A stretch of 64,000 nucleotides of DNA from contig NW_021833037.1 in NCBI RefSeq assembly GCF_006345805.1, positions 24,168 through 88,167 on the forward strand, given 5' to 3'. Positions within the stretch are counted from its first letter, which is position 1, and each line of letters opens with the position of its first letter. The position numbers and the translations under genes are program-made. Positions 1 to 64,000 of this stretch are shown here, one piece after another. The stretch is from Octopus sinensis (Eukaryota). Under the pieces are notes generated by a model, which searched no databases, was not told the origin of the DNA, and was given only the letters and a program-made list of their open reading frames with translations.

Positions 1-215
1 AACGAAGAAAGACACAACGGAAGAGGAGGAGGTACAGAAAGAATGGGAAGAAGGCAGAAGAAGGAGGGAGAGAAGAAGGAAGAAAAATAAATAGTGCTGA
101 ACCCCAATCCACCCCAACACAACCCGCACCCTCTGAGACCCACCCTTCTCCTGCAGACAGTGAACCCACCCGCTCCCCAACAACAAGAAAACAAAAAAAA
201 AGAAGAAGCAAATAG

Positions 216-512
216 ACAAGATACCGCAAAAAAACCTGGGCCCAAATTTCTAGGTATTTCGACGTAAAAGAAATATTGAAAGACTATCACTGGTGTGACA
301 AGGACAGTGATAGGTACGCTGTAATCTCGGAAGAACGTATAGAAGAATTCGTGGAAAAATGTAAAAAGAAAAACTATAAATTGTTTAGATTTGAAATAGA
401 TGACGAGATAATAACGGAAATGGAAAAGAGATTTGCGATGAAAATAGAGCACGATGTGTATTACATTCAGGATAAAGGACAGGTAAGTGATGCTAGCGGA
501 TGGGGCCGTTAG
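216..512 (+). other. Orphan ORF remnant, probably the end of a repeat-borne ORF, lying upstream of a hammerhead ribozyme
   Basis: Stop-to-stop frame TRYRKKTWAQISRYFDVKEILKDYHWCDKDSDRYAVISEERIEEF...GWGR* has normal protein-like composition; no domain recognised. Confidence 0.35.
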
Positions 513-652
513 CATCACTTTCATTTTTCATTTATCATTTTCATATTCCATTTTCCATATTTATGTAATTGTGATGTTTCATGTTCTCAATGTTTGTATT
601 GTCTCCTCTGTGTAGCCCTTTATGAGTAATGAAGAAACGATGTGTTGTGTGT

Positions 653-747
653 AAAATACATCCTGACGAGGGGAGTGTCAATTTTAAATATATGATATGT
701 TTCATATTAATTGGTGCATCTCCGAAACGGCCCGTAGATGAACTTTT
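653..747 (+). ncRNA. Type I hammerhead ribozyme (Penelope-associated type)
   Basis: Stem I CATC(659-662)/GATG(737-740); core CTGACGA 663-669; long stem II 670-723; GAAA 724-727; stem III ACG-gcc-CGT; GTA cleavage triplet ending at 736. Confidence 0.8.
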
Positions 748-873
748 ATGCATTTTTGTAAATTTGTCTATTTATCTTCTATGTATTTTTCTCTGGAATT
801 TTAATTCGTCTTTTTTAATATGTCATTGTATATTTTATTACCCCAAATTTTTAATTTCACAAATTTATACCAA

Positions 874-914
874 ACTAGCACTATGACCAGGCGTTGCCGG
901 GTCATAATGCTAGT
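874..914. repeat. 41-bp near-perfect palindrome that reads as a Helitron-type 3' end on both strands
   Basis: ACTAGCACTATGACCAGGC-GTT-GCCGGGTCATAATGCTAGT: 19-position stem with 2 mismatches; CTAGT at both ends. Confidence 0.6.
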
Positions 915-999
915 GTATATATATATGTATATATATATGTATGTATGTATGTAATTATATATGTATTTATGTATATATGTAATATATATACAATATGTT

Positions 1000-1038
<39 letters not shown>

Positions 1039-1078
1039 GTATGTTGTATGTATGTATGAATGAATGAATGAATGAATG
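915..1078. repeat. (TA)n/(TATG)n/(TGAA)n compound microsatellite
   Basis: Direct reading of the sequence. Confidence 0.95.
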
Positions 1079-1268
1079 AGCAGTAGTTTGGTACTTACTT
1101 AATCCATCAGTATTTTTACATCACTTAAAGCCAAACTTGGACTCAACCACTCAATAAAGGTTAAAAGAAATTATTGGGATAACATAACAGCTAAAGGTGG
1201 AGCCTCAGTATCGTCCAAATAGACTGTGGCTAAAAGTCCAACAAAACATGAAAGAGCTTTGCACTTAC

Positions 1269-1496
1269 CTCTGTTTAATTCAGTGTAAATGTTGCCTGTC
1301 CCAAGCTTCAAAACAATATCAGAATGCTTTTTATTTGACAAATAGCATCTTCGATTACCGACTTCGAAGTCAGTCGACTGACAATATGAGTGTGTTTCAC
1401 AATGATATAAACACGTCGTATAATTAATATGATTGTATCCAATAACATTGTTACTAGGGAGATAAACCCTGTTAACAATATCCAAGGGGCATTTTC
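1269..1496 (-). CDS. PAN/Apple-domain exon B' (internal, phase 1-1, 228 nt)
   Basis: Acceptor ttttctcttttcag|, donor |gtaagt; KCPLDIVNRVYLPSNNVIGYNHINYTTCLYHCETHSYCQSTDFEVGNRRCYLSNKKHSDIVLKLGTGNIYTELNR has the PAN core C-x3-C-x5-C-x-S...C-x-L; paralog at 40672-40902. Confidence 0.8.
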
Positions 1497-1649
1497 CTGA
1501 AAAGAGAAAATGGATAAATGAATTTTTTTCTTCTTTTCATTTTCGTAAACATGAGGGGAGACGCGGTTATAGTGAAGTGTTTTATTATTTCGGATTAATG
1601 AAAATTTAGTACTATATTAATTACTTTCGGTTAATGAAAAATATTTAGC

Positions 1650-2675
1650 GAAGAAGAAGAAGAAGAAAAAGGAAAAGGAGGAGGGGAGGGGAAGGGAGGA
1701 TGAGGAGGAGAAGGAGGAGAAAAAGAAGAAGAAGAAAAAGGAGGAGGAGGAGGGGAGAGGTAGAGAAGGAAGTGGAGAAGGAGGAGAAGTAGGAACAGGA
1801 GGAGGAGGATGAGGAGGACGAGGTGGAGGAGGAAGAGCAGGAGGAAGAGCAGGAGGAGGAGCAGGAGGAGGAGAAGTAGAGAACGAGGAGAAGTAGAAGA
1901 AGAAGGAGAAGAAAAGGAAGAAGAAGAAGAAGAAGAAGAAGAAGAAGAAGGAGAAAAAGAAGAAAAAAGGAAAAAAAGAAGAAGAAAAGGAAGAAGAAGA
2001 AGAAGAAGAAGAAGAAAAGGCAGAAGAAGAAAAGGAAGAAGCAGAAGAAAAAAGAAGAAAAGGAAGAAGAAGAAGAAAAGGAAGAAGAAGAAGAAGAAGA
2101 AGAAGAAGAAAAGGAAGAAGAAGACGAAGAAGAAAAATAAGAAGAAGAAGAAAAGAAGAAGAGAAGGAAGAAGAAAAGGAAGAAGAAGAAAAGGAAGAAG
2201 AAGAAGAAGAAGAGGAAGAGAAAAGGCCAAGAAGAAAGAGGAGGAAGAAATGGAAGAAGAAGAAGTAGAAGAAAAAGAAGAATAGAAGAATGGAAGAAGA
2301 GAAGAATAAGAAAAGGAATAAGAAAGAATAAGAAAAGAAGTAGAATAGGAAGAATGGAATAATAAGAAGAAGAAGAATAAGAAGAAGAAGAAATGGAAAA
2401 GAAGAAGAAATAAGAAGAAGAGAAGAATAAGAAAAGGAAGAAGAAGTAGAGGTAGAAAAGGAAGAAGAAGTATAAAGTAGAAAAGGAAGAAGAAGTATAG
2501 AGTAAAAAGGAAGAAGAAATAGAAGTAAAAAGGAAAAGAGAAGAAGAAGAAGAAAGTAAGTAAAGAAGAAGAAGAAGAAAAAATAAGAAGAAAGGAAGAA
2601 GAGGAAGAAGAAGAATAAGAAGAAGAGAAAAGAAGAAGAAAAAGAAGAAGAAGAAGAAGAAGAGAAGAAAGAAGA
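1650..2675. repeat. ~1 kb imperfect (GAA)n/(GGA)n polypurine tract
   Basis: Almost pure A/G on the + strand; the source of the long low-complexity ORFs in the track. Confidence 0.95.
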
Positions 2676-2683
2676 CAGGAAGG

Positions 2684-5110
2684 CACCGGGGATGTTTAAC
2701 ATATGAGAGCGATAAAACACTGCTCTAAAATTTATCCAAAATCATCGGAAATGAAGACATCACATGGAACAAAAAATAGCTGACAAAGTGTTGGACTATA
2801 TCCGAATAAGTAATACTCACTGAAATTTATTTCTATTTTCCAAATGAAATGATGTATTTTAACTGGATATCATCTCCACTGTCGCACAGCACATGTAAAC
2901 ACGCTTGATACATTACGATCCATGAACACCAGACCAACTCCGGCCCCAAACATCATGTACAAAAAAATTACAAATAAATTAAATAATACCGGTCTTATTG
3001 AACCCATGAATAACAATGCGGAAGTACGTACTTTAAACTTGTTACACAAAAAGTACGAAAAACTACACGTGCAAAACTATTTGACATCAGAAATGACCGG
3101 ACCGGTACCCTACGAAAATGATGACCGTCAAAATAAAGCGCCGGACATTGTTTCTCATGTCCCGCAAATAAAACCGAAAGGGCATAAACGGACACGTGAG
3201 GAATATATTTCAATCCTACATGCTTATTTTACAGCAGTCCTCTACTCAAAGAAAGAAAGCAACACAACATATACATATAAAATATGGAAGAAAAATAACC
3301 TAAATAAAGACTTGGATACAGCAATGAACCCTAATAAACTAGTTAACATACGAAGATATATTCTCATACGGAAAAATATATCAGAAATAGAAATAGAACA
3401 CTTGAAAGGAAAATACACCAGGAAAATGTAGATAGTAGCCACATAACAATGCCAAATAGTATAGACACTGAGATAGTAAAACACGAAGACAAACGTAACA
3501 TTTCCAGCAAAAGCGAAGTAAACAAAAAACAACAAACCCGAACCGTAGGGATGTATAATAATGTACAAAAAGTACCAATCCAGAACACCGCAGGCAAACA
3601 TATGAATGAGAAGGAAGGCGAAGCAAATCTAAAGCCGGGAAACAACGAAGGGGAACCTAATGATTATGATACTATAAAGATGAGAATAATCAAAGAACTT
3701 AAAACCACAGATCTCAGAATGCACCACTGACTATACCAAAAATCAAAATAGACAATAACACATCAATAATAAAAGCATAACCCTGGCCGTTACGGAACTA
3801 ATAGCCACAGACAAATGGCAATATCACTGAGCTAAATGACATAATATATGTAGAAGCCACTGCACGCACGAAAGGAGCTGGATGCTCCCTCAAACCCATC
3901 CAAACAGGAGTACGACCACCCAAACAAACCCTGTGGATAAATAATATCCATAAAAAGTATTTGTCGATTGTTAACGAAATTAGTAGACAATCAAAACTAC
4001 TAAGTAACAAGAAGAAAACAAAAATACTGTGCAAATACATTACAGAAGATTTACCTGAGGTAAAAGAAAAGCTAAAGCAAGATATACTTGCAAAAGCACA
4101 AATGATCCACCGGTATGGGAAACGCCAACGTTTCTTTGAACAAAACAAACAGTTCAACTCCAACCCCCAAAAATTCTACCAAGAACTTGTCAAAAATAAA
4201 ACAAGCATCAATGCAGCACCAACAGCAGAAGATGTGGAAGGATTTTGGAAAGAAATATGGTCGGCGAATGAACAACCTCAGAAAAGGACTAATTAAACAA
4301 CGAACATACCACCTGAGCAACTCTGGCCCCCAATAACAATTGAAGAGGTCACCCAGGCACTGCAAAGACTAAGCAACTGGAAGGCACCTGGGCACGACAA
4401 GATCTCCAACTTCTGGTTAAAATATCTTACAGGTACACGCAAAAAGCTGGCTGAAAACTTTAATGACATACTAGCAGAGCCAAGACAATGCCTGAATGGC
4501 TCATGAAATGGAAATATATCCTAATTCTCAAATCTACTGAAACGGCAAACCCACAAAACTACAGACCTATAACCTGTCTCCCTACAATGTACAAAGCCTT
4601 TACTGAAGTAATATCGCAAAGATTGAGCAAACATCTAGAAGAAAACAACCTGTTTCCAGAAGAGTAGAAGGGATGCTGCAAGGGCTCATACAGCTGTAAA
4701 GATCAATTAATAATCAACAAAACCATAACTGAAGACTGCCGCAGAAAGAAGAAAGGCCTCAGTATTGCCTGGATCGACTACCGAAATGCGTTTGATAGTA
4801 TTCCCCACACATGGATCCTCAAAACACTAGCCATGAACAAGGTAGCACCAATAATTATAAAATACATAAGACGCTCTATGAATAAATGGCAGACAGTGCT
4901 ACAGCTCCAAACAAAAGAAGGACTCGTGAAAACTAAAGCCATTCCCATTAGAAGAGGAATATTCCGGAGAGACACGCTTTCCTCACTCCTTTTCTGCTTG
5001 GCACTGACACCTCTATCTGACATGCTAAATAGAACTGGATGCAGATACAAATGTTACGGCAAAACAATCAGCCATCTTTTATATATGGATGACCTAAAAC
5101 TATACGCTAC
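2684..5110 (+). mobile_element. R4/Dong-clade non-LTR retrotransposon, family A, older decayed copy (5' end to RT motif, 3' part missing)
   Basis: 5' end CACCGGGGAtGTTTAA shared with the copy at 44611; Myb-like HKRTREEY; RT segments KAPGHD, YRPITCLPT, WIDYRNAFDS, YMDDLKLY; many stops and frameshifts. Confidence 0.9.
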
Positions 5111-5132
5111 AATGTGGAGGCTTGTGGCTAGT

Positions 5133-5435
5133 GGAGGCGCGTGGCTTAGTGGTTAGGGTGTCAGCATCATGATCGTAAGGTTGTGGTTTCGATTCCTTGA
5201 CCGGGCGAAACGTTGTGTTCTTGAGCAAAACACTTCATTTCACGTTGCTCCAGTCTACTCAGCTGGCACAAATGAGTAACGCTGCGATGGACTGGCGTCC
5301 CATGCAGCTGGGGAACACATACGCCATGGAAACCGGGAAACCGGGCCCATGAGTCTGGCTAGGCTTTAAAAGGGTGCATTTATTATTGTGGAAGCACATG
5401 GCCAAGTGGTTAGGGCAGCGGACTCGCGGTCGAGG
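5133..5435 (+). mobile_element. tRNA-derived SINE followed by a second SINE head (5388-5435)
   Basis: A box TGGCTTAGTGG, B box GGTTTCGATTCC, body GTGTTCTTGAGCAAAACACTT shared with the SINE at 23843-24178; second head related to 57175. Confidence 0.8.
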
Positions 5436-5439
5436 GAGC

Positions 5440-7528
5440 AATTATCATTATGGACTCTGCTGATAAACGGATCTGTCTCACATACGACAGCAGCTTTTCG
5501 ACATAATTCCACAAGTCAGCAATGCCCGGAAATTGAACCAGTTCATGCAGAACGGTTTCGTCGCACTGTAGGCACCTCGGACAAGCCCATCTGACAGTAC
5601 AACCATGTTTGTAGAGTTTATTTTGACGAGTAGCGCCCTCCGCTAGCACTGCCAGGACAAAAGATATCTGGATATTATCAATAGTAGCCCCCGATCGAAA
5701 AGTCCTCCGCAATAGACTAGCTATTTCGTTTTAGTTGACGCCCAGGTTCTCCCCGAGGACATCATCGCACTTCCCCACTACTAATTCTCTGTAAATAGCT
5801 AAAGTGGCCCATCCACATGTCCTATTGCCCAACTGGTACAGGACAGTGAGCGCCTGACAATATTTTAAGTACCAGGTGCCCAGTCTCGGCCTATCCTTTA
5901 CCCAGAACTGCAGCTCTGTTTGGAGACGAATCCACATAGGGTAACCTTCGCTGCAGGTGGCACAACCTGGGTGCGTGTCTGCTCATTAAAAACTATGGCA
6001 TGCCTATGCCGCCACGCAAAGGAAGTTGGCGGCAGACCGACCGCCTGACCATTGGAACGCGTCCTTTCTACATGAAAAGAAACAGGATACACTCCAGTCT
6101 AATCAAGCGGTAACTGGGATAAGGCATGTCGGTCAGACTATAAATAATAACAGAGTAATGTAGGCATGTGCCACCTTTGCCCGACCTTTCAGGGACAACT
6201 TCCTCTCTCCCCATTTCTTGGTAAGACAGCCGCCCCTCTCTTCCTCACCTCTTTCCAATTCTTATCCACGTGGAGGTTGGGACCAAATCAGACCCCGGGC
6301 GGTTTAACAGGTCCATCAGTCAAACGTCCGACGACGCCGTCCGAGAGCATCGATCTGCTTCTCCAGATGCCCAGTCGCAAGTCCACCGACTCCTCGGCAT
6401 TGATTTTAGCCCCAGCAACCGATTCATATTCCTTTACAATGGAGCCGACCGTCTCCCCTGCAGAGGCACTCGACACTGCCCTCCCGAGTCCAATTTCGAA
6501 AGAGAGGCCACTTAACTGTTCCAACTTCCACAGAAGTGGCTCGAGAGCCAGTACGATACTAAACGGTTGCGAAAGGTGACCATTTATTTTGCCCACCGAG
6601 CAAGTGTCACTGTGCATTACAGTAATCCAGCCTCTGAGAACGGGTTCGAAACCGGCTGCTTTCAGGACGGCTTCAAAATAGCATTGGTTGATCCTATCGA
6701 AAGCTTTCGATTGATCTAAATTGGTCAGCTTTAGTCCCAGCCGTCTCTACGATGTAGAGTTGTCGTGGATAGACCTGCTCGGAATAGCTCACATTTGTGC
6801 CTCCCCGACCAGACTACCGACGACAAAGGCCAACCTTTTCGCTAACACTTTGGCCAAAATCTTAAACTCTGTGGTTAGCAGAGTTATGGGCTGAAATTCC
6901 CCAACATGTCCCCATTGTCGGTGTCCTTTCTCAGCAGTGTTACTACAACCCGGTTAAGAGCCCTAGGAATTCTCCTGTTCTGCTGTCAGTTGCTGTAGAC
7001 ATCTTCCAAGAGGTTGCGAAACAAATCTGGCATGAATACACAGAATTCGTAGGGCAAACCTTCCAAACCGGAATATGCGACTTATGCAATCGCTCATCGC
7101 CTCCCGTATTTCAGGGTTGTAATCGGCTGTTGCAGAATTTCGCGTCCGTTATCGAGACCCCACCCTACCAAAACAGTCGCGCAAAGTTGCCACATTACGC
7201 CTCTTCTACTCTTCTACTCGGGCGCATCCAAGAGTTATTGTTTCTTCGTGCATTACAGTGCGCTCCCTAGGTTTGACAAATCAAACGTCGTTCTTGAAAA
7301 ATAAGTCAAGAGCCAATCTCGCCGCCAACATGTCGATTGCTCTTCCTAAATGCTTCTTCTAGCTTCCTAACAGGGTCTCCGCCTACTCTAGATTTCCTTA
7401 TCGCTAATTCTCTATTAATGTTTCTATTCTAGAAGCATTTTTCGGAGTCATCCACCGTCAGTTGTTGACGATTGAACCCGTCAACTCCGGACGGACTAAC
7501 TTACTAACACATCTCTGAAAGCTTGGCG
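5440..7528 (-). mobile_element. Tx1/L1-like LINE, decayed and internally deleted
   Basis: Minus-strand ORF2 remnants: NLDQSKAFDRI, SAYADD-like RT motif, C-terminal CPRC...ETVLH zinc motif; 5' segment homologous to 51820-52050. Confidence 0.8.
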
Positions 7529-7533
7529 CACAG

Positions 7534-9970
7534 GGAACTACAAAATAATAAACGTGCTTGATTTTCATCTGAAAAATAAAGCAAGCGAGAGAAAAGAGAT
7601 GGAAGAAGAAGAAGAAGAAGATAGAAAGAAAGAAGAAGAAGAAGAAAGAAAGAAAGGTGATCAGAATTGTGAATATTTTGATTTGATCCAGTTTTAGGAT
7701 TTTCATTCGTTTATGGATGAGTTACCCAATTTGGTTCCAAATTTCTTCATTTTCTACGTGAAAAAAATTAAATCTGTGTTTCACACATTCAGTTAATCTT
7801 CTGTAATTATTTTACGTAATTTAAGTAAAACTGGTATCATATCCTCATATAGTGTAAGATATCTTTTCGTCTCCCTCACAGACTAATGTCATCTACACAC
7901 AATTTAGATATTACACCCCAGACATGCATTATTTTCATCATCAAAGATATTGAGAATATTCACTGACAGTCACGTGACAAAAACCTAAACACACAACCTT
8001 TTGACAAAACGTTGCCTTTTCTCTTTTCTCCTTGGTAATCTTGTGTCTCAATCCCAAAATCTATGCTAAGCGCATCAATCAAACCTTTATTAGAACTTTC
8101 ACTCTCTGAAACGAAAACTCTACAAACAATTTTTTATCCACAGACACCATTCTACATTGACCAGAGAAATCGTAGAGACTTTTCAAATGCCGACAGTATT
8201 GTCTCTCTTTGGACTAAAACACAGAATACAAGTCAAGGAATAAAATAAACCCAGAAGATTCAAATTTGTTTACCGTCTCTATACTTGGTCGGCACAGTTC
8301 TTCTCAACTGATAAAAATAGGCATTATTTTCCATTGTTAGAATTTTCTCTGTTGAGTCATCTTCGTATAAAATACATCTTGGGCTTATCGTTCTGCTCAC
8401 GAAGGATTTACATGCAGAAGTTTCAAAACAATTCTTCGAACAGTTGAAGTCATCCACATCAAGTGTCGTCAATGTTTTAGCATCTTTCAGATCACAGTGT
8501 TGTACTTTTATAAAATACGTCAGATATTCAACTGTAACAAAAGCCAGGCAAATTAAACAACCCAAATAGGAAGACGTAAATAAAATATTGTGAAAATATA
8601 TAATATAAAGAAAGAGAATATTAAATGTTTGACGATCAACATCGGTATGTTTACTAGGAAGAAGTGATAAAGTTGTTACTACCATAGTGTAGGTACAAGG
8701 CATCTTGGAATATATTATCTGTTTAATAAATATGAGTTTTTAAAGTTGTTTAATTCTCATATTTAAATGACTCATATGTTATGTTCTATAATGTTCAGCG
8801 GTTGTGCATTGTAAAGTTTGCCCCAGTATCAGCACTTTGTCAAATTTAACAAAATGCTTAGAAACTGACGAAACACTGACGAAATGAAAATTATGTTCAG
8901 AATTGAATTCGTCATTATTCGGCGGTTTTATCTTGAACTTAGAATTTTAAATTTTCTTTTCAACTAATTTACTCTGAGAAGGAAAATATTTTCCTATACT
9001 GAACTTATAAATTACAATTTTGCGCTGTGATTTTTATAATGTTTATAGATATAGGTCTATATATTGATATAAATCTACTCACGTCCATTTCCAAATGTCA
9101 ATGAGATGTAGAAGAGAACTGCAACGAAAATTTATTTTGTAAAATATTTTATATTCCATGTCCACGTTTAGCATTAATTTACAAACATTAAAGACGAAAA
9201 GATTAAGAAAGAGAAGTGTTATATGCATAATTCGATAATAAATACGACGATGACCACCACCACATCATCACCATAAAAATATAATGCGAGAGTTGACCAC
9301 ATTCTTACTGCTGATCCATTCCTTGTCAAACCCAATTATGTTCTTAGAAGGAATCTATGTCCACTGGATCATGTACCATCATTTGGAGACAAGAACGGTT
9401 AGGAGGGATAAAACATCAAAGACGATACATAATAACCACCTGACCACAATCGGGGAAATGACAGACAAAGATATCAAAAAGAATCGTACAAGGATAAATT
9501 TATCAAAGAATGAAACAATAATATTTGTACTCAGATTGATATCGCAATTACTTTTTGCAAAAACATTTCCTGGTGAGAGATGTGGAAACTGTCAATATTC
9601 ACGATCCATGAATTTAAAATGAACAAGAATCAGGTATGAATTTGAAAACGATATGACTGAAGTACAAGTAAAAGCCATATCAACGATATTCTCAGTTCAA
9701 AAGATGATCCAGTTAAACCTGGCCCACGTGGTACGCAAGACACTTTCAATTTAGCCGTACATCTCAAATAGTTCCCTATATAATCACCGACCAATAAAAT
9801 ATTTACATTTTACACAACACATACTGTAAAGAATCACAGCGAAACAATGTACACAACACATTCTCCAGACATTAACTGATCCAATAAAATATTCATATAC
9901 ATATAAGAAATTAAAATTAAATGCAAACCTCTCAAATGAAATGCATCCAAAGATATTTTTATTCATGCAT
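7534..9970. repeat. Segmental duplication, copy 1 (partner 53492-55960)
   Basis: Collinear, near-identical non-simple sequence including PAN exon A; 3 differences in 173 intronic nt checked. Confidence 0.95.
8274..8531 (-). CDS. PAN/Apple-domain exon A' (internal, phase 1-1, 258 nt)
   Basis: Acceptor cttttgttacag|, donor |gtaaac; EYLTYFIKVQHCDLKDAKTLTTLDVDDFNCSKNCFETSACKSFVSRTISPRCILYEDDSTEKILTMENNAYFYQLRRTVPTKYRD has the PAN core C-x3-C-x5-C-x-SF...C-x-L...YFY. Confidence 0.8.
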
Positions 9971-10005
9971 AATATATATATATATATACATATCATATAT
10001 ATCTA

Positions 10006-10053
<48 letters not shown>

Positions 10054-10093
10054 TGCATGTATATATATATATATACGTATATATATGTTGTAT

Positions 10094-10124
<31 letters not shown>

Positions 10125-10221
10125 TACATATGCACATGTATATATATACATACATACATATATATATTTTTTCTAGTTTCAGCTCAGAGCTGCGGCCATG
10201 CTGATGCACCGCCGTTTTGTG

Positions 10222-10285
<64 letters not shown>

Positions 10286-10400
10286 CATATATATATGTGT
10301 GTTTGTGTGTGTGTGTATGTGTGTGTATGTGTATGTATGTATATATGTATGTATGTATGTATGTATGCATGTATGTGTTTGTATATGTATATATATGTAT

Positions 10401-10495
<95 letters not shown>
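9970..10495. repeat. (TA)n/(TG)n/(TATG)n microsatellite cluster
   Basis: Direct reading of the sequence. Confidence 0.95.
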
Positions 10496-10497
<2 letters not shown>

Positions 10498-10669
10498 AAG
10501 AAAAAGTCAGAATTTTGGAAAAAAAATTCTTTTATTTCGTTCCTCTCTCTCTCGAACTTGTCAAATACAATTTTGTGAATGTCCAAACAGCTTGTTCATT
10601 TATATAAAACAGATATTTTGGGGGTTTTGTTTAGAAGAGAATAGTGTTTTTGTTTTTTGGGGGGGATAG

Positions 10670-11753
10670 GTGAGGTTCTTTGATGATTGCTTCCTCTTCT
10701 GGGACAAATCGAATGAAGATCTGACTATATTTAACTATATACTGAACACACTTCACCCATCCATCAAATTCACGACAGAATCCAGTTGCAATGAACTACC
10801 ATTCCTGGATATCCACATAAAAATACAGAACTTCACAGTCACAGCAGATATATATTTTAGAAAAAATCTGACACACACCAATATTTAATTTCTACTCTTG
10901 CCATCCTTCGCACATCAAAAGGAACATCCCATAGAGCATGGCATCCCATAGAGCATCTGTGCTATAGTATCTGGCCCCAAAATACGTGAAATCCGACTCA
11001 ACGAACTCAAAATCTTCCTCACAATGCATAAATACCTCTTAGGATTATTAATGAGGCAATTAAAAAGGCGATGAAACTGAACATCACCCAACTACGGAAA
11101 CCTAAGGAAAAAGTTAATGAAAACACGATTCCGTTCATTAACACTCACATTCCTGGAATAACTAACATCTTTTACACCATAAAATCGAACTTACCTATAC
11201 TCCTACAAAGCCCCAAAATGAAAACTCTGATTGAAAAAACACCTTACGGAATAGCAGACGCCAACCAAAAAATCTTAAAACACACCTCACAAGGGCAAAA
11301 TTCAAATCAGAGAATGAATCAGAATTCTTAGTAAAAGAATGTGGAGATAGGAGATGTGGAGATAGGAGATGTGGAACATGCAACAACATCAACAACTTCT
11401 AATACTTGGAAGGTGGTTCCCACATAAAATTCGAGAGTGGATTTCTTTTCAAAATAAATGCAGATATGAACTGCAAAGCACAAAACTTCATATACTGCAT
11501 AACCTGTTCAAACTGCAAGGAAAATTACATTGGCGAAACAAATAATTTCCTCTGCCAACGTGCAAGAATCCACAGGCAACATATCCGACAAGAGGAATTA
11601 CGCAAGATTCCATTGAGTAAGCATCTGGAAATATGCGGCGACGGAAAATTCAAAATTTTTCCCTTTTACAAATGTTCACGGAACGATCCGCAATACCGAA
11701 AAGCAATGGAAGTACATTTCATCAAAACATTCTCTCCAAAGTTGAATGTTTGA
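10670..11753 (+). mobile_element. Penelope-like retroelement, 5'-truncated (RT C-terminus, thumb, GIY-YIG endonuclease)
   Basis: RFFDDCF, LPFLDI, then CKAQNFIYCITCSNCKENYIGET...R..H (GIY-YIG) ending FIKTFSPKLNV*; same clade as 61549-63879. Confidence 0.9.
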
Positions 11754-12011
11754 AAGAAAAGCAGAGACAGTAGGTTTCGTAAATGTTTTACTAATATTCT
11801 CTAACGCAAAATTATGAGGCATGATTGGAGTTACACAGGATAAACATGGACATGTTCCCAAACATACGCACACACACTCACACACGCACACAGAAACATG
11901 CACACACACACGCACGTACACACACACACACTTCATCAAGGAATCATATCTATGTGTAGCATTGGGATGTTCTAGCTTTACGTATATATAAGTATGTGTG
12001 TATGTGTGTAT

Positions 12012-14200
12012 ATATACTTTGATACTTTGATAGGTTTCGGCCATTATTGGCCCAGGCCATGTCTAACTTAATAGCACCACCTGGTGAAGTCTTTCAAGTC
12101 AGAATTTGGGCAGTATGGCCCACTCAAGTAGAGAGTTATTGTTTACAGAGACATATCCGGTGTAGGGGGTTTATCCGGGATTTCTTGAAGGAATCTGTCC
12201 AAAGACTTCTTGAACCCTATAGGGTCAGTTTCTGTTTTAATGTGTTTTGGTGTAATGTTAAAGAGAGCGGGGCCAATTGAGGTGAAATAATTGTGCCGTA
12301 TTGTTGTTATGAGATGAGAGTGCGATTTTTGTTTTGGGCGGATGGCACGGGGCCCAAGCCTTGGATGTACCTTAAAGGTGATGCCAACATCATTTGGGCA
12401 ATGCTGATGGAATATTTTCCACATCATTCAGATGATGTAGCGCTCACGACGACGTTGGAGAGAATAGAGTTTTAGCTTTTCTAGTCGACCCCAATAGTCG
12501 AGGCCTGTCATGCCATCTATCTCTTTTGTAATTGATCTTTGAGGTGCTTCAACTTCCATGATACTTTGTTACGCGTGGAGAGACCACCGTGGACAACAGT
12601 ATTCAAGGTGGGATCGGGGCAAAAGTGGAGAAGAGAAGGATAATGGCCTGAATATCTCTCGACTGGAAGGTTCTGAGAACCCAGGAACACATTCTGCGGG
12701 CCATGTCAACTTTGCTGTTTATATGAGCGGACCAGCTTATGATGTCCACAATTACTCCCAAGTCTCCGATGTTGTTGGATGCCATGAAAGTTTCACCTGA
12801 GGGAAGGGAGTATAGGGTTTTCAGGGTATTCTCTTTTCCGAAGTGGATTAACTCTCAAATGTGTCCTCGTTGAGCAGCATATTGTTTTTTTTCTGCCCAT
12901 TGGATAACAGCCAGTAGATCTGACTGAAGGCATGTCCGGTCACTCGCCTCATTTATGACCTTCTGTAGCTTGGAATCATCTGCAAAGATTTTTATGTTGC
13001 TGTGCTTGATGATGTCATTAATGTCATTAATGTAGATGATGAAAAGAAGTGGGCCCAGCACAGTGCCTTGCGGAACGCCACTACTGACTTTGGCTGGGCT
13101 TGATTTTACCCCTTCAACTACAACATGTTGAGATCTGTCTGTCAGGAAACACTTGATCCATTTCAGTAACTTTCCAGAGACACCAATGCTGGATAGTTTT
13201 TTCAATAGGATCTTGTGATCAATCCTGTCGAAGGCCTTACTGAAATCAAGGTAGATGACATCGGTGTTGGAGCCCTCTCCCAAAGCTCTCAAAATGTCAT
13301 CAAAGTGATGCAGGAGCTGCGTTAGGCAGTCCCTTCCATTACGGAACCCATGTTGGTTAGAGATCAGCCGTCTGTTGCTTTCCAGAAATTGGGTTATTCG
13401 AGATCTCACCACCCTCTCAAATACCTTGATGATATGAGAGGTGAGTGAGATCGGACGGTAGTTCACTGCAAGGGACTTGTTTCCTTTTTGAAAACTGGGA
13501 CAACAGACTGGGACAGAAGGTTTTTGGAATATAGCCAGCATCCAGTGAGTTTCTCCACAGATTAGCAAGGGGAGATGCAAGTTGGTGTCGACACACCTTC
13601 AGGACACAAGCAGGGAACCTATCGGGGCCTACTGCTGAATTGTGTTTTATTTCGTTTATCGCCGCTAAGACATCAGGGGCACTAAACGTTATGTCCGATA
13701 TAGTGTGTTGGGGGGTGACATCACTGATACAGCCCAGATCGGCCATATCAGGATTGCTGAAAACAGAGCAGTATTGTTTCTGCAGTATCTCGGCCATGGA
13801 TTTGGCATTATCTTGGAGAGTGCCAGTTTCATCAATTAGAGGGCCAACAATGGAGACAGTGACCCTGCGTTTCCTCGCAAATGAAAAGAACACTTTGGGG
13901 TTGAGTTTGATTTTTTCAATGGCCCACTTCTCCTCAGCTGATCTTTGGTTATTGATGAGGGTCTTCATGCATTGTTGGAGGTTATATTTTTTGGATTCAA
14001 GCAGTGCGATAGCCGTCGAATGTGTGTGTTGCTGTTGGCAGTACTTTAGTTTGTTAATTTTTTTGTTTGTTCTTTTTATTTTTCTGATAATAGTTTTTTC
14101 TGTTTTGGGGGATTCTGCACTTTTTGTTCACAGGTCTTGGTGGGGAGTGTTTTGCACATATATATTCGTTTTATTTTATTTACTGATTGATTTTTCAAAT
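12012..14200 (-). mobile_element. CR1-clade LINE, 5'-truncated, with (ATCAAAGT)n 3' tail
   Basis: NYRPISLTSH, QHGFR, YLDFSKAFD, GVPQGTVLGPLLF, FADD; 3' region near-identical to 18530-19050. Confidence 0.9.
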
Positions 14201-14982
14201 TGTTAATTTGCAAATATTATACTAATGTATTTTCATGCAGAACTAAGCCTTATCAAAACATTCCCTCCAAAAATGAATGTTTGGAATGGGTATATTCTAA
14301 ATATAACACAAAGAGGAGAAAAAGAAAGAAAGGAGGAATAAAGAAGAGGATAAGAAAGAAAGCAAAAAAGACTTTCAGTGATGACCAAACCACACCTGTT
14401 TTTATTTTAAATTTTTATTTATTTTTTTAAGACGTCACCATCCTTAAATTCTTTCCAATACAATGGTAAAAGGAAAACTAATTAAATAAATGAATGAATG
14501 GTGAATAGGAAGGTGGATACCCCTTCTCTCTCTCTTACCTTCTACTCATCTATCTATCTATCTATCTATCTATCTGACTATCTATATAACTAACTATATA
14601 TCTATATATCTATCAATCTATCTATCAGCCTATCTACCTACCTATATTTCTATCTATCCATCTCCATTGTCTTGGAACCTCACCCAAAAAACAAAAACAA
14701 TGTTCTCTTCTAAACAAAACCCAAAAAAACATCTGTTTTATATAAATGAACAAGCTGTTTGTACATTCACAAAATTGTATTTGACAAGTTCTAGAGAAGA
14801 ACGAAAGCGTTAATAATAATGAAGAAATAAAAGGATCTTTTTCCAAAATTCTGGCGATTTTTTTTCTCGATATTCAATTCAGTACATCACACCTGACACT
14901 CTATACATGTCCGGCATTCGCCATGATAGATCTCTAGCCACTACACATTCTATACTTTCTCTCCCTGTTCATTTCTGTGTTC

Positions 14983-15018
14983 CTTTCTGTCGAAGAGCGT
15001 AGGCTCGAAACGTTAAAG
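14983..15018 (+). ncRNA. Variant minimal hammerhead motif in a Penelope-LTR-like repeat
   Basis: CTTT-CTGTCGA-A-GAGCgtagGCTC-GAAACGTT-AAAG; conserved A6 is replaced by T. Confidence 0.45.
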
Positions 15019-15127
15019 ACTTTTTCACTTCCAGACCGTTATACTAATACATCTGTTTTTTGTCTACACCACCTGTCTTCGTCTTTTGTTTTTTTGTGAA
15101 CTCTCCCTCATATATATATATATATAG

Positions 15128-15177
<50 letters not shown>

Positions 15178-15193
15178 AGAGAGAGAGATAGAG

Positions 15194-15244
<51 letters not shown>

Positions 15245-15319
15245 CAGATAAATGTAGTTTAACGCAGGTATAATTCAAATACTTTTACTTCCGACACATG
15301 TTAACAAGGAAATACACAC

Positions 15320-15399
<80 letters not shown>

Positions 15400-15402
15400 C
15401 AA

Positions 15403-15986
15403 TTAAGGACAACTTCTTAATAAGGAAAACTTAACAAGAAATTATCGGGTAGATAGCGTGAAAGACCTCATAAGAGAAAAAATTTCGAAAATAATTATTT
15501 CTTATTGAACATATTAATTTATATATAGAGGGCATTATTATACATACATGCCACACGCTAAGAGGGACAAAATTAGTCATTTCTACCAAAAATTTTACTA
15601 ATCCCACCGAATGCAATTTTCAAAGTAAGACATTTAAAAATATGGACTTGTATCACCTGTGATTTCATACCTCTGTATTCATCAGCAAGCCTGGACGTAT
15701 CATAAATAAACGACCCTACCTCGTCTAAGCCGAGCAGCTAACTGATCAACATCAACGAAGCACATGGGTGAGTTTACATATATTACATCCGGTAAATGGC
15801 AGACTTTTACGAATTGCATTTTGTCCCTCTTAGCGTGTGGCATGTATGTATAATAATGCCTCTATATATAAATAATATGTTCAATAAGAAAGAATTATTT
15901 TCGAAATTTTTTCTCTTATGAGGTCTTTCACGCTATCTACCCGATAATTTCTTGTTAAGTTTTCCTTATTAAGAAGTTGTCCTTAA
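15403..15986. mobile_element. Non-autonomous DNA transposon with ~165-bp terminal inverted repeats (Kolobok-like ends)
   Basis: TTAA|GGACAACTTCTTAATAAGG...CCTTATTAAGAAGTTGTCC|TTAA; arms ~15407-15570 and ~15820-15982; no ORF. Confidence 0.75.
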
Positions 15987-16001
15987 TATAATAATGCCCT
16001 C

Positions 16002-16039
<38 letters not shown>

Positions 16040-16040
<1 letters not shown>

Positions 16041-18446
16041 ATAATGTTAATGTGATGCCGTCAATGATCTCGGATCACAACATAATAGACCTGTCTATGT
16101 ATGGACCAAAAGCCCCCGTAGACACACAGCCTATACGAAGCATCCACCATATCTCGCCAACTTTCATAAAGCAAACTAGAAGTTGATTGAGAAAGAGATC
16201 CTCAAACAGGATTGGCCTAAATGTCTCTCCACACCGGACATTAACATGAAACACAAACACTTCATGTCCATAATACAACCCATATGTGACAAATATGTCC
16301 CAGTGTGCAGGGCCAGCACACACAAAAACAAAAACAAAAACAGGATCCCTAGAGAAAGGAAGATTCTTATGAGACGACGGACAAGGATTGCGAACCGCCT
16401 GAGCAAGCACACCAAATGTGGTGAGAAGTCTCGGCTTGAGAGAATGCTAATGGAAATTGAGAAAAGTCTGCATCAGTCCCATGAAAAGGAGAGAGCAGAT
16501 AAAGAAGCTTGGGTAATAGAAAATATAAAATCAAACCCTAAAGCTTTCTTTAAGTTTGCCAAAGAAACAGCCACAGTGCACCAGAGAATAGGACCTCTCT
16601 TCCAAAAAGATGGCTCTCTCACAGGAAATCCCACGAGGATAAGTGAAATACTGAACGAACAATTCCAAAGTGTGTTCACTACACCTCTAGGACACAGGCA
16701 AGTAAACAACCCAGAAGAATTCTTTGCCACTTTACCTGCGGCCAAAGAGGCAAAAATTGAGTACATCAACATCGAAGATGATGATATCACACTAGCCATA
16801 GATGAGATTGACACAAACTCAGCTGCTGGACCTGATGGATTCCCAGCGATCCTTCTCAAATCGTGCAAACGAGCCCTTGCAAAACCGCTACAGCTTCTTT
16901 TTCAGAGCTTTCTTGCAAGTGGTAAGCTCCCAGTCAAATTGAAAGAGGGGGTAATATGCCCTATCCATAAGGGAGGTAGCAGAGCAGATGCTAAAAATTA
17001 TAGGCCTATCTCTCTGACCTCACACATCAGCAAAGTCATGGAACGAATAGTCCGTAAGTAACTAATCATGTTCCTTGAAAAAAATGACTTGCTGTCTGAC
17101 ACCCAGCATGGATTTCGACCAGGTAGAAGCTGCTATGACTGGGTGTTGAAACAGCTACTAAATAGCTCAAATGTGGATGTAATATATCTCGACTTTGCAA
17201 AAGCCTTTGATAAAGGAGACCATGGTATGATCTGTCACAAACTGCGTGGTCTCGGCATAGGCGGAAAACTTGGAGAGTGGCTGCACAACTTCCTAAAAGA
17301 CAGAAAACAGGCAGTTGTGAGCAATGGAGCTACTCCAAGGAAACGCAAATAACAAGCAGTGTCCCACAGGGCACTGTCTTGGGGCTACTGATGTTCATAG
17401 TGGCCCTTTCAGACATGCCTTCAGTTGCTACGATGGCCACCCTTGCTAGCTATGCAGATGACACAAAAGTCTCCCACACAATACAAAGCCCTGACAATAT
17501 TGCGCATCTGCAACAGGAGTTGGACACAATATACAGGTGGGCTGAGGACAACAACATGCAGTTTAATGCAGGTAAGTTCCAGGCCCTGCGCTACCGGCAC
17601 ACAAAGGTAAACGATGTGCAGACTGGATACACTGGTCCAGGAAGAATTGCAATCCCTGAGTCAAAATCAGTGCGTGACCTGGGCATTGACATGAGCAATG
17701 ATGCATCTTTCCAAGTGCATATTACTAATCTGGTGATAAAATGCAGACGGCTAGCTGGATGGATTCTCCGAACTTTCAGAACAAGAGAGAAGGAGACACT
17801 GATGGTCCTATGGAAAACATTCGTCCTCATCCGCTTGGACTACTGCTCCCAACTATGGTCGCCACACAATATAAAACTAACAGCAGAACTCGAGGCAGTT
17901 CAGAGAAGCTACACAAAGAAAATCTTCTCAGTGCAAAATATCAGCTACTGGGAAAGACTGAAAGTATTAAACCTCTTCTCCCTAGAGCGGAGGCGGTAGA
18001 GATATGCGGTGATATACATCTGGAAAATCCTGGAGGGTCTTGTCCCAAACTTTGGCATTCAAAGTTACCCCAACCGCAGTACGGGGCGCCACTGCATGGT
18101 GCCAAGGATTCCAACATCACCATCAAAATACAGGTCCAGATACTGCAACAGCTTGGGTTTCATCGGACCACAGCTCTTTAACATCCTCCCTAAATGCCTG
18201 AGAGACTTACATGGTGTGGATATGGGTTTCTTTAAAACTACACTGGATCTCTTCTTGTCGGGAGTCCCAGATGAACCTACCTCACGACAGGAGACGCAGA
18301 TGCGGGCAGCAGCATCGAACTCCATTGTTGATCAAGTGCTACGTATCAGAGGTGGATTCACATATTAGTGTAGCTCATTCAGCGGTGATGCCCCAGCATG
18401 GCCGCGGCCTTCGGGCTAAAACATTTTTAAGGATTTAAGGATTTAT
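16040..18446 (+). mobile_element. CR1-clade LINE (second family), 5'-truncated, with (AAGGATTT)n tail
   Basis: ORFs 16183-17061, 17068-17352, 17277-17999 and 18009-18368 join into one RT: AGPDG, NYRPISLTSH, YLDFAKAFD, SVPQGTVLG, YADD; flanked by (TA)n. Confidence 0.92.
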
Positions 18447-18460
18447 ATATATATATATAT

Positions 18461-19048
18461 TGAATACTGTTGTCCACTGTGGTCTCCCCACACAATACAA
18501 GGTATCATAAAAGTTGAAGCACCTCAAAGGGCAATCACAAAAAAGATAGATGGCATGACAGGCCTCGACTATTGGGGTCGACTGGAAAGGCTAAAACTCT
18601 ATTCTCTCCAACGTCGTCGTGAGCGCTACATCATCTGCATGATGTGGAAAATATTCCATCAGCATTGCCCAAATGATGTTGGCATCACCTTTAAGGTACA
18701 TCCAAGGCTTGGGCCCCGTGCCATCCGCCCAAAACAAAAATCGCACTCTCATCTCATAACAACAATACGGCACAATTATTTCACCTCAATTGGCCCCGCT
18801 CTCTTTAACATTACACCAAAACACATTAAAACAGAAACTGACCCTATAGGGTTCAAGAAGTCTTTGGACAGATTCCTTCAAGAAATCCCGGATAAACCCC
18901 TACACCCGGATATGTCTCTGTAAACAATAACTCTCTACTTGAGTGGGCCATACTGCCCAAATTCTGACTTGAAAGACTTCACCAGGTGGTGCTATTAAGT
19001 TAGACATGGCCTGGGCCAATAATGGCCGAAACCTATCAAAGTATCAAA

Positions 19049-19050
<2 letters not shown>
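18461..19050 (+). mobile_element. 3' fragment of the CR1 family seen at 12012-14200
   Basis: ORF ...RLKLYSLQRRRERY...; tail GAAACCTATCAAAGTATCAAAGT running into (TA)n. Confidence 0.9.
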
Positions 19051-19094
<44 letters not shown>

Positions 19095-19097
<3 letters not shown>

Positions 19098-19308
19098 CAT
19101 AAAAGACCCCCTTCGGTCATGAATGACCATGGGATTGCACCTAGAAAGTTACCCTCCTAGACACAAGTCCGGGCAAGGTTGTTTATGGAAGACCAGCAGT
19201 CGCCCATGCATACCAGCCTCCCCTCTCCACGCCACCAGTGTTATCCAAGGGAAAGACAAAGTCGATACAGCTTGGCACCAGTGACGTCGCAACTCATTTC
19301 TACAGCTG
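19095..19308 (-). mobile_element. SINE body without head
   Basis: Near-identical to 23850-24055. Confidence 0.8.
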
Positions 19309-19479
19309 CGTACATATATATGAATGTATGTATATATAATATGTATATATATATTAGGGAATAATAAATATTATTCCAAATATATTTTTTTAATATTTAA
19401 TTTTTTTCTATATGGTATAATTTAATTATATCATTGTTATTTCATTGTTGAATTGATAAAAGGTGGTGTTTCTCAAATT

Positions 19480-19484
19480 TATTT

Positions 19485-19550
<66 letters not shown>

Positions 19551-19683
19551 TATATATATATGTATATATATATATATATGTAATATATATATGTATATAT
19601 ATATGTATATATATATAATATGTATATATATATATACATATACATATACATATACATGCATACATACATACATATATAATATA

Positions 19684-19719
<36 letters not shown>

Positions 19720-20003
19720 TGTATGTATGTATGTATGTATGTATGCATGTATGTATGTATGTGTGTGTGTAATATATTTATATGCATATATAAGGATAAA
19801 ATCTGTATAAGATTTATCAAGTAGCCAGCGTGAAAAACAAATTTAGGAAAAAATTAATATAAAGTATATAATTTTTCTTAAATATAAATACCTTAATAAA
19901 TTAAAGGCTATTACTATGAGTAACGCCTTGCATTACTTATACTAACAGCGTTTAAAATAATAATAGATAGATAAATAGATATATACATACATACATACAT
20001 ACA

Positions 20004-20036
<33 letters not shown>

Positions 20037-20153
20037 GCATATGTATGCACATATATATTCATATTTAATCTATATATACACACATAAATACACAGACACA
20101 CAAACACACACACAACACACACACACACACATACATACATACATATATATATA

Positions 20154-20220
<67 letters not shown>

Positions 20221-20235
20221 ATATACATATATATA
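19480..20235. repeat. (TA)n/(TATG)n/(CATA)n/(CA)n microsatellite clusters
   Basis: Direct reading of the sequence. Confidence 0.9.
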
Positions 20236-20304
20236 TCTTTTAAATTATTTATGGTAACGTTAATGGTATGCAAATATAACTCCTTTTACCTTATGGCGGC
20301 TAAC

Positions 20305-22009
<1,705 letters not shown>

Positions 22010-22106
22010 TAATACATATATATATATATCCATATATATATATATATTATATTATATATATATATATTATATCAATACACATCCATATATATATACATAT
22101 ATATAT

Positions 22107-22144
<38 letters not shown>

Positions 22145-22151
22145 TATTTAA

Positions 22152-23668
22152 CTATATATATATATATATAAAGTTGTAGCCTCTGTCTGTCTGTTAGTTA
22201 TCGAACTCCTTCGGTTTTGGAGAAAGACCCCACCCATAACCTTATATATTCTGAAACAACATTACCCAGGTTACTTGGATAAGTATATTTCATTTTCATT
22301 GAAGGGATCTTCGGGGTGCACAAACCCACCACTGAAAAAGTTTTTCCAATTAATTTAAATGAAAATTTAAGCCATAGGTAAATGAACAGAAATTATGCCT
22401 ATTCCCAAAATATCAGGGAATTTCTATAATATTAAGACGCCCTAATGGGACTAAACCCCCTTATATAGCAAATTCTGGAAGCCCATAACTTGAGTATTTG
22501 AACCTTTATTATCACGGGGCTTTTCTATTAATTAAACATAAAACAATAAAATTGCCTCTCTTTTATAGAATTCTGCAAATTTACATATTTTATCCATGAC
22601 AAATCATCACTAGAATTATGGCAAGAAAAAGTATTAGTGAATGCCTCTACTCTTTTAACATTTTCTTTTTATTAATTTTTCTTCAGACACCCATTATACC
22701 ACGGAAAAGGAAGTCTCCTTATGCAAATACTCTACATGCACAAATGATAAAGCTTCGTCGTCAATCTGAAAGCTGTAATGTAAAGGAAGAACAACTTTCT
22801 AGGCAAAGCCAAAGACAAAGAGAGTCTCGCCAATCTGAAAGCGGTGCTGCAAAGGACGAACGACTTTCTCGACAAAGACAGAGGCAAACAGAGTCTCGAC
22901 AAAATGGAAACTTTGGTGAGCATCAAGAAAGACAGAAGCAAGATATATTTCGCTATATATTTGCAAAAAGAAATGAGTCTGAAGAAGAGACACAACAGCA
23001 TTTGATTTTTCATAGAAATAGGTATCAAAATTTAAGACAACGTGAGATTCAAAATGCTAAACATTCTGCATTGCTGTATGATAGAATGACCCACATAACA
23101 AGGCTGCAATTGGAGAGATGACCAAACTTTGTGGCGCTATGAAATTTACTGGAGAATCTCCAGGAATGTGCAGTGGAAATGGAAAAGTTACAGGTGAAAA
23201 TTAATTCAGCAATCACTTTTTGTCAAAGAGAGTATCTCTCTTTGCCTTGAACAGCTTTGATCACAAAGGTGCACCTGTCCAAGGTTTGAATCCATCTGTG
23301 AGAATCCAAGGTCAAATCTACCATCATTTCGGGGAAATAAACGTGACAAGGAAGATCATGCGGGAACATGTTTGGTGTTTTAATGCACCAACAGGGGTTG
23401 AAGTTGCAATTTTAATATGAAATTAACCTACATAAAATAGAGATATTGTTCTTCATTTGAAAAAAGGTGGATTGAGAATTTCAGAGTTACGTCGATCCTG
23501 TGATGTTTTGATGTATCCAATGTCTTTTTCCATATGGAACAGACGGCTACCACATATATTTCCAAGGGAGAAATTACCACCAAGGAATAGTGAAATAACA
23601 CGATTGGAGGATTTTGCGACTCCCCAATTTTACTATTTAATCCCGAGCGACGCCGGGTATGCCTGCTA

Positions 23669-23669
<1 letters not shown>
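22152..23669 (+). mobile_element. Non-autonomous, internally deleted Helitron
   Basis: Rep N-terminal remnants (CGAMKFTGESPGMCSGNGKV; SLFA...RIQGQIYH; RISELRRSCDVLMYP); 3' hairpin CCCGAGCGACGCCGGG followed by CTAG|T. Confidence 0.8.
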
Positions 23670-23721
<52 letters not shown>

Positions 23722-23734
23722 TATACATATATAT

Positions 23735-23816
<82 letters not shown>

Positions 23817-23842
23817 TTATAATAATAATAATAATAATAAAG

Positions 23843-24178
23843 GGGGTAAAGACCCCCTTCGGTCATGGATGACCATGGGATTGCACCTAGAAAGTTACCC
23901 TCCTGGACACAAGTCGGGCAAGGTTGTTTATGGAAGACCAGCAGTCGCCCATGCATACCAACCTCCCCTCTCCACGCCACCAGTGTTATCCAAGGGAAAG
24001 ACAAAGGTCGATACAGCTTGGCACCTGTGACGTCGCAACTCGTTTCTACAGCTGAGTGAACTGGAGCAACGTGAAATAAAGTGCTTTGCTCAAGAACACA
24101 GCACGCAGCCCGGTCAGGGATTCGAGCACACAACCTCACGATCATAAGCTCGACGCTCTAACCACTGAGCCATGCGCC
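23843..24178 (-). mobile_element. Full tRNA-derived SINE
   Basis: Minus strand: A box TGGCTCAGTGG, B-box-like GCTCGAATCCC, body, (TTA)n tail. Confidence 0.85.
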
Positions 24179-24203
24179 AATAATAATAATAATAATAATA
24201 ATA

Positions 24204-24876
24204 AGTGGAGTATAAATTAAGACATGACAGAGTTGGCCAATATCTCCACTGGCTAATAAGTCGGCATTACAATATCAAAACTGCCGACAAGTGGTATAAT
24301 CACTACCCTGAGGCTGTAACTGAAGGAGAAAATGTAACTATTCTGTGGGACTTTCCAGTACATACAGACCGAACCATCAAGGCCAATAAACCAGATATTG
24401 TTGTGAAAGACCAAAACAATAAAGTTTGCTTATTGATCGACATGAGCATCCCCTGTGATCATAATATCTCAGCGAAAGAGTTTGACAAGCTCAGAAAATA
24501 TAAAGACCTACCCATTGAAATTGAGAAAATGTGGCATCTCAAGGCAGTTACAATACCAGTGATCGTAGGAGCACTAGGAATGATCAAGAAGGGAACCGAA
24601 AATTATATGAGAATGATCCCTGGCTTACCATCCCTGCAAGAAGTGCAAAAGATTGTCTTAACTGGTACATCACACGTATTGAGAAGAGCATTGTTGATGT
24701 GAGAACTGTTGCTGCTCATGTATTTTAATTTAACTTAAAAAAAAAAAAAACAAAATGAACGAACTACTGAGTTTGGTTTAATGGCCTACCAATGTATACT
24801 ATGAGTTTCTTTGCCCTAGGAGTCGGGAAGACACTCGGCAAGAAATGGAAGCAAATTTGAAAGAAGAAAAAAAAAA
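24204..24876 (+). mobile_element. R4/Dong-clade LINE family B, 3' fragment (restriction-like endonuclease) in (AAT)n
   Basis: RHD, KPDIV, IDM...K..KY motifs; 3' UTR matches 43050-43216; (AAT)n on both sides. Confidence 0.9.
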
Positions 24877-24902
24877 TAATAATAATAATAATGATAATAA
24901 TG

Positions 24903-24962
<60 letters not shown>

Positions 24963-25221
24963 CACTTTGCATTGTTGTAGCTTTTGAATGATGCCATCCC
25001 ACTGGCTAAGTGAGGTGGCCAACATTCCCTTTGATTGGAAGGTTGTTCTGTCACAGGGTTATTCATTTACAGCTGAATGCACGAGGACAGTGTGAAATTA
25101 AATGTTCTGCTCAAGGACACAACGCGTCGCTTGGCCATGAACTAGCCATCTTGAGTGCAAAGACCCTATGCCACGCGCCTCCAGGCACAACTGCACTCAC
25201 ACACACACAAACACATATATA

Positions 25222-25458
25222 TTGGGTTGGTGCATAAATATTGCAGCTTTTACTCAACAAAAACAATAACAAAATTTAACAAAAACATCTTTAAATGATT
25301 ATTCTGGAGCATATTCACCATCTACTTCAATTACTGCTTCCCATTTGCTTGGCAGCCGGTCAGACCATCATTTAAAGTTGTTTTTGTTAAATATTGTTAT
25401 TGTTTTTGTTGAATAAAATTTGTTGAAAAACAACCGCAATAATTATGCACCAACCCAA
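25222..25458. mobile_element. Mariner-derived MITE
   Basis: TA|TTGGGTTGGTGCATAA...TTATGCACCAACCCAA|TA; internal minus-strand remnant LPSKWEAVIEVDGEY typical of a mariner C-terminus. Confidence 0.85.
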
Positions 25459-25644
25459 TATATACATGTACATGTCTGTAGGCTGACCAAAATATTTTCG
25501 TGGGATGTGACCAAATGAGATTTATTTTTCAACATGCACCCTCCCCCACCCTAGTTTAGTATTCAGAATATTCTCAAAACTTCTGAAAGGCACAATAGCA
25601 ACACCTATACACAAAAGGAGGGCTGAAGCTAAAAATTACAGATT

Positions 25645-25835
25645 TTACAGTTCTATATTTAAGTGATGAGGAATTATGTACACTATTTACATTATTTACA
25701 TTTGACGGATATTTGTCCTCATCTTGTTTGTTGTTAACATTTCGGCTGATATACCTTCCAGCCTTCATCAAGTGTCTTGGGGAAATTGCGAACCTGGGAT
25801 CTCATTGCTAAGGTATTTTTTGATGTTATTATCAT
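25645..25835 (-). mobile_element. Repeat tail carrying a degenerate hammerhead motif
   Basis: Minus strand ACAC-TTGATGA-A-GGCTG-gaaggtatat-CAGCC-GAAA (25775-25740); stem III and cleavage site absent. Confidence 0.55.
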
Positions 25836-25871
25836 TAATATTGCTATTATTAGTGTTAATATTATTATTAT

Positions 25872-26290
25872 TGAGTGAGAGAGCGGTGCATGCCATCAAA
25901 GTGACACTGGGGTAAAATATACGAAGCCCAGTATACCCATCAGGACTAACCGTCTGATAAGGGTACACCAGGAACACGCATCACAACCATATGTGTGTGA
26001 CATGGTGATCTCATATCACGATAAACAGCACATGACCTTGCAGGCGGGGCCCAATTAGAATTGAGTAACCCATCCCGCTCAAAAGGTCCCTGAATAAGGA
26101 TTTGTTTAAGGATGTTGACCGAACCACCCATGTTTCCAAAGGTGAATTATCCAAACCTCTTAGAATTATTTTCAACACATGGCTATGATGTTCCCCCACG
26201 ACTTCTACTCGTGATCAGAGATGCACATATCGTCAGCCACTAAGGGACATGGTCAACTGGTTAAGGTCAAACAACTGACAATTTTAGGAC
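25872..26290 (-). mobile_element. Dispersed retroposon-like repeat ending in (AAT)n
   Basis: Second copy at 56342-56460 with the same (ATT)n-GAGTGAGAG junction. Confidence 0.6.
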
Positions 26291-26462
26291 ACTAACACTA
26301 TGAAAAACGTGGAAATTTTACCGGTGAGTGTGTTACATAATAAGGCACAAAAAGAAAATGACTCTCCCCAGACACAATAGAATATACTTCAACACACGAA
26401 CTCATATAAAGAATCTTGCAAACCAAATCCAAAAGCGAAACATTATTTGTATTATTATTATT

Positions 26463-29400
26463 CAGTAGTTTTATTTTATAGCGTGCTTTCACATCACTAC
26501 CGAGCGCAGCTCTGTGTGCCTTGGGTATGTGCTGTGATTTGTTGTGATGCTCTGATGGTTATTGTATGGAAAGTGTTCTGCGTAGGATGTGTGCAGTGCC
26601 TTGTAGTGCAATTTTCTGTATGTTATATGTGTTTGTAAGTCCTGGCGTTTTTGTTATGTATTTGTCTGAATATTTTTTTATCATGCCTAATGCACCTACT
26701 ATGATAGGAATCGTTTCTGTTTTCAGATTCCACATTCTAGTTACCTCTATTTCCAGGTCTTTGTATTTTGAGAGTTTCTCCATTTCTTTTAGAGACACGT
26801 TGACATCTGCCGGTATTGATACATCAATTAGAAAGTATTTTTTTTCTTCATGATCTCTGACAACTATATCTGGCCTGTTGGCCTTAATTTCTCTATCTGT
26901 GTGTATCAGCATATCCCAGAGTATGGTTGCTTTCTCGTATTCTGTGACCTTTTCTGGTGTGTGCCTATACCATCTTTTTTCTGTTGTTATTCCATAATGT
27001 TGGCATAGCTTCCAGTGTATGTAGGTTCCAACTCTGTCATGTCTGTGATATATTCCTTCTTAGCCAGGACTGGGCAGCTAGAGATAATATGATTTATTGT
27101 TTCTTGTCCATCTCCACATATTCTGCAGTTACTTGTTATATTTCTTTTCATTACATGTTTTTGGTAATTTCTGGTGGGGAGGCTTTGGTCTTGTGCTGCA
27201 ATTAAAAATCCCTCTGTTTCTGCTTTGAGTCCTGAGCTTCTCAACCATTGCTGGGATTTTTCTTTGTCTATTTCTTTTGCGTTTAGTTTAGTCCAGTATT
27301 TACCATGAAGGGGCTTTTCTTGCCATCGTTTTATCATGGTTCGTTGCTGTTCTATTTTTAGTTTGGATTTCATTTGTTTTATAGCTTTTGTTGTTTCTTC
27401 ATCTTCTTCTTCTTCTTCATGTTTATTAGGTGGTATGATTTCTTGTTTGTATTCGTCAGCTTCCTTAAATACTGAGAACAGTGTTTTGTTTTGCTCGTGT
27501 TTTGCCGCTATCTGGATCAGTTTTCCTTCCTTCTGAAGTAGATATTTTTGCAGTCCTATGGTGGTTATTTTATAGTAGTTTTCCAGGTGTATAAGGCCTC
27601 TACCACCTTCTATACGTTGTATATATAGTCTTTCTATGTCAAATTTTGGGTGATGCATCGTCGATCCTGTCATTATTTTTCTTGTTTTCCTATCTATTTT
27701 GGTCAGTTCATTTCGTGTCCAGTTAAGGATATTGTAGCTGTAACTTATAACTGGGACAGCTAAAGTGTTGATACCTATTATCTTGTTTTTAGCATTGAGC
27801 TCTGTTTTTAGTATTGATCTAACTCGTCTATAATATTCTTTTTTTATTTTCTCTTTCATTTGTGTGTGTTGTGTCTTATCTAGTTCATGGATTCCTAAGT
27901 ATTTGTAAGTTTGGCTTTGGTCTAATTCTTTTATTTCATTAGTTTTATCTAGTGTGATGTTGCTACTCTTAACTAGTTTTCCTTTTTTCATGGTTACTTT
28001 GGCGCATTTTTCTAATCCAAATTTCATATCTATTTCTTTGGTAAATCCATGAACTGTCTTTAATAGTGTTTCCAGCTGTTTGTCATTTGCAGCGTATAGT
28101 TTTAGGTCATCCATATATAAAAGGTGGCTGATCGTTTTGCCGTAACATTTATATCCGCATCCAGTTCTATTTAGTATATCAGATAGAGGTGACAGTGCCA
28201 AGCAGAAAAGGAGTGGAGAGAGCGTGTCTCCCTGGAATATTCCTCTTCTAATGGGGATGTCTTTGGTTTTCATGAGTCCCTCTTTTGTTTGGAGGTGTAG
28301 GACTGTTTGCCATTTATTCATAGAGTGCTCTATGAATTTTATGATTGTTGGTGCTACTTTGTTAATGGCTAGTGTTTCGAGGATCCATGTGTGGGGGATG
28401 CTATCAAACGCCTTTTTGTAGTCAATCCAGGCCATACTGAGGCCTTTCTTCTTTCTGTGGTTGTCTTCAGTTATGGCTTTATTAATCATTAGTTGATCTT
28501 TACAGCCATATAAGCCTTTGCGGCATCCTTTCTGCTCTTCTGGGAACAGTTTGTCTTCGTCCAGGTGTTTGTTCAACCTTTGCGATATCACTGCAGTAAA
28601 CGCCTTGAACATTGTAGGGAGACAGGTTATTGGTCTGTAGTTTTCTGGTTTTGCTGTCTCATTTGAATTGGGAATTAAGATGGTTTTCCCCTTCCTGAGC
28701 CATTCAGGCATTGCCTCTGGCTCTGCTAGTATGTTGTTAAAGTTTTCAGCCAGCTTTTTGTGCATTTCTGTTAGATATTTCAACCAGAAGTTGGGGATCT
28801 TGTCATGCCCAGGTGCCTTCCACTTGCTTAGTCTTTGCAGTGCCTGGGTGACCTCTTCAGTTGTTATGGGGGTCCAAAGTTGTTCAGATGCCGAGTTTGT
28901 TATTTTGATACTCCTTTTTTTTGGTTGTTCGTTCGCCGACCATATTTCTCTCCAGAATTCTTCCAATTCTTCTGCCGTTGGTGCTGCAGTTATTTCTATT
29001 TTATTTTTGCCAAGTTCTTGGTAGAACTTTTTGGGGTTGGAGTTGAACTTTTTGTTTTGTTCAAAGAAGCACTGGCGTTTCTCGTACCGGCGGATCCTTT
29101 GTGCTTTGGCAAGGATATCTTGCTTCAGCTTTTCTTTTATCTCAGGTAAATCTTTCTCTGTGATGTTATATTTGCGGAGTATTTTTGTTTTCTTTTTGTT
29201 GCTCAGTAGCGTTGATTGTTTGCTGATTTCATTAATAATCGACAGATCTTTTCTCATTTTTTGTATTTTGTTTTGGATGTTATTTATCCACAGGGTTTGT
29301 TTGGGTGGTGGTACTCCTGTTTGGATGGGTTTGAGTGAGTATCCAGCTTCTTTTGTGGCTGCAGTGGCTGCTGCGTATACTAAGTCATTTAGCTCAGTGA

Positions 29401-29776
29401 TATCGCTTTTTGTTTCAGTGGCTATTAGTTCCGTGACGGTTAGGTTTATGCTGTTTATAATTGGTGTTGTTGTTTCGTCTATTTTGATTCTTGGGAGGTA
29501 TGGTCGGTGGTCCATTTTGAGCTCTGTGGTTTTCAGTTCTTTGATTATTTTACTTTTTATATTATCATAATCATTAGGCTCCCCTTCGTTGTTTACATCG
29601 TGTTTGTTGGGAATGTTACGTTTGTTTTCGTGTTTTAATGTTTCAGTGTTTATATTACTGGGCATTGTTGTGTGGCTTCTATCTACATTTTCCTGGTATA
29701 TTTTTTCTTTTAGATGTTCTATTTCTATTTCTGATATTTTTTTTGTGTTGAGAATGTATCTTCGTACGTTAGCTAA
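26463..29776 (-). mobile_element. R4/Dong-clade LINE family A, young, 5'-truncated, RT + CCHC + REL endonuclease
   Basis: 892-aa ORF 26987-29665 (YMDDLKLY; CRICGDGQETINHIISSC), one frameshift near 27050, then RPDIV/IDV endonuclease; flanked by (AAT)n. Confidence 0.95.
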
Positions 29777-29812
29777 ATTATTATTATTATTATTATTATT
29801 ATATTATTATTA

Positions 29813-29846
<34 letters not shown>

Positions 29847-29849
<3 letters not shown>

Positions 29850-29915
29850 ATCACTGGTTGGAATCAAACTCGGCATCTTGGGTTTAGTAGCCCGCGCTCT
29901 TAACCACTACGCCAT
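29847..29915 (-). mobile_element. Isolated tRNA-like SINE head directly followed by (AAT)n
   Basis: Minus strand TGGCGTAGTGGTTAAGAGC...GAGTTTGATTCC (A and B boxes), then AAT repeats. Confidence 0.7.
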
Positions 29916-30589
29916 TGTCTCCTCTCCCATCCCCCCACACACACACTCTTGTCTGCAAAACCTTCTCTATTTCTATCTGCCTCTCTCTCTTTCTCTCACT
30001 CTCTCTGCCCATCCGACGCCTTTCTCCTTTTACTATCTCCCTTCCTTCCTATGTCCATCTCTATCAACTACCCATTGTCTATACTTATTCCCATTTTTCT
30101 TCCCCCTGCACTCCCTCTTTCTTCCTACCTGTTCTTCCCCAACCTTCTCTGCTCCTCTCTGTTGGTCTTTCTTCCTTCACTTTTTCGTGCCACGTCCAGT
30201 GTTTTTATCACCCGTTGGTTTACTACTCAACCAGAGCCCAGGTAGGACGTTACTATGGAGCCAGGTACCTTTATGTCTGTGGCTTTTCATTAGCTAACAT
30301 TGCCGAAAATTTGCAAACTTAAAAGCTATAAACTGTTTATTTTCTCAATTTATAAAGAAAATTAATTTCATATCAATATCTAGCGTACAAAATTACATCA
30401 ATACACCAAATTTGAACTCAATTAGAACAAAATTGAGGGAGTTGAAAAGCTGAAGACAAATATAAAAGATCCTTGTTCTCTTTTAGCGTTACTTCTACGC
30501 ATATCTTAAAGCTGTTTTATGGCCGAAAGCCTTCCATGTGTATGTTTATAACAAATAAATGTCGACTTTCATTTTTTATGTCTTGTGCG

Positions 30590-30910
30590 TGACTGATTAT
30601 GAACTGGTTGATCACCCTCCCAATTTTAGTGATTTGGCCCCATCTGATTATCATGTGTTTCCCAACAGGAAGAACAGGAAGAACACATAGCCAGGAAGCA
30701 ATATAACAGTGATGAAGACGTCTTATCTGTTGCTGATGACTTTTTAGATCAACAGGATGGCTTCTTCACCAGTGCGATCCAAACAGTGCAACACTAATGA
30801 AAGAAATGTGTGGACCGTAAAGGGGATGTTTTTTTTAAAGGAACTTCATTTCGTCACACTCCATAAAAGTATCTTAATCACTTTATGAACTTTTCAGCCG
30901 ACCCTTATAA
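30590..30910 (+). mobile_element. Mariner transposase C-terminal remnant
   Basis: HPPNFSDLAPSDYHVF corresponds to the HPPYSPDLAPSDY motif. Confidence 0.75.
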
Positions 30911-31969
30911 TAATAATTTTTTTTTATATATCTGTGTTTGTTTTGATATTAACATTGAAAAAAATCTGCTCGGTTCGTAAAAAAAAATTGGCCCTGGGTT
31001 TGCACTGGATCACTGACCCACTGGGCAACGACAGAAATACCTGAAAGACCAACTCCCCAAAGCATTAGAATTTTTGATCTTGAATTTTGATTAAACAGAT
31101 GTGGAAATTGAAAGTCTTGGCATTGACAAATATTTGGTGTTGTCATTTGACGTAATGCACAGAGAAATAAGGCCGGCATTCAACAGCTTTGAACAATCTA
31201 GACCAAGTTCTTAGCTTCTTATTAGAAGTAGAATAATGATCCGAAACAAAAGATTAATAGATTGCTCTTCAACATTCATTACATACAACATAAAATATCC
31301 GATATCCAACGACCATATATTCAAAAATGAGAGTTTAGTTTAGGAATTTTGATTGTTTAGGCATTATGTATAAAGGCAGTTGTCAATGTTCCTCCTCAGA
31401 AGAGAGCATGCTACATGCCCTTGTGGACTATGATCCTACAAAACGGCAGTAGATCTATTATCACGCCAGAGATAAAATAGAAAATAAGATTAGATTAAGA
31501 ACTATTAAAATCTAAACCTATGACAACAGCAAAACGCAAAGACGACGATTATAGTGAACAAGGCACAGATACGCCTTTCTCTCTTTCTTTCTCTCCCCAT
31601 CTCTCTCTCTCTCTCTCTCCCTCTCTCACTGTCCCTCACTCTTTCTCTCTTTATTGAAAGTTTTATTGAAAGCCTTGTAACCAGCAACACTTTTGTTCAT
31701 AAAATCGCTATAAAATGAATAATAAATAGCCTTCCAATTGATTAATGTTGTCAATTAATCAATGATTATTTGTTAATCGCAATTAAATGGAAAAAACAAA
31801 ACAGAGTCAATCCTTGGTTTATATCATACCATTGTAAATGAATATATTGAACAAAGGACGTTTAACATTATCAATATCACCTAAGTGCATCTCGGAGTTG
31901 TAAACAAGGTAACACCAGAACAGGATACTGTAAAACAGGTCAACACTCTTTAATATACTGTAGTAAAAA

Positions 31970-32190
31970 GTTGACGAGCTGGCAGAGTCGTTGGTGTGAT
32001 GGACAAATATACTTAGCGGCATTTCGTTCGTCTCTACGTTCTGAGTTCAAATTCCGCCATGGTCGACTTCACCATTTATCGTTTGTGGGGATGATAGAAA
32101 TAAGTCCCAGTTGAACACGGGGGTTCATGTAATCGATTTCCATTCTCCTCCTCCGAAATTGCTGGGCTTGTGCCACAATTTGAAACCAAT
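31970..32190 (+). mobile_element. Degenerate tRNA-SINE
   Basis: TGGCAGAGTCG A-box-like motif and GAGTTCAAATTCC B box. Confidence 0.6.
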
Positions 32191-32364
32191 ATACCTTAGT
32201 GACAATGGCAGCGAATTGATAGAAACGATGAGTTAATGCCCGTTATCACATTCCTCTACGTCTGCTTTTCAAATTTGGTTGAACTCGATTTTATCATTTA
32301 TCCCAGCAGAGTCGATAATATAAGAATCAGTCATACAATTCAAACGATTGTTGCCAGTTCACCC

Positions 32365-32652
32365 ATGCTTGCATGCATGCATGTATGTATGTATGTATGT
32401 ATGTATGTATGTAGTATGTATGTATGTATGCATACATGTATGTATGTATGTATGTATGTATGTTGCATGTATGCATGCATGTATGTATGTATGTATGTAT
32501 GTATGTATGTATGTATGTATGTATGTATGCATGTATGCATGCATGCATGTATGTATGTATGTATGTATGTATGTATGTATGCATGTATACATGCATTATG
32601 TATGTATGTATGTATGTATGTATGTATGTATGTATGTATGTATGTATGTATG
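32365..32652. repeat. (TATG)n tract with CATG variants
   Basis: Direct reading of the sequence. Confidence 0.95.
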
Positions 32653-32949
32653 CCTCTTCTGTATTTAATCATTTAAATTCATCCTCTGAAGAAGGAGCTT
32701 GTTTCTCAACAAATATACAAAGCTCCATGGTGGATAACGAAAACAATGCCACATTTTAAACCTGAGAAAAATCTTGCATAGTTTGCTGTTCCGTTTATAG
32801 ATTATATTTGTACTGTTGATTTCTTTTTCTGAAAATCTAAGCTTATCCAAACTGACAGATAAGTATTTATTTTCGAAAATCAAGTGCTCCAGTTATTGGG
32901 ATAAATGTAAATTTGTAATCCGGATATACAAGCTGGAGGTTTCGGAGCA

Positions 32950-33950
32950 GTTGTCCATAGTTATCTTCTTTTTCTTTAATTTTCAAAGAGATATTCACAT
33001 CAGCAGGACAGCTGCCCTCTACCTAACGGAGACCACCTCTACCTACAATGAAAACAAGGTGGCAGAGACTTAACATCGATCCAGACTGCCTTTGAATGTC
33101 GTATTAAAATCCTTTCAGCAACATCTTTTAACCACCATGTGTTGAAGTGCATCACTTGACCAAATTTGCATACACGAGACAGATAACACTCTTTGTCTGA
33201 TAACCTAGAATACATGTCCAAAGATGTCGCACGACTCTACCGCAACATATCATCAAATGAAAGGATGCGCGTATATCAGCAGAAGATCATGCATGGATAT
33301 GTTAGCAGAAAACTTCGGGATGATAGTAACATTGATCATAAAAGCAATCTACCATGGACCAACGACCGGACTGCAAACTCTCACACTGACCGCTATGCTT
33401 TTGCAATTCAAGAATAGGAAGTATCAGTCAAATGCTTGATGCACAAAAGGTTCAAAGACGCTGGTAAAATACCAAATATGATAAACGATGCAGACTTTCT
33501 GGAGTTAACACCATGCTGTCACCCACATCATAAGCAGTTGTTCGAAAACGTCATCGCAGTATTATCAACCGATGTGATATGATGTGACTAAGACACTGTA
33601 TAACAAAATCCGTCGGAAAGATAACTCTGAGCCCAAAGAAATAAGAATCCACAGTTTGGTAGAGGTGATAGCCACTCATAATAAGAAGGAGTATTGATGG
33701 AATGTCCCAGTGAAAAGCCTCAATAAAATTTAAGCATAATAGGACTGACATAGTGATTTGGGATGGAAAAGAGAAACTGTGTACAGTTGTGGAAATTAGC
33801 TGTTCAGCGGATGTTAACATAAAGATCAGCGAAAAAGAGAATACCTACGCTGAATTATTGAAAAATTTACTGTTATTCTACCCCGATTAAGTTCAGGTTT
33901 ATATCTCTAATTATTGCGGTACAGGAATATATAACACATTGCCTAAGTAC
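32950..33950 (+). mobile_element. Old REL-endonuclease LINE 3' remnant
   Basis: FAIQE, CRL...HIISSC and HNRTDIVIWD...EISC motifs across broken frames. Confidence 0.7.
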
Positions 33951-34439
33951 CGAGAAAGTTGAAACAGAAAGATGTGGCTTGTGATATGGCTGTTTTGCTA
34001 CTGACTAGTGTTTGAAGCTTGCCCTATTTTTATAGACGAGTTCATGGCTCAAAATAGTATACGTTTTGAATCGGATTTGGTTGATAGAGGATAGTCACAT
34101 GACTGGTCTTAGAAACGGATATATATATATATATATATATCTTAGAAAAATTTTAGGTACCCTGCTACGTGTGTGTGTGTTGGGATCAAGTGACAATGTT
34201 TGGCGCCGTAAGTTACGGCTGACACGGGTTGATTGAACATGTCTAAACGATCAATGCTTCGAATGTTTTCTGTCAAGTGTTTGAAGAGAATGAACACGTG
34301 ATTAAGTTTAGAATATTTTCTACATTCCCTGCTACGTCCGTGCGTTAGTGTCACGCGACATTATATTTTGTACAAAAGGTTTCTCTATATTATGACATCA
34401 GTAATCTAAGAATTACTAGATTAAGACTTGACTAATTCG

Positions 34440-35720
34440 TAAAATTTACATTCATTTTGCATGAAATAATAGTCATTTCGAAAATTAAACTGCTCTAAGG
34501 CGTTCTACATCGAGTATTTGAATATTATCTGTGAAGACTTCTTTGGATATTGAGTAACTTCTGAATTGAATGACCGGTCCAGACGCGTTTTCCACTATTC
34601 GAAGCAGTCCTGCAATTCGTGATGTCTTTTATCGCCTCCATCGTTTTTTGCTTTTTTTTCTTCAAATCATTCACATTTGCAAAGTGTTTTTCTTTGAGGA
34701 CTTTTTTCTTTCGGGGTAACAAAAAAATATTACAGGGAGCAAGACCGGGGCAACAAGGAGGGTGGGTAATCAGAGTCATGCCATTTTTGGTCAAAAACTG
34801 ACTCACACTGAAGGCGGTGTCCGAAATTTCTTTGTCGTGATGAGACCACACCTCTCCACTTCTGCCACGGGTCGGAACGATTTCGTCTCGTCGTGCCTCG
34901 CAAACGCTTCAGAACTACCAAGCAAAATGTCTGGTTAACAGTTTGACTAGGAGGAACAAATACTGTGCGGACAATTCATTTCGCATAAATGAAACAATCA
35001 GCATCGTCTTGAAGTTGGCCTTCACTTGACGCACTTTTGTAGGGCGTGGTGATATTAATGCTTCCATTGACTTGAGTACCCTATCGCTTCCGGGTTGTAG
35101 CTATAGCACCAGCTTTCGTCACTAGTGATGGCCTTCTTTAAAAAAGTTTCGGATCAACTTCCAACTGTTCTTTCACTTTGCGACACGCATTTAGTCGCGA
35201 CTGATTTTGATCTTCCGTGAGCAAGTGAGGCACATATTTTGCTGCAACTCTTTCATTCACAATTCCTCGCTCAAAGCTCATTGGCAGGAGCTCCAAGACA
35301 CACCAGTTATATCAACACGTTCATCAATTGTTCGGCAACGGTCCTCTAAGACCAGTTCATGAATTTTCGTGATGTTTTCATTCGTTCAAGAGGTCGACGG
35401 TCGCCACGAACGAGGTTGGTCTTCAAGCGACAAATGACCGTTCCTAAAGCGTGAAAACCTACTCGCAAAATTGTGTTTTGCTCATCGCAGCGTCCTTGAA
35501 AGATGCTTGAAGCATGACAACTGTTTCGGCCGCCGTTTTCCCCAGCAAAAACCAAAATTTCTCGGAAGCACGATGTCCCTTCGTTTCATCCATCGCAGTC
35601 ATCGACGAACAGGGAGAAGTACTGCAAATAAAGACGCACCACGTGACAGAACGACTTTTGACAACGACGCGAGTCGGCAGGCGGGCCTGAGGGACGCATC
35701 AAGTGGCTTCTAGAGGTAGA
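34440..35720 (-). mobile_element. Degenerate near-full-length mariner
   Basis: N-terminal HTH (GRPS-like, KIHELVLEDRCRT), ITSDESWCYSYNPE, HHD, THPPCCPGLAPC. Confidence 0.8.
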
Positions 35721-35779
35721 AGCTTAAACTATAGCGGGTGTGTCCCACAGACAACGTTTCCGTTTACCCCTTCGTATTG

Positions 35780-37090
35780 ATGTTCACAAATAGTTATGAT
35801 GGTGCCACTGTCATGAGCGGAGGAATCGCTGGTATTCAAGCGAAATTGCGTAGCTAAGCCCCATTTGCAACTTGTGACAGCTTCCACCAACAGAACCTAG
35901 ATGTAGATAACTTCATAACAAAATGTAAAGGCTATCGGGGATTTTTCGTCATACAGCAGCAACTTTACCTGTTTATGGATCGATTCAGAGTGCATCAGTA
36001 AAAACAAGTACTTACAGGAAGAAAAACGAGGATAACCAGCAGAGAAGAAAATCTTCTCCTATATACGATGGGCCAGTCAGCGGGTACTGTGCTATGCTGT
36101 TCATTATGAGCTTTCATTTATTGACATTCTCCCTCATTTCAGTGAGGTTATCAAGTCATGGGAGAGGCAAATTAAAGAGGAATGTTTCTGTAACGTTTGT
36201 CTATGAAAGTTTGCGCTCTCGTCTTCGCTAAACAGGTTTTAATTCAAATCAAGTCTTTAGCAAAAATATTACAAATCTTCACTGCTGTGACTACAGCAAC
36301 AGAAATGGTATCCAGTTAAACATCTTCATGTCAAACGAAACGAAAGTTCTGCAGCCTCCGATAAGTAATACATCAGTGAAGTTATTAATGTCACCCCCGC
36401 TGACTCGGTAAACCTAATCTGCGAGGCAAATCACCACAGCAGGAGGGTCTCATCGGTCAGTGAGAGTGTTGAAAGTCGGCTGAAAATTAATAAAGGAATG
36501 CCATCAATTTTCACAAATGAGACCGTCATTCTTATATTGAACCACAATTGCTTAGAGTTCCGACACCAATTTTCGGCATAAAATGGTGATATCATGATAA
36601 CCTCTCTTACCTTATTTCTTTATTGCCCACAAAGGGTCATGATAAACCTCTCTTATCTTACTCGCTAAATTCCCCAGTTCTGAATATGGTTTGTCTCAAA
36701 TTCATAGCAAATACATTTCAACTGAACTTGGATACCCCTGATATCAGAATGCCACTATGCAAAGCGACTCATCGGTGGAAGTGACACATTTTGATCTCAT
36801 TAACCGATTTACTTGAGATTTTGAATCTCTCTATGGATTCCTCGTTTGAACTGATCGAACTGCTGCAAGAAGATGTAACTGCCTGTAAGCACACGGCAGG
36901 CTATGAATGAATACTTTCTCAAGCTGTGGATGATCAAGTCTTATCTGAAAATTTCCGTGGTAGACAATAAACCGGACAATTCATGCCCAAATATAATGAA
37001 TAAATGGTGTGATGAAAACCTGAATCTTGAAGACATCCTCCTTCGTTTTGCGACACAACAACGAAAAGAGAATCACTTTCGAGGAGTTCG
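35780..37090 (+). mobile_element. Degenerate hAT transposase remnant
   Basis: YDGATVMSGGIAGIQAKL and a dimerisation-domain-like end (FLKLWMIKSYL...NLEDILLRFA). Confidence 0.65.
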
Positions 37091-38097
37091 TATTTTCATA
37101 ATTTATAATAGATGAGGCTAACTTTTTATCTGTGACATTTCAATCTCATTCAGAAGTTGACTGTAAATAAATTTGATTTATTCAATTAAAATTTTAATTA
37201 TTATTTATATAAAATCTTTGCCCGTAATTTTTTAACTAATACTGACTGTGCGATTGGGTCTCCACTGCCCCAGAACATTAATCCTCTGAAATTCAATCCC
37301 TGATACCATTTTCCCTACAGATATTAACACACAAATCTTCAAACTAAGCATTAACCGTATCGATCTCGCCAATCCATAAAGTCTTGCAAACGCCATGTCT
37401 AACGCCATCTCCCCTCTTCACCAAACTATAAACAAAGAATCCAATATTAATCTAAAACTTAACAAATGAAAACAAAAGGAACATTTTTACGACATTTATG
37501 GTCAATATTTCAATTTATGTTTTTCACTGCGAAAACTGTTTTAACCTTTCGATAACCTGAAAGAAATCGTGGGTCTACTGAGTTTACGATCAAATTTCTA
37601 TTAGATTTCGTTTTCCGTATAATTGATTTCATATTTTGGTTTAACCTATACTTCGTTTAATTTGTACTTCATAAAAGTTTTCGAAGTTACTTTCCTCAAT
37701 TTGTATTTTTCTTTTTTTAGTTTGAATAACAAATCCTTTCACTTTTGAAGGGAAATCAATTAAATGCAATTATCTTATCTCATATATTATTTAGATGATG
37801 AGTAAGAAGTGTTACGTTTTGAAATCAAATGTTGTCCCGGTTAACTTAGTGTTTCATTCTTTGAAGGTCGATAAAATAACACCCAATTGCTTCATTGGTA
37901 CTCAGGTAAATCTTATAAATCGTCCAATGTGTGAAAGGTTTTCTAAGAGAAGACTAATTTAGAACGAAAAACGTTAGCAATAAAAATAAATTAACAAAAG
38001 AATTATCTGAATTAAATTGACTTTATTCGCGAAGAAATACACATTTTATCAGATAGAATTATTATTAGCAAACGTGATCCGTTGAAGTCTTGCTCAC

Positions 38098-38333
38098 ATT
38101 TCATGGAGAAGTAAATAATTTTGGGGTGAATTCCATTAAAGTTCAGATCAGTTTCTTTAGTAGACACTTAGTGTTAGTATATGAAAAGGCGGTACATGTA
38201 GAAGATACCATACATAAACGTGAACAATCCAAGACCGAGCGGGCATACATTTGAGCCTCGATTACAAGGTTGTGATATGGATTTGGTTTGAAGGAAAAAG
38301 TTGAATAAGCTGTCTGGCCATTAATTTCTTTTT
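38098..38333 (-). pseudogene. PAN/Apple exon C with a 1-nt deletion (pseudo-exon or sequence error)
   Basis: Acceptor tttttctattgcag|, donor |gtgagc; KEINGQTAYSTFSFKPNPYHNLVIEAQMYARSVLDCSRLCMVSSTCTAFSYTNTKCLL, then with +1 A: KETDLNFNGIHPKIIYFSMK; length 236 = 237-1. Confidence 0.65.
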
Positions 38334-38870
38334 CTGCAATAGAAAAAATGGAAAGAGGAAACACAAGAAATATAAGAGCATAAATGAAATTATTTCTCTT
38401 CATTGACAAGGTACAAGGGAAACGAATAGATAGGGTCTATTAATTCGATAGATCGATGTTATTAATGTTCCGTTTGGACATCTTTAAGTTAGTGTGAACA
38501 GGGAGTGAGTTCCTGAGTGTTGCATAATCTAGAAAGGAAGGATTGGGGATAATAATTGATGGGGGATCTGGCTGGTGAAATAGCATGTATGACAGAAGGA
38601 GAAGGGGTATATTGCTGGTTATCTCAGAGGTAGAGTCGTTCTCGTATTACCAGCGAGATGCATTAAGGTATTTCTGAGCAAGTTAGTAATGAAGCGTGTT
38701 GAGATGTTTAATGACAGAGATGTTTAATGACAGGATTAATATTAACCCATCTGCCAGATTTTAAATGTACTTGTGTGTTAGTTTTACTACATCTTTTTGC
38801 AAGACTATTATTACGGTGATGAACTTGCATACCAAGTGACCTGATCTGAGATCGTGTGCTAGAACGAAAA

Positions 38871-39060
38871 CAATTGCAGTGTGGAAGGTGTTTATAAGCC
38901 ATTTAAGAAACACACAAAATCCGTTAGATTCACTTCAACATTTAAATTTAATTAGTCAAAATATTTTCGTCGCTTTCCGACCGTGACCTCTTCACTGACA
39001 AAATCCCGTGCTGCAGTGTGTTTCTTAAATGGCTTATAAACACATTCCACGCTGCAATTG
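38871..39060. repeat. 45-bp inverted repeat enclosing a hammerhead-like motif (Penelope-LTR-like)
   Basis: Arms 38871-38915 and 39016-39060, 2 mismatches. Confidence 0.75.
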
Positions 39061-39575
39061 TATTAATTATTTATTTATTTATTATCTATTTAACTAAAAA
39101 TTAAGACGCTAAGTAGAAATAATCATGAAATGAAGAAGAAGAAAGCGATATTTATAAATTTCTTTATTTTTTGCGTTGCGGAAGAAAGAGATATTTAAAA
39201 TTTTCAGTTTTGTTCGGCGTGCACTGGAGACAGAAGATCGATGAATTAAAGATCAGGAACAAGACACAGAATCAAAGAACACTAAAAATAAACAACTAAA
39301 TAAAAATGGTCTTACTATTAACGAAATAATAGGAGCCGAAAGCACATCCTACGGAGCTGATGTCCTTCAATGTATATGACTGACTGAAATTATTCCAAAG
39401 TTCTGAAATGGAAAAAGATGATGTAAGAACGCAGAAACTATGATCCACGGATTGTACCGTAATCTTTTCCGGAATACGGACTGTGATCGTAAGAAATACG
39501 TGATTTGTGAAAACTCGCGTAGCGCTGCATTAAAATATTTATAAAGTCCGTCTATGAAATATAATTAGTAATACG

Positions 39576-39660
<85 letters not shown>

Positions 39661-39680
39661 GTGTGTGTGTGTGTGTGTGT
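39576..39680. repeat. (TG)n microsatellite
   Basis: Direct reading of the sequence. Confidence 0.95.
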
Positions 39681-40478
39681 ACAACATTTGCCGGCGTTAT
39701 GGACACACCCTCACATAAGACGCAGCCCTATTTTACAAGGATATTTTACGGAAACAGCAAATGCTATACAGGATGTGAAACTCGTATTTCTGGATGTGAT
39801 GCTTTGTGTTACCGCGACAGACCACAAATTGGAAAATAAGGGAAAAAAGACTAAAGAACCAAACACAAATGAATGACCAAGAATGGAACACAACAAGAAG
39901 GAGGTGCTGTTGTACAAGCGATGCCTCCGACATATCATCAGGTCTGATCATTGCAAATGGCTGCCAGGTGGATGAAAGTTTAACATTCCATTCAACTTTC
40001 TAGGAGCATTTTTCATTTAGATAAAGAAGAAATGTTCATAAAATGTAACCTAGTTCTTTAAATAATGTAATTTATATATCAGATGTTGGGGAACGAGGTA
40101 AGTGAGGTGATGACAGCGTATCGTAATCAATCTTTCGTAAGTTTGTGATAACAGACTGTGATAATTCGGCTTGTGTTCAACATTTTATTATTAGTAACAC
40201 AATTTACTGTAATGATTTGGCTTGTTCTGATTATTCTTTTATGAGCAACAGTTTTTGCGCCAAGAGAACTTCCCAAGTACGCTCGTCCTGCTCCCTAGCC
40301 TACGGCGCTCGGCCTCCCTTCCGTAATGTGGCCACATTAGACGCATTTGATACATTTAAAAATAAGAAAAGCGCGTCCAATCTGCCGGCAAATACGGTAC
40401 ATACATACATGCATACATACATAATGTTCGTACGTATGCATGCATGTCTTTGAATGTATGTATGTATGTATGTATGTA

Positions 40479-40569
<91 letters not shown>

Positions 40570-40671
40570 CACACACACACACACATACAACAGCTAAAGG
40601 TGGTGCCTCAGTATAGTCTACGTAAACTGTGACTAAAAGTGCAATAAGATGTAAAGCAACTTTGCACTTAC

Positions 40672-40902
40672 CTCTGCTTATTTCAGTGTAAAGTGCACCT
40701 GTGCCACACCACACAGAAGAATCATCATGATTTTTACTTGACAAAATGCATTGTCCGCTACTTATACCGTAGTCAAACGATTGACAATTTGGATTTGCTT
40801 CACATCTATAGAAACACGCCGTGTAACTATGACCAGACGTGGCACTAATATCATTGTTACCAGGGAGAAAAGCGTTGTCAACTACATCCATGGGACATTT
40901 TC
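40672..40902 (-). CDS. PAN/Apple-domain exon B (internal, phase 1-1, 231 nt)
   Basis: Acceptor ttttcttctttcag|, donor |gtaagt; [76 protein letters not shown]. Confidence 0.82.
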
Positions 40903-41095
40903 CTGAAAGAAGAAAATGGATAAAGGAAGTTTTTCTTATTTTCGTTCTCGTAAGAATGGCGGGTGTGTACGCTTATAGTGGACCATTTTATTATTTTGGA
41001 TTAATGAATAATAATAATAATAATAATAATAAATAGATGAAAAATATATATTAATAATAATATTAATACTAATAATAATAATAATAATAATAATA

Positions 41096-41139
<44 letters not shown>

Positions 41140-41140
<1 letters not shown>

Positions 41141-43215
41141 GATCCTTGAGAACTGTCACAACAAGCGCAGAAATCTCAGCACCGCATGGATTGACTATAA
41201 AAAGGCCTTCGACAGTATACCGCATCCATGGATCTTGAGATCGCTGGACATCTTCAAAATTTCCCCTGTGATTTCAAACTTCCTGAAGCACAATATGTCT
41301 TTGTGGAATACGAATCTCCACTTATACTACTCTAATGGAGTACTTGCCTCAGAAAATATAAACATCAACTGTGGAATTTTTCAAGGTGACTCACTTTCAC
41401 CTTTAATATTCTGCATAGCCCTAATACCCCTTACAAGTGAATTAAACAGAACAGGGTATGGGTATAAAATTGCCAATAAAAAATTAAGCCATCTATTTTA
41501 TATGGATGACTTAAAACTTTATGGTAAAGACAATAATGAACTTGAAGGCCTATTGCGCACCGTGAAAGCATTCAGCGATGACATCGGGATGGAGTTTGGA
41601 CTTGAGAAGTGTGCCAAGGCCACTTTCCAGAAAGGGAAAGTGAAGACCACAAATTCAGTCGTGTTAGATGTTGACACAGTCATAAGAGAGCTTGAGCAAG
41701 AACAGACATACAAATATTTAGGGATAAATGAAGGCTCTGGTATTCAGCATGCAAGCATGAAAGAGAAAATCAGGAAGGAATGTTATAGGAGAGTTCGTGC
41801 AGTCCTGAATTCTGAACTAAATGCACGTAACAAGGTGTTAGCTATAAATTCCTTAGCAGTTCCAGTTGTTACTTATAGCTACAATGTGTTGAACTGGAAT
41901 ATGAGTGAAGTAAAGAATATAGATAGGAAAATACGCAAGCTGCTGAGTTGTAATAGGATGCACCATCCAAAGGCAGACGTAGATCGCCTTTACCTTCCCA
42001 GAGCCAAAGGAGGTCGAGGCCTGATCCAATTTGAACTAGCTTACAAAACAACCACAATTGGACTGGCCAAATATCTCGAAATATCGAATGACTGGATGCT
42101 AAAGCTCGTGGAAAATCACGAGAGACGAAAGAAGCTTCATTCTATCATAAAGGAAAACAAAACATTTGCTATTGATCTCGTGCAGGATACCCAAACTGAA
42201 CAACCCGAGGGAAGTACGGCAACTATTGTTGCAAAGAAGGTGAAAATGATGGCAATGAAAAAAGCGCACGAGCAATTGGCTGATAGGTGGGAGGAGAAAC
42301 CTCTGCACGGCAAATATGTGACCCGCAGCAAACAAGCTGATATTGACCAGAAGCAAACCCATCAGTGGCTACGGAGCTCAGGGCTAAAAGCAGAGAGCGA
42401 AGGTTTCATCCTGGCTGCTCAAGATCAAAGCCTATTAACCCGAACTACCAGGCCAATGTGATGAAAAATGGAGCAGACCCAAAATGCCGATTCTGCAACG
42501 ACATGATTGAAACAGTGGACCACCTAATCTCTGGATGTAAAGTCTTAGCACCAGTGGAGTATAAATTAAGACATGACAGAGTTGGCCAATATCTCCACTG
42601 GCTAATAAGTCGGCATTACAATATCAAAACTGCCGACAAGTGGTATAATCACCACCCTGAGGCTGTAACTGAAGGAGAAAATGTAACCATTCTGTGGGAC
42701 TTTCCAGTACATACAGACCGAACCATCAAGGCCAATAAACCAGATATTGTTGTGAAAGACCAAAACAATAAAGTTTGCTTATTGATCGACATGAGCATCC
42801 CCTGTGATCATAATATCTCAGCGAAAGAGTTTGACAAGCTCAGAAAATATAAGACTTACTCATTGAAATTGAGAAAATGTGGCATCTCAAGGCGGTTACA
42901 ATACCAGTGATCGTAGGAGCACTAGGAATGATCAAGAAGGGAACCGAAAATTATATGAGAATGAACCCTGGCTTACCATCCCTGCAAGAAGTGCAAAAGA
43001 TTGTCTTAACTGGTACATCACACGTATTGAGAAGAGCATTGTCGATGTGAGAACTGTTGCTGCTCATGTATTTTAATTTAACTTTAAAAAAAAATGAACG
43101 AACTACTGAGTTTGGTTTAATGGCCTATCAATATATACTATGAGTTTCTTTGCCCTAGGAGTCGGGAAGACACTCGGCAAGAAATAGAAGCAAGTTTGAA
43201 AGAAGAAAAAAAAAA

Positions 43216-43216
<1 letters not shown>
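41140..43216 (+). mobile_element. R4/Dong-clade LINE family B, 5'-truncated, after (AAT)n 41008-41139
   Basis: WIDYKKAFDS, GIFQGDSLSP, YMDDLKLY, CRFC...HLISGC, RHD, KPDIV. Confidence 0.93.
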
Positions 43217-43279
<63 letters not shown>

Positions 43280-44578
43280 GATAGGAAAATACGCAAGCTG
43301 CTGAGTTGTAATAGGATGCGCCACCCAAAGCAGACGTAGATCGCCTTTACCTTCCCAGAGACCAAGGAGGTCGAGGCCTGATCCAATTTGAACTAGCTTA
43401 CAAAACAACCACAATTGGACTGGCCAAATATCTCGAAATATCGAATGACTGGATGCTAAAGCTCGTGGAAAATCACGAGAGACGAAAGAAGCTTCATTCT
43501 ATCATAAAGGAAAACAAAAAATTTGCTATTGATCTCGTGCAGGATACCCAAGATGAACAACTCGAGGGAAGTACGGCAACTATTGTTGCAAAGAAGGTGA
43601 AAATGATGGCAGTGAAAAAGCGCACGAGCAATTGGCTGATAGGTGGGAGGAGAAACCTCTGCACGGCAAATATGTGACCCGCAGCAAACAAGCTGATGTT
43701 GACCAGAAGCAAACCATCAGTGGCTGCGGAGCTCAGGACTAAAAGCAGAGAGCGAAGGTTTCATCCTGGCTGCTCAAGATCAAAGCCTATTAACCCGGAA
43801 CTACCAGGCCAATGTGATGAAAAATGGAGCAGACCCAAAATGCCGATTCTGCAACGACATGATTGAAACAGTGGACCACCTAATCTCTGGATGTAAAGTC
43901 TTAGCACCAGTGGAGTATAAATTAAGACATGACAGAGTTGGCCAATATCTCCACTGGCTAATAAGTCGGCATTACAATATCAAAACTGCCGACAAGTGGT
44001 ATAATCACCACCCTGAGGCTGTAACTGAAGGAGAAAATGTAACCATTCTGTGGGACTTTCCAGTACATACAGACCGAACCATCAAGGCCAATAAACCAGA
44101 TATTGTTGTGAAAGACCAAAACAATAAAGTTTGCTTATTGATCGACATGAGCATCCCCTGTGATCATAATATCTCAGCGAAAGAGTTTGACAAGCTCAGA
44201 AAATATAAAGACCTACCCATTGAAATTGAGAAGATGTGGCATCTCAAGGCGGTTACAATACCAGTGATCGTAGGAGCACTAGGAATGATCAAGAAGGGAA
44301 CCGAAAATTATATGAGAATGATCCCTGGCTTACCATCCCTGAAAGAAGTGCAAAAGATTGTCTTAACTAGTACATCACACGTATTGAGAAGATGTGAGAA
44401 CTGTTGCTGCTCATGTATTTTAATTTAACTTTAAAAAAAAAAAAATTTTTTTTAAATGAACGAACTACTGAGTTTGGTTTAATGGCCTACCAATGTATAC
44501 TATGAGTTTCTTTGCCGTAGGAGTCGGGAAGACACTCGGCAAGAAATGGAAGCAAATTTGAAAGAAGGAAAAAAAAAA
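43280..44578 (+). mobile_element. Second family-B copy, shorter, between two (AAT)n tracts
   Basis: Near-identical to 41920-43216. Confidence 0.92.
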
Positions 44579-44603
44579 ATAATAATAATAATAATAATAA
44601 TAA

Positions 44604-47600
44604 GAGAGAACACCGGGGACGTTTAAGATGTAAGAAGGAAAATACAGAGCTCCGAAATGATGTATTTTGACTCGATATCATCTCCACGCAACACATGTAA
44701 ACATGCGTAGAACATCAAGATCATCCCCGACCCTAAACACCATGTACAAAGGAACTACGAAGAAATTAAATGCCACCGATACTATTCAACCCAAGAATAA
44801 CAATCGAGCGGTACGTACATTAAACTTACAACAAAAAATGTACGAAAAACTACACGTGCGAAATAATGTGACAACAGAAATAAACGGACCGGTACCCTAC
44901 GAAAATGACGACCGTCAAAATAATGGGCCGGACGTTGTACCTCATGTCCCGCAAATAAAACCCAAAAGACGTAAATGGACACGTGAGGAATACATTTCTA
45001 TCTTACACGCATACTTCACAGCAGTACTCTACCCAAAAAATGAAAATACAACAACACATACATATAAAATATGGAAGGAAAATAATAGAGATATAGACTT
45101 GGATACAGCAATGAACCCTAATAAATTAGCTAACGTACGAAGATACATTCTCAACACAAAAAAAATATCAGAAATAGAAATAGAACACCTAAAAGAAAAC
45201 ATACACCAGGAAAATGTAGATAGAAGCCACACAACAATGCCCAATAATATAAACACTGAAACTGTAAAACACGAAGACAAACGCAACATTCCCAGAAACA
45301 CGATGCAAACAACGAAGGGGAGCCTAATGATTATGATAATATAAAAAATAAAATAATCAAAGAACTGAAAACCACAGAGCTCAAAATGGACCACCGACCA
45401 TACCTCCCAAGAATCAAAATAAACAAAATAACAACACCTATTATAAACAGCATAAACCTAGCCGTCACTGAACTGATAGCCACTGAAACAAAAAAAAGTG
45501 ATATCACTGAGCTAAATAACCTAATATACGCAGCAGCCACTGCAGCCACAAAAGAAGCTGGATACTCACCCAAACCCGCCCAAACAGGAGTACCACCACC
45601 CAAACAAACCCTGTGGATAAATAACATCCAAAGCAAAATAAAAAAAATTAGAAAAGACCTGTCGATTCTTAATGAAATCAGCAAACAATCAACGCTACTG
45701 AGCAACAAAAAGAGAACAAAAATACTCCGCAAATATAACATCACACAGAAAGATTTGCCTGAAATAAAAGAAAAGCTGAAGCAAGATATCCTTGCCAAAG
45801 CACAAAGGATCCGCCGGTACAAGAAACGCCAACGCTTCTTTGAAGAAAACAAAAAGTTCAACTCCAACCCCCAAAAGTTCTACCAAGAACTGGGCAAAAA
45901 TAAAATAGAAGTCACTGCAGCACCAACGGCAGAAGAATTGGAAGAATTCTGGGGAGAAATATGGTCGGCGAACGAACCACCAAAAAAAAGGAGTATCAAA
46001 ATAACAAACTCGGCATCTGAACAACTTTGGACCCCCATAACAACTGAAGAGGTCACCCAGGCACTGCAAAGACTAAGCAACTGGAAGGCACCTGGGCATG
46101 ACAAGATCCCCAACTTCTGGTTGAAATATCTAACAGGAATGCACAAAAAGCTGGCTGAAAACTTTAACAACGTACTAGCAGAGCCAGAGACAATGCCTGA
46201 ATGGCTCACGAAGGGGAAAACCATCTTAATTCCCAAATCAAATGAAACAGATAAACCAGAAAACTACAGACCAATAACCTGCCTCCCTACTATGTTCAAG
46301 GCATTTACTGCAGTGATATCACAAAGGCTGAACAAGCACCTGGACGAAAACAAACTGTTCCCAGAAGAGCAGAAAGGATGCCGCAAAGGCTCATATGGCT
46401 GTAAAGATCAACTAATGATTAATAAAGCCATAACTGAAGACAGCCACAGAAAGAAGAAAGGCCTCAGTATGGCCTGGATTGACTACAAAAAGGCGTTTGA
46501 TAGCATCCCCCACACATGGATCCTCGAAACACTAGCCATTAACAAAGTAGCACCAACAATCATAAAATTCATAGAGCACTCTATGAATAAATGGCAAACA
46601 GTCCTACACCTCCAAACAAAAGAGGGACTCATGAAAACCAAAGACATCCCCATTAGAAGAGGAATATTCCAGGGAGACACGCTCTCTCCACTCCTTTTCT
46701 GCTTGGCACTGTCACCTCTATCTGATATGCTAAATAGAACTAGATGCGGATATAAATGTTACGGCAAAACGATCAGCCACCTTTTATATATGGATGACCT
46801 AAAACTATACGCTGCAAATGACAAACAGCTGGAAACACTATTAAAGACAGTTCATGGATTTACCAAAGAAATAAATATGAAATTTGGATTAGAAAAATGC
46901 GCCAAAGTAACCATGAAAAGAGGAAAACTAGTTAAGAGTAACAACATCACACTAGATAAAACCAATGAAATAAAAGAATTAGACCAAAGCCAAACTTACA
47001 AATACTTAGGAATCCATGAACTAGATAAGACACAACACACACAAATGAAAGAGAAAATTAAAAAAAGAATATTATAGACGAGTTAGATCAATACTAAACA
47101 CAGAGCTCAATGCTAAAAACAAGATAATAGGTATCAACACTTTAGCTGTCCCGGTTATAAGTTACAGCTACAATATCCTTAACTGGACACGAAATGAACT
47201 GACCAAAATAGATAGGAAAACAAGAAAAATAATGACAGGATCTACGATGCATCACCCAAAATCTGACATAGAAAGACTATATATACAACGTATAGAAGGT
47301 GGTAGAGGCCTTATACAGCTGGAAAACTACTATAAAATAACCACCATAGGACTGCAAAAATATCTACTTCAGAAGGAAGGAAAACTGATCCAGATAGCGG
47401 CAAAACACGAGCAAAACAAAAAACTGTTCTCAGTATTTAAGGAAGCTGACAAATACAAACAAGAAATCATACCACCTAATAAACATGAAGAAGAAGAAGA
47501 AGATGAAGAAACAACAAAGCTATAAAACAAATGAAATCCAAACTAAAAATAGAACAGCAACGAGCCATGATAAAACGATGGCAAGAAAAGCCCCTTCATG

Positions 47601-48439
47601 GTAAATACTGGACTAAACTAAACGCAAAAGAAATAGACAAAGAAAAATCCCAGCAATGGTTGAGAAGCTCAGGACTCAAAGCAGAAACAGAGGGATTTTT
47701 AATTGCAGCACAAGACCAAAGCCTCCCCACCAGAAATTACCAAAAACATGTAATGAAAAGAAATATTACAAGTAACTGCAGAATATGTGGAGATGGACAA
47801 GAAACAATAAATCATATTATCTCTAGCTGCCCAGTCCTGGCTAAGAAGGAATATATTCACAGACATGACAGAGTTGGAACCTACATACATTGGAAGCTAT
47901 GCCAACATTATGGAATAACAACAGAAAAAAGATGGTATAGGCACACACCAGAAAAGGTCACAGAAAACGAGAAAGCAACCATACTCTGGGATATGCCGAT
48001 ACACACAGATAGAGAAATTAAGGCCAACAGACCAGATATAGTTGTCAGAGATCATGAAGAAAAAAAATGCTTTCTAATTGATGTATCAATACCGGCTGAT
48101 GACAACGTGTCTCTAAAAGAAATGGAGAAACTCTCAAAATACAAAGACCTGGAAATAGAGGTAACTAGAATGTGGAATCTGAAAACAGAAACAATTCCTA
48201 TCATAGTAGGTGCATTAGGCATGATAAAAAAATATTCAGACAAATACATAACAAAAACACCAGGACTTACAATCACATATAACATACAGAAAATTGCACT
48301 ACTAGGCACTGCACACATCCTACGCAGAACACTTTCCATACAATAACCATCAAAGCATCACAACAAATCACAGCACATACCCAAGGCACACAGAGCTGCG
48401 CTCGGTAGTGAAGTGAAAGCACGCTATAAAATAAAACTA

Positions 48440-48442
<3 letters not shown>
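44604..48442 (+). mobile_element. R4/Dong-clade LINE family A, apparently full length (~3.8 kb); single ORF (Myb-like + RT + CCHC + REL) broken by about three 1-nt frameshifts
   Basis: ORFs 44667-45344 (RRKWTREEY), 45386-47077, 47232-47525 and 47531-48346; very close to the 26463-29776 copy; (AAT)n on both sides. Confidence 0.95.
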
Positions 48443-48479
<37 letters not shown>

Positions 48480-48693
48480 TAATAATAATAATATAATAAT
48501 GATAATAATAATAGCAAAATAGAAGCGTGCCATTGTTATCAAGTGAACGATAATTTGTACAGAATGGAGAAAAGAGGGTACTCTTGACGGACTAATAGGG
48601 TAATCTGAAACAGATCCGGGAGGTAGCCTTTAACTTTAGCCATTCAGCAGATATTCAAAAAATTAACTTGTCAATCTACTTCAATCTACTTAA

Positions 48694-48881
48694 TTTTGGT
48701 TAATATATATAGAACTGAGGTAACTCCCCTTGAAGATATAGATTGACAAGTTTATTTTTTGAACCTGTGGAAAACACACGAGACGTCGAGATAGCGTTCA
48801 TTTGATAACAATGGCATTCTTCTATTTTGGCTTCTATATCTTCTGAAGGAGTTACCTCAGTCCTATATATATTAACCAAAA
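48694..48881. mobile_element. Small MITE-like element with ~45-bp imperfect inverted ends
   Basis: TTTTGGTTAATATATATAG(A/G)ACTGAGGTAACTCC appears on both strands. Confidence 0.6.
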
Positions 48882-49029
48882 TAATTATAATGATAATAAT
48901 AACAATCATAATTACTATTTCACTTATTGATCACTAGGGCCGACATATAGCAATTCAGTAGACGTGGAGAGGGGAGATATTACATAAAACAACGAGTACA
49001 CAATTAAAACAGTAACAATAATATCAAAC

Positions 49030-52000
49030 AAGAAGAATATAACATTGAAAGCTTCCCTGAGTTGGGCTCAGTTACCCCACCAATACTGAACCACTCGACA
49101 CTTCGAGCGCATCCGGGAAGGGCACCCTTCTCCCTCTCAAATCCATCGCCTACAGGCGCATTATTAGAGTAAGTCCACTCACACTGGCCATTTTCGCTAC
49201 ATTCACCCACCTCTTAGCACATTTCCTTGGAGGCAGCACTCATCTCTCTACCCTAATCTTTCTTTCCAAGTGAAATTTGAAAAAGTTGACATGGGATTGG
49301 TCGAAGAGAAAAGTGTCTGTCTTCAGTTTTATCAACCTGGTCCACCATACAACTCCTTTCGCTACTACGATCAGACAGAGGAAATTTGCCTACCCTCCAG
49401 GACCAACGGAAGGCGGCAGACCGATCTTCACTGTGGATTCAGCCAATAGCCGTATCCGTTCTACACGTGTTTAATCTAAATCAAAAATAATTTAAATAAA
49501 ATTATCCTCTCAACGTAAGTGAGACACATTACAATTATTCAAGCTGCTCAACATAACTCCGCAAGTCAGTAGTGCACGGACACTGGTCGATTCCTCGCTC
49601 TGCGCACATCTCGGTCAGGTCTGTCTGACAGCGCTTCCGCGCCTGTATAGTTTATCTCGAACCTGCAGTGCCCCCTGATAGCACTGGCAAGCAAGGATTT
49701 CTACTAGTTATCCATCGGTCCCAGCTCGAAAGTCCTCCTGAACAGACTGCTCAGTTGGACATCATCGATGTCTAGTGCCTCTCCAAGGGCGTCATCGCTC
49801 TTTCCCTCCATTAAGTTGCTATAGAAATCGAGAGTGGACGTTCCACACTTGAAGAGGGGGCGCTCCAGTTTGGCGAGGTATGAACGGAGGTAAGACATGG
49901 GCGAGATGTATGGATTCGCCACCTCCCCTCGACCTTTCAGTGATAGCTTCCTCGTAGCCCACTTCTGGGTGAGACTGGCTACCCTACTCGTCACCTCGTC
50001 CAAACTCTTATCCACCTGGAGGTCTGGTCCGAACCAAATCCAAACTTTACTGGTCCGTCCGTCTGGTGCCCAGCGACGCTGTTGGACGGCGTGGACTTGC
50101 CTCTCCAAGTGCCGAGTTGCAAGCCACCGACTTTCCCGGTTTAAGTTTTGCCCCTGTCAGCTTTTGATATTCCTCCAATGATGTGCCGACCACTTCGATT
50201 TCTGAGGCGTCCGACACCATCACGGTGATGTCATCCGCATAAGCCGACACATCCCTTCTGCGTCCCGGTTCGAGCGGGATTCTCTGCAGCAGCTCCAGTT
50301 TCCGCGGTAAAGGCTCAATAGTCAATACGTACAGAATGAAGAAGAGAGGATACCCTTGAGGGACTAATAGGGAGATCTGAAACAGATCTGAGAAGTGGCC
50401 TTTAACTTTGACCATTCAGTTGATGCTGCTGTGAATTGCAGCGATCCAGCCTCTGAAGACGAGGCCGAAGTCATCCGCTTTGAGAATAGCCTCCAGATAT
50501 CGATGGCTGACCCTATCGAATGCTTCCGATTGATCTAAATTGATCAGCGCCCCCACCGAAGCCAGGTTTACACACTACCCTTCCAATGATGTATCGCATG
50601 AGGTGGAGGCTGTTATTTATGGACCTGGTCGGGATTGCGCATGTTTGCGCCTCCTCAACCAAATCCTCGATGACAAGCGCTAACCTCTTGGACTAAATCC
50701 TAAACTCTGTGTTAAGCAGAGTTATGGGCCTGAAGTTATTTAATGTGACCCTCTTGATTTCATCTGTCTTTATCAACGTCACTATGCGTCGGTTCACAGA
50801 ACTCGGAATACGCCTGTTCTGCTGCCAGTTGCAGTAGAGCGCTTCGAAGAGATCGGAGAACAAGTCAAGCATATCTACATAAAGCTCATAGGGCAGACCA
50901 TCTAAACCAGGTGCCTTGCGACTTCTCCGGCCGACAAGGGCATCCTGAATTTCGGCTGAAGTTATCTGCAACCATGGCACACAGCGTCGACCGTCGAGAG
51001 ACGTGGCAAGCCGTCGTAGAACAGCTTTGATCCCCTCGTTTGTTAGAGAACGTGCCTTGGCTCTAACAATGCAACCTTCATATTTTGCATTGAAGAACTG
51101 GTCTAATACCAGTCTCGCTGCTAGCACTTCGGTTGCAATGCCACTACAAATAGCCTCGACTAGTTTTGCTACTAACTCCTCCTTCTTTCTATTTTTTTTC
51201 AAACGCTACTTCTTTGCTAAACCTTAGCGATATTACTCTAATCTTTCTTTTGAGAGCCACTCACCAACAGCTGTTGACGACTCCCTCCCCGGTCAACTTC
51301 TGCTTAATTAAATTGTTGACCTGGTCCCTGTAAGCCTTGAGTATCGGAAATGATATTTTCAACTTCCAGTATCCGGGTCCTAACCTACGCATCTTATCTA
51401 GTTCGACCGTACATATTACAAACTTATGATCTGAATAGGCGACCGTTTAAAAAGTGGACATCCCACACTATTACTATCTATCTTCCCACTGAAATTCCTA
51501 TCTATATACGATCTAGATGACCCTAGGCGGTTGGTCCAGGTCCACTCTGGCGCATTAGCGAAATCTCGTCGGTACCTGTTAGATAGTTGGAACTGGTTGA
51601 TCAGGAACTTGAGGCTTTTGCACCTGCCTCTTCTATCAGCTACACCCACACAATCCCAGCGTTGGTTTAAGATTCCGTGCCAGTCCCCACTAATAGTAGA
51701 GGACGAGACGTACATAGAAAGGCTTCCAGACGCCTAAACAAATCCAGCCGTTTGGCTCCAGTAGGGGCGTAGACGGCCAGCAGTCTAAAGACACCACCTT
51801 CACTATTGCTCACGTCGTGCTTGAAAAATAGGTCAAGAACCAATCTCGCCACCTTTCCTAAATGCTGCTTATCGCTTCCTAACTGGGTCTCCACCTACTC
51901 TAGATTTGTTTATCACTAATGCTCTACTAGCATCTCTATTGTAGGAGCACTTTTTAGAGTCATCCATCATCAGTTGTTGACGATTGCAGCCGTCAATTTC

Positions 52001-52570
52001 GGGTGGACTAACTTACTAACACGTCTCTGAAAGCTTGGCGCACCGTGAAAGATGCGTTCGGCTTCTAGTGTTCAAGCACAGCCAATGGAGCTTATCTACA
52101 TCCACCGTACAGATCGCAAATTTGTGTTCTGTGTAGCCGACTACTTTAAATTGTGGACAGCATATGCAATTCCTATCTTCTACAATACAGAAAACTCCAT
52201 CTAGAATCGACCAGGATGACCTGATGCCCATGTCTACATTGGTGCATTCAGGTAATCCAGTTGAAACTTGTCAGTCATATTGAAACGACTGGGCAGGTTT
52301 AAGAGGCTTTTTGCATCTTCTCCTATCAGCCTCACACAGTTTAGACGTGTAATGAAGATTTTCCGAGGAACACCTCCCGAAGCTCGAAGAAATTTGGCCG
52401 CCCTTCTCCCATTGGAAAAACATTGATTGCCACAGACCTGAAACGACCACTTTTCGCTACCACCAACGGCCAAAACAACCAACTTGCTGACCAAGCCTGG
52501 GAAGATTGGCTTCATCTCAAGTTTCAGTCCTTTCCGAAACAGCACTGCCATTCCGCGTCCCATTACAGGT
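49030..52570 (-). mobile_element. Tx1/L1-like LINE, decayed (49030-52050), plus an extra endonuclease fragment (52050-52570)
   Basis: EN (VYAPTG, APEWTW, YIDR), RT (KAPGLDGLPYE, FRPITLLNTE, NLDQSEAFDRV, VPQGYPL, SAYADD), C-terminal RWVNVAKMA. Confidence 0.85.
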
Positions 52571-52629
52571 CAATGGAAAGGGGAATGAAGCGGAGATCTC
52601 AAATTCATCAAAAATAGGCGCGAAATTTG

Positions 52630-52710
52630 TTTTTACGCAATGGCTACCACCGGTGCTCCAGCATGGCCGCAGTCAAATGACTGAAACAAGTAAAAGAGTA
52701 AAAGAGTATA
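52630..52710 (+). mobile_element. Retroposon 3' stub with (AAAAGAGT)n tail
   Basis: CCAGCATGGCCGC is shared with the CR1 3' end at ~18390; 8-mer tail. Confidence 0.55.
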
Positions 52711-53130
52711 TGTTCACGAAAGAGTATTTTCGAAGACTATGAAAGTTTATCCTTGCAGGGATAAACTCAAAAACGGATAATTTTCTTTTCTTATTTCGAT
52801 TGAAAGGTATATGGGTTTCGAACCAAACTGATGCGATAGACTGAGATGCTGCAATATATGGAGCGACAGAACACAAGAGTTGTATCAGGAAATATTGATG
52901 GTTGTTAACATACAGAATGGGACGACGTGGCGATTACACAATACCAAACATTTTGCAAGTGAACCTAATTCAATGAAACTTCAATATTCACACACACGCA
53001 CAAGAATATTTGACTGCAAAATAAATGAATACACTTTCGAAATATTAAGTAAGATTTATGCGGAGAATATCACTGCTGAACAGAGCGGTTCTAAAGATAT
53101 GTTTAACAGATCCCGACCCAAAAACTGACA

Positions 53131-53134
<4 letters not shown>

Positions 53135-53175
<41 letters not shown>

Positions 53176-53304
53176 TCTCTCTCTCTCTTTCTCTTTCTCC
53201 TTGTCATTCTCTCTCTTTCGTCTCCTCTCTCTCTCACTCTCACTCTCTCTCTTCTCTCTCTGTCTCTCTCTCTCTCTCTGTCTCTGTCTCTCTGTCTCTC
53301 TCTG

Positions 53305-53350
<46 letters not shown>
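53135..53350. repeat. (CA)n-(CT)n/(CTGT)n microsatellite
   Basis: Direct reading of the sequence. Confidence 0.95.
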
Positions 53351-53351
<1 letters not shown>

Positions 53352-53491
53352 TTCTCTCATTGAATCTGACTTGTACACGCATACATGAAGACATTCTGTT
53401 TACTTTGGAGTTAGCAATGGAGGCAACGAACCCAGCTTACAAACGAAAAATATTGTATATGAAGCGTTGGATTAGCAAAGTGTACGGCGTA

Positions 53492-56400
53492 GAACTACAA
53501 AATAATAAATACAACGTGATTGATTTTCATCTGAAAAACATAAAGCAAGCGAGAGAAAAGAGATGGAAGGAAGAAAGAAAGAAAGAAAGATAGAAAGAAA
53601 GAAAGAAAGAAGAAAGAAAGAAAAAAGAAAGGTGATCAGAATTGTGAACAATTTTGATTTGATCCAGGTTGAGGATTTTCATTCGTTTATGGATGAGTTA
53701 CCCAATTTGGTTCCAAATTTCTTCATTTTATACGTGAAAAAAATTAAATCTGTGTTTCACACATTCAGTTAATCTTCTGTAATTATTTTACGCAATTTAA
53801 GTAAAACTCGTATCATATCCTCATATAGTGTAAGATATCTGTTCGTCTCCCTCACAGACTAATGTCATCTACACACAATTTAGATATTACACCCCAGACA
53901 TGCATTATTTTCATCATCAAAGATATTGAGAATATTCACTGACAGTCACGTGACAAAAACCTAAACACACAACCTTTTGACAAAACGTTGCCTTTTCTCT
54001 TTTCTCCTTGGTAATCTTGTGTCTCAATCCCAAATCTATGCTAAGCGCATCAATCAAACCTTTATTAGAACTTTCACTCTCTGAAACGAAAACTCTACAA
54101 ACAATTTTTTATCCACAGACACCATTCGACGACATTGACCAGAGAAATCGTAGAGACTTTTCAAATGCCGACAGTATTGTCTCTCTTTCGATTGAAACAT
54201 AGAATACAAGTCAAGGAATGAAATAAACCCAGAAGATTCAAATTTGTTTACCGTCTCTATACTTGGTCGGCACAGTTCTTCTCAACTGATAAAAATAGGC
54301 ATTATTTTCCCCTGTTAGAATTTTCTCTGTTGAGTCATTTTCGTATAAAATACATCTTGGACTTATCGTTCTGCTCACGAAGGATTTACATGCAGAAGTT
54401 TCAAAACACCTCTTCGAACAGTCGAAGGCATCCACATCAAGTGTCATCAATGTTTTAGCATCTTTCAGATCACAGTGTTGTACTTTTATAAAATACGTCA
54501 GATATTCAACTGTAACAAAAACCAGGCAAATTAAACAACCCAAATAGGAAGACGTAAATAAAATATTGTGAAAATATATAATATAAAGAAAGAGAATATT
54601 AAATGTTTGACGATCAACATTGGTATGTTTACTAGGAAGAAGTGATAAAGTTGTTACTACCATAGTGTAGGTACAAAGCATCTTGGAATATATTATCTGT
54701 TTAATAAATATGAGTTTTTAAAGTTGTTTAATTCTCATATTTAAATGATTCGTATGTTATGTTCTATAATGTTCAACGGTTGTGCATTGTAAAGTTTGCC
54801 CCAGTATCAGCACTTTGTCAAATTTAACAAAATGCTTAGAAACTGACGAAACACTGACGAAATGGAAATTATGTTCAGAATTGAATTCGTCATTATTCGG
54901 CGGTTTTATCTTGAACTTAGAATTTTAAATTTTCTTTTCAACTAATTTACTATGAGAAGGAAAATATTTTCCTATACTGAACTTATAAATTACAATTTTG
55001 CGCTGTGATTTTTATAATGTTTATAGATAAAGGTCTATATATTGATATAAATCTACTCACGTCCATTTCCAAATGTCAATGAGATGTAGAAGAGAACTGC
55101 AACGAAAATTTATTTTGTAAAATATTTTATTCCATGTCCACGTTTAACATTAATTTACAAACATTAAAGACGAAAAGATTAAGAAAGAGAAGTGTTATAT
55201 GCATAATTCGATAATAAATACGACGATGACCACCACCACATCACCATAAAAATATAATGCGAGAGTTGACCACATTCTTTCTGCTGATCCATTCCTTGTC
55301 AAACCCAATTATGTTCTTAGAAAGGAATCTATGTCCACTGGATCATGTACCATCATTTGGAGACAAGAACGGTTAGGAAGGGATAAAACATCAAAGACGA
55401 TACATAATAACCACCTGACCACAATCGGGGAAATGACAGACAAAGATATCAAAAAGAAATCGTACAAGGATAAATTTATCAAAGAATGAAACAATATTTG
55501 TACTCAGATTGATATCGCAATTACTTTTTGCAAAAAAATTTCCTGGTGAGAGATGTGGAAACTGTCAATATTCACGATCCATGAATTTAAAATGAACAAG
55601 AATCAGGTATGAATTTGAAAACGATATGACTGAAGTACAAGATAAAAGCCATATCAACGATATTCTCAGTTCAAAAGATGATCCAGTTAAACCCGGCCCA
55701 CATGGTACGCAAGACACTTTCAATTTAGCCGTACATCTCAAATAGTTCCCTATATAATCACCGACCAATAAAATATTTACATTTTACACACACACATACT
55801 GTAAAGAATCACAGCGAAACCATGTAACACAACACATTCTCCAGACATTAACTGATCCAATAAAAAAGACAGCATATATTAATCTATATTCAAGAAAATA
55901 AAATCTGAGTAAAAACCTCCTAAATGAAATGCATCGAAAGATATATTTACTCATGCATAAATAAGGTTACCGTCTAATGATACTGACTTGTGATTCAGTT
56001 TTTCGAGGTTGCACCATGGTTATACCGATTAAATGTGGGATAAATATAATAATAAGAAGGATGAAATTCAAGGATGGAATTTATAAATAGTTAATACACC
56101 GCTACGCGCGTTTCCACAAATCACACGATTTAAACATCGGACTCCGTATCCTTGAGATTGGTACAGTATAGTCCGTATTATCCATGGGCATCCGATTGAT
56201 CATCATCATTCATTCATTTAATCAGGCGATACTACATTAGTGGATGAATTCCAGAGGAACTCTGACTAAATTGGCCTTTATACTGGCAAGACAGGATGAA
56301 CATACTAGAATTATTGTTGTTATTGTTGTTATTATTATTATTGAGTGAGAGGGCAGTGCACGCAATCAAAGTGACACTGGAGTAAAATATACAAAGCCCA

Positions 56401-56795
56401 ATATACTCATGATCATAACTACCCGTCTGATAAAGGTACACCAGACACATGCATCACAGCCGTATGTGTGTTCTTGCGTGGTCTCACTCGTGATGGTTAA
56501 TTCTTAAACAACTTAAAACATAATATATTAAATATATAATAAAATGTTTACATACAAATAACCTGAAGACACTTCCTCAGCAACATCCTCTCTGTTTTCT
56601 GGGTAGAAATGGCTATCAAGAACGAAATGTTACTAGTTTAAATCTACTTTCTTTATAAAGGAAAATCATTGTATGAACTTTTCATCGATTTATCAATATC
56701 AGATGCCCTGAATTATTTACATTAATTATGAATATGATCTGCGTTTAAATGTATTAACATATTGACGTACAACTCACTTATGATGGTAAAATCAT
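53492..56795. repeat. Segmental duplication, copy 2
   Basis: Contiguous homolog of 7534-9970, 20305-20637 and 21612-21945. Confidence 0.92.
54252..54509 (-). CDS. PAN/Apple-domain exon A (internal, phase 1-1, 258 nt)
   Basis: Same splice sites as A'; EYLTYFIKVQHCDLKDAKTLMTLDVDAFDCSKRCFETSACKSFVSRTISPRCILYENDSTEKILTGENNAYFYQLRRTVPTKYRD. Confidence 0.8.
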
Positions 56796-56867
56796 TAAAT
56801 GATACACACATACACACAGACACACACACACGCATATATATATATATACCTACATACATATATATAC

Positions 56868-56907
<40 letters not shown>

Positions 56908-56956
56908 GTATGTATGTATGTATGTATGTATGCATGTATGTATGTAAGTATGTAAG

Positions 56957-56987
<31 letters not shown>

Positions 56988-57174
56988 GTATGTATGTAAG
57001 TATGTAAGTATGCATATCACAGTATCAGTCAGACTATTAGTTGTTATACATCACTGGTCACAATACGCTCCGCATTGTTGTAGCTTTTGAATGATGCCAT
57101 CGCACTGGCTAAGTGAGATGGCCAACATTCCCTTTGATCGGAAGGTTGTTGCGTCACAGGGTTATTCATTTACA

Positions 57175-57400
57175 GTGGAGGTGCAATGACCCAGTGGTTA
57201 AGGCAGTGGACTCGCGGCAGTAAGATCGCGGTTTCGATTCCCAGACCGGGCGTTGTAAGTGTTTATTGAACGAAAACACCTAAAGCTCCACGATGCTCCG
57301 GCAGAGGGTGGTAGCAGACCCTGCTGTACTCTTTCACTACAACTTTCTCTCACTCTTTCTCCCTGCTTCTGGTGTACCTGTATTTTAAAGGGTCAGCCAT
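57175..57400 (+). mobile_element. tRNA-derived SINE
   Basis: TGACCCAGTGGTTAAGGCAG A box, GGTTTCGATTCC B box. Confidence 0.75.
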
Positions 57401-57513
57401 CCTGAATGCAAACACTCTAACCACTATGTCATGCGCCTCCAAGCACAAATACACTCACACACGCACACACACACATATACAAACACACATACACACACAA
57501 ACACAAGCACATA

Positions 57514-57600
<87 letters not shown>

Positions 57601-57617
57601 ATAATTATATATATATA

Positions 57618-57708
<91 letters not shown>

Positions 57709-58458
57709 CAAAATGGTACAAGAACGCAAAACATCCAGACAGTTAGGTGATACAAGAAAGGGACAACAAAACATCCAGATAGACAATACAAAGAAAACAA
57801 GTCGGATCATTAGGAGTTTTCTTTCCTCAGTCGAGTTCCAGATTATCTTTGCAATTTCGGCTGGTTATACTCGAGATTGCTCTAATCTGGTCAGCCCCAA
57901 GGGAAAACTAAGCTATGAGCATTAGAGTCCTTGGAAGAAAGCAGCGAATGTATACGAAAACAAAGACGGAAAAAAACGGAGAAGGCTACACAAATACAAA
58001 CAAACAGGACATAACAACAGGTGTCTTTCGACTAAGGACGAATTAAATTAAGCTGGCGTGTGTGGAAGTAAAGCCTTACGGCAGGGATACAAGATTTCAC
58101 AGACACAGGGAAGATTATATATGTTGCACGGACAGCAGCCGAACCAAGAAAGAAAGGTCAGGCTTGGCCGAACACCGGTCACGTGGGGAGAGAAGAGAAA
58201 GATGTAGAGGCAGAGGGACAGAAGAAATAAGGAGGTGCGAGAAAAAATGCCAGGGACTCAGTGAAGTGAAAAAAGGAGGGAAATGAGCATGAAGAGAAGG
58301 CAATGAAATACGAGAGAGGGGGAGCGAAGGAACGAAAAGTGGAGTTAACGAAGCAAGCGTGAAAGGGCTGATAGAAAAAAGAAAGAATAAAAGTGTAAAA
58401 GTCGTACATTTAGATAAATATATGCTTACATATAAGAGACCAAAGTGTACGTACGCCG

Positions 58459-58549
<91 letters not shown>

Positions 58550-58694
58550 CATACATATATATACATATATATACATATATATATACATATATATACAAGT
58601 ACGTATATTTCTATGTATCTATGTATAATTTGTGCTCCATACACATGTCAAAATACCGACTGTTTTATCAAAATAATGGGACAAACCAATGATA

Positions 58695-59135
58695 CGAGAG
58701 TAACTTGAAAAGTTCATAGGCTGACCAAGATACTTTCATGGAATGTGACCAATCCTTGAGCTCCATGCACTTCTTTCATTGGTGTTGCACTACTTGGATC
58801 CCACGGGAGGAAGAAGCTTTCATCCTGTTGATAAAAAAAATACATTGACAGCAGATATGGCGTCATCGTCACAGCGATACCGGCACCGATGAGCAGAAAC
58901 CTTCGTCATGCCTGTCTCATTGTGCAGAATATTTGCAACTCTCCCACGGGATATGCTAACAGCATTGGATATTTGATTTATAATCAATCGCCTGTCATGT
59001 ACCAGCATGTGGTGAACACAACCAATGTTTTCCTCGGTGGTCACAGCTGCAGGTCGTCCAGACCTTGGGCTATCTTCAAGATTCTCTCTTACCCTCCTAA
59101 ATTCAGCTGTCCATTTTTACACCGAGAATAAGGCT
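58695..59135 (-). mobile_element. Mariner N-terminal remnant joined to a terminal repeat
   Basis: TTEENIGCVHHMLVHDRRLIINQI...ILHNETGMTKVSA; terminal piece also present at ~25480. Confidence 0.75.
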
Positions 59136-59149
59136 GTAACGTCAACCCT

Positions 59150-60440
59150 TTCTCTGTACCTCTTCTGTCCATGTCACTAGTTTTGTGGAGATTTCCAGTT
59201 GTTATTAGAATTTCGGGGGTTTTAACGCCTATGGAGTGGATGTCTTGCACAGACCAATCGAGTATTCCCAATGTTGCAATCAACATTGGCACTGCAAATG
59301 CATTGTGGGATATTGTCTTGTATTTTTCTTAGTCTGCTGTAATATTCTTGTGTCACTCTATCTTTATTCACAGAACCTTGTTATAATATGTTTTCATCAA
59401 TGCCAAGATACTTGTAGCATTCTTTGTGTGGGTACAGGGGAGATGGTGAGACCCACTGATACACAAGTTTTGTGTCGGGTTGGGGCTGATTTTTCCCCGT
59501 TCAGCAATTGAGTAAGAGCATTCCTTCTGGTCAAATTCTTTTCTTGTCTGCTGAGAATGATAATTCCTGTTAGTTTTTGGAATTGCTAACATTTTAGCAT
59601 AAATATTGAGGTCGTTCTCAAAGAAATTATGGATTACATTAACATCTCTTGCAGTTTCAAACCCTAGAATGTAGCCTTTTGCTTTTAGTAGCAGGAATGA
59701 TAATGGATTTAACGCCAAAATGAACAGAAGTACAGAGTCTCCCCTTGGAATATCCCCTTTGAAATATTTATGGCATTGGAGACGATCGTTCCTTCCTGTC
59801 TCTCCCTCCCTCTCTCCCTCTCTCTGTTTTAAGTATGAGGACTGTGACCCTCTCAAGGTAGCAGATACTCTTGTCAAATGTAAACACATCAGCAGCCATG
59901 GGTGGGGAATAGAGTCAAATGCCTTCCTATAATCAAGCTAGACTGTTGTAAGGCTTTTTTTTTTTTACCTCAGATAGTTACAGCTTTGCTTATCAGAAGT
60001 CGTTCAGCACATTCTCACACTTCTTCCACCAGCCAGATCATCAGCTAATATGTTGTTGGACTCGAGTCAGTGATCCTGGAGGAATTAAAGGCGGTAGCTT
60101 GTGTACAATTTGTACATAACATTTAAGCAAGCAATTTTCATGCAATTTGGTGGTTTCATTCTTGGTTACTATGGTAAGCCAATATGGTTTGTCAATCTGA
60201 CAATATACTTATTAGTGGCTTCCTGTAAAATGTCATCCTCTCGTGCCAGTTTCCAACTATTAAGTCCCCGTCAGGCGCCTTATCATAATGTGGTTTGCCT
60301 ACAGCTATGGTGAAAATTTCCTGATCAATTGCATAAGTTTCACTGTTGATTCTGGTACAGTATTCCCTCTTTACTGCATTTAGTCATGATGCTTTGAGGT
60401 TGAGATTCCTCTTTTCGTTCCAGATTTGAGAGAGGGCTTT
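59150..60440 (-). mobile_element. Old R4-like LINE RT remnant
   Basis: KGDIPRGDSVLLFILALNPLSFLL...NFFENDLNIYAK resembles GIFQGDSLS...DDLKLY. Confidence 0.65.
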
Positions 60441-60509
60441 CTTAACGGTAATATTTCCGTTCCTCATCTCTCAACATGTATGTATGCATGCATGTATTTA
60501 TGTATGTAC

Positions 60510-60915
60510 GTATACTTTACATTAAGTTTGAATGAAACAAAGGTCATTGCGAAAACTGAACTGCTCTGAGACGTTCTACACCGCGTATTTGACAATATTA
60601 TTTATGAGACATTGTTAGGATATTGAATATCTTCTGAATTTAACATTGAATCACTTTCTGTAGTTTATGTCTTCGGTGCTGAACTTTATGTCCAACGTGT
60701 CGATGCTCCTCTCAACAATCCTCTCTCACCCGTCCCAATTCCACCGTCAGGCATGTCAACTACCAGTCCAATCACACAGCCTGTATTAGTAGACACAACA
60801 AGTCCGCTCTTCTATTTGGCGCCGCAGCATCATCAGTAGCTAAACCAACAGCCGTAAATCTGCCATCATTTGTTGTCAAAAGATATCTGAGGCGACAATA
60901 TTACGACCTCTGGGC
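60510..60915 (-). mobile_element. Mariner-derived deletion derivative
   Basis: 60520-60600 is homologous to the end of the 34440 mariner. Confidence 0.5.
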
Positions 60916-61548
60916 CTTATAGTAATAATAACAATATAATTACAGTAATAATAGTGAAACTATAGTAGTGAACAAGTAAATAATAAGATAGAGATTATAG
61001 TAGTAATAGTGAAATTATAATAGTGAACAAGTGAATGATTACCCAAGTTGATAATTACCCGAAATGATTAACAAGTGTCGTTGTGAAACAGTCGAGTCGT
61101 CGGCGACTAAACCGGTAACCTCACTAAGATTACTTGGTGGACTTTTGACATCCTGCGAGAGTAAAAGCAAAACCGGACAAAGGACAAAAGAACACAGAAG
61201 AGTCAATGGCCATCCCGAAAAGGGGTAGACAGAACTCGTGAGACTTGGTTGGCAGTCTGTCTAGGAGAAGGAACGCCCTGATTTAAAACTGGGGTAGACA
61301 GAACTCCTTCGTCACAATGGTGACAACCCGTCAGTGTTCAACGGCTTCATATCTGGGATGAAGACGAATGAACCGCGAACTGGGACTTAATTCCGGAGCA
61401 ACATGAGACCAACTGACGTTCACCTGTCTCCTAGTGAGAATCATGATCATGGTCCCCAACACACAGAAATGCGAAGGGAACAGGCCCAACGATCTGGTGT
61501 TACGATCTGGTAGCCATAGCCCGAACTTACTGAATCAATGAGAATAGG

Positions 61549-63990
61549 GTGAACCCAAAACAACAACACATCATGAAATTTTTTGTAAAACTTTTAACAA
61601 TTGTCAGCACGGAAAAAACAGCCTACATACAAAAACAAATATATACACAAACAAAAAAGCCAATGCCACCCAGACGTGCACTCAAAATATTCACAAAGGT
61701 AAATAGACCCAATACGCAAACACAGAAACACAAGATAGCACCAAACAGGCAAGAGGAACCAAAAGTGATAAAAACTATCAATGTAACTCACAAAGAACTA
61801 ACAGAAAACCAAATCAAAATACTCTCCAAAGGGTTCAAGTTTACACCCACCCCACAACACCACAACTACAATGAAATGAAAGAAAACATCGCGGAATTCT
61901 GTAGAAATTTACGACTCGCTGAGGAGCTATACGACAAATACAACGAGGACGAATCGTTGGTCCGAAATAAAAGTAACTACACCCCCTCAAAAGGTAAGAA
62001 CAAAACTCTTGATCATTTCTGTGAACACATCTCGAATTACCCATATCAACATATGCACAAACAAAAACACAAACTAAAATTCAGCAAAAAAGAATGGGCT
62101 GAGCTGAACAAATTAAAAGCTGACAAAACAATAACAATCAAAGAGGCTAATAAAGGGAGTGCAGTTGTCTTAATGGACACGGTATTTTATATAACTTTAG
62201 TACTATCCATATTGGCAGACACAACACATTATGAAAAGGTCCAAAAAAACAGTTAGCAAGAAATAATGAGAGAACTAAAATCCATGTTAAACCTATACAA
62301 GGAAGTGCTCACCGACAAAGAATATGACTATATGACCAATTTCAAAAGTAAATCCAGTCAATTCTACGGTATTCCCAAGATACACAAAGGTGAAAAAATA
62401 AGTAACGCATGCAAGATAACCACAGACATAATAATCAAAGTCCCTACTCCTAATGATCTCAAATTGAGACCTATAATAGCAGGTCCCGCATGCGAAACCC
62501 ACTGCCTCATTTACTTTTTAGATATCCTCTTAAAACCATTCCTCAAGCATGTCAAAAGTTATATAAGGGACGACCTGGATATGCTCAATCACCTTCCTAA
62601 AACAATAAACAAAACCACCCTACTAGTATCCTTCGATGTAGTCAACCTCTATTCCAATATCCCCCACAACCTAGAAATAGAGGCAATTCAATTCAGGCTA
62701 GAGAATTACGCCAACGAACTCCCACATCGCATCGAAAACGAATTCGTGATAGAAGGGCTAAAATTCATCCTGGAAAATAACTACTTCGTCTTCAAAGACA
62801 ACTTCTACCGACAAAAATCGGGGACTGCGATGACCACGAGAATGGCCCCCTCCTTTGCTAACCTAGTCAGGGAATATCTAGAAATTAGTCTTTATCGTAA
62901 GGTTCTAGAAAAATAGGGCAGCCCATTCTCCCTCTACATAGAAAATAACTGGAAAAAATACCTGGATGACTGTTTCATTCATTCTTTGGCATGAAAATAT
63001 AGAGAAACTTAAAGAATTCCAAGCACTTCTAAATGGACTTGACGTAAACATTCAATTTACGATGGAATATAGCCAGCAACAACTTCCCTTCCTAGACATC
63101 CTCATTAAGAAATCTAACAACGTAATAGAAACAGATATATACTGTAAGCCTATGGACTCCAAGCAATAGCTACTGTTCAACTAATGCCACCCCAGACACA
63201 CCAGAAGGAATATCCCATTCAACCTAGCAAAAAGGATATGTACTATAGTTTCTAATGCAAACACCAGAGACACACGACTACATGAACTAAAGGATACACT
63301 CATCACCAGGAACTACCCACCTTCACTAATTGACATATGCTTTCAACTTAACATCCAGAAACTCAGACATCCCAAATTAAAGAAAGATTTACAACCAAAA
63401 GCCCTACCATACATCTCCACACACAACCCTCTCAACAATGAAGCCTTCGACACCATCCTCCAAAACACACCCCTGCTAAAAAGGACTACAGAATGAACTT
63501 AATCCTCCAAACACACACCATCATAAAAAGCAAGAGACAGCCCAAATCTATGAAAAGTCTCCTAACACAAGCCCGAATACGCACAACAACAACACAGAAG
63601 CCATCAGTAAAAAAATACGGAAGACCCAACTGTGGGATATGCGTCAATTTGATTGAGGGATCAGAGTTCACCTTCAAACAAGGACAACGTTTCACAGTGA
63701 AAAGCAACTTCACATGTGCTTCGGAGAACCTGATATACGCACTAACCTGCTCTAGGTGTCAAGAACAATACATAAGCCAAACAAAAAACAGTCTACGTAA
63801 AAGAAAGGCTCTGCACAGATCCCAGATCAAAATTCCCCAAAAATTCAAGCTTCAGAATTTTTCCCCTCTACCAATTTAGGGACGATACAACCTGAACCCA
63901 ACGAATCGGTAAAGAGACTCTCTTTACTACAAAATACAGACCCCTTTTGAACGCGTCTGCAACAAACGACATACCCACCACGGCCTTAGA
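61549..63990 (+). mobile_element. Penelope-like retroelement, near-complete but disrupted ORF
   Basis: LSKGFKFTPTP, LRPIIAGP, SFDVVNLYSNIP, QKSGTAM...AP, YLDDCF, LPFLDI, GIY-YIG CASENLIYALTCSRCQEQYISQT; several stops. Confidence 0.92.
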
Positions 63991-64000
63991 ATAACACACA

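Follow-up and report, generated by a model that had tools for sequence, protein, structure and literature searches.

Gene organization at the locus

The window, that is, the whole 64-kb stretch of Octopus sinensis DNA that was analysed, contains two tandem paralogous genes, both on the minus strand: gene 2, which spans 56586-38143, and gene 1, which starts at 21727 and is cut off by the low end of the window. Each gene specifies a small secreted protein of approximately 277 aa, composed of a signal peptide followed by PAN/Apple modules A, B, and C. The exons of both genes, together with the intron flanks of the exons encoding the second module (B in gene 1 and B' in gene 2), are listed below in window coordinates.

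56556-56586, minus strand: gene 2 coding exon 1, carrying the start codon and the beginning of the signal peptide (tblastn with P0109, splice check, CDS assembly)
55061-55096, minus strand: gene 2 coding exon 2, with the remainder of the signal peptide
54252-54509, minus strand: gene 2 exon A', first PAN module; protein identical to O. sinensis P0109/P0001
40672-40902, minus strand: gene 2 exon B', second PAN/Apple module; 231 nt, 76 codons plus split codons, phase 1-1
39316-39402, minus strand: gene 2 exon C1', first part of the third PAN module (CDS assembly, splice check)
38143-38333, minus strand: gene 2 exon C2', remainder of the third PAN module and stop codon (CDS assembly, splice check)
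21697-21727, minus strand: gene 1 coding exon 1, carrying the start codon and the beginning of the signal peptide
9083-9118, minus strand: gene 1 coding exon 2, signal peptide; identical in sequence to gene 2 exon 2
8274-8531, minus strand: gene 1 exon A, first PAN module (PAN_1 match)
1269-1496, minus strand: gene 1 exon B, second PAN module; 228 nt, 75 codons, phase 1-1 (PAN_1 match, splice sites)
Outside the window: gene 1 exons C1 and C2
40587-40671, minus strand: donor-side intron flank of B', 80% identical to 1184-1268
40903-41008, minus strand: acceptor-side intron flank of B', 80% identical to 1497-1602
1184-1268, minus strand: donor-side intron flank of B (alignment with the B' flank)
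1497-1602, minus strand: acceptor-side intron flank of B (alignment with the B' flank)

The gene 2 coding sequence assembled from the window is intact (834 nt, 277 aa; signal peptide plus three PAN modules), and its introns are all in phase 1 with AG/GT sites; since every intron is in phase 1, each PAN module is a cassette. The gene 1 exons that lie inside the window are all intact as well, and none of the family proteins found among annotated proteins carries the gene 1 B exon. Two other readings of the locus were considered and rejected. The proposal that B and B' are two modules of a single long multi-PAN gene fails because the annotated relatives are three-module proteins of 250-280 aa and because each copy possesses its own start codon and signal-peptide exons, while the possibility that the plus-strand open reading frames overlapping both B exons represent the true coding frame was dismissed because the PAN_1 match and the splice sites are found on the minus strand. 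Separately, the public O. sinensis models LOC118761606 and LOC118761180 look truncated at the gene 2 locus (window 38143-39402; positions 20170-21427 of L001, a second O. sinensis contig): one runs into the intron past C1, and in the other the frame is lost midway through exon B. An intact exon C2 with its stop codon is present in both the window and L001, giving the full three-module protein.

Divergence of the second-module exons

In the initial annotation, exons B and B' were described as paralogues that have diverged faster than their adjoining introns, mostly by amino acid replacement, and all three parts of this description hold. The codon alignment contains one 3-nt indel, and a recount gave 158 of 228 identical nucleotides, next to the approximately 157 reported earlier; the counts of 33 of 75 codons keeping the same residue, five synonymous changes, and 42 replaced codons were reproduced without alteration. 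For the donor-side intron, where 66 of 82 matching positions (approximately 80%) had been given, the recount is 68 of 85 (80%), and the acceptor-side flank, of which the annotation made no use, is 84/105 identical (80%). The earlier observation that the core Cys residues, splice sites, and reading frame are intact was likewise borne out: five Cys are conserved between B and B' (B' has a sixth, C65), an AG acceptor and a GTAAGT donor are present in both, and the frame is open.

When compared with both flanks, the exon is the more divergent (Fisher p = 0.014), and this excess resides in the first two codon positions, which differ at 53 of 150 sites (35.3%) versus 38 of 190 (20%) in the flanks (p = 0.002). 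Third positions, differing at 17 of 75 sites (22.7%), show no difference from the flanks (p = 0.62). Counted by position, the differences number 29, 24, and 17 of 75 at positions 1, 2, and 3, respectively, so that the third position is the most conserved. The acceleration of the exon is moderate, at 1.5-1.8 times the intron rate. Its spectrum also departs from that of the flanks, with transitions and transversions in a ratio of 31:39 in the exon versus 25:13 in the flanks (p = 0.044), transversions being relatively commoner in the exon. CpG decay is no explanation for the exon excess, as differences at CpG account for 7 of 70 in the exon and 8 of 38 in the intron.

After correction for multiple hits, the dN/dS of B and B' is 1.29 (NG86), 1.40 (YN00), or 1.43 (maximum likelihood), and all three point estimates therefore lie above 1, the value at or below which the initial annotation would have regarded its proposal as mistaken; the bootstrap 95% interval, however, is 0.66-2.78 and includes 1, with 23% of replicates at or below 1. 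A pairwise omega significantly above 1 was accordingly not reached, and the B/B' pair alone is no proof of omega >1. Neutral decay of the B exons is nonetheless unlikely given the open frame and the retention of the five Cys: in simulations of 70 random substitutions, the probability of acquiring no stop codon was 5-8%, that of keeping the five shared Cys was 0.8%, and that of both was approximately 0.1%.

The intron flanks as a neutral yardstick

The initial annotation had itself named special constraint on, or separate conversion of, the intron block as grounds for abandoning its proposal. Constraint was addressed with an orthologous pair, gene 2 of the window and the O. bimaculoides locus L002. 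In this comparison the exon B flanks differ by 9.3% and a 4.8-kb alignment of deeper non-coding DNA differs by 10.0% (p = 0.90), and because the flank rate equals that of the deeper non-coding DNA, the flanks are not specially conserved. Third codon positions differ by 10.7%, in line with the non-coding rate, while positions 1 and 2 differ by 15.3%, as opposed to 10.0% in the deep non-coding alignment (one-sided p = 0.03). The pattern noted between B and B' thus recurs in an independent comparison of orthologues. As for conversion, the same main groups are recovered in trees built from the flanks, from third positions, and from the whole exon, and this speaks against either the exon or the intron having been converted by itself. 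Among deeper family pairs, third positions also exceed the flanks in 33 of 36 pairs; this excess may reflect a bias in aligning the flanks or an exon-wide rise in rate.

For gene 1 and gene 2, which are without a long orthologous intron for comparison, the yardstick consists of the short flanks. Two longer candidates within the window were examined and set aside. The LINE block 2846-5112 / 44654-46817 (77-84% identical) may be an independent insertion, since a third member of its LINE family, 97% identical, occurs at 26442-29783. The colinear LINE-bearing block 5492-7112 / 49542-50953 (60-68% identical) was read as a pair of unrelated LINE copies, given that different LINE families in the window are equally alike; judged by sequence similarity, it is probably not orthologous, and if it were, the neutral yardstick would be older than the 20% of the flanks.

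Several features of the flanks themselves deserve mention. The alignable flanks of the B exons are bounded by microsatellites (window positions 1000-1080, 1617-2720, 40398-40585, and 41010-41100), of the kinds (TA)n, (TATG)n, (GAAT)n, (CA)n, and (AAT)n together with a 1.1-kb purine-rich GAA/GGA tract, and it is for this reason that the paralogous alignment ends where it does. At 40593-40618 and 1190-1215 on the minus strand, 55-80 nt past the exon B donor, the introns contain a motif (ACTGAGGC.CCACCTT with its neighbours). The motif is common to eight of nine paralogues, occurring at the same place in L002-L007, even where the remainder of the flank has diverged, and it could be a splicing signal or merely a slow-changing patch.

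A mosaic of duplicated blocks

The two genes are not uniformly similar along their length. A 2.4-kb block comprising exon 2, exon A, and intron (gene 1 copy at 7535-9972; gene 2 copy at 53492-55960) is 96% identical, versus 74% for the block containing exon B. Exons A and A' differ at 9 nt, corresponding to six replacements and one synonymous change, and the remaining block contains 1.9% mismatches. Flank distances at exon B amount to 0.20 between gene 1 and gene 2, 0.20 between gene 1 and L002, and 0.093 between gene 2 and L002, from which it follows that the B/B' split is approximately twice as old as the split between O. sinensis and O. bimaculoides and that the A block is younger; as the A block is younger than the species split, the 5' part has been homogenised by gene conversion or by a later partial duplication. 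The same disparity is seen throughout the family, with dS values of 0.02-0.34 in exon A and 0.15-1.2 in exon B.

The remainder of the window is largely occupied by LINE retrotransposon copies (RVT_1 and zf-RVT matches) and microsatellites; a search of Rfam returned no match in the window. Two LINE copies, at 26442-29783 on the minus strand and 45119-48463 on the plus strand, are 97% identical, and in one of them an open frame of 892 aa, counted from the first ATG, specifies reverse-transcriptase and zf-RVT domains, which suggests recent activity of a non-LTR retrotransposon. At 2846-5112 there is an older copy, cut at its 3' end and approximately 84% identical. In the intron between A' and B', a 1.3-kb unit inside another LINE-like element is tandemly duplicated (41913-43240 / 43272-44603, 95.8% identical), and a third partial copy of this unit (96% identical) is situated at 24204-24939.

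Tests of selection across the family

For family-wide tests, exons A, B, C1, and C2 were extracted with their splice sites from the DNA of eight loci, and codon models were fitted with our own likelihood code (GY94, F3x4 codon frequencies, neighbour-joining tree). The exon B data set comprises nine sequences from three genome assemblies and 76 codons. Under the one-ratio model M0, the nine B exons yield an omega of 0.89, which is not different from 1. Models that permit omega to vary among sites give another picture, in that M2a is preferred to M1a with a likelihood-ratio statistic (LRT) of 35.2 (p = 2e-8), with 29% of sites assigned to a class with omega 0.16 and 20% to a class with omega 5.2, on a data set limited to 76 codons of paralogues that are able to recombine, with a tree as long as 7-10 substitutions per codon. 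In a parametric bootstrap under the fitted M1a (98 data sets), the 95% quantile of the statistic was 3.9 and the maximum 11.0; these low null values indicate that the code behaves properly and place the observed statistic far outside the null. The suggestion in the initial annotation that diversifying selection had shaped these exons is thereby supported.

Recombination inflates site-model tests, and gene conversion is evident in the adjoining A block. The result for exon B was robust to the choice of sequences, columns, and topology, with the following outcomes.

Clade containing both window exons (4 sequences): LRT 11.05, p = 0.004
The other B-exon clade: LRT 32.8
All B exons except L003 and L005: LRT 23.8
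Ambiguous columns dropped: LRT 32.8
Intron-based topologies: LRT 34.7-34.8
Codons 1-38 on their own tree: LRT 7.9
Codons 39-76 on their own tree: LRT 42.8

The second half of exon B has an M0 omega of 1.56 (p = 0.052 against 1), and the lineage of gene 1 exhibits no special rise, its comparison with L004 (W1-L004) giving an omega of 0.61. Module C2, which served as a control, produced an omega of 0.66 and a non-significant LRT of 2.6, showing module C to be under ordinary constraint. Exon A returned an omega of 1.22 and an LRT of 26, a result to which little weight is given because gene conversion is visible in that exon.

The predicted PAN fold and the placement of selected sites

Both second modules are recognized by Pfam PAN_1 (PF00024), B' with E = 4.5e-10 and 39.7 bits and B with E = 1.2e-5 and 25.5 bits, relative to a cut-off of 21.4 bits; exon A scores exactly at the cut-off (E = 2.2e-4, 21.4 bits). 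The core residues C29, C33, C39, and C51 do not vary among the 12 sequences aligned and follow the CxxxC...C...C pattern of two predicted disulfides, and the N-terminal C2 is nearly invariant. The additional C65 of B' (codon 65, window 40708-40710, within VWCGTG) is restricted to B' and its alleles, being absent from all other paralogues, and it belongs to the selected class with a posterior of 0.95. C65, the last Cys of the module, could pair with the first one, the conserved N-terminal Cys, to give an apple-type third disulfide.

Modelling the entire O. bimaculoides orthologue with AF2 gave a poor result (pLDDT 47), and hence a single-domain model of B' was used, which is itself of moderate confidence (pLDDT 70, pTM 0.59). 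The predicted fold is that of a PAN domain, in which an alpha-helix (residues 26-35) packs on a five-stranded antiparallel sheet (b1 5-11, b2 19-21, b3 41-45, b4 51-54, b5 64-74). The top 50 Foldseek matches to this model are dominated by PAN/Apple domains (TMq 0.53-0.72), which fill all of the leading places; SML-2 ranks first (TMq 0.72), and the PAN domain of plasminogen, the N domain of HGF, the apple domains of prekallikrein and factor XI, and TgMIC4 are also present. A sequence search of solved structures retrieved the same families, with identities of at most approximately 22%.

Sites of exon B assigned to the selected class with posteriors above 0.95 are 20, 32, 45, 48, 52, 61, 62, 65, and 69, and those with posteriors of 0.8-0.95 are 15, 21, 47, 50, and 66. 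On the predicted fold, these fall in the b1-b2 loop, strand b2, the b3-b4 hairpin, the b4-b5 loop, and strand b5, with one helix position located between the two helix Cys; according to the AF2 model, then, the selected codons occupy mainly loops and edge strands and are concentrated in the latter half of module B, and the strongly conserved class of sites contains the Cys and core residues. A second allele is provided by contig L001, which is 99.53% identical to window positions 59588-36303 over 23.3 kb. Against this overall difference of 0.47%, gene 2 carries three coding differences, all of them replacements (A20D and F30I in B'; G5D in C2), and one of these, A20D, falls at selected site 20.

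An Octopus family and its relation to known systems

A word-indexed protein search with B' alone produced no match, and an exhaustive search recovered two close relatives, the other matches being generic multi-PAN proteins of at most 42% identity. By profile search, the family was extended to 14 proteins, all from Octopus (O. sinensis, O. vulgaris, and O. bimaculoides) and annotated as nothing more specific than "uncharacterized protein" or "Apple domain-containing protein". The genes cluster in both O. bimaculoides and O. sinensis, as seen from their positions on shared chromosomes: on O. bimaculoides CM046617.1, L002 (29.99 Mb) and L007 (30.03-30.05 Mb) are separated by approximately 25 kb and point in opposite directions, and three O. 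sinensis members are on one 59-Mb chromosome. A literature search for octopus or cephalopod apple or PAN domains and for the LOC identifiers of the family found no paper.

Exons whose replacements outrun their flanking introns, in tandem arrays and on a preserved Cys scaffold, are familiar from snake-venom phospholipase A2 isozymes, conotoxins, and abalone lysin. The octopus B exons share all three traits with these genes; they differ in that the effect is moderate and focused on one module, with the adjoining module kept uniform by gene conversion. A PAN-type module with hypervariable regions, under diversifying selection and engaged in recognition, is also present in the S-domain (PAN_2-containing) receptor kinases and SLG of Brassica self-incompatibility. 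These plant proteins are receptor kinases with a different PAN subfamily, and their recognition is allelic.

Within the PAN/Apple superfamily, which includes the plasminogen and HGF N domains, the apple domains of factor XI and prekallikrein, and apicomplexan microneme proteins, the octopus modules are placed by their HMM match, core Cys, and predicted fold, as well as by the use of one symmetric phase-1 exon per module and of the PAN module as a putative binding unit. What sets the octopus protein apart is the combination of a small secreted protein built of three PAN modules only, an occurrence limited to Octopus among the proteins found, and a hypervariable second module. The closest solved structures, whether judged from sequence (E = 0.0065) or from fold (TMq 0.72, rmsd 2.3 A), are the galactose-binding lectins SML-2 of Sarcocystis muris and MIC4 of Toxoplasma, which are likewise small secreted proteins with tandem apple domains. 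The organisms are unrelated and the identity is low; the likeness in sequence and modelled fold may serve as a lead for assays rather than as an indication of function. Another small secreted invertebrate PAN protein, the leech antiplatelet protein (LAPP), binds collagen and belongs to a lineage-specific family (PMC7191736). LAPP and other leech salivary PAN proteins resemble the octopus family in being small, secreted, invertebrate, and lineage-specific, but LAPP has one PAN domain, compared with three modules in octopus, and its tissue and target are known.

Interpretation

Diversifying selection on module B of a secreted, tandemly duplicated, and partly homogenised three-PAN family is the best explanation for these observations, and we consider it likely to be correct. 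Following duplication, module B retained its scaffold (the four invariant core Cys, the N-terminal Cys, the core aromatics, the frame, and the splice sites), and approximately one-fifth of its codons underwent repeated residue changes, at several times the synonymous rate; the 5' part (exon 2, exon A, and intron) is kept near-identical by gene conversion or later partial duplication. PAN modules elsewhere bind proteins or sugars (PMC7191736), and this precedent, together with the position of the selected sites on the model, suggests that the variable B residues may form a binding surface, in keeping with the ligand-binding surface that the initial annotation had proposed by comparison with immune, recognition, venom, or gamete proteins. 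The family would then be a secreted repertoire of binding proteins that differ in specificity, the binding partner presumably changing over time or differing between paralogues.

The principal alternative is relaxed constraint, under which module B, or a whole gene copy, would drift near-neutrally with an omega of approximately 1 and without any advantage to the new residues. The breadth of the pairwise interval and the family M0 omega of 0.89 are compatible with such drift, as is the fact that the 33 identical residues equal the expectation from 70 randomly placed substitutions; moreover, gene 1 is without an annotated protein and its 3' exons lie beyond the window. Drift, however, would have to preserve the frame and five Cys at a joint probability of approximately 0.001, and it cannot make positions 1 and 2 outpace non-coding DNA, as they do here. 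M1a, which already allows neutral sites, is rejected against M2a, and the gene 1 lineage displays no special rise in omega. We therefore regard relaxed constraint as unlikely.

The pattern could also be an artefact: other B exons might have donated short conversion tracts, or the exon might mutate at a raised rate, and the clustered changes so introduced would mimic selection in site models and make the exon seem older than its introns. The evidence of conversion next door (96% identity in the A block versus 74% in the B block), the much lower dS of exon A than exon B across the family, and the many pairs in which third positions exceed the flanks all lend this idea some substance. It appears quite improbable even so, as the trees of flanks, third positions, and whole exon concur on the main groups, the likelihood-ratio result holds for each exon half on its own tree and for each clade, and conversion from constrained paralogues would add mainly synonymous changes, whereas the B/B' excess is at positions 1 and 2. 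It might also be supposed that the splice-proximal flanks are constrained or homogenised, such that their 80% identity understates the age of the duplication; the motif common to most paralogues past the donor and the low identity of the colinear LINE-bearing block would fit this view. Against it stand the agreement of orthologous flanks with the deeper non-coding DNA, the match of B/B' third positions to the flanks, and the finding that 60-68% is simply the similarity between different LINE families, so that the block is probably not orthologous. Slow introns are, on this showing, a very remote explanation.

Diversifying selection on module B leads to a more far-reaching proposal, which we put forward tentatively and hold to be possible but doubtful: the genes could constitute an Octopus-specific recognition repertoire in which a constant part (signal peptide and module A, maintained by conversion) is joined to a variable module B that escapes conversion and is diversified by selection. 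If so, each copy would present a different binding surface on a common chassis, and the members might serve as secreted lectins of the immune system, as binders in saliva or venom, as cues for chemotactile sensing or self-recognition, or as factors acting in mating or on gametes.

That exons outrun introns in tandem secreted families is a known phenomenon, and the type of evolution described here has already been recognized in venoms, immune genes, and gamete proteins; the Octopus PAN case is new, and its value is that of a new instance rather than a new principle. The approximately 14 codons identified in module B offer concrete targets for study. Octopus genomes contain many lineage-specific genes without an assigned role, the PAN family among them, and a secreted, tandemly arranged family of binding modules, with a selected module beside a uniform one, is a candidate cephalopod recognition or interaction system that may operate in immunity, prey handling, or chemical or mate recognition.
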